From: Verrucomicrobiota bacterium
Lineage (GTDB): Bacteria; Verrucomicrobiota; Verrucomicrobiia; Limisphaerales; CANJSG01
Direction: 5' to 3'
DNA: 58,207 bases
Assembly (NCBI GenBank): GCA_038209745.1
Contig: JBBQXJ010000021.1
Location: 1-58,207, forward strand
Part shown: positions 1-58,207 of the stretch, in pieces
How positions within the stretch are numbered: the stretch's first letter is position 1
Layout of the letters: every line of letters begins with the position of its first letter
The notes under the pieces: model-generated
What the model saw: the letters and a program-made list of their open reading frames with translations, nothing else
Told to the model about the DNA's origin: nothing
Database searches by the model: none
Position numbers and translations under genes: made by a program

Positions 1-139
1 CAGCTCCCCGAGATCCTCCCCGCCGCTTGGGCCAGATCCCGCCAGCCCCTCCACAAAATCGCGGCATAGCGCGGCATAGATGTCATAGCCTATCGCTACG
101 ACATCTATGCCTTCAACCGGTGCTCGGCAGGACGCTTAC
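1..139 (+). mobile_element. Right end of an IS66-family insertion sequence (transposase C-terminus 1..69, terminal repeat ending at 139)
   Basis: Frame 1 reads QLPEILPAAWARSRQPLHKIAA*, resembling the IS66 TnpC C-terminal 'LP..W' motif. The segment ends GGACGCTTAC, the reverse complement of the IS66-type GTAAGCGT terminus. There is an internal hairpin at 73..111. Confidence 0.75.
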
Positions 140-374
140 GAAAGGGCTCTACGGCCCCGTGTTCGGAAAGACCGTGAAACATCAGTTCCTGGTCACCACC
201 GAAGGGGTCGTCGAGAGCCTGGACGGAGGCATCACCTGGTCCAGACCCATCCCGCCGCCGGCGGAGCTTGGCGGTTTGGCGGGACTCACCTGGCTGGAAT
301 ACGATCCGCAGCACGACGTCCTCTACCTGATGAAAATGACCAGCGACCTCTTTCGCCTGAATCGGGGTGGTTGA
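140..374 (+). pseudogene. 3' remnant of a BNR/Asp-box (sialidase-like propeller) gene interrupted by the IS
   Basis: SLDGGITW Asp-box motif. Protein-like sequence begins exactly after the IS end, and the N-terminal part of ORF 27..374 is IS DNA. Confidence 0.65.
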
Positions 375-405
375 GCGGTGAACCGGAACAATGCAGTCCA
401 AAGAA

Positions 406-530
406 GGGTAGGCTTTGAGCCTGCCCCGTTGGGCGTGGAAAGAACCCAGGGTTCCCCCATCGTGCTACGCGCTCACCGTTCAGTGGTTCCCTCCAGACTT
501 CGGTGTCACGGGCAGGGATGTCCGCCCTAC
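406..530. repeat. Degenerate inverted pair of GTAG-type REP-like elements
   Basis: GGGTAGGCTTTGAGCCTGCCCCGT at 406..429 and ACGGGCAGGGATGTCCGCCCTAC at 508..530, in opposite orientation. Confidence 0.45.
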
Positions 531-689
531 AAGGCTCCAACTGCTTCGTTCCGGCTGAAGCGAGAGCGTTTGGCGACCAGACGGAAACCAAACTGAGTTC
601 ACCACCGGAAAAAGCGGCCGGGTTCGTCCCATTCCTGCGGCTGGTCCAGATAGAAGGCATCGAGCCAGCGCTTTTCTTCGCCATTTTGA

Positions 690-905
690 ACGGGAGCACC
701 GCTTTCATTCGCGATGGAGACTGGAAACTCGTCGGCCGCGCTGTCGCTCCCGCGCAGGAAGTCCGACCTCACAATTGGGAGCTCTCCAATCTCAGGTGGG
801 ACCGGACCGAAATGAACAGTCTCGCCAACACCGAGAAGGATCGTGCGGCAAAAATGGCCGCGCAATGGAACGGGTTGTCCAAACGGGTGGGCGTGTATCC
901 AATGA
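690..905 (+). pseudogene. Arylsulfatase C-terminal fragment
   Basis: IRDGDWKLV...WELSNLRWDRTEMNSLA matches the sulfatase C-terminal 'R.G.WKL...ELY.L..D..E..NLA' pattern. There is no catalytic N-terminal domain. Boundaries are approximate. Confidence 0.65.
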
Positions 906-981
906 CCGTATCGAAAAATTGCGTCGGTCTTCAGACCCAACCCAGGGATAGGACCCGATAGCGACGGTGAACGCGGGCACC

Positions 982-1021
982 AAAGAAGAACGCCGATCCG
1001 GGGTCCCGGAGCGGCGTCTTC
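982..1021 (-). terminator. Intrinsic terminator of ppdK
   Basis: Minus-strand hairpin GAAGACGCCGCTCCGGG/CCCGGATCGGCGTTCTTC followed by TTTG, 20 nt past the stop codon. Confidence 0.7.
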
Positions 1022-1040
1022 GATGCAGCTTGGAAGCCGA

Positions 1041-3812
<2,772 letters not shown>

Positions 3813-4015
3813 AAATGTCGTGGTGCTGTTTGCGTGGTCCGTGATGCGGAAAACTGAACGAAAAAGCGCACGGACGCCGGATCCGCATCGTTCGGAAAAC
3901 GAGCGGCGACGCTAACAAAGGCAGAGGGCGAGTCAACGGGAGTTTGCCGTCCAACAGGCTGCAAACGGCAACTTAATGGGCTTTTCCAGGAAGAACACCA
4001 CCGGACCGGGCGCTG

Positions 4016-4204
4016 TCAGTCGAAGTCCGAACAGCTCATGAAGTAGTGGCAGCGCGGGCAGCGGAGCTTGCACTTCTCGTTGTGCAGCTCGTGGCTGCAG
4101 CGCGGACACCACCGCCAGTGCTCGCCGAGGATCGCTTCCCCTTCGAGCCGGCAGACAGTTTCGGCGGGCGGCCGCGCGTCGATTGGAGAAGGACGATCAT
4201 CCAT
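4016..4204 (-). CDS. Small zinc-ribbon protein (~62 aa)
   Basis: CPRC...C...CPRC....C pattern ending SCSDFD. ATG at 4204 preferred over the ORF-track start at 4237. Confidence 0.7.
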   Translation of the reverse strand: MDDRPSPIDARPPAETVCRLEGEAILGEHWRWCPRCSHELHNEKCKLRCPRCHYFMSCSDFD

Positions 4205-4260
4205 GACGGATTCCACCGTGGGGCGTCGGTCGCCCACGGTAAAGGCGGGATCAATCCGCC

Positions 4261-4296
4261 GAAAAGAAAGCGGGCGGATCCAATGGATCCGCCCGC
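4261..4296 (-). terminator. Intrinsic terminator
   Basis: Palindrome GCGGGCGGATCCA-A-TGGATCCGCCCGC followed on the minus strand by TTTCTTTTC, downstream of 4324..6159. Confidence 0.75.
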
Positions 4297-4323
4297 CCCG
4301 ACGATCAAGAAACTGGACCCCGC

Positions 4324-6159
4324 CTATTGCCGCGCGCTCGCCGGAGTCGGCGAATAGATCCGCAGCCGATAACCGTCCGGGCCAACCTCGCCACCGAAGA
4401 CGGCGAAGCCAAAATACTTCGCGACCTGCTCGAAGGGCGGATACAGGCGGTAGTCCAGCATCGCTCCGATCTTCGCGCCGAAGGCCAGACTGACCGGGGT
4501 TTCCGTGGGATCCGCGGCCCCAGCGGCCCAGAGCTTGGAGACGCCGGCTCCGATCCGGTTCTGCTCTTTGGTGTTCTGGAAGCCGAACAGCCCGTTGCCG
4601 GTGCCGCCCACCTTTTCAGCGGCGGCGGTCAGGCCTTCGAATTCGCGCAATGGTTTGCCCTTGCCGTCGCCGCTGCGGAGGAACTCCTCCAAAACGGCCG
4701 CGTCCGGCGAGAGGGCCAGATAGCCGGCACTGGCGACGAATTCGACCCCGTCACCGCCCGGGCCGGATACTTTGTAGATCTTGCGCCCGAGGAACTCGCG
4801 GTCCTTGACCATGCCCGGCGCCGCCAATGTCTCGATGAGGACCTTGATTCCATTGGCCAAACGCTCGGGCGCAGGAGAACCCACGAGGAACAACGAGCGC
4901 TGTTTGGTCATCGACTCAAGGGTGATCTGATCCGGCGCCTTCTGATAGACGATGATGTCGTCGCCCAGGTTGCCGAAGAGTTCCTTGCGGATGTCGAAGT
5001 TCGGATCGGCCGACTTGCCGGCGCTGTTGAGGACCATGTCCAGGGTGCTCTTGGCCGTGGGATTCAGTTCCCCGACCATCTTCTCCAGGCCGCTCCAGAA
5101 CTTGGCCAGATCCAGACGGAAGCGGGTCGCGCTGAGGACGTCCGCCGGCACAAAGCCCGGCGGCTCGGACGGCTTGGCTTCGCCCGCCAACAGCGCGATC
5201 AGGCCTTTCCTCTCGGCCATGGGCTGGCCGAGGAAGAAATCCACCAACGATCCACTGTCGCCGGCCTTCACGGCGAAGGACGCGCTCTTCAGGCCGGCAA
5301 GCCCGAGGATGTCGACCACCATCTTGGGGGAGATCGCGCCGCCGGCCGAGACGCGCGCGAGCGCGAGCTTGAGGATGGGCTGGGGGTTGGCCCAACCGAA
5401 GAACTGCGCGTCGCGGAAGAGTTTCGCCTGGGGCGCCTGATAGGCCGCCACCTCCGAGACCGAGGGCAAGGAGCCGCCGGCCTGCCGGATGAGCACACGC
5501 TCGATGCTCTTCGCCTGGGTCCCGATGATCAAAAGGGAATCCGACTGGCCGATGCTGATCTCGATCTTCTTCTCCGACTTCGCGGGTTTGTCGGCTTCAG
5601 CCTTTTCCTCGTCCTTGTCGGACTTCGGAAAGAGCGCGGCGATTTCCTTTTCGGTGGTTGCCCAGGTCATGAAATCGACGCCGCGGATCTTGTCCGAGCG
5701 GAGCGTGCGGCCGGCGTCGGTCCAGGATTTTTTCAGCTTGGCGAGCGTTCCCTTGAGCTGGTCCGCCTTGTCGCGGGCGTCCACCACGATGAGGAAGGCG
5801 GGCTCGGTTTCGTCGCCACCGGTCCAATCGCCCATCAATACGGCGAAGGTGACCTGGCCCTGGAGCAGGCCGTCGTAGTCCGCGGACTGGACCAGCAGCG
5901 CCTTCTCCAAGGGGATCACCGCATTCGTCCGAATGGCGCCCCACATATTGTCCCGAAACGCTTTCATCGCCGGGTCGCGGGTGATGGCGGTGGTCGGCGA
6001 CGTCTCGAAGAACGACTTGAGCTTGGCTGCTTCCGGCACGGTGACGAAGGCCAGCGTGTCGTCCGGGAGCAGCTTTTCCGGGGATGGCGCCGGGGCGGCG
6101 ACCGCAAAGAGGGCCGTGGCCAGCCAGCCGCCGGCGATGAGGGTTTTAAGAGAGGTCAT
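4324..6159 (-). CDS. Secreted hypothetical protein (DUF3352-like, PVC-type)
   Basis: Signal peptide, LLPDDTLAFVTVP and FVPADV repeats, consistent codon bias; 611 aa. Confidence 0.75.
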   Translation of the reverse strand: MTSLKTLIAGGWLATALFAVAAPAPSPEKLLPDDTLAFVTVPEAAKLKSFFETSPTTAITRDPAMKAFRDNMWGAIRTNAVIPLEKALLVQSADYDGLLQGQVTFAVLMGDWTGGDETEPAFLIVVDARDKADQLKGTLAKLKKSWTDAGRTLRSDKIRGVDFMTWATTEKEIAALFPKSDKDEEKAEADKPAKSEKKIEISIGQSDSLLIIGTQAKSIERVLIRQAGGSLPSVSEVAAYQAPQAKLFRDAQFFGWANPQPILKLALARVSAGGAISPKMVVDILGLAGLKSASFAVKAGDSGSLVDFFLGQPMAERKGLIALLAGEAKPSEPPGFVPADVLSATRFRLDLAKFWSGLEKMVGELNPTAKSTLDMVLNSAGKSADPNFDIRKELFGNLGDDIIVYQKAPDQITLESMTKQRSLFLVGSPAPERLANGIKVLIETLAAPGMVKDREFLGRKIYKVSGPGGDGVEFVASAGYLALSPDAAVLEEFLRSGDGKGKPLREFEGLTAAAEKVGGTGNGLFGFQNTKEQNRIGAGVSKLWAAGAADPTETPVSLAFGAKIGAMLDYRLYPPFEQVAKYFGFAVFGGEVGPDGYRLRIYSPTPASARQ

Positions 6160-6218
6160 GGGTGGTGGTTTGAATCTGGGTGAGGAGGACTGCTCCCGGG
6201 GCCGCCGAAAAGCCGGGG

Positions 6219-7256
6219 CTACTTCTTCGCACTGTCCGCGCCGGCCGGAGTCTTCGTGCGGCTGGGCGGTTCGAGGTAGCGGTAGGCGTTGCTCGGATTG
6301 TCGTTGTCGTAGGCATAGGCGTCGCGGTGGTCCAGGAAATACCGGACCCGGTCAACCGGGATGGCGAAGCCCAGTCCCTCGGCGAAGGTCAGCTTCATGT
6401 TCGTCACGCCGACGACTTCGCCCTTCAAATTGAAGAGGGCGCCACCGGAGTTGCCGGGATTGATCTGCGTGGTGGTCTGGAGATACAGCTCGCCCTCCAT
6501 CTGGCGGGTCTTGGTGCTGACGATGCCCTCCGTCACGGTGCGTTCCAGTCCCAGCGGGCTGCCGACCGCGAAGACCCGTTCGCCCACGGCCAGCGCGTCG
6601 GAATCCCCCAGCGGCACGAAGGCGAACTTCGGCGCGTCCTTGTCCTCCACCTTGAGCAGGGTGAGGTCGGCGAACTTGTTCATCGCGACGATGCGGACCT
6701 GCTTGTAGCTGCGGCGTTCCAATTGGCCGTTCCGCTGGTGGTAGACCTCGATGGAGATCTGCGTCTCGCCCTCGATGACGTGGAAATTGGTGATGAGATA
6801 ACCGTCCTCGTTGATGAAGAAGCCGGAACCCAGCCCGCCCGGTGTCCGCACCTGCACGACGGCTTGGCCGACCTCGCCGACCAGTTCGCGGACGGAACGT
6901 TCCGCGACGCCATCTCCCCTGACGGTGTAGAATCCCGCCTGGGTCGCCGGGGGTGCGGTGGCGACGGAAGCGGCGTCGGACCCGCTTTTGGCCGGAGCCG
7001 CGCCATCGGTGATCCGCACGATCTCGTCCCGGGGGACGGTCAGGACGGTGAAGCCCAGATCGACGATCACCGCCTCCTTCTTCTCGGCAAGGATCTTGCC
7101 GGAGACGGAGGCGTTCTCCTTCAGCTCGACGGTGGCTGCAACGCACGAAATACCCGCGAGCAACCAGCCGGCCACGATGGTCCTGCGACACATTCGGCGA
7201 AGATGCGGACCACGGGCCTGCCCGACAAGTGCCGGCTGAAAAATTCTGTTCGCCAC
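6219..7256 (-). CDS. Trypsin-like S1C (HtrA-type) serine protease without PDZ domain
   Basis: GSGFFI, TNFHVI, DLTLL and INPGNSGG catalytic triad motifs. The true start may lie further downstream. Confidence 0.92.
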   Translation of the reverse strand: MANRIFQPALVGQARGPHLRRMCRRTIVAGWLLAGISCVAATVELKENASVSGKILAEKKEAVIVDLGFTVLTVPRDEIVRITDGAAPAKSGSDAASVATAPPATQAGFYTVRGDGVAERSVRELVGEVGQAVVQVRTPGGLGSGFFINEDGYLITNFHVIEGETQISIEVYHQRNGQLERRSYKQVRIVAMNKFADLTLLKVEDKDAPKFAFVPLGDSDALAVGERVFAVGSPLGLERTVTEGIVSTKTRQMEGELYLQTTTQINPGNSGGALFNLKGEVVGVTNMKLTFAEGLGFAIPVDRVRYFLDHRDAYAYDNDNPSNAYRYLEPPSRTKTPAGADSAKK

Positions 7257-7298
7257 CGCCGTATTGCCCGGACTCCCGGCTGGTTCTAGCTTCTGCGC

Positions 7299-7601
7299 AT
7301 GGCGGATTCCGCATCACCGGTCGTCGACCCGGACGAGACGACGAAAGAAAAGCCGGCCGAGTCCCATGACTTCGGCTGGAGCGTCGTCGTCTGGAACGAT
7401 CCCGTGAACTTCATGGAGTTCGTCACCCACGTCTTCATGAACGTCTTTCGCTGGCCCAAACCGAAGGCCGAGAAACACATGCTCGAAGTCCACGAAAAGG
7501 GCCGCAGCGTCGTCGCCCAGGCCGGCTTCGAGAAAGCCGAGCACTACGTCCACCTCCTGCAGGGCTACTCGCTCCACGCCACCCTGGAGAAGGTCGGATG
7601 A
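7299..7601 (+). CDS. clpS: ATP-dependent Clp protease adaptor ClpS
   Basis: WNDPVNFMEFVT...MLEVHEKGRSVV motif; 100 aa. Confidence 0.93.
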   Translation: MADSASPVVDPDETTKEKPAESHDFGWSVVVWNDPVNFMEFVTHVFMNVFRWPKPKAEKHMLEVHEKGRSVVAQAGFEKAEHYVHLLQGYSLHATLEKVG

Positions 7602-8095
7602 AGCTTCTGCACCGGAACGACGAAACCTTGGGCGTCCAATGGAGCCACACTGAAAAGCGGCTCCTCGACGCCCTTGCGGAAACCTATCCCCTCCACCAGC
7701 CCGAAGAGCAGCCGCTCAGCCGGGAACCCTCCGATCTCCCGGACGGGGCGGAATCCTGGCTCCATGCCGCCCGCTCGGAAGAACTGAACCAGAACCGCGC
7801 CTGGCTGGGAGACCTCGTCCGTTCGGACCGCTTCCAACCGTCCGAGCAAGGCTGGCGGCAGGAACTGACCCATCCCGAAGTCGAGACCCTTCTGCAAATC
7901 CTGAACAACATCCGGGTCGGCGCCTGGGCCCGGCTCGGCTGCCCGGAAATCCTGCCCACTCTGGCGGATCTGCTCAAAGGGGGCGCGGATCGCAACGCCT
8001 GGCTGATGAAGCTGGCCGGCGAGCTCCAGATCGGTCTTCTGCTCGCCCTCGATGCGACCCTCGACGGGGAAGACACGGCACCGCCCGCCGAATGA
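7598..8095 (+). CDS. Hypothetical protein, DUF2017-like
   Basis: ATGA overlaps with both clpS and aat. LNNIRVGAWARLG resembles the actinobacterial DUF2017 protein that follows clpS. Confidence 0.65.
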   Translation: MKLLHRNDETLGVQWSHTEKRLLDALAETYPLHQPEEQPLSREPSDLPDGAESWLHAARSEELNQNRAWLGDLVRSDRFQPSEQGWRQELTHPEVETLLQILNNIRVGAWARLGCPEILPTLADLLKGGADRNAWLMKLAGELQIGLLLALDATLDGEDTAPPAE

Positions 8096-8769
8096 CCCCA
8101 CCGCTCCAGCCGCGTTTCCCTGATCCCCGGGACCTGCCGCCGGGCCAGCGCGCCGCTTCCCCCGTTGCCGCCGGAGGCGATCTTTCGCCCGCTTGTCTCC
8201 GGGAAGCCTATCGTCTCGGAATGTTCCCTTGGACCGAAGATCCCGTCACCTGGTGGTCGCCCGATCCGCGCGGCCTGCTGGAACTCGACCGGTTGCATGT
8301 CTCCCGCAGCCTGGCGCGCACCCTGCGACGGGATCCCTTCAAGGTGACGGTCGACGGGGCCTTTCCCGAGGTCGTCGCCGCCTGCGCCGTGGAACATCGG
8401 AAAGGCGGCGACTGGATCACGGCCGGATTCCAAGCCGCCTACTCCGAACTCCACCGGCTCGGCCACGCCCACAGCGTCGAATGCTGGCAGGAAGGCCGTC
8501 TCGTCGGCGGCATCTACGGCGTGCATGTGGGCGGTGTCTTCTGCGGCGAATCCATGTTCCACCGGGTGGACGACGCCTCCAAGACGGCGCTCGTCCATCT
8601 CGTGCGCCTTTTGCAGCAGGGCGGCTTCGCCTTCCTCGACGTGCAGATGGTGACCGAAGCGACCCGCCGCCTCGGCGCCGCCGAGGTTCCCCGCTCCGAA
8701 TTCCTCCGGCGCCTGCATGAAGCCCACGACCGACCCGTCCAATTCCCGACCCGGCTCCATCCGGCATGA
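8092..8769 (+). CDS. aat: Leucyl/phenylalanyl-tRNA--protein transferase
   Basis: AYRLGMFPW, WWSPDPR, AHSVECW, GESMF and ASKTAL motifs. Confidence 0.96.
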   Translation: MTPPLQPRFPDPRDLPPGQRAASPVAAGGDLSPACLREAYRLGMFPWTEDPVTWWSPDPRGLLELDRLHVSRSLARTLRRDPFKVTVDGAFPEVVAACAVEHRKGGDWITAGFQAAYSELHRLGHAHSVECWQEGRLVGGIYGVHVGGVFCGESMFHRVDDASKTALVHLVRLLQQGGFAFLDVQMVTEATRRLGAAEVPRSEFLRRLHEAHDRPVQFPTRLHPA

Positions 8770-8961
8770 TCCGACGCCGAATGGCTTCCCCTTGGAGCAT
8801 GGGGCCCGAAGCCGCTTTTCCGCTGACCTGACGAAGCCCTCACCGCCCCCGGTTGTCATTGGCTGGATCCATTGTTACAAGTGGGTTACAGACGTGGCTG
8901 CGGGAACCGATGAAGAATCCATCGCCCGGACTCGCGCCGGCAATCCATCCAGCAGCACCCA

Positions 8962-10283
8962 TGATCCGGCCACGCATCCCACATCGTTCGTTCTGCCTGC
9001 TCGCGCTCGGCCTGCTCCTCGCGGCCGTCAGCGGGTTGGCCCATGGCTTCCGGATCACGGCCCTGGATCCGGCCGGTGAAATCTCCTGGGCCGACGCCCC
9101 CGACCCCGGAGTCTGCACCGTGGAGGTCGCGTCGACGGTGGACGGCTACTGGACCGCGACCAAGAACGCGTTCAACACCGGCCCAGCCGGCTCGACCCGG
9201 CTGTTCGCCGCCAAGTCGAAGAACCGGTTCCACCGCGTCAGCGCCGTCGCGCTCACCCCGGATCCCGTCGGCTTCACGAATCTCATCCATTCCTACGGCC
9301 TGCTCGAAACGATCGTCGGCAGCGGCGTCGGCCGCACCGACAACATCAGCTATTGGATCCCGTCCTACGAAGGCGGACCCGCCACGTCCGCCGCCCTCTC
9401 CCGTCCGCACTTCGCCATGGCCGACAAGGCCGGCAACATCTACATCGCCGACAAGAACAGCCACTCCATCCTCCGCGTCGGCACCAATGGCCTCATCCAC
9501 ACCTTCGCCGGCACGCATGAAGGCGGCTTCGACGGCGAAGGCCCCGCCGCCGCGACGAACCTGATGCTGAATTTCCCCAACGGCCTCTGGGTCCGCGCCG
9601 ACGGCACCGTCTACGTGCTCGATACCGACAATGGCCGCGTGCGCCGCGTGGATACCAACGGCATCATGACCACGCTCTTCAACGCCACCGGCGATGGTTC
9701 CGCCATCAGCGGTGGACGCGGCATCTGGGTCGCCGACGACGAGTCGTTCGCCTACTTCTGCGCCGGCACAAAGATCCGCTCGTGGACCCCGTCCGATGGG
9801 GTGAAGACCGTCGCCTCCGGTTTCCAGGAACTCGGCACCGTGATGCCCGATCCTGCCGGAGGACTCCTCGTCTGCGACCGCGCCGCGGGACAGGCCAGCC
9901 GCGTCACGCTCGACGGAGTGATCACCATCCTCGCGGGCAACGGCCAGGCCAGCGGCGGCGGTGATGGTGCCGTGGCCACCGCGACCCGCTTGGCGGGCCT
10001 CCGCAGCGCATGGCCCGTTCCCACCGGCGGCTACCTCCTGATGACCCACGACGCCTCCCAGCTCTGGTATCTCGACGCCGCCGGCTACGTCCACCTGATG
10101 CTCAACGGCGCCGGCGGCACCACCCACGCCGGAGACGGCACCTGGTTCTACGCTCCGACCGAACTCCGCATGAGCGAAGGCCGCAGCGTCTCCCTCGACC
10201 ACGACGGCAACATCATCCTGTGCGAGAGCGACTACGGCTACATCCGCCGCATCCGCTTCCTCCCGATCTCCGCGACCGACTGA
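8962..10283 (+). CDS. Secreted NHL-repeat beta-propeller protein
   Basis: GNIYIADKNSHSILRV and DGTVYVLDTDNGRVRRV NHL repeats plus a signal peptide. The start is uncertain (ORF open from 8853). Confidence 0.85.
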
Positions 10284-10300
10284 ATCGGATCCACTGGCCC

Positions 10301-10409
10301 GGAGCGCGGAGCATCGCTCAGCAAGTCGTACAACGGGCTGCGGATTCCGCGTTCCATCGGGCATTCACCGAGCACCTCCCAGTCCTCGCGGAGCGATGCT
10401 CCGCGCTCC
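10301..10409. repeat. REPIN/MITE-like element with perfect 19-bp terminal inverted repeats
   Basis: GGAGCGCGGAGCATCGCTC (10301..10319) and its exact reverse complement (10391..10409). Confidence 0.75.
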
Positions 10410-10471
10410 TTATTGGTCGCCGACTTGCCATTGAGCCCCGCTCTGTTCGCGCATAGACTCTCGTCCACTCG

Positions 10472-12205
10472 ATGCCCGTCACCGACCACATCCGGAACAA
10501 GCTCTCGCAGGTGCCGCACAAGCCCGGCGTCTACCTGCACAAGGACCGATTCGGCACCGTGATCTACGTCGGCAAGGCCCGCGATCTCCGCAAGCGCGTC
10601 TCGCAGTATTTCCACCCGTCCCGCCGCATGGGCTGGGACCTGAAGTTCAACGCCCTCGTCGAGGCCATCCACGACTTCGACTGGCACACGGTGAAGTCCG
10701 AGCCCGAATCGCTCCTGCTCGAAAGCAAGCTGGTCAAGGACTTCAAGCCCCGCTTCAACATCGACCTGAAGGACGACAAACAGTTCCTCCTGCTCAAGGT
10801 CAACCTGGACGACCCCATCCCGCGCTTCACGTTGACCCGTCTGCGCAAGGACGACGGCGGCGTCTATTTCGGACCCTTCGCCCATAGCGGCAGCGTGCGC
10901 CGCGCGGTGGTCATGATGCGGAAGAAATTCCATCTCCGCGGCTGCCGCCCGCTCACCCCCGGCGAGAGCGACTACAAGCACTGCCTCTACGGCAACCTCA
11001 AACACTGCACCGCGCCCTGCATCGGCAACGTCACCCGCGAGCAATACCTCGAACAGGTCCGCGCCGGCATAGGCTTCCTCGAAGGCCAGACCGACGAACT
11101 CCTCACCGAGCTCGAAACGGAGATGCGCAAGGCCGCCACCAATCTGGATTTCGAAAAAGCCGCCCAGCTCCGAGACGCCATCGAGGACCTGAAACGCACC
11201 ACCCAGAAGACCGAGAAATTCGAGCGCATTCCCTACACCCTGCCCGTCTCGGTGAATCCCGAGGCCGACATGCGCGAGCTCGGCCGCCTGCTCGGTCTGC
11301 CCAAGGCGCCGGAACGCATCGAAGGCTTCGACATCTCGAACATCAGCGGGACGTTCATCGTGGCGTCGATGGTCAGCTTCTGGCACGGCCGGCCCGACCG
11401 GACAAACTACCGCCGCTTCAAGATGAAGACCGTGGAGTCCCAGAACGACTTCGCCTCCATGGCCGAAACCATCCACCGACGGTATTCACGGTTGAAGCGG
11501 GAAGTGGAAGGAAACGCGGCGGAGTCTTCGGAGCCCACTGAGCTGTCTGAACAGGGCGGCACTTTGGAAGAGACCAAGCAAACCCCTCCCTCCGACCCTC
11601 TGCCCGTCCGACGAGGAGAGGGTGGCCGCCGGCCGAATGAGGGTCCTGGCGGTCTCAGGGTTCGGGATCCGGCATCCGGCATCGGGAATCCGGCATCAGA
11701 TCTGAATCTCCCCTGGCTCCCCAAGCCACCCCCGTCCCCCAAGCTCCCCGACCTCATCCTGATCGACGGCGGCAAAGGCCAGCTCGGCATGGCCTGCGCG
11801 GAACTGGCCAAGCTCGGGCTCGGGCACATTCCCGTCATCGGTTTGGCCAAGGAATACGAGGAGATCTACCGACCCGGCGAAGACGAGCCGCTGCGCCTGA
11901 GCCACGACACGGGCGCATTGAAGCTGCTCCAGCGTGTGCGCGACGAATCGCATCGCGTGGCCAACACCTACAACGCCCAGCTCCGTCTGCGAAAGATCAG
12001 CGAAAGCATCCTCGACGAGTTCCCCGGCATCGGCGACGCGCGGAAGCTGACCCTCTTGAAGAAGTTCGGCAGCATCCAACGCCTCCGCTTGGCGACCTTG
12101 GAACAGATCGCCGCAGTCCCCGGGTTCGGCGGCAAGATGGCCCAGGAACTGAAGGCGTTCCTCGAAGCGAGGCAGGACAAACCGCAGGTCGGGCAACCAG
12201 TCTGA
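10472..12205 (+). CDS. uvrC: Excinuclease ABC subunit C
   Basis: GIY-YIG (PGVY...IYVGKA), Cys cluster, UVR coil, EGFDIS, DLILIDGGKGQ, RDESHR and HhH motifs. It carries a ~75-aa low-complexity insert. Confidence 0.96.
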   Translation: MPVTDHIRNKLSQVPHKPGVYLHKDRFGTVIYVGKARDLRKRVSQYFHPSRRMGWDLKFNALVEAIHDFDWHTVKSEPESLLLESKLVKDFKPRFNIDLKDDKQFLLLKVNLDDPIPRFTLTRLRKDDGGVYFGPFAHSGSVRRAVVMMRKKFHLRGCRPLTPGESDYKHCLYGNLKHCTAPCIGNVTREQYLEQVRAGIGFLEGQTDELLTELETEMRKAATNLDFEKAAQLRDAIEDLKRTTQKTEKFERIPYTLPVSVNPEADMRELGRLLGLPKAPERIEGFDISNISGTFIVASMVSFWHGRPDRTNYRRFKMKTVESQNDFASMAETIHRRYSRLKREVEGNAAESSEPTELSEQGGTLEETKQTPPSDPLPVRRGEGGRRPNEGPGGLRVRDPASGIGNPASDLNLPWLPKPPPSPKLPDLILIDGGKGQLGMACAELAKLGLGHIPVIGLAKEYEEIYRPGEDEPLRLSHDTGALKLLQRVRDESHRVANTYNAQLRLRKISESILDEFPGIGDARKLTLLKKFGSIQRLRLATLEQIAAVPGFGGKMAQELKAFLEARQDKPQVGQPV

Positions 12206-12218
12206 CCCAAATCCGGCA

Positions 12219-12720
12219 GGGCTGCGTTGCCGCGCAGCCCCAACATCCGGAGGAAACCAGCGCAGCGAAGTTTCCGGCCCCGCTTGGTCCTTTGACCGTT
12301 CGCCGTCGCGCTAGAACCGTGGACGGAATCCTTCCATCCATTGCCGACGCCTCCGATTCGGCGGATCAATGAATCCCGTTGGGATTCCGCCTCCTAGCCC
12401 AAGGTTGCGCGCCCCGCGCTATCTTGGGGAAAACCGCCCAATACGAACCAACCCCGAAACGGGGTTGCGGCCTCCCTGAAATCTAACACTGACACAACCC
12501 CGTTGGGGTAGCGACGACTTCGGACGCTGGAACCCCGGGGTGGGGGCTGCGCACCGACCCTGGGCTAAATGACGAAATCCCGTTGGGATTCGAGAATGGC
12601 CGCCGCTTCCGGCGGAGCTTTTGGAGCGCGGTGTTGCTGCACCGTTTTCGGGTAGCACGACCTGGAGCCGGAGTGCGACCAAAAGCGCCGGAGCACCGGC
12701 GCACTCCAAGACGCTTCGCG
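12219..12720. repeat. Cluster of REP-like palindromes (BIME-like mosaic)
   Basis: AATCCCGTTGGGATTC twice (12372, 12576), CCCAAGGTTGCGCG..CGCGCTATCTTGGG, CAACCCCGAAACGGGGTTG, GGGCTGCGTTGCCGCGCAGCCC and an inverted TTGGAGCGCGG..GCGCACTCCAA pair. Confidence 0.75.
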
Positions 12721-12786
12721 ATTACCGTGACGTTTCGTTCTGGGGCGGCAGATCCACAGGCCGCCCAATCCTGTTGGAATTCTCGA

Positions 12787-13200
12787 TCACCACATCTCGT
12801 CGGCGATCATCCGTATCCGCCCCAAAACGAGCAGCAGGAGGCAGCCAAAGGCGACCAGGGAAACTCCTCCGAAAATGCGGACAAACCGGTCCCGTGTTCT
12901 CAACGCCGACAGCGAGAACCCGAGACCGAACGCCACGCACACCATCGCCCCGAGATCGAGCTCGGCGTAGTAGCACTTGTAGAAGAATCCCAACAACTCC
13001 CGTGCCGAAGTGCGGGTTGACCAGAGGACCCACAGCGCGGCCATCGCCAATGTCGCAACGACGACCCAACGCGCTCGCACGGCCTCACTCATTCCGGTCC
13101 GGCGCCAAGTGAACGCTACGCCCATCAATCCACACACTGACGAGGCCCAGACGGCCCAGCCATTGGGATCCCAATCACGACAGGAGGTGGCGAGAAGCAT
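12787..13200 (-). CDS. Small integral membrane hypothetical protein
   Basis: About four hydrophobic segments in 137 aa, co-oriented downstream of recF. Confidence 0.45.
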   Translation of the reverse strand: MLLATSCRDWDPNGWAVWASSVCGLMGVAFTWRRTGMSEAVRARWVVVATLAMAALWVLWSTRTSARELLGFFYKCYYAELDLGAMVCVAFGLGFSLSALRTRDRFVRIFGGVSLVAFGCLLLLVLGRIRMIADEMW

Positions 13201-13252
13201 GAGATTGATTTCGTCGCAACATTGGAATCGGTCGCACGACGCCCAAGCGAGG

Positions 13253-14335
13253 TCAATTTACTGCCGCCTTCATCTCTCCCTTCTCGATCGTCCACCGCTG
13301 CATTTCCTGGCCGAGTTCGCGGGGCCAGTTTTCTTCGGTGCAGGTCATGAAGACCTGGCTGCGGGCGTGGTGGGCGCGTTCCAGGATCGGCAGGAAACCG
13401 GCGCGACGGCGGGCGTCGAGTTCGCCCATGACGTCGTCGATCAACAGCACGGGCGGCACCCCGTGGATGCCGGTGAGGAACTCGGCCTGGGCCATCTTCA
13501 ACGCGAGCGCGAGGGTCCGCTTCTGGCCTTCGCTGGCGAACTTCGCGGCGGGCTGTTCGTCGAGCAGCAGGGCGAGCTCGTCGCGGTGCGGGCCGATCAG
13601 CGTGGTGCGGTAGGCGAGTTCGCGCGGACGGGCGCGCATCAGCTCCAGGGCGAAGTCCTCACGGACGGACGGTTCATAGACGAGGCGCAGTTCCTCCGCG
13701 TCGTTCGAGATGCGGCGGTAGGCGAGCCGGGCGAGCGGCGAGATCTTGGGCAAAATCTCCCGGCGGAGGGCCACCAGCTTTTCGCCGGCTTCGATCACCT
13801 CTCTCGTGAAACTCTCCAGCGCGGCTTCATCGACCGGGCGGTGTTTCAGCAGGGCGTTGCGGGAGCGGACGGCGGCGGCGTAGCGCTGGAGGAGCGGGAG
13901 GTAGGTCGGGTTGGTCTGGGACAGGAGCAGGTCGAGGAAGCGGCGGCGCATCCGGGCGGTGCCTTTCACGAGCTGGAGATCCTCGGTGCAGAAGACGACC
14001 GCGCGCAGGGTGCCGAGGTAGTCGCCAAGGCGCTTGACCGGCTGGGCGTCGAGCGAGAGCTGGCGTTCGCTGGCGGACCAGTAGGCGCGGATTTCGCGCG
14101 TTCCCTGTCCGACGACCCGGGCGCCGACAAAATAGCCCTTCTGTCCGTGGCGGATCATCTGGGCGCCGCCCACGCCGCGGAAGGACCTGAGGGTCGCCAG
14201 GAGGTAGATGGCTTCGAGGATGTTGGTCTTGCCCTGGGCGTTGTCGCCGAGCAGGACGTGGAAGCCGGGCTGGAACTGGGCATCGAGCCGCGCGTAGTTG
14301 CGGAAGTCGCGGAGTCTCAGCTGGGCCAGATGCAC
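13253..14335 (-). CDS. recF: DNA replication/repair protein RecF
   Basis: FRNY, GDNAQGKTN Walker A, GPHRDEL, SEGQKR and LLIDDVMGELD motifs. Confidence 0.97.
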   Translation of the reverse strand: MHLAQLRLRDFRNYARLDAQFQPGFHVLLGDNAQGKTNILEAIYLLATLRSFRGVGGAQMIRHGQKGYFVGARVVGQGTREIRAYWSASERQLSLDAQPVKRLGDYLGTLRAVVFCTEDLQLVKGTARMRRRFLDLLLSQTNPTYLPLLQRYAAAVRSRNALLKHRPVDEAALESFTREVIEAGEKLVALRREILPKISPLARLAYRRISNDAEELRLVYEPSVREDFALELMRARPRELAYRTTLIGPHRDELALLLDEQPAAKFASEGQKRTLALALKMAQAEFLTGIHGVPPVLLIDDVMGELDARRRAGFLPILERAHHARSQVFMTCTEENWPRELGQEMQRWTIEKGEMKAAVN

Positions 14336-14427
14336 CGCCTTCGTTTAGGGCATGGCGTAGGCGGGTGCAATGGAGCGTCGCGTCATCGCAAGTCAGCCCA
14401 GGAGCAACGGACCAATCCACCCACCCC

Positions 14428-16899
14428 TCACGGCGAGGTGACCTGGACCCGAAGGAACCGGGTTGCCGTCGTTCCCAACGGATCGGTCGTCCGCAGGGTG
14501 ATCTTCTCGTTCGGGGATCCAGCCCGGGATATCTCCATCGCCTCCGGACTCATGACGACATTGGTTCCCGCGTAGCTCGCGATCTCGCTCCACAATATCA
14601 GATCGGCGGAGGCCTGAACGCGGTAGGTGACGCCCGGTTCGGCGGGACGGCGGACGAAGGAGATCTGGGAGAAGTTCGTCCCCAGACTGGCGGCCAGAGC
14701 GGGTTGGACGGCGGAGTTGGTCTTCCAATAGTTCAACAAAGTAATCAGCGCGGCCGGAGTATTCGTCGGCGCGAGATGTCCGGCCTGGTCCTTGGTGTTC
14801 ACGCCGTGGCAACTGGCGCAGGTGCGGATTTCGCCGGGCTGGAAGGTCAACCAATAACGCTCGCGGACGACACCCGTGTTGTTCGTGTCGGTGAGCTGCC
14901 ACGAGAGAGCGCGTCGTGCCGGGACGATGGCCGCCATGGAACCGTCGGGGCCGAGCTGCACGCTGGCGAGCGGGGCGTTGGTGTGGGTGCCGTTGTCCAC
15001 GGCGGCATCGTGCAGGTGCTGCGCAATCACGCGGCGGCCGGCGCGGGGGGTGGCCGCGTTGCCGTAGTTGAGACTGCGGAGGAGATCGGCCTGGAAGACC
15101 TGGAGCCACGCCACATCGTAGATCTTGCCGCTGGCGCCGATGGTCTGATGACCGCTGGAAGGGATGCGGAGATTGAAGGGCTGCAGTCGATCGGCCTTGT
15201 CCCGCGTAGTGACGTCGCGGCTGACGATCAGGGCGAGCTGATGGGTACGCAGATAGTCCTGGAACCCTTCCACTTCCACGTTCGCCGCCGAGAAGGCCGC
15301 AAGCTCCGGGGCCGCCAGCGGTGCTTGCAATCGGGCCGGCCGAGCGCGGGCGACAACCTCCACGGGATCCAGTTCCCACAGCCCGTTCGTCTGGGTCACG
15401 AGCGTGTCGGGATTCCAGTAGATGGCACGGTTCGTCAAACCGGCCGTCAGCGGTGAAGCCGGCGCGTAGAAGCCGTTGGTGAGCTGGAGAAACTTCAGCC
15501 GAAAGTCATACTTCGAACTGGGAAACGCGGTCGTGCCTCCACCCGACTCATACAGGGCATACGCGGTGTGGGCGGCGATCAAATAGCCATCCGTCGTCCT
15601 CAACGGATTCCGATAAAGACCGGTGTGGTCGGGCGGAATGGTGGCTGGACTCGAAGCGAAAGAGTGGGTCGAGCGTGGCGTCAGATAGCTGATCCGCATC
15701 TGGGATCCATTGAGGTTGGTGCCGCCGGTGAGCGATACGATCTGCCCGGACGCGTGGGTGCCGAACTCCGGGGCGTCGATCCCGTAGAACAGGCCGGGGA
15801 CGGACGGGTCTTCGCGCATGTCGAGGAAGTTGCCGACGGTGTTCGTGTTGTAGTTCCCGCCGAAGTAGTAGAGGTCCTGGATGTTCGGATCGTTGTCGAA
15901 CGCGGCGCGGGCGTAGCTGCCTCCGAGCTCGTGCCGGCCCACATGGTTCAAGGTCTCCTCCTCTTCGCCGTCCTCGTGGATCTGCCAGGGGAAAAATTGA
16001 TTGAAGGTGTGGCCGACGAGTCCGGTGCCCGCGAGCAGATCCTTCCGACCGCTGCGCGGCTCGGGGAAGACTTCCGTCTGGTTGGTCGTGGTCACGGAAG
16101 CGGCTGATTCGTCGCTCCAGTTGAAGGTGCCGTAGGTGGGGGAGGCGCTGCCGGCATCGGTATCCGCCTGCTGATCACGCTGCAGGTGGTCCCAACGGAC
16201 GAAGACGACGCGACCGGCGCTGTCGATGCTCGGAGAGAACGCGCCGCTGGGCGTGTGGGTCAGCAGGAAAAGATCGCCATTCTTCGGGTCCAAGCTCCAG
16301 AGCCCGGTGACGGTGGGCGCCTCCTCGTATTCGTCGAGCTGCGGGTAGAGATGCCGCTGGCCGTCGCGCGGACGGTCGCTGGTGAAGATGATCCGTTCGT
16401 CCGTGCCGTAGACGGGGGAGACGTTGTTGTAGTTCGTGGGCTGGTTGGAGACCTTGGTGACGATCGGAGTGGCGGCGGGATCGGTGAAGTGGGTGATCTC
16501 GTAGAGCTGCCAGTAGTTCACCGTCGCGTAGTCGTATTGTTTCTTCGGTGCGCCGACGGCCATGCTGAAGACCGCCTTGTCCCCGCTCCAATGGACGCCC
16601 GGCTGACGAACGGCGATGCCGTTGGTGTGCTGCGGACCGAAGGCGCCGAAGCCGGCGGCGCGGGTGAGATTCTTCACCGTGCCATCGGGATAGCGGATGT
16701 AGAGATCGCCCCCGCGCCCACAGGAATCGAGGTTCGCGCGGTGGTTTCCGAACACCGATCCGATGGTCGTGAAGTCCGCCGAGATCGGCACCTGGGTAAC
16801 GAAGAGAATCGAATTGGTCGGGCCCGACTGCGCACTCGCGCCGATCGTGCCGGCGAGAAGCGTCAGGATCGAAAGAGAGGCCGCGAGGTTCAGTTTCAT
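14428..16899 (-). CDS. Secreted hydrazine synthase alpha-subunit-like propeller protein with one heme c motif (paralog 1)
   Basis: Signal peptide, TolB-like PGVHWSGDKAVFSM and IIFTSDRP, DGSMAAIVPARR, TFQPGEIRTCASCHG. Confidence 0.8.
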   Translation of the reverse strand: MKLNLAASLSILTLLAGTIGASAQSGPTNSILFVTQVPISADFTTIGSVFGNHRANLDSCGRGGDLYIRYPDGTVKNLTRAAGFGAFGPQHTNGIAVRQPGVHWSGDKAVFSMAVGAPKKQYDYATVNYWQLYEITHFTDPAATPIVTKVSNQPTNYNNVSPVYGTDERIIFTSDRPRDGQRHLYPQLDEYEEAPTVTGLWSLDPKNGDLFLLTHTPSGAFSPSIDSAGRVVFVRWDHLQRDQQADTDAGSASPTYGTFNWSDESAASVTTTNQTEVFPEPRSGRKDLLAGTGLVGHTFNQFFPWQIHEDGEEEETLNHVGRHELGGSYARAAFDNDPNIQDLYYFGGNYNTNTVGNFLDMREDPSVPGLFYGIDAPEFGTHASGQIVSLTGGTNLNGSQMRISYLTPRSTHSFASSPATIPPDHTGLYRNPLRTTDGYLIAAHTAYALYESGGGTTAFPSSKYDFRLKFLQLTNGFYAPASPLTAGLTNRAIYWNPDTLVTQTNGLWELDPVEVVARARPARLQAPLAAPELAAFSAANVEVEGFQDYLRTHQLALIVSRDVTTRDKADRLQPFNLRIPSSGHQTIGASGKIYDVAWLQVFQADLLRSLNYGNAATPRAGRRVIAQHLHDAAVDNGTHTNAPLASVQLGPDGSMAAIVPARRALSWQLTDTNNTGVVRERYWLTFQPGEIRTCASCHGVNTKDQAGHLAPTNTPAALITLLNYWKTNSAVQPALAASLGTNFSQISFVRRPAEPGVTYRVQASADLILWSEIASYAGTNVVMSPEAMEISRAGSPNEKITLRTTDPLGTTATRFLRVQVTSP

Positions 16900-16941
16900 G
16901 GAAGGAAGATGGATCCAAAAATGGAAGCTTGGTGCCGGTGA

Positions 16942-19626
16942 CTACGGTGAACGGACGCGGAAAAACTGCAGGGGAGGCGAGGCGGCGGCCGCGTTAGTGA
17001 ACTGGAGCAACCCGAGCCCGTCGGCCAGGTTCGTCGCGAGATCGGTCCAGGTCGAGAGATCGACGGAGCCCTGGAGAACCCACGGCTGATCGGCCAGCGC
17101 GGCGCAGACCAGCTTGAGGTTGGACGGATCGATCCACTGTGTTCCGGAGATCACGGGCGAAGCCAGGTCCGCGTAGTTCGCGGTGACCGTCGCGCTGTTC
17201 GTCGGCATGATGAACGAGACCGTCGGGGACACGACGTTGCCGATGCCCGGACCGGACCACTTGACAAAGACCTTTCCCGCCGGGGCCGGTGCGGCCGTGA
17301 GCATGACCCGACTGCCGGCACCGAAGCTCCCGCCGCCCGTGCCGTTGCTGACGGTCAGGCTCAGGGCGTTGGCGGAGTTGGTGCGCCAGAATCGGAGCAG
17401 CTCACGCAGAGCCTGCGGGGCGTTCGCGGGCTTCGGCTGACCCGCCTGGTCGGCGGCGTTGATGCCGTGGCAATTCGCGCAGGTGCGCACTTCACCGGGC
17501 CGGAAGGTGAGCCAATACCGCTCCTTGACCACGCTGTCGTTGTGGTTCGTTCCGGTCAGCTGCCAAGTGACCGCGCGGCCGGCCGGAACAAACGTGGCCT
17601 GCGATCCGTCGGCCATGATTTCGGTGCCGCCGACCGGTGCGTTGGGCTGGCGGCTCCGGTAGTTGAACGCCGCCGCGTCGTGCATCGGCTCCGGCAACAC
17701 GCGTCGGCCGGGCTGCACCGTGCCCGTGCCGTAGTCGTAGCCCCGGAGGTAGTCCGCCTGGAGAAACTGGAGATGGGTGACGCCATAGACCTTGCCGGTG
17801 GTGCCGAGGGAGCTCGCCCCGCCGGGCACGGCAAGATTGAACGGCTGCTGTTTGTCGGCCGCGTCGCGCGAAGTCACATTGCGGCTGATCACCAGCGCCA
17901 AACCCCGCGCGGAGAGGTCGGCCTGGAAGGTGGGCAGGTCCACGTTCTCCTCGGTGAACACCCGGCTCTCGATCGGATCCACCCCGGTGTGGACCGGCGT
18001 CGGCACCGGACGGGCGCGGACTTCGACCGGCTGCAGTTCCCAAAGCGGCCCCGCGTTGGTCACGAGCGTGGCTCCGTCCCAATAGATGGAAACGTTCGTC
18101 AGACCCGCGGTCAGGAACTGGTTCGTGGTCCAGAGCGCGCCGGACTTCGCGAGGGTCATCAGCCGGAAGCGATACCGGGACAGCGGCGCGGAGGCCGTGC
18201 CAATGTTGGTGTCGAAGCCGAAGTTCATCGAGGTGGGCGTGGGAGTGAACGCGGCGATCAACGCACCGTCGGACATCGGCAACGGATTGCGGAAGACCCC
18301 GAGCGCATTGGGGCCGTTCGCACCGTTCTTCGGCGTGATGTAGTTGATCACCATTCCGGTTGGATTCAGCCCGGCGCCTCCCGTGAGCGTCAGGATCTGT
18401 CCACCGGAATGGGTGCCGCCGAAGATGGAGATGTCCTGCGCGTCGACGCCCCAGTAGAGGCCGTTCGTGCGCGGATCCTCGGTGATCTGGAGGAAGGCGT
18501 TCAGGAAGTTCGTGTTCGCCGTGGCGATGCCGTAGCTCGGCCGGGCGGCGTAGTTGGTGAACGAGACGAGGGAGCTGTCGTTCTTGAAGGACTGCACCAT
18601 GGAGGGCGACAGCTCGTGGCGGCCGACATGGTTCAGTATCTCTTCGTTGCCGCCGGTTTCATCCAGCTCCCAGGGAAGGAAGAGGTTGAAGTCGTTTCCG
18701 TTCACACCGAGCAGGGCCAGGGCGTTCGTGTCGAACTTGCGCGGCTCGGGAAAAGTGTCGGTGACCGGGCCGGACTGGATCGCGGAGTTGGCGGCTTCGC
18801 TCAGGAAGTTCAACGATCCGTTCGTGGCGCGGCCGATCCGGTCGTTGACGGCGTTCGGATCCTGCGAGAGGTGGTCCCAGCGCGTGACGATCAGCCGGCC
18901 ATAGCTGTCGACGAACGGATTGAAGCCGCCGCTGGGCAGATGCTGGAGCAGGCGCAGATCGCCGGTGGTCGGATCGAGGCTGTAGGTGCCGGTGACGGTG
19001 GGGGCTCCTTTGTATTCGTCCAGTTGCGGATAGAGCCATGGCTGGTTGTTGAACGGCCGGTCGCTCATGAAGACCACCCGGTCGTCCGTGGCGTAGCACG
19101 GCGTGACGTTGTTGAAGTTCGTCGGCTGGTTCGCGACAGGCACGATCACCGGCAGGGTGTTCGTGTCGGCGATGACGGCGTCGAGGTTGGTGAGCTCATG
19201 CAGCTGCCAGAAGAGCCGGGTCGTATCCGCGGCGTTCGTCGGCGATCCGACGACCATGCTGAACAGCACCTTCTTTCCGCTCCAATGAATGGCCGGATCC
19301 CGCACGTCGATGCCTGCGCCGTGCTGGACGCCACCGGCTCCGAACCCGCCCCGTCGCGTGAGATTCACGAGACCGCCGTTCGTCGTCATCAGCCAGAGAT
19401 CGCCCCCGCGCCCGGCATGCGCCGTGTCGGACTGCTGGTTGCCGAACAGGGTGACGACGGAGAGAAACGTGTTGGAGACGGAGCTGTTCAGCTCGCGCGG
19501 AATGGGCGGCTGGGTGACGAAGACCACCGGGTTGCCCAGCGCGACGGGGGCCGCCGTGACTGGATCCATCAGGGACAATCCCACGACGAAAAGGCCGGCC
19601 AAGACCGAACGCAACGGGTTGCTCAC
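16942..19626 (-). CDS. Secreted hydrazine synthase alpha-subunit-like protein with one heme c motif (paralog 2)
   Basis: Colinear with the neighbouring gene (LYPQLDEY, ILNHVGRHEL, TFRPGEVRTCANCHG), with an extra InlB-B-like repeat near the C-terminus. Confidence 0.8.
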   Translation of the reverse strand: MSNPLRSVLAGLFVVGLSLMDPVTAAPVALGNPVVFVTQPPIPRELNSSVSNTFLSVVTLFGNQQSDTAHAGRGGDLWLMTTNGGLVNLTRRGGFGAGGVQHGAGIDVRDPAIHWSGKKVLFSMVVGSPTNAADTTRLFWQLHELTNLDAVIADTNTLPVIVPVANQPTNFNNVTPCYATDDRVVFMSDRPFNNQPWLYPQLDEYKGAPTVTGTYSLDPTTGDLRLLQHLPSGGFNPFVDSYGRLIVTRWDHLSQDPNAVNDRIGRATNGSLNFLSEAANSAIQSGPVTDTFPEPRKFDTNALALLGVNGNDFNLFLPWELDETGGNEEILNHVGRHELSPSMVQSFKNDSSLVSFTNYAARPSYGIATANTNFLNAFLQITEDPRTNGLYWGVDAQDISIFGGTHSGGQILTLTGGAGLNPTGMVINYITPKNGANGPNALGVFRNPLPMSDGALIAAFTPTPTSMNFGFDTNIGTASAPLSRYRFRLMTLAKSGALWTTNQFLTAGLTNVSIYWDGATLVTNAGPLWELQPVEVRARPVPTPVHTGVDPIESRVFTEENVDLPTFQADLSARGLALVISRNVTSRDAADKQQPFNLAVPGGASSLGTTGKVYGVTHLQFLQADYLRGYDYGTGTVQPGRRVLPEPMHDAAAFNYRSRQPNAPVGGTEIMADGSQATFVPAGRAVTWQLTGTNHNDSVVKERYWLTFRPGEVRTCANCHGINAADQAGQPKPANAPQALRELLRFWRTNSANALSLTVSNGTGGGSFGAGSRVMLTAAPAPAGKVFVKWSGPGIGNVVSPTVSFIMPTNSATVTANYADLASPVISGTQWIDPSNLKLVCAALADQPWVLQGSVDLSTWTDLATNLADGLGLLQFTNAAAASPPLQFFRVRSP

Positions 19627-19786
19627 GAAGAGAACAAGGCATTCGGCATGCCATTCTCAAGGAGCTGCATGCCGTAGGAGTGAGGATCAAGACCCCGGCC
19701 AGCCGCCGGTTGTGCGCGGGTCTACCGGATTAGAACTCGGCCTTTTCCCTGAAGGCGCGACCGACTCGCGCCGATAGCCCAGGAGC

Positions 19787-21262
19787 ATGGCTCTTCAGAG
19801 CACTATTCTCATTGTCGACGACGAACCCCGCGGCCGGGAAACGCTGGAGGCGCTGTTGATCCCCCTCGGGCACCGCCTCGAGTTCGCCGGATCGGGCGCC
19901 CAATCGCTGGAACAGGCGAAGGCGATCCAGCCGGACCTCATCCTGCTCGACGTGATGATGCCGGACATGGACGGGTTCGAGGTCTGCCGCCGGTTGCGGC
20001 TGGATCCGGACCTGGCGGAGGTGCCGGTGTTTCTCGTCACGGCGCTCGACGACAAGGATTCCAAGGTCAAGGGACTGGAGTCGGGCGCCGACGACTTCGT
20101 CAGCAAACCCTATGACCGGATCGAGCTGCGCGCGCGGGTCAAGACCGTGCTGCGCCTCAACCGCTATCGGCGGCTGGTCTCGGAGCGCCGCCGTTTCTCG
20201 AACATCGCCGAGCAGTCGCCGGAGGGGTTCCTCGTGGTGAACCCGAAGGGCGACATCCAATACGCGAACCGGCAGGCGAGGCTTTTCCTCGGGATTCCGG
20301 CGGACATTCCGAACGCGGACTGCGGCTCGTTCGCCCGCTGGGCCGACCGCCACTACCAGCGGAAGCCGGAGGGAACCTGGTCGGATTGGAACGATCCGAG
20401 GCTGACCATGGGGACGGCGCGCTATCTGGTGCGGCCCGCGGCGGAGTCGTCCGAAGCGTGCTGGTTGCGGGTGGAGCGGCTGGACGGCGATCTGATCGAG
20501 GGCGAACTGGTGCATCTGCGCGACGTGACGAAGGAGATCGAGGCCTCGGGGCAGATCCTCCAGTTCCAGAGCGTCGTGTCCCGCAAGCTGCGGAATCCCG
20601 TGGCCAGTCTGATCGGCTGTCTGGAAGTGGCGCTGGCGGACCTGCCGGCGGGGACCGATTCTGACCTGGCGGAGCTGTTGAAGCTGGGCTTCGAAAACGC
20701 CAAGCGACTGGAGAGCGACGTCACGGACATCCTCAACTACATCGACGCCCAACGGAAGCCGGGCCCGCGGCGCAGCTTCCGCCTCGGCGATCTGGAGGCC
20801 AAGGTCCAGCAGATCCTCGAAGAGATGTCCATGACCCCGGCTTCGGTGAGGGTCGATCCAATCCTGACGGAGGCCCGGATCCGTCTTTCCGCGGACAGCT
20901 TGGCCACGGTCCTCCGGGAGCTGCTGGAGAATTCGCGCAATTTCCACCCGTCGAGGACGCCGTCGCTCGGGATCACGGCCGGTCCCGGGAGCGACGGAAA
21001 GATCGTGCTCCGGGTCGCGGACGACGGGGTGACCCTCTCTCCCTCCCAGCTGGCCCACGCCTGGGCGCCCTACTACCAGGGGAACAAGTTCTCCGACGAG
21101 GAAGTCGGCATGGGGCTGGGTCTCGCGACCGTCGCCGCCATCGTGTGGAACGTCGGGGGAAACTGCCGCCTGCTCAACCGCGATCCCGGACCCGGGGTCA
21201 TCTGCGAGATCGTCCTGCCGCTCCAGAGCCATGGAATACACGCCCAAGATTCTGATCGTTGA
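19787..21262 (+). CDS. Receiver-PAS-histidine-kinase-like protein with degenerate H-box
   Basis: REC domain (ILIVDD, LLDVMMP, KP), PAS and HATPase (ELLENS, DDG, GMGLGL). The H-box reads SRKLRNP. Confidence 0.88.
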   Translation: MALQSTILIVDDEPRGRETLEALLIPLGHRLEFAGSGAQSLEQAKAIQPDLILLDVMMPDMDGFEVCRRLRLDPDLAEVPVFLVTALDDKDSKVKGLESGADDFVSKPYDRIELRARVKTVLRLNRYRRLVSERRRFSNIAEQSPEGFLVVNPKGDIQYANRQARLFLGIPADIPNADCGSFARWADRHYQRKPEGTWSDWNDPRLTMGTARYLVRPAAESSEACWLRVERLDGDLIEGELVHLRDVTKEIEASGQILQFQSVVSRKLRNPVASLIGCLEVALADLPAGTDSDLAELLKLGFENAKRLESDVTDILNYIDAQRKPGPRRSFRLGDLEAKVQQILEEMSMTPASVRVDPILTEARIRLSADSLATVLRELLENSRNFHPSRTPSLGITAGPGSDGKIVLRVADDGVTLSPSQLAHAWAPYYQGNKFSDEEVGMGLGLATVAAIVWNVGGNCRLLNRDPGPGVICEIVLPLQSHGIHAQDSDR

Positions 21263-23219
21263 GGACGATGCCCGCGGGCGCGAAGTCCTGGCCGCGCTGC
21301 TGGCGCGCAGCGAATCCAGGCTGCTCTTCGCGGTGAACGGCCACGAGGCGCTGGCGTTGGCGCCGGAGGTGGTTCCGGACCTCGTGCTGCTCGACGTGAT
21401 GCTGCCGGATCTCGACGGGTTCGAGGTCTGCCGCCGCCTGCGCGACGATGCCCGCCTGGCCGAAGTGCCGGTCGTCATGATCACCGCGCTCGACGACCAG
21501 GAAAGCCGGTTGCGGGGTTTCGAGGCGGGCGCGGACGACTTCATCACCAAGCCCTACGACCGGCTCGAGCTCCAGGCCCGCGTGCGCTCGGTGCTTCGGT
21601 TGAACCGATTCCGCTGCCTCGTCCGGGAGCGGGAGAAGTTCGCGGAGCTCTTCAACTATTCACCCGACGGCCTCATCGTCGTCCATCTCGACGGCGGCGT
21701 GATGCTGGCCAATCCGCCGATGCGCGAGCTGCTCGCGGCCGACGGCGCTTCCATGATCCCGTCGCACATGGCCGACATGGTGCCCGAGTCCCGGCGCGAG
21801 GAGTTCATCGTCTGGCTGTCCAAGGTTTCCAGCGCGGCCGGGGACCACCTCTATCTCGAGACCGAATTCAGCGACGTGCAGCATCGCGCCTTTCCGGTGG
21901 AGCTCAGCGCGCGGCGCTTCCTGTGGGTGGACCAGCCGGCCATCCAGATCCACGTGCGCAACGTCTCCGATGAAAAGCTGATGGAGGCGAAGTTCCTCCG
22001 GGCCCAGAGACTGGAGAGCATCGGGACGCTCGCGGGAGGGATCGCCCACGACTTGAACAACGTCCTCACTCCGATCCTCGCATCCCTCCGCTTCTTGAAG
22101 GACGACCTGATCGACCATCCCTCCCGCCGCTGGGTCGAGCTCATGGAAACGAGCGCCCTCCGCGGCGCCGGCATCGTCCAGCAGATCCTCTCCTTCACCC
22201 GGGGCGGCGGTAACCGGCTGGAGCCACTGGACGTGAAATATCTTTTCGAGGAGATCCACCGGATCATCCGCGAGACCTTCCCCACCACGATCGACCTACG
22301 GTTCTCCGTGCAAAAGAACGCGGGCATGTTCCGGGGCGACGTGACCCAGATCCAGCAGGTGCTGATGAATCTCTGCGTCAACGCCCGCGACGCCATGTCC
22401 GACGGCGGGGTCTTGAAGGTCGAGGCGTCCCACCGTCACATCGACGCCATCCTCGCCACCCAGCTCCAGAACGCCGCCGCCGGCGACTACGTCGCCATCA
22501 CCGTCACGGACACCGGCTGCGGCATGCCGGTGGAAGTGAGGGAGCAGATGTTCGAGGCGTTCTACACCACCAAACCCGTCGGCAAAGGCACCGGCCTCGG
22601 CCTTTCCACCGTCCGCTCGATCGTGGACAGCCACGCCGGATTCATCTCCGTGGAGAGCGAGGTCGGCCGCGGCACCGCCTTCACCCTGCTGCTGCCGGCC
22701 CTGGCCATGGCGAATTCGAACCGACCGGTCCCGGACAGCGGGTCGAACGTTCCGCGCGGCGCCGGCGAACCCCTGCTCGTGGTGGAGGATGATCCGGCGA
22801 TCTCCGAGATCCTGAGAGGCACGCTCGAACGAACCGGCTACCAGGTGACCGTGGCCGGGGACGGGGCGGAAGCGGTGGCCATCTGTGCAAAGGAATCCGC
22901 GACCCTGCGCCTCGTGCTGGTGGATTCGACGTTGCCCGTCTTCAGCGGATTTCCGCTCATCCGGACGCTGCAGCGCCTCATGCCGCCGTCCGCCATTCTC
23001 GTGATGTGCGACAGCCTTACCCAGACCCGCCTCACCGAGCAGCTCGGCGGCGCCGGAGTCCGCTTTGTCGTGAAGCCGTTCTCGGCGGAGCACCTGCTGA
23101 ACACCATCGCCTCGGCGCTGCAGGATGCCCGGCTCACTCCCCAGGACCTGGAGAATCCGGCGCAGGAGTTTCCTGCGCGGCTGCTCGAGCCTGTCGGTGC
23201 CAGACATAGCGCGACATGA
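21231..23219 (+). CDS. Hybrid sensor histidine kinase (REC-PAS-HisKA-HATPase-REC)
   Basis: GGIAHDLNNVL, NLCVNARDAM, FYTTK..GKGTGLGL and two receiver domains. Confidence 0.93.
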   Translation: MEYTPKILIVEDDARGREVLAALLARSESRLLFAVNGHEALALAPEVVPDLVLLDVMLPDLDGFEVCRRLRDDARLAEVPVVMITALDDQESRLRGFEAGADDFITKPYDRLELQARVRSVLRLNRFRCLVREREKFAELFNYSPDGLIVVHLDGGVMLANPPMRELLAADGASMIPSHMADMVPESRREEFIVWLSKVSSAAGDHLYLETEFSDVQHRAFPVELSARRFLWVDQPAIQIHVRNVSDEKLMEAKFLRAQRLESIGTLAGGIAHDLNNVLTPILASLRFLKDDLIDHPSRRWVELMETSALRGAGIVQQILSFTRGGGNRLEPLDVKYLFEEIHRIIRETFPTTIDLRFSVQKNAGMFRGDVTQIQQVLMNLCVNARDAMSDGGVLKVEASHRHIDAILATQLQNAAAGDYVAITVTDTGCGMPVEVREQMFEAFYTTKPVGKGTGLGLSTVRSIVDSHAGFISVESEVGRGTAFTLLLPALAMANSNRPVPDSGSNVPRGAGEPLLVVEDDPAISEILRGTLERTGYQVTVAGDGAEAVAICAKESATLRLVLVDSTLPVFSGFPLIRTLQRLMPPSAILVMCDSLTQTRLTEQLGGAGVRFVVKPFSAEHLLNTIASALQDARLTPQDLENPAQEFPARLLEPVGARHSAT

Positions 23220-24453
23220 TCGCGCGCAGCGCGGCCGTGAAAGGAATGGCCAGCACGCCGCCGAGGATTCCTCCCAGCAGAGTCGTCCCCACGACCACCG
23301 CGATGATGATGGTCAAAGGATGGAGCCCCACGCGGTCCCCGATGATCTTGGGGGAGATGACGAATCCCTCCAGCGCGTTCACCACTCCGAAGAGCACCGG
23401 CACGACCGCCACCCGCCAATCGCCGAACTGGACCGCCGCCAGGATGATCGCCGGGACCAGGCTCATGGCCACGCCGAGGTAGGGGATGATCCCGAGGATC
23501 CCGGCCATCACCCCGAGCAGGAGCGCGTAGTTCAGGCCGAGCGCGAAGAACCCGGTCGTCAGCAGGATGCCCGAACACATGGCCACCAGCACCTGGCCAC
23601 GGAAGAAGACGATCAGGCTGTCGTTCACCGAGGTGAGGACGAAGATCAGCTCCTCTTTCAACCGTCCCTCGGGCAACGGCAGGTAGGTGGTCCATCCCTT
23701 TTGAATGCCCTTCTTCTCCATCAGAAAATAGAAGGCGTAGATGGGCACGAGAGCGAGACCGAGGATCCAGCCAAGCACGCCCGCCGCCTGCTTCAGCCGG
23801 GCGAGGAGCCACTGTCCCACGTCGGGCAGGACGGCGCCGACCTTCTGCACGAACACCTGCGCCACCTCCCGGGCCAGCTTCAGATCCGAGCCTCCTTGTG
23901 GGGAAGATCCCGCGGGAATCCCGACCGCGTGGGTCGAGGCCCCGCCCAACCGGTTGGTTCCGGAAACGACGGCCACGGCATTGGATGCCCCGCTCGCGGC
24001 CGGAGCGTTCGTCGCGAGGCTCTGTTCGACCTCGGCATAGAAGCGCCACAGCGGCTCCAGCCGCTGGAACGTCCGGGTCTTCTCCGCCTTCTCGATGATG
24101 TTCTTCGTGTAGGCCGGGGTCGCATCGATCAGCGCGCCCGTCTCCACCACCAGGCGCGGAACCACCGTCGCGAGCATCGCAAGGATGAACATCACCCCGA
24201 CGAAGAAGACGAAAATGATGGCCCTTGTCCGGGGAACCTTCTTCGTTTGGAGCCAGTCCACCAACGGATCCAGCAGAACGGCCAGGACGCCGGCGATGGC
24301 CAGCGGCAGCAGAACGGGACTCATCGTGTGCAGGAACCAGCCCAACCCGAGGATGCAGCAGAAGATGAACGCCCCGACCGCTCCGACGGCCAACGTCGCC
24401 AAGCCGAACCAGATGATCCGCGCCTGCGTCTTGGATGGGCCCGGGAAGTCCAT
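23134..24453 (-). CDS. AI-2E (PerM) family transporter
   Basis: Multi-TM protein with FFRGQVLV, IPYLG and PKIIGDRVGLHP motifs. Confidence 0.92.
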   Translation of the reverse strand: MDFPGPSKTQARIIWFGLATLAVGAVGAFIFCCILGLGWFLHTMSPVLLPLAIAGVLAVLLDPLVDWLQTKKVPRTRAIIFVFFVGVMFILAMLATVVPRLVVETGALIDATPAYTKNIIEKAEKTRTFQRLEPLWRFYAEVEQSLATNAPAASGASNAVAVVSGTNRLGGASTHAVGIPAGSSPQGGSDLKLAREVAQVFVQKVGAVLPDVGQWLLARLKQAAGVLGWILGLALVPIYAFYFLMEKKGIQKGWTTYLPLPEGRLKEELIFVLTSVNDSLIVFFRGQVLVAMCSGILLTTGFFALGLNYALLLGVMAGILGIIPYLGVAMSLVPAIILAAVQFGDWRVAVVPVLFGVVNALEGFVISPKIIGDRVGLHPLTIIIAVVVGTTLLGGILGGVLAIPFTAALRAIMSRYVWHRQARAAAQETPAPDSPGPGE

Positions 24454-24455
24454 CG

Positions 24456-25268
24456 CTATTGGCCGAGTTGCTTCGACTTGGCGGCCGCGGCCCGCACGGC
24501 GTTCATCAACGCCGCCCGCACCCCGCCCTTCTCCATCTCGTGCAGCCCCTCGATCGTCGTGCCGCCCGGGCTGGTGACCATGTCCTTGAGCGCCCCGGGA
24601 TGGACGCCGGTTTCCATTACCATCTTCGCGGCTCCCAACAGCGTCTGCGCCGCGAGCTTCGTGGCGATGTCGCGCGGCAATCCAGCCGCGACCCCACCGT
24701 CGCTCAACGCCTCGATCATCTGGAAGACGTAGGCCGGCCCGCTGCCACTCAGCCCGGTGACGGCGTCCAACAGCTTTTCCTTCACCTCGAAGGCGATGCC
24801 CACGGCGGACAAGAGCATTCCGGCCAGCCGCAGGTCTTCCGGCGTCGCCTTGGAACCGCCCGCATAGCCCGAGGCTCCCGCGCCGACCAACGCGGGCGTG
24901 TTCGGCATCACGCGGATGACGCGCGCTCCGGGCGAAAGTCCGGCTTCGAGCTTCTCCAGCGTGATCCCGGCGGCGATGGAGATGAGCAGATGATCCGCCG
25001 TGAACGCGGGCTTGATCTCGGCCAGGACAGCGGACACTTGGTCCGGCTTGACCGCGAGCACGAGGACGTTGGCGGAGAAGGCGACCTCGAGATTGGTCGG
25101 GAAGGCGCGGCCGCCAGTGTCCTTGGTGAAGGATTCACGGGCGCCCGGATACACGTCGCTGGCGAAGAGCGCGGCGGGCTCGACGACCTTCTGCGCGACC
25201 AGCCCCTTGGCGAGCGCACCGGCCATCTTGCCGGCTCCGAGAAATCCGAGTGTCAGGTTGGCGGACAT
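24456..25268 (-). CDS. proC: Pyrroline-5-carboxylate reductase
   Basis: GFLGAGKMA, LAVKP, RVMPNTP, SGSGPAY and SPGGTT motifs; start set at the ATG at 25268. Confidence 0.97.
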   Translation of the reverse strand: MSANLTLGFLGAGKMAGALAKGLVAQKVVEPAALFASDVYPGARESFTKDTGGRAFPTNLEVAFSANVLVLAVKPDQVSAVLAEIKPAFTADHLLISIAAGITLEKLEAGLSPGARVIRVMPNTPALVGAGASGYAGGSKATPEDLRLAGMLLSAVGIAFEVKEKLLDAVTGLSGSGPAYVFQMIEALSDGGVAAGLPRDIATKLAAQTLLGAAKMVMETGVHPGALKDMVTSPGGTTIEGLHEMEKGGVRAALMNAVRAAAAKSKQLGQ

Positions 25269-25438
25269 GGTGCGCGTTGTAGCAGGCACCCCGCGAAGCG
25301 ACAACGGAATAGGCGGTGGCGAAACCCGCGCCGTTTCGAACCGGCCGCCTTCGTTGGCCGGGCATCCCCGCCCGGTAAGTTCGCCAGGACGCAAGGAGGT
25401 TGACCGGAAGAGCAACACTCGTCGGCCACGGCAATCCA

Positions 25439-26185
25439 CTACGCCCGCTTCCGGTTATGGGCGTCCCGGGAGTATTTCAAGACGGACAATTCCTCGATCC
25501 GTTCGAGGAACGGACCCGTCGGAGCCAAGACCCGGCCCGGGCCGCCGAACATCGCCGCGCCCACCGCCAGCATGGCCTTTTGCCAAGCGGCGCGCTCCAA
25601 GCCGATCGGCGGCGGCTGGACCGAGCCCTGGATGAGCAGCCCCAGCTTGTTCCGTCGCTGGGCGGCCCCGGCGATCTTGCGTCCGTGCCAGAGCAGATCG
25701 TGCTTCTCCGCGCCGATGAAACACTGGCCCGGAGCGTCCTTCACGCAGCAGGCCGACAAGGCGGTCTCGACGCCCAACCGTTCGAACCCTCCCCGCAGCC
25801 ATTCGTGGATTCCGCGATAGCTCTCCTCCGCCGACCGCCCATACCAAGCGTGGCCGGGCGGCACGGCGAAGCTGTAGGTCCAGTCGCGGTCATGGGGCAC
25901 GAAGCCGCCGCCCGTGCAGCGCCGGATCAAGGGCCGCAGCCCGGTCACGGCTTCCACTTCCGAAATGCGCTGTGAATAGCCGAAGGTGCCCGCGGGTTCC
26001 GTCCATCCGTAGAAGCGCAGCACGGGCGCACCATGCGTGGCGGCGGATTCCAGCAACGCCTCGTCCACGGCCATGTTGCGCGCGGGCGCACCCGGGCCGG
26101 AGTCGTGGTGGAACCAGGTTGAGGGAGTGTCGGACATCGCGAGCACAGTCCGAGCAGAAGACCAAGGGGCAAGCCGCTTCGGCAA
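25439..26185 (-). CDS. Lipoate--protein ligase / octanoyltransferase (LplA/LipM-like)
   Basis: NMAVDEALL, LRFYGW, RRCTGGG and RKIAGAAQRR motifs. An alternative start lies at 26137. Confidence 0.88.
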   Translation of the reverse strand: MPKRLAPWSSARTVLAMSDTPSTWFHHDSGPGAPARNMAVDEALLESAATHGAPVLRFYGWTEPAGTFGYSQRISEVEAVTGLRPLIRRCTGGGFVPHDRDWTYSFAVPPGHAWYGRSAEESYRGIHEWLRGGFERLGVETALSACCVKDAPGQCFIGAEKHDLLWHGRKIAGAAQRRNKLGLLIQGSVQPPPIGLERAAWQKAMLAVGAAMFGGPGRVLAPTGPFLERIEELSVLKYSRDAHNRKRA

Positions 26186-26836
26186 TCATTTCTCCGCCGA
26201 CGGACACAGCTCCCGCAGTTCGCAGGCGGCGCAAGCGGGTTTCCGGGCGAAGCACCGGCGCCGTCCGTGCCAGATGAGCCAGTGGCTGAACCGCGCCCAG
26301 TCGTCCTGCGGCACGAGCTTCATCAACGCCGGCTCGATCTTCACCGGATCGGTCTCCTTCGTCAGTCCCAGCCGTTGGGCCAGACGCGCGACATGGGTGT
26401 CCACCACCACGCCGACATTGAGGCCGAAGGCGTTTCCGAGAACGACGTTCGCGGTCTTCCGGCCCACGCCGTCGAGGGCGGTCAATTCGCCCATCGTCTC
26501 CGGCACTTCGCCGGCGTGGTGTTCGATCAGCTTGCGGCAGGCGGCCTGGATGTTCTTCGCCTTGTTGCGATAGAGGCCGATGCGGCGGACGTCCTGCTCC
26601 AGTTCCGCCAAGGGCGCCCGCGCGAAGTCCCCGACGGATCGGTATTTCCGGAACAGGTCGGCGGTGACGATGTTGACCTGCTTGTCGGTGCACTGGGCGG
26701 AGAGGATCGTGGCGATCAACAGCTCCAGCGGATTGGAGTGGTCCAGCTCGCAATGGGCGTTGGGGTAGGCGGCCTTCAGCCCGGCGATGACCTGGCCGGT
26801 TCTTTCGAGCTTCGCGGCGATGGTTTCGCGGGGCAT
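26186..26836 (-). CDS. nth: Endonuclease III
   Basis: LSAQCTD, GVGRKTANVVL, VDTHV and the C-x6-C-x2-C-x5-C 4Fe-4S motif. Confidence 0.97.
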   Translation of the reverse strand: MPRETIAAKLERTGQVIAGLKAAYPNAHCELDHSNPLELLIATILSAQCTDKQVNIVTADLFRKYRSVGDFARAPLAELEQDVRRIGLYRNKAKNIQAACRKLIEHHAGEVPETMGELTALDGVGRKTANVVLGNAFGLNVGVVVDTHVARLAQRLGLTKETDPVKIEPALMKLVPQDDWARFSHWLIWHGRRRCFARKPACAACELRELCPSAEK

Positions 26837-26894
26837 TCGGCGGAACCATTCCCAAGCCGAAGGATCGAGGCAATCTCGGGAGCGCTTTTCCCTC

Positions 26895-28748
26895 TCAGCG
26901 CGACGGCGAAGCGGCGGCGACCCGCGATCCGGCCTCGAACCGCGCATCCGTCAGCGTTTTCAAGAACGCCACCAGCGCGGCTTTGTCGTCGTCGCCGAAG
27001 GGCACGCCGCCGGCCGGGTGTTTCGCGAGGTTCGGATCGAGGCTCGCCGAAGGCTTCACGCCGGAGCGGTAGTGTTCGACCGCCTCCTCCAGCGTCTTGA
27101 ACCGGCCGTCGTGCATGTAGGGCGCGGTCACGGCGACGTTGCGCAACGAAGGCACGGCGAACTTCCCACGATCCCCTTCACGCCCGCTCACCGCGGAGCG
27201 ACCCGCGTCCGCCGCCGCTTCGTCCAGGCCGTTGTTCGCGAAGCCCTGGCTTTGGAAGAGCGCGCCGCCGTGGCAGTGGAAGCAGTCCGCCCCGAACTGC
27301 CCGCGACGCGGATCGTATTCCGTGTGGAACAGCTCGAAGCCGCGCCGTTCGGCTGGAGCAAGCGCGCCTTCGCCCCGCTGCACCCGATCGAACTTGGAGT
27401 CGAACGAGGTCTGCACGAGGAGGAACTGTTCCAGCGCGCGGGCGACGCGGTCCGGCGTGATGTCCGGCGAACCAAAGGCAGCGGCGAAGCGGGCGGGATA
27501 GCTGGCATCCGATGGCTGTTGACGGATGCCCGATGCCCGATGTTCGAAGCCGGATGCCTGGAGTTTTGCGGCCACATTGGCCAGCGATTCGTGCATCTCG
27601 ATCGGGTTCTGGATGGGCTGGAGCACCTGGTCGCGGAGCGTGGGCGCGCGGCCGTCCCAGAAGAACGAACGCTTCCAGGCAAGGTTCAGCAACGGCATCG
27701 CGTTGCGCGTTCCTTTGATCCCCTCGGCTCCCGTGCTGACCGTCTGGTTCTCGCTGAAGGCGCGATCGGCTTGATGACAGGAAGCGCAGGACTGCCGGCT
27801 GTTGATCGAGAGCAACGGTTCAGCAAAGAGCCGTCGGCCCAACGCCACGCCCTCTTCGGTCAAGGGATTGTCCGCCGGCAAGGACGGCAACGGAACGTAG
27901 TCCGGAATCGTCAGCGGATACGGCGTCGCATTCGGAGCGACCACGGGGGGACTCGCGGACGAAGGTTCCTTGCGGCTCATCGATCCAGGACCCCGCACCT
28001 CGAGAACGGCGAATGAAGCCATCACGTTCTTCCGGAGCCGGTCGGCCAACACGTCGCCAACCCGCGAATGGGTGGATGCGCTCTCGTCCGCGAGGTCGAT
28101 CCGGTTCGGAGCCGAGAACAGGCGATCCGTCCGGAGGACCAAGGCCACTTCGCGGTCGCCGGTCAAATCGAGCGTCAACGGCAGCTCGACCGGCATGAGC
28201 ATCCGGTCGGTGGCCAAGTGGTAGGAGTAGCCGCCGGTGCTTCCATCGGGCTTCCGCCAGCCACCCTCCAACGCGAGGAAAACGTAGCCGCCCTGCCAGC
28301 TCCAGTGCAGTCCGTTGACATTGGGATTGAGCGGGTCATCCGCAGCGAGGCCGCCGGGATTCGCGTGGTTCTCTTGGGCCGGCAGTCCGACGTTGAAGCG
28401 GAGGCGATCGTAGGAGCCGGACGGAATTCCGGTCAGCTCGAACCGGGTCCGGCCCTCGCGGCCGCTGATGAACGCGAACCGATTGGATGAGTAGCTCCAG
28501 CGGCCGTCGATTCCACGAAGGGCCAACCCTGAGAACAATAGGTCGAGCCGCGTCACCGAGATCCGCTGGCCCGAGGCGAGCACGTGGGTCAACGCATCGA
28601 ACCGCAGAGGCGCGTTGGAGAACCTTGCTTCGATCGATACGCCGACCCGGGGAGCCGCTGCGAAGCCAATGGTCGCCCAACCCAGACAGGCGGACCACGC
28701 CAGAGCCATGTTGAACCAGCGACCCGGTCCCTGCTTGGAGACGCTCAT
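26895..28748 (-). CDS. MbnP-like domain fused to MbnH/MauG-like di-heme cytochrome c peroxidase
   Basis: Signal peptide; LHWSWQGGYVF (MbnP WxW); LGRRLF, SCASCH, FWDGR, CFHCH and PSLRNV..TAPYMHDG. Confidence 0.88.
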   Translation of the reverse strand: MSVSKQGPGRWFNMALAWSACLGWATIGFAAAPRVGVSIEARFSNAPLRFDALTHVLASGQRISVTRLDLLFSGLALRGIDGRWSYSSNRFAFISGREGRTRFELTGIPSGSYDRLRFNVGLPAQENHANPGGLAADDPLNPNVNGLHWSWQGGYVFLALEGGWRKPDGSTGGYSYHLATDRMLMPVELPLTLDLTGDREVALVLRTDRLFSAPNRIDLADESASTHSRVGDVLADRLRKNVMASFAVLEVRGPGSMSRKEPSSASPPVVAPNATPYPLTIPDYVPLPSLPADNPLTEEGVALGRRLFAEPLLSINSRQSCASCHQADRAFSENQTVSTGAEGIKGTRNAMPLLNLAWKRSFFWDGRAPTLRDQVLQPIQNPIEMHESLANVAAKLQASGFEHRASGIRQQPSDASYPARFAAAFGSPDITPDRVARALEQFLLVQTSFDSKFDRVQRGEGALAPAERRGFELFHTEYDPRRGQFGADCFHCHGGALFQSQGFANNGLDEAAADAGRSAVSGREGDRGKFAVPSLRNVAVTAPYMHDGRFKTLEEAVEHYRSGVKPSASLDPNLAKHPAGGVPFGDDDKAALVAFLKTLTDARFEAGSRVAAASPSR

Positions 28749-28774
28749 GGTTGTTCCGTCCCGGGGGGATCGTG

Positions 28775-29401
28775 TCACTTGCCGTGGGTCGGCGTGATGG
28801 TGATGGCGGAAACCGCGCCGTTTCGTTCGAGAACCTTGCCGAAAGAAAGCCGTGCGTTGGCCGTGGCGCCTTTGACCCCCGGCACGGAGACGATCGGCGC
28901 GGAACTGTAGCCGTAGCCGCCGTCGACGACTTCATAGCCGATGACCGAGCCGTCCTTCACCAGGGCGTTCGCGCTGGCCGGTTCCACCTTCCAGAGACCA
29001 CCGCGCCCAGGCGGGTAGCGGTAGAAGTTCGAGACCTCGTCGAGGCGGTCGTTGGTGACGCCATGTCTACCGAGGGCTTGCAGCAACACCGATTTGTTTT
29101 GCCGCGCCTCGGCTTCCGTCGGTCCGCCGCGCCCAGGCCCGGCCGGTTGCACGCGGCGGAAGGCTTCCCGGAAGACCTCGGGCTTCACGCCCAACGCGGC
29201 GGCGATCAGCACCACCGGCCGACCACGATCCACGGCGACGGTTTCATGTCCACCGGAGAAGACCACGGTCACCCGCGTGACGCCTTCCGGGAGCGGTTTG
29301 ACTTCGGCATGGGCGGATCCGTCGGCGGCGAAGAGCGGAGTGCAGGCTAAGGCGGCCGCGATCAAAACCTGGCGAGCGAGCGAGAGGAGGAGAGTTTTCA
29401 T
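28775..29401 (-). CDS. Secreted hypothetical protein
   Basis: Signal peptide; 208 aa; lies in the operon between the YHYH gene and the MbnPH fusion. Confidence 0.75.
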   Translation of the reverse strand: MKTLLLSLARQVLIAAALACTPLFAADGSAHAEVKPLPEGVTRVTVVFSGGHETVAVDRGRPVVLIAAALGVKPEVFREAFRRVQPAGPGRGGPTEAEARQNKSVLLQALGRHGVTNDRLDEVSNFYRYPPGRGGLWKVEPASANALVKDGSVIGYEVVDGGYGYSSAPIVSVPGVKGATANARLSFGKVLERNGAVSAITITPTHGK

Positions 29402-29431
29402 GGGAGGTGCGTTTGCGACGATGTGTCGGGA

Positions 29432-31222
29432 TCAAAAGACGGTGACTCCGCCGGCCAAGGTGTAGGTCTCGGTCGCGGCGGGGTTCTCCGGTGGCCCCGG
29501 AAACTTGACGGAGACATCCAGCGTTCCGACGGCTGTCCCGGCAGGAAGGGCAATGCTGCTGGTGACGCTCGTCTGGCTGACGTGGAAGTTGCCGGTGCCG
29601 GTGATCGTGCCGACCGTGACACCGAGAATCGGGGCCATCGCCGGCGGCGCGGTGTTCGGCAGGGTGACAGTCAAGGTGAAGGTCGTGCCGCGCGCCGCGG
29701 TCGTCGGAGAGACTCTCACAATGGCGCCGCCATCGCCGCCGCCAGTCGTGGTGGTCCCGGTCGCGGGATCGTAGGTCGCCAGCGACGTGCGGGCGACGCG
29801 GTAGAAGCCGGAGCCGTCGGGGGCGGCTCCCGTGTAGGCGGCGGTGTCGAGCGTCGCGGAAACATCGGTCGCATTGGTTTTCCAGCCGCCGAAGTCGGGG
29901 GTGGATTCCACGCGGTATCTACCCCCTTCGGTCGCGCTCCACGTGAGCGTGACCCTGCCGTTGCCAACCGAGGGCGGGCCGAGCGTCGGCGCCGACACCG
30001 GACCGCCGACAAAATTGGTGGCGACCGTTTCGGATGGCGTGCCCACCGCTCCGCCTGTCGGCGTGCCAAAGAAGCTGCGGCCGATGTTGTAGGGATAGGC
30101 GGGCGAACCATCGCTGTTGATCGCGACGAAGTAGGCCCAGGTGCCCTTCGGAAATTCCGGGGTGACGCACCAGCGGGTGTTCCATTCGTTCAGGTCGAAG
30201 TCCACGCCCTGGGTGTAGCCGAGGTCGCCGAGATAGTCCTTGTCCTCCATGTAGCGGCCGAGCGGATAGGTCGTGCTGACGGCCGGGCCGGCTTGGACAT
30301 TTGTCGCGGTGCCATAGGCGCGCGCCGCCCATTTCGGGATGCTGCTGCGTCCCGAGGCGGTCAGGTTCTGGGTGCCGTATTGGCCGTCGCGCAACACATA
30401 GCCGCCCACCATGCGGCGCAGACCGCTGTTGGCATTGGTGGCGCTCGAGTGGCCATACGGGCCGTAGATCGGGAACCCGTCGGCCATCCAGCCGAGGATG
30501 GGCGAGTGTTTGGTCACCGGCTCGGCGCTCTCGGTGTAGATCTTCGTCGCGGAATTGAAGTCGACATGATCGCCCAGCAGATACCGCAGGGCGATGGGGT
30601 TGGCGTGGTAGTGATGCTGACCGCTGCCCGGCTGATGGGCATTGGCCGGATCGAAGGTGACGCCTTCGTTGATGTAGGCGTCGCGATACCAGTAGCCCGT
30701 GCCGCCCATCTGGCTTTCGGCGCTGCCCGTCCATTTGGCGCCATCCTGGGTGTCGAACAAAGCCACCCCGTCCACCGAGTAGCCGATGGCGCCCAACGAG
30801 GTCAGGGTATGGGTGCCGTTGGTGGCCGGGGAGCGAGGGATGCGGTAGAGCGCCTTCTGGTTGACGGGCCAACCGGGGAAGGCCTGCGTGTGGGCGGCGT
30901 TCAGATACCACGGCCCCATCGTGTGGAGGCCCAAACCGGTGGTGCGGACGTAGAGCCAGTTGGGGGAGGAATAGATTTCCTGGACGCCGACATAGGCGGG
31001 CAGCGCCTGGATGGTCGTGCCGTTGGTCCAAGTGGTCCGGGAAACCCCGTTGGTGCGGGCGGTGTCGCTTTCATAGATGCGGGCGTATCGGCCCGAGTGG
31101 CGGGTCATCCATGAATCCACCTGGGGATCGGCGGCTCGGACCGCCGAGGCGACGGAGAGGGCGAGGGAAAGAACCAGTCCGGCAAAGGTGCGGGAGATGA
31201 TGGGCGCGTTCATGCGAGCCAT
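29432..31222 (-). CDS. Secreted YHYH-domain protein
   Basis: AIGYSVDGV, HHYHANP, HSPILGWMADGFPIYGPYG, DLNEWNTR and TPEFP.GTWAYF motifs. Confidence 0.88.
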   Translation of the reverse strand: MARMNAPIISRTFAGLVLSLALSVASAVRAADPQVDSWMTRHSGRYARIYESDTARTNGVSRTTWTNGTTIQALPAYVGVQEIYSSPNWLYVRTTGLGLHTMGPWYLNAAHTQAFPGWPVNQKALYRIPRSPATNGTHTLTSLGAIGYSVDGVALFDTQDGAKWTGSAESQMGGTGYWYRDAYINEGVTFDPANAHQPGSGQHHYHANPIALRYLLGDHVDFNSATKIYTESAEPVTKHSPILGWMADGFPIYGPYGHSSATNANSGLRRMVGGYVLRDGQYGTQNLTASGRSSIPKWAARAYGTATNVQAGPAVSTTYPLGRYMEDKDYLGDLGYTQGVDFDLNEWNTRWCVTPEFPKGTWAYFVAINSDGSPAYPYNIGRSFFGTPTGGAVGTPSETVATNFVGGPVSAPTLGPPSVGNGRVTLTWSATEGGRYRVESTPDFGGWKTNATDVSATLDTAAYTGAAPDGSGFYRVARTSLATYDPATGTTTTGGGDGGAIVRVSPTTAARGTTFTLTVTLPNTAPPAMAPILGVTVGTITGTGNFHVSQTSVTSSIALPAGTAVGTLDVSVKFPGPPENPAATETYTLAGGVTVF

Positions 31223-31411
31223 AGGGCATCCGCCGCGTTAAGCCCGTGTGTGCGGTTACGGAAGAATTGTTAAGGAAGCGTAAAGTCCATGACCTCGGCC
31301 GAATCCCCGGCAGCACCGGCCACTCATGGGCTTCAACAGCGGACCGAATACCTCCCTCACGGCAGGGGATTGAATTTGACCGGGGCGGTTGCCCGTCTTT
31401 CTCTACCTCCA

Positions 31412-31786
31412 ATGCCGGTCCGATTGCTCAAACTGCCCGTGGTGCTGGCGCTGATGGTTTCCATCGGCCTCCATTGGGCGTTGCTGCAGTCCGTGGCCTG
31501 GGTCGGCATGGTCGTCCGCTATTCGCAGGACGCCTCGTTCTCGACCGCGATCGCGAAGACCTTCGACGGCAAACATCCCTGCGAACTCTGCCACCTCGTC
31601 AACGAAGGACAGAAGCAGGAGAAAAAGCAGGACGTGCAGAAGCCCGGCCCCAAGTTCGACGTCTGCCTCGCCCTCAGCTCCGATATCGTCTTCGCGCCGG
31701 CTCCCGTTTCCTTGCTGCGGGGCACCGCCGATTCCCCGTTGATCCGTTCTGGATCACCCGCGCTCCCTCCTCCCCGGCTCGCCTGA
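31412..31786 (+). CDS. Small membrane-targeted CxxC protein with C-terminal polyproline (DUF2946-like leader)
   Basis: Hydrophobic N-terminus, [10 protein letters not shown] and terminal PALPPPRLA. Confidence 0.7.
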
Positions 31787-31907
31787 GCCTCCCCCGCCTG
31801 AAGTGTGCCCGCGCCCGATCGGCGGGGGCCTTCCCTTTCCCGGATCCGTCTCCGGGCAACCGCTCCTGTTCCCGTTCCCGATTTCCTCCGTCCTTGCGAC
31901 GGCTTCC

Positions 31908-32558
31908 ATGAAAAACAAGCCACGCGGCTTCACCCTGATCGAACTGCTGGTCGTGATCGCCATCATCGCGATCCTGGCCGGTCTGCTCCTGCCGTCGCTG
32001 GCCAAGGCCAAGGCCCGGGCGACCGCGATCGCCTGCATGTCGAACCTCAAGCAGATCGGCCTCGGCGTCGCCCTGTATACGGGCGACAACGGGGACCAGT
32101 TTCCGCAGTCCTCGCATCAGAGCGCTTCATGGATCGGGAAGCTCCAAGTCTACGGCATCACCAACGTCTACCGTTGCCCCGTCGATCCCGAGAAGACCCG
32201 TCGGACCAGCTTCGCCATCAATGATTTTCTGACCCCGCATCCGTTCGGCGCCAAGGACCTCGACTTCTCCCGGTCGAGCCGCATCCCCGCGCCGAGCGAG
32301 ACGCTCCACTTCGCCGAAGCCACCGTGGACTTCGGCGCCTCGGACCATTTCCACTTCGCCGACGCCCCGATCGAGGGCGTCTCCACGAATGACTTCGCCG
32401 GCCAGGTGGATGTCGTCCGGCATCGCCCGTCCGCGAACTACCTCTTCGCGGACGGGCATGTGGCAAGCCTCCGATGGACGTGGGTCAGCGCCCAGCTTGA
32501 CCGGCCGGGCTCGCGCTTTCTGCGACCCGACGGCCAGGGAGACAACAGCCACCCTTAG
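31908..32558 (+). CDS. Prepilin-type N-terminal cleavage/methylation protein with H-X9-DG motif
   Basis: [28 protein letters not shown] and [15 protein letters not shown]. Confidence 0.93.
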
Positions 32559-32577
32559 GACAATACACAGCGACAAC

Positions 32578-33366
32578 ATGACCACGAAACACCTCGCGCC
32601 GACCCTGCTCGGCCTCGCCTGTCTGGCCACCGCCGCTCAGGCCCACATCACCTACAGCGGCCGCGATCTCGGTTCCTTCACCGGACTCGACGCCTCCGCC
32701 GCCACGATCGCCAACCAGGCCGTCACCGGCAACTTCGGCTGGGCCGACGCCGCCGACTTCAACCTCGGCGACAGCCACAAGGGCCGCGCCTTCCGCTTCC
32801 ATCTGGACAACGCCGCCTCCATCAGCCTGAACGTCTCGGCCAAGGCCGACGCCACCGCTTCCTCCATCGGCGGACTCCTGCCCGGCTTCTCGATCTACCA
32901 GGGTTTGGCCGCCATCGGACCCTTCCTCGGCGCCCAGACCAGCCCCGACCATGACGAGAGCGAAGCCTCCCTCGCGTGGCGCACCACCTGGGCCCAGCAG
33001 AACCTGGGCATGGCCTACGACTACACCGCGACCGACGGCAGCTGGAACGCCACGGGCGATTGGAAGATCGGCGGCGACGGCGACGTGGCGGGCGACGCTT
33101 CCGTGCTCTCCCGCTTCGTCCTGCAAGGCTTCGCCTTCGATGCTGACAAAGACGGCGTGGCCACCGGCACGTTCCAGCTGGCCGCCGGCGACTACACCCT
33201 CTTCGTGGGCGGAAACGACATCGCGAACAAGTTCTCGGCCGATGCCGGGAAGGCCTACGGCGTCTCCGTGGAACTGGCCACCGTGACCCCGGTTCCAGAA
33301 CCCGCCACCGCCGCCCTCGTCGCCACCGGCGTCGGGCTGCTGCTCATGGCGCGGCGCAAGAAATAG
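32578..33366 (+). CDS. PEP-CTERM surface protein
   Basis: Signal peptide (AQA-H) and a C-terminal VPEPATAALVATGVGLLLMARRKK. Confidence 0.92.
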   Translation: MTTKHLAPTLLGLACLATAAQAHITYSGRDLGSFTGLDASAATIANQAVTGNFGWADAADFNLGDSHKGRAFRFHLDNAASISLNVSAKADATASSIGGLLPGFSIYQGLAAIGPFLGAQTSPDHDESEASLAWRTTWAQQNLGMAYDYTATDGSWNATGDWKIGGDGDVAGDASVLSRFVLQGFAFDADKDGVATGTFQLAAGDYTLFVGGNDIANKFSADAGKAYGVSVELATVTPVPEPATAALVATGVGLLLMARRKK

Positions 33367-33375
33367 AGGCCGCCG

Positions 33376-34260
33376 ATGAAATCCACCCGAAGGTTCACCC
33401 CCGCAGCCCTCGCCGCCGCGCTCCTCGCCGCGCTCGTCCTGCCCGCCCGTGCGCACAAGCACCTGGACACCGGCGCGGAGGCACCGACCGTCGGCTCGAA
33501 GCTCTTCTTCCGTAACGGGGCCGGCTACGAAGCCGCATCCGGATTCCTGTATCGCCTCACCCCCACGAACCTCGCCTCCGGTCTCGTCTTCCGCAGCGGC
33601 GACATCTCGCGCGCCGATCCCGACGTCGACAACGACCCGGTCTTCACCTGCCTGCCGGTCGATCCAAACAACGGCGGACCCGAACCGTTCGCGCCGTTGC
33701 TCGGAGCCCGCGTCGCCCTCCAGATCGTCGGCGTCTCCGGTCCGGATGGCGGCGCGCTCTCCTTCTGGAATTCCGACGGCGACTACATCGCGGAGGACAT
33801 CACCTTCACCGTCCCGGTCGGTACGACCCACGGCACGAACGCGTTTTTCCTCAGCGAGAACGACGACTCCCCCGGCAGCGATCCCTACGGCCACATCCAC
33901 GGCCGCCGGTTCAGCGTGGATCTCCCCGGACTCTACACCGTCGACCTTCGTCTCGTGGACGCCACCACCAACGGCCCGGGCCACGGCCCGCTCCACGCCC
34001 CGTCGGCCCTCTTCAAAATGTATTTCCAAGCCGGCACCTCCATCGTGGAACTCGTCCCCTCGCCCGTTGGCAACAACCTCACCTTCGGCACCGAGACCGG
34101 CCGAACCTACTCGGTCGAAAGCACCGGCGAACTCGGTCCCGCCGGCCAATGGACCTCCGTCGGCGACCCCATCGTCGGCAATGGCAAACTCCAAACCGTA
34201 GAAGGGTTGCCCGCCTCGAGCGGTCCGGTCTTCTACCGCCTTCGCATCACCATTCCGTAG
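33376..34260 (+). CDS. Secreted His-containing protein, possibly metal-binding
   Basis: Signal peptide (ARA-HKH), DPYGHIHGRRF..PGLYTV and a C-terminal YSVES..W..FYRL domain. Confidence 0.78.
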   Translation: MKSTRRFTPAALAAALLAALVLPARAHKHLDTGAEAPTVGSKLFFRNGAGYEAASGFLYRLTPTNLASGLVFRSGDISRADPDVDNDPVFTCLPVDPNNGGPEPFAPLLGARVALQIVGVSGPDGGALSFWNSDGDYIAEDITFTVPVGTTHGTNAFFLSENDDSPGSDPYGHIHGRRFSVDLPGLYTVDLRLVDATTNGPGHGPLHAPSALFKMYFQAGTSIVELVPSPVGNNLTFGTETGRTYSVESTGELGPAGQWTSVGDPIVGNGKLQTVEGLPASSGPVFYRLRITIP

Positions 34261-34368
34261 TCGACCCCCGCCTCCACCGCCGAGCGGCAGGACGCCGCCT
34301 CCCGCCAAGCCGCCGTTGCGCCTTCGGCCGACGGGGCCGCTGCTCTGGCGGCAGCAGAACGCTCCGGT

Positions 34369-34766
34369 TTAGCCGCGTGACGTTCGCCAAAGCATGGGCA
34401 CGCGGCCCCACTGGCGGATGCGCCTGTCGTCATAGACGCGCCGGAGCTTGTGGGCGAGAGCGGTGGCGGCAATGAGCTGATCGGCGGGGACTTTGTGGAA
34501 GCCGGACGCCTCCCAAGCGGTCGCCCGCTCGGCGATGGCGGAGGTGATCGAAAAGACGGTCACTTCTGGGGTGATCGCCAGCCGGAAGAACTCCGAGAGC
34601 GGCACCGACAATTCCAGCCGCCCAGCTCCACCAGTTTGGCCGCTTCACAAAGAGAAATGTCCGCGATGGCCAGAGTGTCGGCAGGTTGGGGGAAGGTTCT
34701 TTCCGCCAGGACGGGCACCGCGCCGCCGAGCGCTCGCTGGATCCAAGCGTGGGTGTCCAACACGCG
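34369..34766 (-). pseudogene. vapC: Frameshifted VapC/PIN toxin
   Basis: LDTHAWI...ISLCEAAKL in one frame and HKVPADQLIAATA in another. One base is missing near 34620. Confidence 0.8.
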
Positions 34767-34767
34767 G

Positions 34768-34936
34768 GTCGCTCCGCCGCCTCCCCATCAAGACCCGTGC
34801 TGAAGAGATCGTCGACGATCTTGCCCTTGCCTTTGAGCGCGCATTGCCAAGAGCGCTTTCAGACCGCTTGGAAGACGAACTCCTCGTCGTCCGACGTGAT
34901 GAAAACCGGATCGCCCGTCGTGGCCCCCGCCTTCAT
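34768..34936 (-). pseudogene. Degenerate Phd/VapB-like antitoxin
   Basis: Reads MKAGATTGDPVFITSDDEEFVFQAV*KRSWQCALKGKGKIVDDLFSTG, with an in-frame TGA at 34859..34861, directly upstream of the PIN remnant. Confidence 0.6.
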
Positions 34937-35056
34937 TCGGCCTCGGCGTTCCCGGCCAATGTCGCCCAGATCGAGGGAAGCCTGAGAAAGTCGGATATTT
35001 CCATCTGAAAGGGCTTACCGTCGAGCGCCGAGCTGGCTAGGTTCCTGCCCTCACGC

Positions 35057-37843
35057 ATGACTCCCGAGGGGAAAGCCCGCCAACAGATCGACGCGCAACT
35101 GGTTGCGAGTGGCTGGCTCGTCCAGGACTACCAGCAGTTCAATCCTTCGGCCGGGCGCGGCATCGCCCTGCGAGAAGCGCCGCTCAAATCCGGCACCTGC
35201 GATTACCTCCTGCTTGTGGACCGGAAAGCCCTGGGTGTGGCCGAGGCCAAAAAGAAAGGCACGTTGCTTTCGGGCGTGGCAGAACAATCCGGCCATTACG
35301 CGGAAAATCTGCCCGATTTCATCCAGTCCATCGCTCCCGGGTCATTGCCGTTCCTTTACGAATCCACCGGCGTCGAAACGTTCTTCCGCGACGAACGTGA
35401 TCCCGCACCGCGTTCCCGCCGCGTCTTTTCGTTCCACCGCCCGGAGACGTTGGCCTCTATGGTGGCCGAACCCACGACTCTCCGCGCCCGCCTCGCGCAG
35501 ATGCCCTTCGGCCATCCGCTCCCGGCCCAGAACCTCAGGGCGTGCCAGGTCGAGAGCATCACCAAGCTGGAACACTCCTTCGCCGCCGCCCATCCCCGCG
35601 CGCTCATTCAGATGGCCACCGGCGCCGGCAAGACCTACACCGCCTGCTCGTTCACCTACCGGCTCATCAAACACGCGGGGGCGAAGCGCGTCCTCTTCCT
35701 CGTCGACCGCGCCAATCTCGGGCGACAAGCCATGGCCGAGTTCCAGCAGTTCGTAGCCCCCGACACCGGTCGCAAGTTCACCGAGGTTTACAACGTCCAG
35801 CACCTCACCTCGAACCAGCTCGATTCCGTCGCCCGCGTCACCATTTGCACGATCCAACGCCTCTACTCGATCCTGCGCGGCGTGGAGCTCGATGAAGATC
35901 TCGACGAAAAGTCCGGCTACGAGATCGCCAGCGCCGACGACAGGCCAAAAGACGTCGCCTACAATCCCGCCGTCCCCATCGAGGCCTTCGATTTCATCGT
36001 CACCGATGAATGCCACCGTTCCATCTATGGCCTCTGGCGGCAGGTGCTCGAATACTTCGACGCCTTCCTTATCGGCCTCACCGCCACGCCCAGCAAGCAG
36101 ACCATCGGGTTCTTCGACCAGAACCTCGTGATGGAATACAACCATGAGCGCGCCGTGGCCGATGGGGTGAATGTCGGCTACGAAGTCTACCGCATCAAAA
36201 CCCGGGTCACCGAACAGGGCGGCACCGTCGAGAAGGGCTTCTATGTGGACCGCCGCAGCAAGGAGACCCGCGCCGTCCGCTGGGAACGGCTCGACGAAGA
36301 CCTCGCCTACGCCGCCAAGGATCTTGATCGTTCCGTCGTGGTGAAGTCCCAGATCCGCACCGTGCTTCAAGCCTTCAAGGACGCGCTCGCCACGGAACTC
36401 TTTCCCGGCCGCACGCTCATCCCGAAGACGCTCATCTTCTGCAAGGACGACTCCCATGCCGAGGACACCGTCCATCTCGTCCGCGAAGTCTTCGGCAAGG
36501 GCAACGACTTCGCCAAGAAGATCACCTACAAGACCTACAACCCCGGGACCAAGCGCTACGAAAAGTCCGAGACGCTCATCCAGGAGTTCCGCACCTCGCC
36601 CCAGCTCCGCGTCGCGGTCACCGTGGACATGATCGCCACCGGCACGGACATCAAGCCGCTGGAATGTCTCCTCTTCCTGCGCGACACCCGCAGCCGCACC
36701 TACTTTGAGCAGATGAAAGGACGCGGCACGCGCGTCCTTACGTCCACCGACTTGCAGGCCGTGAGCGGAGCGGACGCCCACGCCAAGACCCACTTCGTCA
36801 TCGTGGATGCGGTGGGCGTGTGCGAGAGCGACAAGACCGACTCCCGCCCGCTGGAACGCCAGCCCACCATTGCGTTCAACAAGCTCCTGCTCGGCGTGGC
36901 CCTCGGTAAACGCGACGAAGACACCCTCACCACGCTGGCCGGACGCCTTGCCCGGCTCGACCGCGAAATCTCCCGAGACGAAGCCCAGAAGCTCGCCGAA
37001 CTCGCGGGCGGCAAGTCGTTGGCGGAACTCTCCGGGTCACTCCTTCGCGCGATCGATCCCGATGCCATCGCGGAAAAGGCCACCGGGAAACCCGGCGCCT
37101 CACCCGCCGAAGCCACGCCCGAAGCCTTGGACGCCGCCCGCAAAACGTTGGCCGACGCCGCCTGCGCGCCGTTCGATCTGCCCGCCCTCCGCGATGCCCT
37201 TGCCAAGGCCAAGCAGGACGCCGAGCAGACCATCGATGTCACCACCGTCGACACGGTCGTCTCGCAGGGCTTCGACGCTGCCGCCAAGGAAAAGGCGATG
37301 GCGCTCCTCAGTTCCTTCCGTGAATACATCGAGCAGCACAAGGCCGAGATCACCGCGCTCCAGTTGCTCTACTCGCGCCCCTACCAGCAACGCCTCACGG
37401 AAAAGATGCTCAAGGAACTGGAGAAGAAGCTCCAAGAACAGCACGCCGCCTGGACCGAGGACAATCTGTGGGCCGCTTGCGCGGCGGCGAATCCCGGCAA
37501 GGTCAAGGGCCGCTCGCAGGCCGGACGCTTCGCCGACCTCGTCGCGCTCGTCCGCTTCTCATTGGAACAACAGCCCGTGCTCGAACCCTTCGCCGAATCC
37601 GTCACCACGCGCTTCAACGAATGGCTCATGACTAAAGCCCAGACCGGGACGGTCTTCAGCGCCGACCAACTCGCCTGGCTCAACCTCATCCGCGACCACA
37701 TCGCCACCAGCCTGAGCATCGACCCGGAGGATTTTGAATTCGCCCCATTCAACCAGCGCGGCGGACTCGGCAAGGCGCATCAACTGTTCGGCGAGCAACT
37801 GCCCAAGCTGCTCGATGAACTCAACGAGGTGCTCGCGGCATGA
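35057..37843 (+). CDS. hsdR: Type I restriction endonuclease subunit R (EcoEI-like C-terminus)
   Basis: DYLL...EAKK nuclease, MATGAGKT, DECHRS, LTATP and QMKGRGTR helicase motifs. Confidence 0.96.
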   Translation: MTPEGKARQQIDAQLVASGWLVQDYQQFNPSAGRGIALREAPLKSGTCDYLLLVDRKALGVAEAKKKGTLLSGVAEQSGHYAENLPDFIQSIAPGSLPFLYESTGVETFFRDERDPAPRSRRVFSFHRPETLASMVAEPTTLRARLAQMPFGHPLPAQNLRACQVESITKLEHSFAAAHPRALIQMATGAGKTYTACSFTYRLIKHAGAKRVLFLVDRANLGRQAMAEFQQFVAPDTGRKFTEVYNVQHLTSNQLDSVARVTICTIQRLYSILRGVELDEDLDEKSGYEIASADDRPKDVAYNPAVPIEAFDFIVTDECHRSIYGLWRQVLEYFDAFLIGLTATPSKQTIGFFDQNLVMEYNHERAVADGVNVGYEVYRIKTRVTEQGGTVEKGFYVDRRSKETRAVRWERLDEDLAYAAKDLDRSVVVKSQIRTVLQAFKDALATELFPGRTLIPKTLIFCKDDSHAEDTVHLVREVFGKGNDFAKKITYKTYNPGTKRYEKSETLIQEFRTSPQLRVAVTVDMIATGTDIKPLECLLFLRDTRSRTYFEQMKGRGTRVLTSTDLQAVSGADAHAKTHFVIVDAVGVCESDKTDSRPLERQPTIAFNKLLLGVALGKRDEDTLTTLAGRLARLDREISRDEAQKLAELAGGKSLAELSGSLLRAIDPDAIAEKATGKPGASPAEATPEALDAARKTLADAACAPFDLPALRDALAKAKQDAEQTIDVTTVDTVVSQGFDAAAKEKAMALLSSFREYIEQHKAEITALQLLYSRPYQQRLTEKMLKELEKKLQEQHAAWTEDNLWAACAAANPGKVKGRSQAGRFADLVALVRFSLEQQPVLEPFAESVTTRFNEWLMTKAQTGTVFSADQLAWLNLIRDHIATSLSIDPEDFEFAPFNQRGGLGKAHQLFGEQLPKLLDELNEVLAA

Positions 37844-39036
37844 GTCAACTTGGCAAATCATCTGGAACTGGTGGGACGCCTGTGCGCCTCGGCGACATAG
37901 CCAAAGCGCGGATGGGAAAAACAATTCTATCCAAAGAACTCACCGAATCTGGTGTGCCAGTTTATTCTGCGGGTCGAGAAAACGAACCGTGGGGATTTAT
38001 TCCAAATTCCGATCTGCTTTTCGGTGAGGAAACCATTGTTATCGCTGCTCGCGGCAACATCGGTTTTCCTCGCGTGCCGCGAACCACCCCGTTTGTCAGC
38101 ACGCAGACGACAATAGCTATTTCGTTCAAAGATAGTCGGCATGTTCCTTATCTCCGCTACCAACTGGAGACGGTGAATTGGCCTGGAATGACTTCGCAAA
38201 CCACGATTCCAATGGTCACGGTGCGGCAGGTTGAAGGCATCGAAGTTCGACTTCCGACTGTTGACGAGCAGCGGCGGATTGTGGCGGAGGTTGAGAAGCA
38301 ATTCACGCGGCTGGAGGCGGGGGTGGCGGCGTTGCGGCGGGTGCAGGCCAACCTCAAACGCTACCGCGCCGCCGTCCTCAAAGCCGCCTGCGAAGGCCAA
38401 CTCGTCCCCACGGAAGCCGAGTGGCCGCAAAAGCAAATTGCCACCGCGATCCAAACGATGGACCAAGGATGGAGTCCAAAATGTGAAAGCGAACCATCAG
38501 CCGATGACGCGACATGGGCGGTTATCAAAACGACCGCGATTCAAAACCTTCGGTTCGATGAAGTGGAAAACAAGAAGCTTCCAGCCTCACTGAAACCGCG
38601 TCCACACCTCGAACTTCAATCGGGCGATCTGCTTGTGACCCGTGCTGGCCCACGCAATCGGGTCGGCGTCGCGTGCCTCGTTAAAAACACACGACCACGT
38701 TTGATGCTGTGCGACAAAGCGTATCGGCTGCGGTGCAAGCTGAGCGTCGCCCATCCAGCTTTTCTCGAATTGGTCTTGAATGCTCCGCACATCGTTGACG
38801 CGGTGAACAAGCTCAAGACAGGCATCAGTGACAGCGGCGTGAACCTCACCCAAAAGCGATTTGGAGAATTGATTGTCCCGCTTCCACCCCTTGCCGAGCA
38901 GACGCGGATTGTGGCGGAAGTGGAGCGGCGGTTGAGCGTGGTGGTGGAGTTGGAGTCGGTGGTGTCGGCCAACCTCCAGCGCGCCACCCGCCTCCGCCAG
39001 TCCATCCTCCAGAAAGCCTTCACCGGGCAGTTGTGA
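37840..39036 (+). CDS. hsdS: Type I R-M specificity subunit S
   Basis: Two lower-GC TRDs, each followed by a P...EQ.RIVAEVE conserved helix; ends QSILQKAFTGQL. Confidence 0.95.
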   Translation: MSQLGKSSGTGGTPVRLGDIAKARMGKTILSKELTESGVPVYSAGRENEPWGFIPNSDLLFGEETIVIAARGNIGFPRVPRTTPFVSTQTTIAISFKDSRHVPYLRYQLETVNWPGMTSQTTIPMVTVRQVEGIEVRLPTVDEQRRIVAEVEKQFTRLEAGVAALRRVQANLKRYRAAVLKAACEGQLVPTEAEWPQKQIATAIQTMDQGWSPKCESEPSADDATWAVIKTTAIQNLRFDEVENKKLPASLKPRPHLELQSGDLLVTRAGPRNRVGVACLVKNTRPRLMLCDKAYRLRCKLSVAHPAFLELVLNAPHIVDAVNKLKTGISDSGVNLTQKRFGELIVPLPPLAEQTRIVAEVERRLSVVVELESVVSANLQRATRLRQSILQKAFTGQL

Positions 39037-39061
39037 TGCACGTTTACTCCTCCGGGCACGC

Positions 39062-40060
39062 ATGGCAGGGTCCAACACGGTCAACAAACCGCCAACCAAG
39101 ACCCGAGCCGTGAAACTGATCGAAAGGACAATTGAATTGAGCGCGGCCGAAGGACTCGGGCCGAGGCCGCGTCCTGAATTGATCGGGCCGGTCTTCACAC
39201 ACCTGCACGACACGCTCCAAGATGCGGTGAGGATGGGTTTCCTCTATTCCAGCCGGGCTCGCGGGCGGATACCTGCCTGCCTGAAGGCGGCGGCGGCGGT
39301 TCACTATCGGGGCCATTCCGCCAACCAGGCCGGATCAACGCTCCTGCACTTTGAGGTGCCTTCGTTCGCGAGCGTTGCGGGCGAGTTGTTCGAGCAAAAG
39401 CTGCTTTGGAAGGAGGGACCGAAACCCGAGCAGACCGCATTTGAACTGCTCGGAGCCGCGTTGAACGATGTCCGCAAGCGCCAGAAGGAAAGCAACCGGT
39501 TCGACCGTGGCTTGCTTCAGCGGGTCAGGGGCTACCGCCATATTCTCAAACGCGGCATCACCCGGATCGGCTTGCCGGATGCCGACCTTGAAGAACCGAG
39601 CGAAATTGACCAGATCGCGGTCGACGCGGCATCGGAACTCTGTGCTGCAACACCCACGCCTCGCCGGGTTCGAGTGGCGGGACGCTTGGACCTGATGGCT
39701 GCGAAACAGTCCGTGCTCAAGGTCGATGTGAAGGAAGGCGTGTTTGTCACGGCCGTTTGGGAAGGAGCGGAGCCGGTCGAGACATTGAGGGACTACTTCA
39801 ACCGGGATGTCGTAATCGAAGGTGTCGGTGTATTCCGTCCTTCGGGTTCTTTGCTGCGAATCGATGCGGATGCCATCGCCGTCGCCGGCGTTCAAGACGA
39901 GTTCTTCCGCCAATTGCCTACGGCACTCGTTGCTCCCGACTATAAAGCGATGGTCCGACTCAGGCCCGGCGAACAGTCGCCGTTCAACCGGATTCTCGGC
40001 AGCATTCCGGCAGAGGAATCCGACGACGAGTTTGCCGACGCCGTCGAGGCGTTCAGCTAA
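39062..40060 (+). CDS. Hypothetical protein with predicted OB-fold-like region and acidic C-terminal tail (candidate PIN partner)
   Basis: 332-aa ORF inside the hsd operon. It has a VAGRL...DVVIEG beta-rich segment and the tail GSIPAEESDDEFADAVEAFS. An alternative GTG start lies at 39110. Confidence 0.75.
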   Translation: MAGSNTVNKPPTKTRAVKLIERTIELSAAEGLGPRPRPELIGPVFTHLHDTLQDAVRMGFLYSSRARGRIPACLKAAAAVHYRGHSANQAGSTLLHFEVPSFASVAGELFEQKLLWKEGPKPEQTAFELLGAALNDVRKRQKESNRFDRGLLQRVRGYRHILKRGITRIGLPDADLEEPSEIDQIAVDAASELCAATPTPRRVRVAGRLDLMAAKQSVLKVDVKEGVFVTAVWEGAEPVETLRDYFNRDVVIEGVGVFRPSGSLLRIDADAIAVAGVQDEFFRQLPTALVAPDYKAMVRLRPGEQSPFNRILGSIPAEESDDEFADAVEAFS

Positions 40061-40063
40061 GGC

Positions 40064-40522
40064 ATGAGCGCGGTGCAAGGCTACCTCTTGGACACGAACA
40101 TCGTGCTCCATGCCACGCGTGAGAACAGTCCGGTGCAACTGGCCGTAAACGCTCAGTTTCGGCTCCGTTCATCTGCGTTCAGACCGACAATCTGCGAAGT
40201 GACCGTGGCGGAATTGTGGTCCTTCGCCGAGTCGTGGGGAGCGAAGCGCAGGGAATTGCTGATGCGGATGATTGGAGACTTGCTGGTGTTGCCAATCAGC
40301 GATTCCCGCATTCACACGCGTTGGGCCGAGCTTCATTCCTTTGCGCGCTCGAAAGGCATGGCGATTCAGCACGACCACAACGACGTTTGGATTTCCGCAG
40401 TGGCCCATGTCGCCGGTTTGAAATTGATTTCGACCGACGTTGCAGCGTTTCTGCCATTGCGTGGAACACCGTGGGTGGATGTCGTCGTGCTTGATCCGAA
40501 GACAGGAATCATTGTTCCGTGA
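40064..40522 (+). CDS. PIN-domain (VapC-like) ribonuclease
   Basis: YLLDTN, TVAEL, NDVWISA and LISTD: all four acidic catalytic positions are present. Confidence 0.9.
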   Translation: MSAVQGYLLDTNIVLHATRENSPVQLAVNAQFRLRSSAFRPTICEVTVAELWSFAESWGAKRRELLMRMIGDLLVLPISDSRIHTRWAELHSFARSKGMAIQHDHNDVWISAVAHVAGLKLISTDVAAFLPLRGTPWVDVVVLDPKTGIIVP

Positions 40523-41997
40523 GCAACCCCAGCGCCCTCGTCCAGAAACTCTGGAATTATTGCAACATTCTCCGCGATGACGGTTTGTCCTACGGCGATT
40601 ATGTGGAGCAGTTGACCTTTCTGCTGTTCCTCAAGATGGCGGATGAGCAGTCGCGCCCGCCGTTCAACAGGCCCAGTGCTGTGCCCAAGGAGTTCGCCTG
40701 GCCGAGCCTGCTGGCGCGCGATGGCGACGAGTTGGAGACGCATTACCGGCATGTGCTCGAATCGCTAGGCAAACAGAAGGGCATGCTCGGCGTCATCTTC
40801 CGCAAGGCGCAGAACAAAATCCAGGACCCGGCCAAGTTGCGCCGGCTCATCGTGGACCTGATTGATAAAGAGCAGTGGTCGAGCCTGTCCGCCGACGTGA
40901 AGGGCGACGCCTACGAGGGGTTGCTGCAAAAGAACGCCGAGGACGTGAAAGGCGGCGCGGGGCAATATTTCACGCCACGCCCGCTCATCGCGGCGATGGT
41001 GGAGGTCGTCGCCCCGCATCCGAACCAGACGATCTGTGACCCGGCGTGCGGCACGGGCGGGTTTCTGCTGGCGGCGCATGATTTCATCGCGCGAACGCCG
41101 GGCCTGGACAAGGCGCAGAAGAAGCGGCTCAGGAACGGCACGCTCTTCGGCATCGAACTGGTGGACAGCGTCACGCGGCTCTGCGCGATGAATCTGCTGC
41201 TGCACGGCATCGGCGGCGCGGATGGCGACATCCCGATTTCCGACGCCGACCTTCCGGTCGTGACCAAGGACGCGCTGGCCGGGAAGCATGGCGAGTATGA
41301 AATCGTGCTGGCCAATCCGCCGTTCGGTAAAAAGAGCAGCGTGACCATCGTCAACGAGGCGGGCGAGCAGTCGAAGGAATCGCTCACCATCAACCGCGAC
41401 GATTTCTGGGCGAGCACCAGCAACAAGCAGCTCAACTTCCTCCAGCACATCTTCACCATCCTCAAGCAGCACGGGCGCGCGGCGGTGGTGTTGCCGGACA
41501 ACGTGCTGTTTGAAGGCGGCGCGGGCGAAACCATCCGGCGCGAACTGCTCAAGCAGGCGGACGTGCATACGCTCTTGCGCCTGCCCACCGGCATCTTCTA
41601 CGCGCAAGGCGTGAAGGCGAACGTGCTGTTCTTCGACCGCAAACCGGCGCAGGAAAAGCCGTGGACGGAAAAGCTTTGGATTTACGACCTGCGCACGAAC
41701 AAGCACTTCACCCTCAAGGAAAGCACCCTCAAGCGCACGGACCTCGATGACTTCGTGGCGTGCTACAATCCGAAGGACCGGCACAAGCGTGAGGAGAGCG
41801 GCCGGTTCAAGGCGTTCACCTACGACGAACTGACGAAACGCGACAAGGTGAACCTGGACATCTTCTGGCTGAAAGACGACGCGCTGGAAGACTCGGCAAA
41901 CCTTCCTGCGCCGGAAGTGATCGCTACGGACATTGCCGCCGATCTGGAAGCGGCGTTGGAGCAGTTCGCGACGATTGCAGACGATCTAAAGGCCTAG
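40519..41997 (+). CDS. hsdM: Type I R-M N6-adenine methyltransferase subunit M
   Basis: GQYFTPR, DPACGTGGFL, NPPF and LRLPTGIFY motifs. Confidence 0.97.
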   Translation: MSNPSALVQKLWNYCNILRDDGLSYGDYVEQLTFLLFLKMADEQSRPPFNRPSAVPKEFAWPSLLARDGDELETHYRHVLESLGKQKGMLGVIFRKAQNKIQDPAKLRRLIVDLIDKEQWSSLSADVKGDAYEGLLQKNAEDVKGGAGQYFTPRPLIAAMVEVVAPHPNQTICDPACGTGGFLLAAHDFIARTPGLDKAQKKRLRNGTLFGIELVDSVTRLCAMNLLLHGIGGADGDIPISDADLPVVTKDALAGKHGEYEIVLANPPFGKKSSVTIVNEAGEQSKESLTINRDDFWASTSNKQLNFLQHIFTILKQHGRAAVVLPDNVLFEGGAGETIRRELLKQADVHTLLRLPTGIFYAQGVKANVLFFDRKPAQEKPWTEKLWIYDLRTNKHFTLKESTLKRTDLDDFVACYNPKDRHKREESGRFKAFTYDELTKRDKVNLDIFWLKDDALEDSANLPAPEVIATDIAADLEAALEQFATIADDLKA

Positions 41998-42227
41998 GAA
42001 GGCGGAGGACTAATCCGAGCCTCAAAAACGGGACGATGCCGCCGAACCGCCTGACATTCCAGTGTTGGGTCGATGAGGGCAGGTGCTCGGCCAGGCCATT
42101 CCTTGGTATCTTCTCTTTGGATGCTCCCGGGCTGTTTTGGTGCGAATCGCTGACGACTTCTGATAAACTGACGTGGATCATAATCACCCCGCCATCACTG
42201 ATTTGATGACGGTTTAGCCGGACCGTC

Positions 42228-42450
42228 GCAGTGGGGATTGTGGAGAGCGCCCGCCCCGGGCGCAGTGGGCCGCGCCTTCACGGTCCATCGGAAGCGCTGG
42301 AAACGATTCACCTCCTGCTGTGTCCGGACGCTTCAGTGTCCGGCGCGGGCCGCGCCGGACGGAAGCCGGGGCGGCTGCGATCCCCATTCATTTCCACTGC
42401 CTCGTTCCGGCCGAGGACTGTGGGGGGATTTGGGCCGCCCCCCCTATTTT
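42228..42450 (+). ncRNA. Candidate structured non-coding RNA of unknown family with terminator-like 3' hairpin
   Basis: 10-bp closing stem 42231..42240/42378..42387 with two G-U pairs, internal hairpins 42247..42263 and 42338..42360, and a G6/C7 hairpin plus TATTTT at 42422..42450. Confidence 0.4.
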
Positions 42451-42456
42451 CGGTCA

Positions 42457-42491
42457 AAGGCCGGTGCTCTATCCAACTGAGCTGCGGGTGC
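42457..42491 (-). pseudogene. 5' half of a tRNA (Arg-like), no 3' half
   Basis: GCACCCG CA GCTC AGTTGGATA GAGC A CCGGC CTT gives the acceptor 5' strand, an intact D-arm and the anticodon 5' strand. U8 is replaced by C. Confidence 0.7.
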
Positions 42492-42963
42492 AGTGGGTCT
42501 CCAACTCCGGAAAGAGAGTTCGGTGTCGGGTTGCCTTCGATGGAGCGAGACTGGTTCCGAGGTCGGGTGCGAGAGCCGTTCGGGATTGATCGGTTCATCA
42601 ACCGGAATCCCGACGAGGAATCGGGTCGAACCCAGATAAACAGGATGAAGGAGCCTGTATTTTTACACAACGCGCCTGCGAGCTTGCAAGCGCCTGAAGG
42701 TTGCTTGCGAAACCCAAGTTTGCGGACAACTCTCGCATCAACCCACCAAGCCATAACGCCGATGTTCGCATCACTATGCTTTCAGATCTGTTGATCGTCC
42801 GGATCGATCCGGATTCATCGGTCGCGGCTTGCCGGAATGGCGGGGCAATTGCGGCGGCATCTTGCAAAGGAGTTTCCGTTTTCTCCGTGTTCCAATGTTC
42901 CTTCCGTGGAAGCCCTCTTCCGGGGCCGTCATCGGCGGGGCCCGTCTGATCCATCCACTCCCT

Positions 42964-45900
42964 ATGAGTTCCATCACTTCGTTTGCCTTCGACAGTCGTT
43001 CGGGTGCGTCGCGGGGTTCCTGTTCACGTGGGCGTGGCCCGTGGCGAGCCGGGCTCGCGATCGTGTTGTGGGCGCTCTTCGGTTCGGGGGGGCCGGCGCA
43101 GGCGCAGGTCAACGTGCTGATGCACCACTACGACCTGATGCGGCACGGGGCGAATCTCGCGGAAACGGAGCTCGCGCCCACCAACGTCAGCTCCGCCGTC
43201 TTCGGCAAGGTCTTCTCCCACCCGGTGGACGGCTATGTCTATGCCCAGCCCCTCGTCCTGACAGGCGTCGCCGTGCCGGGGAAGGGAGTGCATGACTTGG
43301 TCTTCGTGGCGACCGAGCATGACACCGTCTACGCGTTCGACGCGAACGACTCCGGCGGCGACAACGGACAACCGTTGTGGACGACGAGTTTCATCAATCC
43401 GGCCGCGGGCATCACCACCGTGCCGACGGCCGATGTGGGGAGCGGCGACATCGTCCCGGAGATCGGGATCACCAGCACCCCGACGATCGACGCCGCCACG
43501 GGGACGATCTTCGTGGAGGTGAAAACCAAGGAGCCGGGAACCAAATACGTGCACCGCCTCCACGCCCTGGATGTCGCCACGGGCCTCGAACGGCCCGGCA
43601 GCCCGGTGGTCCTCAATGCCACGGTGAAGGGCACGGGCGACGGCAACAACGGCGCGGGCCTGGTGCCCTTCAATTCGCTCCGGCAGATGAACCGAAGCAG
43701 CCTCGCGCTGTTCCAGCCGGCCGGCCAGTCCAACGCGCTCGTCTATATCGCCTTCGCCTCCCATGGCGACAACGGGCCCTATCACGGCTGGGTCCTGGGC
43801 TACGACTCCGTGACGCTCGCCCTGAAGCAGTTCTACAACACGACCCCGAACGGCGGTCTCGGCGGGATCTGGATGGGCGGGCTCGGGCCCGCGTTCGACG
43901 ATGCCGGCAATCTCTACGCGATCACCGGGAACGGCACGTTCGCGCCCGCTTCGAAGAGCTACGGCGACACGTTCCTGAAGATCTCGACCGGTGGGACAAA
44001 CCTCGCCCTTGCGGACTATTTCACCCCCTTCAACCAGGCCGCGCTCAACTCGGCCGACGCGGATCTCGGCTCGGGCGGCGTCTTGATCCTGCCCGACGAG
44101 GTCGGCAGCGTGGCCCATCCGCACCTGCTGGTGGGCTGCGGCAAGGAGGGGAAGATCTACCTGCTCGACCGCGACAATCTCGGCCAGTTCAACGCGGCCA
44201 GCGACTCGCAGATCGTGCAGTCGCTCCCGGGCTTGATCGCCGGCACCTGGGGCACGCCCGCCTATTTCAAAAAACGCCTCTACTACGTCGGCTCCGGCGA
44301 CGCGATCAAACTGCTGCCCTTCGCCAACGGCAAGTTGACCGGGACGGTGCAGAGCCAGACCGCCAACGGCTTCGGCTATCCCGCCGGCACGCCGAGCATC
44401 TCCGCCAACGGCGCCACGAACGGCATCGTCTGGGCGATCGACGCGGGCGCCTACGGGAGCAGGGGACCGTCCGTGCTCCATGCCTACGACGCGGAAAACC
44501 TGGGCAAGGAGCTCTACAACAGCGGCCAGATGGGCAGCCGCGACGTGCCGGGACCCGCCGTCAAATTCACGACGCCCACCGTGGCCAACGGCAAGGTCTT
44601 CATCGGTTCCGCCAATTCCTTGGCGGTCTACGGCCATGGCCAATGGGTCGCCGCACCGACGATCTCCCCGTCCAGCGGCAACTTCACGACCTCGATCCAG
44701 GTCGCGCTGGCGGACGCCACGCCCGGCGCCGTGATCCGCTACACGGTGGATGGTTCGGATCCGACGGCGGCTTCGCCGGCCTACGGCGCTCCGCTCGTCT
44801 TCACCACCACCACAGGACTCAAGGTCCGGGCGTTCAAGGCGGGCTCCGTGGACAGCGCGGTGGTGGTGGCGACCTTTTTCAACGGCAGCTCGATCGGCCA
44901 GGGTTCCGGGCTGAAGGGCGAGTATTTCTCGAACCACGCCAAGGTCTTCACGGGCACTCCCACGCTCACCCGGATCGACCCCATGGTGAACTTCGACTGG
45001 GGCAACGGCTCTCCCGATCCAAGCATTTCGGCCGACACGTTCACGGTCCGCTGGACCGGCCAGGTCCAGGCGCAGTTCTCCGAGCCCTACACCTTCACCA
45101 CGACTTCGGACGACGGCGTGCGCCTCTATGTGAACGGGACCCTGGTCATCGACCAATGGATCGACCAGGGCCCGACGGACTGGACCGGGACGATCGCGCT
45201 CCAAGCCGGCCAGCTCTACGACATCCGGATGGAGTATTACGAAAACGGCGGCGGAGCCGTCGCCAAGCTGGCCTGGAGCAGCCCGTCCACCGCGCAGGCG
45301 ATCATCCCGACCAACCAGCTTTATCCTCCGAACCAGCTGCCGACCGTCTCCATCGTCTCGCCCTCGTCCGGCGCGTCCGTCGCCGGTCCGGCCAGCGTGA
45401 CGGTGGTCGCAAACGCCACCGATGGCGACGGCACGGTGGCCAAGGTGCAGTTCTTCGACGGAACGACGCTGCTGGGTTCCCTGAGCAACGCTCCCTACGC
45501 CCTCACCGTCACTCGACTGGCTGTGGGCGGCCATACCCTGACCGCCTTGGCCATCGACAACCGCAAGGGCACCAACCGTTCGGCGGCGGTCGTCTTGAAC
45601 GTCGCCGCCGGGAGCGGCAACCGGTTCGGCCTGACGACGCGGCCCCAGTCCCAGCCCTACTTCGGACTGCCGCCGGACACGTCCTCGCCCCTGCCCGCGC
45701 TGTTGTCGCAGACGGGCGTTTTCGCCGACATGGCAACGCTCGCGCCCGCCACCGGACTGATGCCCTACACGGTCAACGTGCCCTTCTGGTCGGACGGGGC
45801 GCTCAAGCAGCGCTGGATGATCGTGCCCTATGACGGCGGCGCCCTGCGTCCGGCGCAACAGGTCCAATTCTCCTCCGAGACGAACTGGGTGTTCCCGGCG

Positions 45901-46899
45901 GGTTCGGTCTTCGTGAAGCACTTCGATCTTCAGACCAACGAAACCGACCTGGCCGCCGTGCGCCGACTGGAGACCCGCATCCTCATCGAAAGCACGAACG
46001 GAATCGTCCGCGGAGCCACCTACCGTTGGCGGGCCGATTACAGCGACGCTGATCGCGTCACCAACGCCACAACCGAGAACATCGTCGTCACGACGGCTGC
46101 CGGCAGCCGCATCCAGCCGTGGTATTATCCGAGTCCGACGGACTGCGTCACCTGCCACACCCCGCAGTCGGGCGGCGTGCTGGGTGCCTCGACGGCCCGG
46201 CAGTTGAACGGGAACCTCCTCTACCCCGGCAGCGGCGAGACGGACAACCAATTGCGCACGCTGAATTCCGTGGGTCTGTTCTATCCGGCTCTGGACGAGG
46301 CGGCCCTGGCTGGATACGCCCGTCTGGCCAAGGCGGACGACACCACCGCGACGCTGGATCTCAGGGCGAGATCGTTCCTCGACGTCAATTGCGCCTACTG
46401 TCACCAGCCCACCGGCGTCCGGGCGAACTTCGACGCCCGCTTCACCACGCCGCTGGCGTCGTCCGGCATCATCAACGGAGCGGTCATCGCGAACCTCGGC
46501 GTGGTCGGAACCCATGTCGTCACCGCCGGCGACCCGTTGCGCTCGGCCATGCTGCAACGGGTGGCGAGCACCGCGCCGCTGGTCAAGATGCCCCCGCTGG
46601 CCCGCAACCAGGAGGACACGGTCGCGGCCGACTTGCTCCAAGCCTGGATCGACAGCCTGGTAGGACCGGCCCCGCTGCTTGGCGCAGCCCGTTCGAATGG
46701 CGCCGCCGTCTTCTCCTGGACGTTCGACAGTTCGGTGGCCAACGGCGGAAATTTCTACCTGGAATTGGCCAACCACCTCGGCCCGGACGCGGTGTGGGCG
46801 GCAGGCCCCGCACCGGCGACCAACGGAACCCAACGCACCGTCATCGTCACCCCGGCCGGCACCGAGCTGTATGGCCGGCTGAACAGCCAGCCGCAGTGA
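42964..46899 (+). CDS. Large secreted modular protein: PQQ-like propeller, chitobiase/FN3-associated domain, PA14, Ig-like domain, di-heme cytochrome c
   Basis: AQAQ signal cleavage; DADLGSGG; IRYTVDGSDPT; FTVRWTG..SDDGVRL (PA14); PFWSDGA, CVTCH, CAYCH and KMPPL. The start is uncertain (ORF open from 42829). Confidence 0.88.
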   Translation: MSSITSFAFDSRSGASRGSCSRGRGPWRAGLAIVLWALFGSGGPAQAQVNVLMHHYDLMRHGANLAETELAPTNVSSAVFGKVFSHPVDGYVYAQPLVLTGVAVPGKGVHDLVFVATEHDTVYAFDANDSGGDNGQPLWTTSFINPAAGITTVPTADVGSGDIVPEIGITSTPTIDAATGTIFVEVKTKEPGTKYVHRLHALDVATGLERPGSPVVLNATVKGTGDGNNGAGLVPFNSLRQMNRSSLALFQPAGQSNALVYIAFASHGDNGPYHGWVLGYDSVTLALKQFYNTTPNGGLGGIWMGGLGPAFDDAGNLYAITGNGTFAPASKSYGDTFLKISTGGTNLALADYFTPFNQAALNSADADLGSGGVLILPDEVGSVAHPHLLVGCGKEGKIYLLDRDNLGQFNAASDSQIVQSLPGLIAGTWGTPAYFKKRLYYVGSGDAIKLLPFANGKLTGTVQSQTANGFGYPAGTPSISANGATNGIVWAIDAGAYGSRGPSVLHAYDAENLGKELYNSGQMGSRDVPGPAVKFTTPTVANGKVFIGSANSLAVYGHGQWVAAPTISPSSGNFTTSIQVALADATPGAVIRYTVDGSDPTAASPAYGAPLVFTTTTGLKVRAFKAGSVDSAVVVATFFNGSSIGQGSGLKGEYFSNHAKVFTGTPTLTRIDPMVNFDWGNGSPDPSISADTFTVRWTGQVQAQFSEPYTFTTTSDDGVRLYVNGTLVIDQWIDQGPTDWTGTIALQAGQLYDIRMEYYENGGGAVAKLAWSSPSTAQAIIPTNQLYPPNQLPTVSIVSPSSGASVAGPASVTVVANATDGDGTVAKVQFFDGTTLLGSLSNAPYALTVTRLAVGGHTLTALAIDNRKGTNRSAAVVLNVAAGSGNRFGLTTRPQSQPYFGLPPDTSSPLPALLSQTGVFADMATLAPATGLMPYTVNVPFWSDGALKQRWMIVPYDGGALRPAQQVQFSSETNWVFPAGSVFVKHFDLQTNETDLAAVRRLETRILIESTNGIVRGATYRWRADYSDADRVTNATTENIVVTTAAGSRIQPWYYPSPTDCVTCHTPQSGGVLGASTARQLNGNLLYPGSGETDNQLRTLNSVGLFYPALDEAALAGYARLAKADDTTATLDLRARSFLDVNCAYCHQPTGVRANFDARFTTPLASSGIINGAVIANLGVVGTHVVTAGDPLRSAMLQRVASTAPLVKMPPLARNQEDTVAADLLQAWIDSLVGPAPLLGAARSNGAAVFSWTFDSSVANGGNFYLELANHLGPDAVWAAGPAPATNGTQRTVIVTPAGTELYGRLNSQPQ

Positions 46900-47154
46900 C
46901 CGGAGCTCGCGGTCGCGCTTGATCCCGGCGGCGGTCAAACCCGCTGCCGGGTCGACTTGTCGAACAGCACGCCGGAGCGTGGACGATTGGAAATGTCTTG
47001 GATCGCGGGTTGGTTCCTTGCGCCGCTCCGGGCGGCGCCACTGGTCGCGGCGCGACCAGTCCCACCCACTGGTGGCAGCCTGATTGAAACCGTTGCAAGG
47101 ACGGAGTGCCTGAAGCCGGCAAGGGCGAAGGCAACGCTCCCGGTGGATGATCGG

Positions 47155-48660
47155 TCAGGACGGCTGCCTGGGACCCGCCTCTCGTTTCCAGGACCAGCTC
47201 GGGCTGCGAATCGCTTTGAGAGATTCCCGCACGTCCGCAGCTCCGGAGGTCAGCCCGCCGATCTGCTGCCGCAGGCTCGTCCAAAATGCCTTTTCGGATG
47301 CCGAGGGCGAATGGCGCTTTTTGTGCGGCACCTGCTGGCCGACAAGATAAGTGAGGTATCCATCCAGGCCGAACGGCGATTCGGGAGGAACGAGAAGCGC
47401 CTGGGGCAGCGTGGTGGGGCCGTTTTCCTGATAGAACTCCACCAGCGGTTCCGCGCCGTGAAGCGCCGTGTGGTGCCAGCAATGCTGCCAAAACGGGGTG
47501 TTCGTCCGGGTGTTGAAGCGGTAGTGGACGGCGAGGAAGTCGCGGATGTCGTCCCAGACGCGGCCGGTGTATCTGTTGTAGAGTTCCCGGGCCGTCGGGG
47601 TGGGAGAAGCGTCCAGTTGCGAGAGGGTGTCGGCCAACGAGCGGGACTCCAGGCAGATGACCAGCAGCGCGGTGGCCTCCAGCGGTTCGACGAAGCCGGC
47701 GGAGTTGCCGATGGCCACCACGTTCTTGACCCAGCCCCGACGGAAGCGGCCGCTGCGATACTTCACGATACGGGTCTCTCCGACCTTTGGATTCTTCCGT
47801 CTGAACTCCGCTTCGGCCGCGGCGTCGTCCATGAAACCGGAGCTGTAGACGTAGCCCCGGTTGATGGTCTCCTCGTGGTCGATGCGCCAGCTCCAGCCGG
47901 CGTCCATGGTTTCGGCCACGGTGAAGGGCTGGATGGGTTCCTCTTCACGCTTCCATCCTCCGACCACGGCGCGGTCGCAGAAGAGCGAATCGGTGAAGGG
48001 TTGGAAGGGCTCTCCCAGAGTCTGGCCCAACAGCACGGAGCGAAACCCGGAAGCATCCACGAACAGGTCCGCCCGGGCCGTCTCGCCGTTGTCCAGCAGG
48101 AGGCCCGTGATGCCCTGGTCGTCCTGTTGGACCTCCTGCACCGTCGCGTCCACGATCTTGATGCCGAAGTCCCTGGCCCGCGCCTCCAGGTAGGTGACGA
48201 ACTTGTGGTTCTCCAGGTGCCAGGCGTGTCCGTGCTTCACGTCGGGAGACCCGTTTGTCCGACGCGAAAACACCTTGTTCGCGTCCATGAAGGCCGACGT
48301 CAGCTCGGCCCCTTTCATGTCGTCGTCGAAGTAATAGCCGTTGTCCTTGGGCAGGTCCTTGTAGCGGAAGTTGAGCTGCTTGCGGAAGGTGTAGTTGAAG
48401 GACGGACGCGGGCCCCAGAGGCTTTTGATCCCCAGCTTCCAGATCGGTTGGGCCTCCTTGAATATCTGGTCTTCGCGGAGTCCCAGGTAGTCCAGCAAAT
48501 GCGTGGGCACGTAGGGCGTGGTGCCTTCTCCGACGCCGATGATCCCGATGTCCGGACTCCGGATGATGGTCAAGGCCAGCCCGGCCACCCGCCTCCGCAG
48601 AGTGAGGGCGGCAAGAAAACCGGCACTGCCGCCACCCAGGACCACAGCGTTCTTAATCAT
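47155..48660 (-). CDS. Flavin-dependent halogenase (tryptophan halogenase family)
   Basis: GGGSAG, IGVGEGT, WKLGIK (catalytic Lys position), DASGF, WSWRI and FVEPLEAT motifs. Confidence 0.93.
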   Translation of the reverse strand: MIKNAVVLGGGSAGFLAALTLRRRVAGLALTIIRSPDIGIIGVGEGTTPYVPTHLLDYLGLREDQIFKEAQPIWKLGIKSLWGPRPSFNYTFRKQLNFRYKDLPKDNGYYFDDDMKGAELTSAFMDANKVFSRRTNGSPDVKHGHAWHLENHKFVTYLEARARDFGIKIVDATVQEVQQDDQGITGLLLDNGETARADLFVDASGFRSVLLGQTLGEPFQPFTDSLFCDRAVVGGWKREEEPIQPFTVAETMDAGWSWRIDHEETINRGYVYSSGFMDDAAAEAEFRRKNPKVGETRIVKYRSGRFRRGWVKNVVAIGNSAGFVEPLEATALLVICLESRSLADTLSQLDASPTPTARELYNRYTGRVWDDIRDFLAVHYRFNTRTNTPFWQHCWHHTALHGAEPLVEFYQENGPTTLPQALLVPPESPFGLDGYLTYLVGQQVPHKKRHSPSASEKAFWTSLRQQIGGLTSGAADVRESLKAIRSPSWSWKREAGPRQPS

Positions 48661-48771
48661 CGCAAACGACCAGACCAAACTCGCATTCGAGTGTCAACGA
48701 GCCGGACGGCAAGACACTCGGTTCGCCGTTGGTGCGGGCACGGATTTCGAGCGCGGAGACGCTCTTCCCCT

Positions 48772-49587
48772 TCAAGCCCGTTGCCGGGTCGCCTCGTAGA
48801 GGAAGACGGCGGTGGCGGCGGCGACGTTGAGGGAGTTCATGTGGGAGGGCATCGGGATCTCCACCGGTTCGTCGCAGGCGGCGAGGACGGCGTCGGTCAG
48901 ACCGGGGCCTTCGGCGCCGAAGACAAGGCAGCAATCGCCCCGGAGATCGACGACGGACAGTTTTTTCGCGCCCGGCCTGGGGTGGGCCGCGTAACAGCGG
49001 ACGCCACGTGTCCTGAGTTCTCCGAGCGTTTCCACCAGACGGCCCACCTGCACGGCGGGCTGCTCGAAAATGGTGCCCATGGAGCCGGAGACGGCCCGGC
49101 GCTGGAAGGGGCTGCAGCTGGTCTCTCCGACGATGAGGAAGGACACGCCAAAGGCGGCGCAACTGCGGACGATGGCGCCGAGGTTTTCCGCGCTGGCGAC
49201 GCCTTCCACGGCGGCGAGCAGGAGCGGGCGGGGAGTCGATTCCAGCAGCGTCTCGAAGTCCGGCCGCGGTGGAATCTTGGCGGCGGCGAGGACGCCCTGG
49301 TGCAGTTGATAGCCGGTGATGGATTCGAGCAGCGCCTTCTCGCCGAGGTAAACGTGGATGTCTTCCTGGCGGGCGCGCAACGCGGGTTCGAGACGCTCGA
49401 ACCACGCCGGAGTGACCAGCACGGAGAGGACGGTGAAGCGGCTCACCAGCAGACGACGGACGACCTTCTCGTTGGTGGCCACGAGCAGGCCGGCGCGCTC
49501 GTGTTCCTCGGGGCGTCTGAGGGTGCAATACAGTGCCAGTTCCGGAGCGTCGAGGGACTGGACAGATTCAATGTGCAGGGTTGCCAC
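48772..49587 (-). CDS. TrmH/SpoU family RNA methyltransferase
   Basis: HQGV, ENLGAIVRS, FGAEGPGL and IPM....SLNVAAA motifs; GTG start chosen. Confidence 0.93.
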   Translation of the reverse strand: MATLHIESVQSLDAPELALYCTLRRPEEHERAGLLVATNEKVVRRLLVSRFTVLSVLVTPAWFERLEPALRARQEDIHVYLGEKALLESITGYQLHQGVLAAAKIPPRPDFETLLESTPRPLLLAAVEGVASAENLGAIVRSCAAFGVSFLIVGETSCSPFQRRAVSGSMGTIFEQPAVQVGRLVETLGELRTRGVRCYAAHPRPGAKKLSVVDLRGDCCLVFGAEGPGLTDAVLAACDEPVEIPMPSHMNSLNVAAATAVFLYEATRQRA

Positions 49588-49666
49588 GGGCGAATTAGAG
49601 CGGGCCGAACGGACAAGGAAAGCCCGGTAAACCGATTGCACCGGCGCGTTGCGGTGAAGGCGGGAC

Positions 49667-50206
49667 CTAGCGGACGTCGGGAGGCATCACCTTCCGGTGC
49701 ATCTCCGCGGTGAGACCTTCGATCCGTTCGCTCAGTTGCTTGGTGATCTGGGTGATCTGCGTGTTTTGTTCCATCAACACGAGCAACTGGGCCGTCTGCT
49801 GCGCGGCCTCGGCTTGCCGGGCCGCGTTCTCGGAAGCGATGGTTTCCCGATGGCGGGCGTCGGCGTCGGCGTTGGCCTTGTCACGATCGGCTTGGCGGGT
49901 CTGCGCGAGCAGGATCAACGGAGCGGCGTAGGCGGCCTGGAGACTGAACGCGAGGTTCAAGAGAATGAAGGGGTAGAGGTCGAACTTGAAGATCCCGGCC
50001 ACGTTGAGGCTGATCCACACCGACACGATGAGCGTCTGGGTGACGAGAAATACGGGCGTGCCGAAGAAGCGGGCGAAGGCTTCTGCTTTCAGGGCGAACC
50101 AGTCGTTGCCAAAGGGTGAGGCCAGATGGAGGTGCGGCAGGTGGAAACGGAGATGATGGCGGGCGGAATCGCTGGAGGGGGATGTCGGTGTTCCGGTTGG
50201 TTTCAT
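49667..50206 (-). CDS. DUF1003 membrane protein
   Basis: FDLYPFILLNLAFSLQAAYAAPLILLAQTRQ signature. Confidence 0.9.
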   Translation of the reverse strand: MKPTGTPTSPSSDSARHHLRFHLPHLHLASPFGNDWFALKAEAFARFFGTPVFLVTQTLIVSVWISLNVAGIFKFDLYPFILLNLAFSLQAAYAAPLILLAQTRQADRDKANADADARHRETIASENAARQAEAAQQTAQLLVLMEQNTQITQITKQLSERIEGLTAEMHRKVMPPDVR

Positions 50207-50449
50207 GGAGCGTTTCTTTTGAAAGGAGTCTGGTGCTTTTCGGGCCCGGCTCCAGAGGGAACCGGGTAAATCAGAGGAACGCAATCGCTCCCCGGCCGGT
50301 TGCGGTTTTGGGGATCCTTTCGGCAACGAGTGGAAGCCCCCTGGGCGCCGGCGGCGCGCTGAAATCTTGGGGCGAAACATTCACGTCTCTTGCCAAGCGC
50401 CGCCAAACGCCGTAGCTGATGCGTTGTAACCAACCCGGAGAAAAACTCT

Positions 50450-50539
50450 ATGGCCAAAGGCAACAACAGTCACAAAAAGGAAACGAAGAAGCCGAAGAAG
50501 CCGAAGCCGACAGCGGCTCCCGCCACCCGGACCTCCTGA
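50450..50539 (+). CDS. 29-aa lysine-rich small protein (not in ORF track)
   Basis: MAKGNNSHKKETKKPKKPKPTAAPATRTS*, with GGAG 9 nt upstream of the ATG. Confidence 0.6.
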   Translation: MAKGNNSHKKETKKPKKPKPTAAPATRTS

Positions 50540-50704
50540 AGCTCTTCCGTCAATCCGTCAACGCAGCGGCCGGGGCCCATTCCAAGGGGTTGGCCTTGGC
50601 CGCTTACATTTTCACCTTGGACGGCGGCCGACCCGGCGGCGGTCTTTCCGGAGGGCTCGCCGGTGCTCCCGCCCGATGACCGGACTCTTTCCGAAAAAGA
50701 ACTC

Positions 50705-51103
50705 ATGAGCGGATCCAAACGTATTCCAACCGACGGCGGGCCGAGTTTCGGCCACAATCCCTTCGCCGCTTTGTCCAGCGAAGGGCTTCCGCCCGCGCCG
50801 GCGGATTTGCCGCCGGCGGAGGAGCTGGAGCCCAGTCGCAGATCGGCGAAGAGCAAGAGCCGCGGTAGGGTGGACATCCTCCGGCAGACGGCTCATCGCG
50901 GTGGCAAAACGGTGACGGTGATCAAGGGCTTCGTCGGGATCGGGCTGCCGGAGAAGGCGCAGCTCGCCAAAGCGCTCCAGCGTTCATGCGGCGCGGGTGG
51001 CACAGTGAAAGACGGCAATATCGAGATCCAGGGCGACAAGCGGCAGGAGGCGGCGCGCATCCTGACGGAAGCCGGTTTCAAGCCGGTCTTCGCCGGAGGC
51101 TGA
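50705..51103 (+). CDS. yciH: SUI1/YciH family translation initiation factor
   Basis: RGGKTVTVI, CGAGGTVKDG and IEIQGD motifs. Confidence 0.92.
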   Translation: MSGSKRIPTDGGPSFGHNPFAALSSEGLPPAPADLPPAEELEPSRRSAKSKSRGRVDILRQTAHRGGKTVTVIKGFVGIGLPEKAQLAKALQRSCGAGGTVKDGNIEIQGDKRQEAARILTEAGFKPVFAGG

Positions 51104-51121
51104 GGCGCTCAAGGACGCCGC

Positions 51122-51934
51122 GTGGAAACCACTCTCACCCTCCAGCCCATCGGCTTCATCCGCACGGAGAAGCAGGTAAAGTTCGACGCGCTGCATCAAC
51201 CGGCGGAAGACCGGCCGGAGCGCAACTTTCTGGAGCTGCTGCCCGGGCGGGACTACGAACTTGCGCTGCGGGATCTGGAGGGGTTTTCACGGGTGTGGCT
51301 GGTGTGGTGGTTTCATCGGAACCAGGGGTGGCGCCCCCTGGTGCTGCCACCGCGTGGGCCGGCTAAACGCCGTGGAGTGTTCGCGACGCGTTCGCCTTAT
51401 CGGCCGAATCCGCTGGGACTGACACCGGTGCCGTTGATCGCGGTGGAAAAAGGGCGGCTGGTGCTGGGTCCGTGCGATCTGGTGGACGGCACGCCGGTCT
51501 TCGACATCAAGCCCTACATCGCCGCCTACGATTCTTTTCCCGGTGCCGGGGGCGGCTGGACCGAGGAGGTGGACCGGGATCTGGCGCGGCCCCCGGCTTT
51601 TTCGGTCGCCTTGTCGCCATTGGCGAAGGCGCAGGCGGAATGGCTCCTGGGGAACTGGGGGATCGACTACCGGGAACGGATGTTCGAGCTGTTGGCACGG
51701 GATCCCGCGCCGCATCGGACGCGGAGAATACGGCGCCGGAAGGATGGTCGGATGGAGATCGGTTGCGGGGCCTGGCGCGGTTACTTCTCGGCGGAGGACG
51801 CTCGGGTGGACGTCACGGCGCTGGACGCGGCGTATCCGCTGCGCTTTCTGAACGACCCGACGCTGGACTATTTGCCGGATCGGGCCGCGCAGCTCGCGTT
51901 CCTGGCGCGCTGGCCGTCGCCCTACGGCGATTGA
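51122..51934 (+). CDS. trmO: tRNA t6A37 N6-methyltransferase TrmO (TsaA)
   Basis: PIGFI, GVFATRSPYRPNPLG and DGTPVFDIKPY motifs. Confidence 0.92.
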   Translation: METTLTLQPIGFIRTEKQVKFDALHQPAEDRPERNFLELLPGRDYELALRDLEGFSRVWLVWWFHRNQGWRPLVLPPRGPAKRRGVFATRSPYRPNPLGLTPVPLIAVEKGRLVLGPCDLVDGTPVFDIKPYIAAYDSFPGAGGGWTEEVDRDLARPPAFSVALSPLAKAQAEWLLGNWGIDYRERMFELLARDPAPHRTRRIRRRKDGRMEIGCGAWRGYFSAEDARVDVTALDAAYPLRFLNDPTLDYLPDRAAQLAFLARWPSPYGD

Positions 51935-52254
51935 CGCCGGCCGATGGGTGCGTCGGAGCCGGGACGGATCTTGCGCTTGGCCGCGTCGGGTTGTTCCCGG
52001 TAGAGAACGACGACGTGGCCGACTTGAAGGATCAAGTGGCTGGAGGTCTTGGACGCGATGTCCTTGGCGAGCTCCTTCTTCTGGTCCTTGAACTCGTCGA
52101 ACTTCACCTTCACCAGTTCGTGGAATTCGAGGGCTTCGTTGACCGTCTGGATGAAGCCGTCGCTGAGACCGGCGCGCCCCATCTTGAGCAGGGGTTCGAG
52201 GGTCTGGCCGGCGCTCTTGAGCTTGCGCAGGTGCAGATTGGGCAGCTTTTCCAT
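51922..52254 (-). CDS. yhbY: YhbY/CRM-domain RNA-binding protein
   Basis: L.P...GRAGL, HELVKVK and QVGHVVVLYR motifs. Confidence 0.92.
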   Translation of the reverse strand: MEKLPNLHLRKLKSAGQTLEPLLKMGRAGLSDGFIQTVNEALEFHELVKVKFDEFKDQKKELAKDIASKTSSHLILQVGHVVVLYREQPDAAKRKIRPGSDAPIGRRQSP

Positions 52255-52376
52255 GGCGGGAGTGTTCTCTGCCCGACGGTGCGCTGTCGAACGCGAATCG
52301 AGCCGGTCGGGGTCGGAATCAGCGATCCTCGACCATTGACCGTCGGCCGTGGATGAGTTATCGACCCTCCTGATCT

Positions 52377-53492
52377 ATGAGACGGAGGAATTCATTCAAA
52401 ACGGGCCGGGCCTGGGTGGCGGTCGCCGCATTCGCGGTGGTCGGTGCCGGGGCTTGGGCAGGGGACAAGATCGAAGTGTCCACCGGGCGGATCGTGCTGC
52501 CGAGCAACGTGGCGACCAACAAGACAGGCCAGCTTGAGGAGCCCAGCGTGGGACTCAAGAACTTCAATGACCGCATCAACCAGAACGAATCGCGTTTCGG
52601 CTGGCGCCGCGACCTTCCTGGAAACGTTCCAAATGTCGGAATCGCGCCGATGCCGGCGCCGATGCCGGCGCCGGTCCGGCGTCCAGCCAAGAACGACAAA
52701 AGCAAGAAGAGCGATGACTGGTTGACTGGGCCCAGTAATGGCGAACTCGATTACGAACGTGCGCTCGGGGTAGGAGCCATGTTTCAAAAGCCGAAGGCTT
52801 CGGCCACGTCGAGCGAAGCATCCGCCGCCGCTTCAGGGACACCGTCGCCGGGGTCAATCGACCGCACTTCCTCTCCTGGGTCGACCAGTCGTTCGGAACG
52901 TTTGTCCGGTGCGACCCCCGTAGAGAATCCATTTTCCTCGCAGATCCCCGGATTTGGCCGGTCTGAGAAGGTTTCTGGTTCGTCGCTTTCAGATCTTGGC
53001 CTGGCAAGTCCGAGTGGACTCGATTCTGGTGCCCGGTCATCGGGCTTCTCCTCGCTGCCGGGCGGTCCGAACGGCTATACGCCGATGGAAAGCTCGCAAA
53101 CGATCAACCGGACGGTTGATTCGATTTTGGGTCGTTCACGGTCGCTCGCCCCGTCGTCCGTCCCCACCTTGCAGTCCATCTTGAATCCGGGTTCCGTGGT
53201 CTCGGCGAACGGGTCACGGTTCGAGACCGGAGTGGATGATGTCCTCCAATCCTATCGGGGGCCCACTGCGCCCGAGCCGGTTCTCCGGACACCTTCCGCC
53301 GCGTCATTCGCCGCGCCAACCGCGCCGTCCCTTACTTTGGAAGATGCTCTGGGGGCGAAGCCGGGTGGATTGGATGCGCTCAACTCCTCTAGGCGCCTCC
53401 AACAAAAGGTCGAGCCGCCCCGGGGCTTCCTCGATCCTGCGAATCGTCCTCCGGCCGTCTTGCCTGGACCGACTCGAAGTTACGGGTTCTGA
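52377..53492 (+). CDS. Secreted Ser/Pro-rich low-complexity hypothetical protein
   Basis: Signal peptide (AWA), 371-aa ORF filling the gap between yhbY and moeA; probably disordered. Confidence 0.6.
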   Translation: MRRRNSFKTGRAWVAVAAFAVVGAGAWAGDKIEVSTGRIVLPSNVATNKTGQLEEPSVGLKNFNDRINQNESRFGWRRDLPGNVPNVGIAPMPAPMPAPVRRPAKNDKSKKSDDWLTGPSNGELDYERALGVGAMFQKPKASATSSEASAAASGTPSPGSIDRTSSPGSTSRSERLSGATPVENPFSSQIPGFGRSEKVSGSSLSDLGLASPSGLDSGARSSGFSSLPGGPNGYTPMESSQTINRTVDSILGRSRSLAPSSVPTLQSILNPGSVVSANGSRFETGVDDVLQSYRGPTAPEPVLRTPSAASFAAPTAPSLTLEDALGAKPGGLDALNSSRRLQQKVEPPRGFLDPANRPPAVLPGPTRSYGF

Positions 53493-53506
53493 GGTCCCCG
53501 AGCCTG

Positions 53507-54712
53507 CTACGGCAGCAGCAGCACGATGATCTGGTCTCCGACCCGGAACGAGGTGTCGGGAGGGACATCGACCAGTCCATTCGCAGCGGCCAATCCAGCC
53601 AAAGCGTGTGATCCTTGGACTCCTACTTGGCGCGCATCGCCCGCGGTCGAAACCTTCACGCGTAGGAAATGCCGCCGGTGTCCGGTGTTGTGAAGGGATT
53701 CGAGGAGCTTGGCCGAAAGCGTGGGCGGGGATACATCCGCTGCTCCCTGCATCGCCAGCAGAACTGGGCGCACCAGCAGCCAGAAAGTTACGAGCGAGGA
53801 CACGGGGTTGCCGGGAAGACCGAAGAGCTTTCGTCCATGCCAATCTCCGAAGACGAATGGCTTGCCCGGTTTTACGGCCACGTTCCAGAAGTGGATCGTT
53901 CCACCGATTTTTTCGAATGCGCTCCGCACGAAGTCCAGTTCCCCGACGGAAACGCCGCCCGACGTGACCAATGCGTCGCACTCGGAGAAGCAGCGACGCA
54001 GCATCGACTCCGTGGCGGCTGGCTCGTCGGGAACGCTCCCGAAGTCCCTCACTTCCGCGCCGCAGCTGCGGAGGAGCGGGATCAACTGGGCGCGGTTGCT
54101 CTCATAGATCATCCCGGGGCCCAGTGGCAGGCCTGGAGCGCACAGTTCGCTGCCGGTGGAGAAGAGACCGACCACGGGGCGACGGCCCACGGGCACTTCG
54201 GCCATACCCACGGCCGACAGCAGTCCACAGCTCCCGGCTGAAAGACGCGCTCCGGCAGCCAGCAGAGAGGCTCCGGGTCTCAGCTCTTCACCTTGGAGGC
54301 GGACCGCTTCCCACGGTTTCACCGGATCGAGGATTCCGACTTCATCCGGTCGTTCTCCCCGCACCAAGGTGTCTTCCTGCATGACGACGGCGTCGGCGCC
54401 TGCGGGCATCATCGCTCCGGTGAAGATGCGGGCGGCGGTGCCGGCTTCAACCTTGAAGCACGGGGCGCTGCCAGCGGGAACATGTCCGCAAATTCGGAGC
54501 CACACCGGCCGGTCCTCTGCCGCTCGCGCCACGTCGGCAGAACGGACCGCGAAGCCGTCGAAGGCGGAGTTGTCGAAGAGCGGCAGCGGCACTGGAGAGG
54601 TGACGGCATGAGCCAGGAAGCGGCCGGCGGCCTCGGTCACCGGCACCCTCTCCACGGGCAGGGGGACGGTCTGGCGGAGCATCCGCGCGAGAGCTTCTTC
54701 TAGTTCGATCAT
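53507..54712 (-). CDS. moeA: Molybdopterin molybdotransferase
   Basis: NSAFDGFAV, IFTGA..P.GADAVVMQE, STGSEL, TSGGVSVG and LPGNPVS motifs. Confidence 0.96.
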   Translation of the reverse strand: MIELEEALARMLRQTVPLPVERVPVTEAAGRFLAHAVTSPVPLPLFDNSAFDGFAVRSADVARAAEDRPVWLRICGHVPAGSAPCFKVEAGTAARIFTGAMMPAGADAVVMQEDTLVRGERPDEVGILDPVKPWEAVRLQGEELRPGASLLAAGARLSAGSCGLLSAVGMAEVPVGRRPVVGLFSTGSELCAPGLPLGPGMIYESNRAQLIPLLRSCGAEVRDFGSVPDEPAATESMLRRCFSECDALVTSGGVSVGELDFVRSAFEKIGGTIHFWNVAVKPGKPFVFGDWHGRKLFGLPGNPVSSLVTFWLLVRPVLLAMQGAADVSPPTLSAKLLESLHNTGHRRHFLRVKVSTAGDARQVGVQGSHALAGLAAANGLVDVPPDTSFRVGDQIIVLLLP

Positions 54713-54727
54713 GGGCGGGAAACGGTC

Positions 54728-54979
54728 TCAGCGACGGCGCAGCCAATGGAGCAGAACCGAACCCAGGCCGGAGAATCGGAACTCGGGGTCGATGTAGTGC
54801 TGGATGACGTAGAAGGCGAAATAGTAGGCCCGGCAAAAGGCCCAGATCCCGAGCGCAAGCAGGATCGCGGTCCGCCAATGCGGGATCTCGGCGAACAGCA
54901 GCGTGGCGGACACGAGACCGATCACGAGGAAGAGGACCGCCTTGAGCCACATCAAGCGGGCGTGTTGCAGGTCGCGCAT
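54728..54979 (-). CDS. Small membrane hypothetical protein (83 aa)
   Basis: MRDL..WLKAVLFL and CRAYYFAFYVIQHYIDP; hydrophobic, co-oriented upstream of moeA. Confidence 0.7.
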   Translation of the reverse strand: MRDLQHARLMWLKAVLFLVIGLVSATLLFAEIPHWRTAILLALGIWAFCRAYYFAFYVIQHYIDPEFRFSGLGSVLLHWLRRR

Positions 54980-55068
54980 TGGCGGAAGTGTGACGGACGG
55001 CCCGGTGCGGGCAAGAGCGGGAAAGGATTGCCGTTGCCCAGGACACGCTCTGTGGCACTGATGGGTCC

Positions 55069-55359
55069 ATGCCAAAGCTCGACTTCCCGCAGATCAAGTC
55101 CTCCCTCGCGACCGTTCCCGATTGGAAGAAGAAGGGTTCCTCCATCGTCCGCACCTACCAGTTCAAAGACTTCGTCGTCGCGATGAAATTCGTGAACGCC
55201 GTTGCGAAGCTCGCTGAGAAGACGCAGCACCATCCCGACATCGATATCCGGTGGAACAACGTTTCGTTGTCGCTCACCACGCACGACGTCGGCGGGCTTT
55301 CGGAGAAGGATTTCGCGGCGGCAATCCGGTTCGATTCTGCCGCCGGAAAAGTGGCTTGA
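55069..55359 (+). CDS. phhB: Pterin-4-alpha-carbinolamine dehydratase
   Basis: HHPDI..W..V...LTTHD.GGLS..D signature. Confidence 0.94.
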   Translation: MPKLDFPQIKSSLATVPDWKKKGSSIVRTYQFKDFVVAMKFVNAVAKLAEKTQHHPDIDIRWNNVSLSLTTHDVGGLSEKDFAAAIRFDSAAGKVA

Positions 55360-55368
55360 GGCGGCGGT

Positions 55369-56283
55369 TCATCGGAACGGAAGCCGCACATACAGCGAGG
55401 ACAGGCCCTTCAAAGCCTCCAAACTGGCGAAGAAAAGCAGTCCGATCCCCAGCAGCGGCACCAGGTCGATCCGCCCGACTTGCAGGGTCAACAACTGTCC
55501 CACGAAGAGCACCCATCGGATCCGGGTCACGCGAAGGGCCAGCGCCAGCGGCAGACCCAGCACCCAGCGCAGCGGCAGGAGCCCTCTCTGGGAGGTCGTC
55601 TGGACGTAGATCCAAACCGTGGATTGGCCGAGGTAGACGTAGCTGTTGAGCAGGCCGGCGAGCAGCAGACCGATCAGCAGCCAGCGCAGTTCCAGATAGA
55701 AGGCGAGGCCATGCACGGCGGCCTGTTGGAAGCGGTGCGCGATGGACTTGGCGGCGGGCAAAAGACTCATCCACTCCAGCGCCGGGCTCAGCGCCGACCA
55801 TGCGCCGGCGACCAGGAAGAACGGCAGCAACAGCCGGAGCCCACCGGGCCAGACGTCCAACACGCCGATCTGTTCGCGGACGAAACGGTTCTGCGGGTTG
55901 TCGGCGGACCGCGGATGCAGGAGCGAGAGGGCGATCAGCCACAGATACGCCACCGCCAAGGCGTGGGCGAAACTGCAGAAGGAGTAGGCGAGCATGAAGT
56001 CCCAATACCGGCTGCGGAACGAGACCGGCACCAGACCGAAGGGCAGCTTGGCCACCCAGTCCACCGTTTGGCCGACCTGCCAATAGACGACGAACCGGAC
56101 GAGAAGGAGCCCGCCAAGGAACGACAGGAGATGGCTGCGCCGTTGGCCGGCATCGGTCCGTCGGAGGGTGGACAGGAGGCTCACTCCTGCGTGCGGCACG
56201 ACGAGACGCGCCCGGGTCTGCCTCCAGCCGAACCAGAGGAGCAGCTCGGCCAAGTTCAGGATGAAATCGAGAATGTCCATCAA
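55369..56283 (-). CDS. Integral membrane protein, YggT-like
   Basis: Multi-TM protein with two YggT-like repeats (L.PLR....GRIDLVPL). Confidence 0.65.
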   Translation of the reverse strand: MMDILDFILNLAELLLWFGWRQTRARLVVPHAGVSLLSTLRRTDAGQRRSHLLSFLGGLLLVRFVVYWQVGQTVDWVAKLPFGLVPVSFRSRYWDFMLAYSFCSFAHALAVAYLWLIALSLLHPRSADNPQNRFVREQIGVLDVWPGGLRLLLPFFLVAGAWSALSPALEWMSLLPAAKSIAHRFQQAAVHGLAFYLELRWLLIGLLLAGLLNSYVYLGQSTVWIYVQTTSQRGLLPLRWVLGLPLALALRVTRIRWVLFVGQLLTLQVGRIDLVPLLGIGLLFFASLEALKGLSSLYVRLPFR

Positions 56284-56373
56284 CGCGTCGTCGAGATGCG
56301 ACGGAGTGTCGGGGAACGCTTCGCCGGTTCAAACCGAAAGCGATCCGGATTCGCTTCGGCGGAGGCGTCCCAC

Positions 56374-56405
56374 AAGGAAAGCGCCGCCTTTCCCGGGCGG
56401 CGCTT
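56374..56405 (-). terminator. Probable terminator after sucD
   Basis: AAGCGCCGCC/GGCGGCGCTT 10-bp stem, with a TTTCCTT run at its minus-strand 3' end. Confidence 0.55.
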
Positions 56406-56426
56406 CGGTCTCCAGCCGGGAGGACG

Positions 56427-57350
56427 TCAGGTCAAGGTCACGCCGGCACGCTGCGCGGCGCGGATGAGGGCGTCGGCCATGTCGCTCGGGGTGACCGCGA
56501 CTTCGACGCCGCATTCGTTGAAGACGGCGATCTTCGCGGCGGCGGTGTCTTCGGCGCCGCCGATGACCGCACCGGCGTGGCCCATGCGACGGCCGGCGGG
56601 CGCGGTGGCCCCGGCGATGAAGCCGGCGACGGGCTTCTGGCAGTGGGCCTTGATCCAACGGGCGGCTTCGACTTCGGCGCTGCCGCCGATCTCACCGATC
56701 ATGATGATGCCGACCGTTTCCGGGTCGTCGTTGAAGAGCTTGATGACGTCGAGATGGGACGTGCCGTTGACCGGATCGCCGCCGATGCCAACGCAGGTGC
56801 TCTGGCCGATGCCCTTGCTGGTGAGCTGGAAGACGGCTTCGTAGGTCAAGGTGCCGGAGCGGGAGACGACGCCGACGCGGCCCTTCTTATGGATGTAGCC
56901 GGGGGCGATGCCGATGCGGCAGCCGCCCTTGGAATTCTCGCCGGTGCCGGGAGTGACCACGCCGGGACAGTTGGGACCGATGAGCCGGGTCTTGCTGCCC
57001 TGCATGGCGCGCTTCACGCGGATCATGTCCTTCACCGGAATGCCTTCGGTGATGGCGACGGCGAGTTCCAGACCGGCGGCGACGCCTTCGAGGATGGCGT
57101 CACCGGCGAACGGGGGTGGAACGAAGATGGCGGAGACGGTCGCGCCGGTTTCGCGGGCGGCGTCGGCCACGGAGTTGAAGATGGGCACGCGCTTGCCGGC
57201 GTGCTCGAAGAACTGTCCGCCCTTGCCGGGCGTGACCCCGGCGACGACCAGGGTGCCGTAGTCGATGGACAGCTTGGCGTGGCGGCCGCCGAAGTCGCCG
57301 GTGATGCCTTGGACGAGGATCTTGGTTTGGGGAGTAACGAGGATGGCCAT
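56427..57350 (-). CDS. sucD: Succinyl-CoA synthetase alpha subunit
   Basis: [28 protein letters not shown] and RMGHAGA (phospho-His) motifs. Confidence 0.98.
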
Positions 57351-57354
57351 GATG

Positions 57355-57617
57355 TTAGCGGAGTCGGTAGTTCAAATACTTTGGATCGCGCGCGCCATGC
57401 ACCACGGCGACGACACGAACCTCTTCTTCGAAAATCTGATAGTAGATGGAGTAGGGCCAACCAGGGATATTGACCTTGCGGAGGCTCTTCCTGCCGAACG
57501 CCCACGCAGGGCGAGGATGAAGCGGCGCCCAACGCCGCTCTGCTTCTGCTCATACCACGCATGGGTTTCATCAATGTCGCGCTGGGCATCTGGCGTGATG
57601 ACAAGCTGAAAACTCAT
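57355..57617 (-). pseudogene. ParE/RelE-family toxin broken by an internal deletion/frameshift
   Basis: The N-terminus MSFQLVITPDAQRDIDE..WYE and the C-terminus WPYSIYYQIFEEEVRVVAVVHGARDP..LR* are in different frames. Confidence 0.8.
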
Positions 57618-57832
57618 CTTCCCCAAAACCACTTCTGGTCAAACTCGCGAAGCGTCATCGCTCCGGTCGGGTTCGAGTCATATTGGTCGGCACGCCGCTC
57701 CAACTCGGCCAGGAGTTCGGCAGGGATCTCCGCAGATTCACGCCCCACGACCGCCGGCAAAAGCAGATCGACGACCTCTGCCTTTTCTTTGGGAGAAAGG
57801 GCGGCCAGTTCTTTTTCAAGGGAGGCATTCAT
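57614..57832 (-). CDS. Addiction-module antitoxin (TIGR02574-like)
   Basis: LSPKEKAEVVDLL...AELERR; ATGA overlap with the ParE-like gene. Confidence 0.82.
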   Translation of the reverse strand: MNASLEKELAALSPKEKAEVVDLLLPAVVGRESAEIPAELLAELERRADQYDSNPTGAMTLREFDQKWFWGR

Positions 57833-57847
57833 AGTGTCGTTTGGAAC

Positions 57848-58207
57848 TCAGACGGGCAGCTTCACCTGCTTGCGCTGGTGGATGAAAATGACGTTGTCGT
57901 CGGGATCGAAGATCGCCGACATCCGGCAGACGGGCGTGGGCATGGGCTCCAGCTTGAAGCGGACGCCCTTGGACTTCAGATGGGCGATGGCGGCGTCGAA
58001 GTCTTCAGCTTCGAGCGCCACGGCGCAGCCGTCGGAGCTGGGTTTCCAGCCGGGCGCGCAGCCGATGGTCAGCGTGCCGGGGCCGATGTCATACTCGGTC
58101 CACTGCATCCCGCCGGCTTCGCCGTGGACCATGCCGACCTTCAAACCCAGGACGCCTTCGTAGAATTCCCGCGCCCGCGCCATGTCGGTCACGGGGTAGC
58201 AGGAGAA
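57848..58207 (-). CDS. VOC/glyoxalase family protein (5' end off-window)
   Basis: VTDMARAREFYEGVLGL and FDPDDN motifs; the reading frame runs to the window edge. Confidence 0.9.
   Translation of the reverse strand, partial: FSCYPVTDMARAREFYEGVLGLKVGMVHGEAGGMQWTEYDIGPGTLTIGCAPGWKPSSDGCAVALEAEDFDAAIAHLKSKGVRFKLEPMPTPVCRMSAIFDPDDNVIFIHQRKQVKLPV

Follow-up and report, generated by a model that had tools for sequence, protein, structure and literature searches.

A conserved hypothetical protein and a VapC-like PIN nuclease encoded within a type I restriction-modification operon form a likely toxin-antitoxin or phage-defence module

Between the hsdS and hsdM genes of a type I restriction-modification (R-M) operon in Verrucomicrobiota DNA lie two genes, one for a hypothetical protein (X) and one for a PIN-domain nuclease (PIN), which from their sequences are likely to constitute a toxin-antitoxin or phage-defence module. 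The interpretation we put forward, tentatively, is that X-PIN is a mobile VapC-type toxin module whose inhibitor is new and sensor-like. The window, i.e. the whole stretch of DNA analysed, is 58,207 nt long. ORFs and family scans bore out the gene order hsdR-hsdS-X-PIN-hsdM, on a single strand, that a preliminary description of this DNA had given:

35057-37843, + strand: hsdR, type I restriction subunit of the EcoAI/EcoEI (type IB-like) family, 928 aa
37840-39036, + strand: hsdS, specificity subunit, 398 aa
39110-40060, + strand: X, probable extent from a GTG start, 316 aa (the longest ORF runs from the ATG at 39062, 332 aa)
40064-40522, + strand: PIN, VapC-like PIN-domain nuclease, 152 aa
40519-41997, + strand: hsdM, methyltransferase subunit, 492 aa, GTG start

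HsdR matched Pfam EcoEI_R_C (9.6e-39) and ResIII (1.6e-35) as well as PADLOC REase_I (5.1e-56), and its match to NCBIfam PRK11448 (7.3e-120) fell under the cut-off of that model. HsdS was recognised by Methylase_S (Pfam, 7.8e-18, two stretches) and Specificity_I (PADLOC, 2.6e-55), and HsdM by N6_Mtase (1.2e-67) and HsdM_N (5.1e-13) in Pfam and MTase_I (5.7e-192) in PADLOC. A 4-nt overlap joins the hsdR stop to the start of hsdS. Read directly, the junctions on either side of PIN agreed with the 3-nt gap and GTGA overlap described earlier: between the TAA of X (40058-40060) and the PIN ATG at 40064 stand the three letters 'ggc', and in 'ccGTGAgc' the PIN TGA (40520-40522) is overlapped by the hsdM GTG at 40519. 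The GC content of the hsd region (38-43 kb) was 0.58-0.62 versus 0.65-0.69 in its flanks. Promoter and terminator counts across 34600-42500 were not above those of shuffled sequence, scans for tRNAs and Rfam families near the operon gave no match, and the window held no further small ORF that could be an antitoxin.

Residues of X are numbered here by the 332-aa ORF. Residue 17 of that ORF is where 23 of the 29 aligned homologues begin, and homologue lengths were mostly 314-318 aa among those listed. As starts and lengths agree, X most likely begins at the GTG at 39110 and comprises 316 aa, which places a 73-nt spacer between hsdS and X. The length of 332 aa given in the preliminary description should therefore probably be shortened to 316 aa.

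Searches of X returned no match in Pfam or NCBIfam (E ≤ 0.1), PADLOC (E ≤ 0.1) or PHROGs. The earlier statement that the pair matches no named defence system held for PADLOC v2.0.0 (2023), Pfam, NCBIfam and PHROGs. When 30 X homologues were compared with Pfam at E ≤ 1, three chance matches appeared, each in one member, and a whole-X profile searched against solved structures gave a single chance match (E 1.1) and nothing relevant. The family is nevertheless large, with 522 relatives and 847 representative clusters at E ≤ 1e-3, and wherever a name was listed for a relative it was 'hypothetical protein'. A full-text literature search found the X partner family undescribed in the text it covered; the pair could be contained in supplements, namely Supplementary Figure S7 of PMC5499597 and the NetFlax datasets of PMC10440598.

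Purifying selection acts on both genes: dN/dS against eight relatives was about 0.03-0.12 for X and PIN (approximate values, dS being saturated). Mean pairwise identity was 61% for X versus 51% for PIN. Antitoxins usually evolve faster than their cognate toxins. The greater conservation of X is thus atypical of a plain antitoxin, suggesting that some activity of X itself is under constraint.

Structure prediction divided X into four parts:

39110-39655, + strand: predicted N-terminal alpha/beta domain, residues 17-198, slightly basic (pI 8.6)
39656-39916, + strand: predicted OB-fold domain, residues 199-285
39917-40009, + strand: predicted disordered linker, residues 286-316, with a conserved LRPGE motif
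40010-40057, + strand: acidic C-terminal tail, residues 317-332, AEESDDEFADAVEAFS

The N-terminal domain, which carries the near-invariant motif VRMGFLHSSRARGR, was modelled with confidence by itself in AF2 (pLDDT 89.3, pTM 0.88). It had no convincing match in the PDB, the best being a SEA domain at Z 4.7 (VIA wide, 0 chains at Z ≥ 5) and a Foldseek match at E 0.027 and TM 0.16, a result that for a predicted model does not prove the fold new. The top match in BFVD was an uncharacterised protein of Leptospira phage LE1 (E 0.012, TMq 0.58). The beta-rich, OB-fold-like region noticed earlier corresponds to residues 199-281, where the model, VIA and Foldseek all indicated an OB fold. VIA wide gave 115 chains at Z ≥ 5. 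Most of the rows listed over these residues were SSB, RPA, PriB, Stn1/Ten1 and aaRS N-domains, a few being small beta domains of other kinds; 4dam_A scored highest (Z 7.3, rmsd 4.0, 80 residues aligned). Foldseek retrieved the LysRS anticodon-binding domain (E 6.7e-3, prob 1.00), and the OB fold of X is closest to LysRS/AspRS N-domains and SSB. In the model, residues 199-281 are a five-stranded OB barrel, an assignment of fold class only (Z < 8).

Model confidence fell below pLDDT 50 at residues 287-300 of the linker and at residues 314-316. The acidic tail reported previously was confirmed and found to be conserved, with GSIPAEESDDEFADAVEAFS at residues 313-332. Residues 317-332 contain 7 acidic and 0 basic residues (net charge -7), form a helix at 321-331 in the model and have D, F and A positions that are invariant in 20 diverse homologues. 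We propose this segment as a candidate PIN-binding or regulatory element. A tail profile compared with solved structures gave chance matches only (E ≥ 0.11), and 20 tail segments matched 0 Pfam families. DUF6575 (PF20215), known as a domain from a validated defence protein of E. coli, was considered for X and set aside: its leads were weak (a BFVD DUF6575 protein at E 0.047, prob 0.72 and TMq 0.37; an Atlas cosine score of 0.78), and the PF20215 HMM matched 0/30 X homologues (E ≤ 1), nothing in the window's genome and nothing in 401 genomes from this phylum, the control genomes being unmatched too.

PIN matched PF01850 (1.4e-8, 35.8 bits against a cut-off of 23.6), its sole Pfam match above cut-off. 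The four acidic catalytic residues said earlier to be intact are indeed so: D10 (40091-40093), E50 (40211-40213), D107 (40382-40384) and D125 (40436-40438). In an alignment of 32 PIN sequences this tetrad was conserved, D10, E50 and D125 being invariant and D107 nearly so. NCBIfam VapC models matched PIN weakly, with neither cut-off reached (NF047863, 29.4 bits, cut-off 140; NF047959, 23.5 bits, cut-off 80). In the PDB it matched 3dbo_B (E 6.8e-4), deposited as 'Uncharacterized protein' in what we take to be the M. tuberculosis VapBC-5 entry, and 6nkl, 'Ribonuclease VapC' (E 0.069).

X and PIN are consistently linked. PIN lay directly 3' of X at 11/11 genome loci and, where the sequence extended at least 200 nt beyond X, at 77 of 82 loci. 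The proposed check of whether X homologues are consistently paired with PIN came out positive, with PIN following X in 62/65 non-redundant related loci. The arrangement recurs in dozens of independent contigs and so is not due to chance. From the X stop to the PIN start the distance was 0-8 nt in 71/74 measurable loci, most commonly 3-4 nt, and the gene order is the usual one of antitoxin then toxin. One locus (L030) encodes a natural in-frame X-PIN fusion of 473 aa, seen once; no longer fused form of X turned up in the 554-2000 aa size range, a weak line of evidence. Another (L069) has two X-PIN copies in tandem. X and PIN co-diverge, their pairwise identities being correlated at r = 0.74 over 44 pairs (0/2000 Mantel permutations as high).

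Decay of the pair was asymmetric. Nonsense mutations, frameshifts or internal deletions affected PIN at L006 (a frameshift), L007 (= L051, L056), L017, L022, L026, L034 and L047, and PIN was missing at L027, L058 and L082, such that it was broken or absent at about ten loci with X intact. An internal stop in X was found at only 1/91 loci. This asymmetry is as expected of a harmful toxin; the tally of intact X versus broken PIN is biased in that loci were gathered through their resemblance to X, and some PIN frameshifts may be metagenome assembly errors. The acidic tail was intact at all three loci with X alone, so it may serve something besides PIN; alternatively, these PIN losses may be recent.

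Type I hsd genes flanked X-PIN in 15 of the 19 non-redundant groups with at least 2.5 kb on either side. OLD/UvrD, GmrSD, TIR-STING, Macro, AbiEi, YhcG, Fic and DUF3800 genes also occur in the same slot, and together these neighbours bear out the enrichment in defence islands that had been suggested as a check. Nonetheless, X-PIN appears able to stand alone, given that it was found with two HsdR families of different domain content (EcoEI_R_C and HSDR_N types), beside an operon of the order hsdR-hsdM-hsdS in one complete genome, and at no fewer than four loci where no hsd gene was found. The latter (L002, L003, L020 and L024; 4 of the 19 well-flanked groups) had non-defence neighbours, and three of them (L002, L003 and L020; 74-85% identity) had no hsd gene within 6-7 kb and were nested in an R-M-associated clade. 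X-PIN occurs in several phyla, and within this phylum in 2/401 genomes, the window's own counted, a patchy distribution typical of mobile accessory genes.

For X-PIN binding, the role of the tail, PIN toxicity, its RNA target, the trigger and phage protection, we infer the following scheme. X-PIN would be an autonomous, horizontally mobile two-gene unit, lodged mostly in the variable slot where type I R-M operons carry cargo. PIN would act as a VapC-type Mg-dependent RNase that arrests translation when free, and X, encoded just upstream, would bind it directly and keep it inactive, the likeliest means being the invariant acidic helix that X carries at its C-terminus on a flexible linker. The OB fold and the novel N-terminal domain would make up the regulatory or sensing part. 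PIN would be freed if X were lost or if a signal of nucleic-acid or phage origin were bound, leading to growth arrest or abortive infection. In favour of a module of this kind, PIN is, to judge from its residues, catalytically intact and VapC-like. The C-terminal tails of SSB proteins are well established, and by analogy the SSB-like layout of X (OB, linker, acidic tip) fits a regulated protein-binding tail. Against X as an inhibitor, its conservation above that of PIN suits an enzyme, sensor or cofactor better. X also appears to be without the DNA-binding folds seen in classical VapB proteins and is about four times as large as these antitoxins. Furthermore, the partner protein of DS-5, a published two-gene PIN defence system, is required for defence and, in the available text of PMC13092281, is not an antitoxin. 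An unlikely elaboration is that X is an SSB-like nucleic-acid sensor whose acidic tip would plug the PIN active site and be withdrawn when the OB and N-terminal domains bind infection-derived ssDNA or RNA, or the products of type I translocation or cutting, at which point PIN would fire. If true, restriction would be coupled to abortive infection with no need for Hsd contact.

The same conservation can be turned into a different account, possible though doubtful in our estimation, in which X would serve PIN as an obligate cofactor or as a targeting subunit. Its OB domain would bring a nucleic-acid substrate or an activating ssDNA to PIN, PIN alone would be inert or auto-inhibited, and defence would need both proteins. 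A partner larger and more conserved than its nuclease, lacking antitoxin-type DNA-binding domains and with a modelled OB fold nearest to LysRS/AspRS N-domains and SSB, is consistent with such a role, as is DS-5, where the text available for PMC13092281 describes deletion of the partner as abolishing defence without releasing toxicity. However, repeated inactivation or loss of PIN beside intact X would be unexpected if PIN were harmless, as X should decay too; the gene order and the 3-4 nt spacing are of the antitoxin-toxin type; and the DUF5830 domain of DS-5 was found in 0/30 X members (E ≤ 1).

Two further accounts give the surrounding genes more weight. If X-PIN were a guardian of R-M in the manner of PrrC or Ronin, it would be silenced by contact with HsdMS or HsdR and fired once a phage anti-restriction protein such as Ocr, ArdA or Stp put the enzyme out of action. 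We regard this as improbable, and dependence on the R-M complex in a PrrC-like manner, as the preliminary description had envisaged, is weakened by the two HsdR families and the hsd-less loci. The location within hsd operons in 15/19 well-flanked groups argues for it, and so does tight coupling to the next gene: the hsdM match started at most 60 nt after the PIN match in 7 non-redundant groups and the hsdR match in 6, and coordinates at L012-L017 and L089 imply the same 4-nt PIN/hsdM overlap. X clades also track the HsdR family, the HSDR_N label changing 3 times on a quick X tree against 11.5 in shuffles (0/500 shuffles match), and there are precedents in PrrC (PMC12707154, available text) and Ronin (bioRxiv 10.1101/2023.04.06.535777, available text). 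A guardian tied to the complex is harder to reconcile with HsdR partners of unlike domain content and a different operon order, with the close copies at 74-85% identity between non-defence genes (L002, L003, L020), and with the persistence of lone X and the absence of PrrC domains. Alternatively, the pair may be a plain addiction or stabilisation cassette, a selfish pair that rides in mobile R-M operons and islands, stabilises them and senses no phage, which we judge to be unlikely. Its patchiness (2/401 genomes) and unrelated contexts, the tandem duplication, frequent toxin decay and the lower GC of the hsd region relative to its flanks would all suit such a cassette, and a PIN-superfamily survey noted, in its available text, the coupling of toxin-antitoxin-type PIN genes with subunits of type I R-M (PMC5499597). 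Yet a highly conserved three-domain partner of 316 aa with an OB fold is far more than would be required for neutralisation, the slot in which the pair is strongly concentrated bears proven defence cargo, and 22 pattern matches on viral contigs included 0 relatives of X.

PrrC, Ronin and further genes for back-up immunity have already come from the cargo slot that type I R-M operons carry, and with 847 clusters in several phyla X-PIN is a frequent occupant of it in environmental bacteria. X has no family name, no match in the 2023 PADLOC models and one domain without a structural match in the PDB searches run. Should X turn out to be both sensor and inhibitor of a VapC-type RNase, it would represent a new antitoxin/sensor architecture and a tractable model of PIN toxin activation during infection; were the pair merely an addiction cassette, this would still be a large unannotated family deserving a name.

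Among known systems, X-PIN resembles VapBC in having a PIN/VapC-like nuclease with an acidic tetrad, in the position of X immediately upstream and co-oriented (a 3-nt gap here, 0-8 nt in 71/74 loci), and in being mobile and patchy with a toxin that is often decayed. It differs in that X is a protein of 316 aa, with a novel N-terminal domain, a predicted OB fold and an acidic tail, that is more conserved than the toxin; in that RHH, AbrB, Phd/YefM and HTH families were matched by 0/30 X members (E ≤ 1); and in that the window's PIN lies far under the NCBIfam VapC equivalog cut-offs. As modelled, the last 130 residues of X are laid out like a bacterial SSB, with an OB domain, a disordered linker and an acidic tip. 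In contrast to SSB, X has an extra N-terminal domain of 180 residues, belongs to no SSB or tRNA_anti sequence family by Pfam or PDB profile search, and carries the tail motif EESDEEFxAAVEA, whereas SSB tips end in DDDIPF.

DS-5, identified by DefensePredictor and validated as anti-phage, combines a PIN RNase with a DUF5830/AcrIF4-like partner in the available text of PMC13092281, and is, like X-PIN, a two-gene PIN system whose larger partner is not a classical antitoxin. X differs from the DS-5 partner at the domain level, DUF5830 being matched by 0/30 X members (E ≤ 1). With PrrC/EcoprrI and RloC the pair shares the placement of an RNase gene within a type I hsd operon and thereby potential back-up abortive infection, as outlined in the text available for PMC12707154. 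Its effector is a PIN domain instead of an ABC-ATPase/HEPN-type anticodon nuclease, the ABC-ATPase and anticodon-nuclease domains of PrrC/RloC being absent from X and PIN (PADLOC E ≤ 0.1, Pfam); it also consists of two genes and was seen with two HsdR families and outside R-M loci. Ronin, which consists of RonA and an HsdMS decoy, has in the accessible part of its description a 61-aa transmembrane effector and no hsdR (bioRxiv 10.1101/2023.04.06.535777), and it shares with X-PIN the tight linkage of a toxic effector, putatively so for PIN, to hsdS and hsdM. In the window, by contrast, that linkage involves an intact 928-aa hsdR, a soluble 152-aa PIN and a 316-aa partner.

The window carries a type I restriction-modification (R-M) operon in which two genes, X and PIN, are lodged between hsdS and hsdM:

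35057-37843, plus strand: hsdR, 928 aa, with EcoEI_R_C and ResIII matches (PADLOC REase_I, 5.1e-56)
37840-39036, plus strand: hsdS, 398 aa, with a Methylase_S match
39062-40060, plus strand: X, longest ORF, 332 aa, no family match
40064-40522, plus strand: PIN, 152 aa, PF01850 at 35.8 bits (cut-off 23.6)
40519-41997, plus strand: hsdM, 492 aa, N6_Mtase at 1.2e-67 (PADLOC MTase_I, 5.7e-192)

HsdR was type IB-like, of the EcoAI/EcoEI kind, and hsdR and hsdS overlapped by 4 nt. The junctions reported in the preliminary description were confirmed: the X stop (TAA) is followed by three bases and the PIN ATG, and the hsdM GTG is overlapped by the PIN TGA (GTGA). No promoter-like or terminator-like sites above shuffle expectation were found inside the operon. 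GC content was 0.58-0.62 at 38-43 kb versus 0.65-0.69 in both flanks, the low-GC stretch taking in hsdS-X-PIN-hsdM and an 830-nt gene-poor stretch after hsdM (41998-42828). As acquired DNA is expected to look so, this suggests that 38000-43000 is an acquired island; neither tRNAs nor Rfam families turned up near the operon or at the low-GC edges. The flanks (31803-34260 and 42829-46899) held genes typical of Verrucomicrobiota or Planctomycetota and unrelated to the cassette, encoding a prepilin-type N-methyl/DUF1559-like protein, a PEP-CTERM protein and a 1356-aa PA14/Big_7 surface protein. Just upstream of hsdR lay a second, frameshift-broken PIN gene (34369-34763, minus strand), comprising a 67-aa ORF (34560-34763) starting MLDTHAW... 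and an 80-aa ORF (34369-34611) matching the C-terminal half of PF01850 (E 1e-5).

X-PIN is a putative toxin module in which PIN is paired with a three-part, undescribed partner; neither the X family nor its architecture was found described in full-text literature searches or in the papers cited here, whose supplements could contain the pair. X matched nothing at E<=0.1 in Pfam, NCBIfam or PADLOC and nothing in PHROGs, and no consistent Pfam family emerged across 30 homologues at E<=1. A word-indexed search gave 522 relatives, of which the 120 listed lacked a Pfam domain and were named solely 'hypothetical protein'. Clustering at 50% gave 847 representatives at E<=1e-3 (583 of them at E<=1e-10), those of full length being mostly ~315 aa, and the ESM Atlas clusters were again only 'hypothetical protein', most commonly labelled Actinomycetota and Bacteroidota. 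The preliminary view of X as an unknown protein of 332 aa held for the lack of a family and probably not for the length: since 23/29 homologues in our alignment begin where residue 17 aligns, the true start is probably GTG 39110, giving 316 aa. In the numbering of the 332-aa ORF, the predicted parts of X were as follows:

Residues 17-198: N-terminal alpha/beta domain, no convincing solved relative
Residues 199-281: OB fold, from structure searches (VIA wide and Foldseek) on the model
Residues 286-316: linker, low model confidence
Residues 317-332: C-terminal helix, 7 acidic and 0 basic residues, net charge -7

The whole-protein model reached pLDDT 80.9 and pTM 0.74, and residues 17-200 modelled alone 89.3 and 0.88. 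For residues 17-198, VIA wide returned a best Z of 4.7 (0 chains at Z>=5) and Foldseek a best E of 0.027 at TM 0.16. The OB fold and acidic tail anticipated from sequence were both borne out. Residues 199-281 matched 115 PDB representatives at Z>=5 (best Z 7.3), the matches listed being mostly SSB, RPA, PriB, Stn1/Ten1 and aaRS anticodon-binding domains, plus a few small beta domains of other kinds, and Foldseek paired the fold with LysRS N-domains (prob 1.00). The tail motif EESDEEFxAAVEA was kept across the family. Weak leads to DUF6575, which PMC9519451 places in one E. coli protein validated for defence, came solely from the Atlas (0.78) and BFVD (E 0.047), and the HMM test did not bear them out.

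By sequence, the closest solved structure to PIN was 3dbo_B (E 6.8e-4), deposited as 'Uncharacterized protein' and presumably the M. tuberculosis VapBC-5 structure, followed by the VapC ribonuclease 6nkl (E 0.069). The acidic catalytic residues noted previously were indeed kept, D10, E50 and D125 being invariant and D107 nearly so across 32 orthologues from the related loci. This conservation argues for a catalytically competent PIN of predicted VapC type, with a score far under the NCBI VapC equivalog cut-offs.

The loci used to assess the linkage of X and PIN by tblastn came from species-representative genomes (11 loci) and from metagenomes (the best 80 of 152 matches). PIN directly followed X in 11/11 genome loci and in 77/82 sources with at least 200 nt past X, window counted; the exceptions were a frameshifted PIN (L006), two tandem X-PIN copies (L069) and X alone (L027, L058 and L082). 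After near-identical X (>97% identity) were merged into 75 groups, 62/65 groups with room had an adjoining PIN, the consistent pairing for which a check was initially proposed. The gap was 0-8 nt in 71/74 measurable cases, most commonly 3-4 nt. Pairwise identities of X and PIN were correlated (r = 0.74, 44 non-redundant pairs; 0/2000 permutations as high), which argues that X and PIN move together, and dN/dS against eight relatives was ~0.03-0.12 for each, approximate values given saturated dS. In L030 (936-2354), X and PIN were fused in frame (473 aa), with the end of the X tail replaced (…AAAVVNEE-MSASKGYLLDT…); this single occurrence may be genuine or a stop-codon sequencing error, and the failure to find other fused forms is weak evidence. 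In the L069 tandem (4204-7413), X (4204-5208) and PIN (5212-5673) preceded a second X (~6001-6948) and PIN (6952-7413), with hsdR downstream.

Damage was concentrated in PIN. An identical TGG to TGA change at the invariant Trp58 occurred on three separate contigs (L007, 7965-8420; L051; L056), most simply a nonsense mutation fixed in one lineage. PIN also carried nonsense codons (L022, L026), internal deletions (L017, L047) or frameshifts (L006, L034), lacked a recognisable start in three further loci and was gone from the three lone-X loci. X was full length beside damaged PIN and had an internal stop in 1/91 loci. Such decay is what would be expected of a harmful downstream and a protective or useful upstream gene, in a sample picked by X similarity, which favours intact X, and where metagenome frameshifts may be assembly errors. 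The place of PIN was taken by a convergent pair of small minus-strand genes in each of two lone-X loci, L027 (7229-8034; MazF/PemK-like by eye) and L058 (7103-8274; DUF433 and a small PIN-like protein by eye).

Flanks were searched by tblastn with HsdR, HsdS and HsdM queries. An hsd gene was found in 42/75 groups, many being short contigs, and in 15/19 groups whose flanks reached at least 2.5 kb on each side. Two HsdR families accompanied X-PIN: the EcoEI_R_C type, in the order hsdR-hsdS-X-PIN-...-hsdM as in the window, and the HSDR_N/SWI2_SNF2/T1RH-like_C type, in the order ...hsdS-X-PIN-hsdR, with hsdR-hsdM-hsdS-?-X-PIN in one complete genome from the window's own taxonomic class. In 14 groups hsdS immediately preceded X; 7 groups had hsdM, and 6 had hsdR, starting <=60 nt past the end of the PIN match. 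Other cargo of the inter-hsd slot included an OLD-family ATPase with UvrD helicase, GmrSD, a TIR-STING effector, Macro-domain proteins, AbiEi, YhcG/DUF1016, DUF3800, SLFN/AlbA_2 regulators, Fic and DUF488. Such cargo sharing an R-M operon with X-PIN took the form of a TIR and prokaryotic-STING effector (L014, 3821-4786), an OLD/DUF2813 ATPase and UvrD helicase (L063, 2013-5671) and a GmrSD-like protein (L068, 7284-9485).

Four well-flanked groups lacked hsd genes and sat among non-defence neighbours: Omp85/flavodoxin reductase (L002), phosphoglycerate kinase/6-phosphogluconate dehydrogenase (L003), pyruvate dehydrogenase E1/lactate permease (L020) and TonB receptor/response regulator (L024). 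In a quick IQ-TREE run, X clades tracked HsdR family (3 label changes versus 11.5 in shuffles; 0/500 shuffles matched), and L002, L003 and L020 were nested in the R-M-associated clade holding the window. This nesting argues that X-PIN has left R-M operons repeatedly and survived. HsdM N-terminal fragments on both sides of X-PIN in L004 (6500-6991, 8287-8739) and short hsdM-like and hsdS-like remnants ahead of X in L001 (660-860) suggest that the cassette was swapped or inserted by recombination within the hsdM 5' end or hsdS 3' end. X occurred in 2/401 sampled genomes of the phylum, the window's own counted, and viral contigs yielded no relative.

The simplest account has X-PIN as a mobile toxin module of VapC type whose large partner is new and which favours the type I R-M cargo slot. 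An inhibitory X is favoured by the antitoxin-first order and 3-4 nt spacing, the absence of another candidate antitoxin, the L030 fusion, X/PIN co-divergence and asymmetric PIN decay. Against a plain antitoxin stand the size of X, its lack of a DNA-binding fold, its greater conservation (mean identity 61% versus 51% for PIN) and a tail conserved even in lone-X loci; taken with the points for inhibition, these favour a sensor-inhibitor. A pure addiction cassette appears quite improbable. X may instead be an obligate cofactor of PIN, as in the part of PMC13092281 that concerns DS-5, which we consider unlikely. Least probable is an Hsd-dependent guardian resembling PrrC or Ronin, as these are presented in portions of PMC12707154 and bioRxiv 10.1101/2023.04.06.535777; hsd genes flank most well-flanked groups and are missing from four.

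The sensor-inhibitor reading, with putative PIN binding, toxicity, target and phage protection, is held tentatively, at slightly less than an even chance. The acidic tip of X, carried on its linker, would occupy PIN, leaving the OB and N-terminal domains to read a signal. SSB is laid out as an OB fold, a flexible linker and an acidic tip, and by analogy residues 199-332 of X would follow the same plan.
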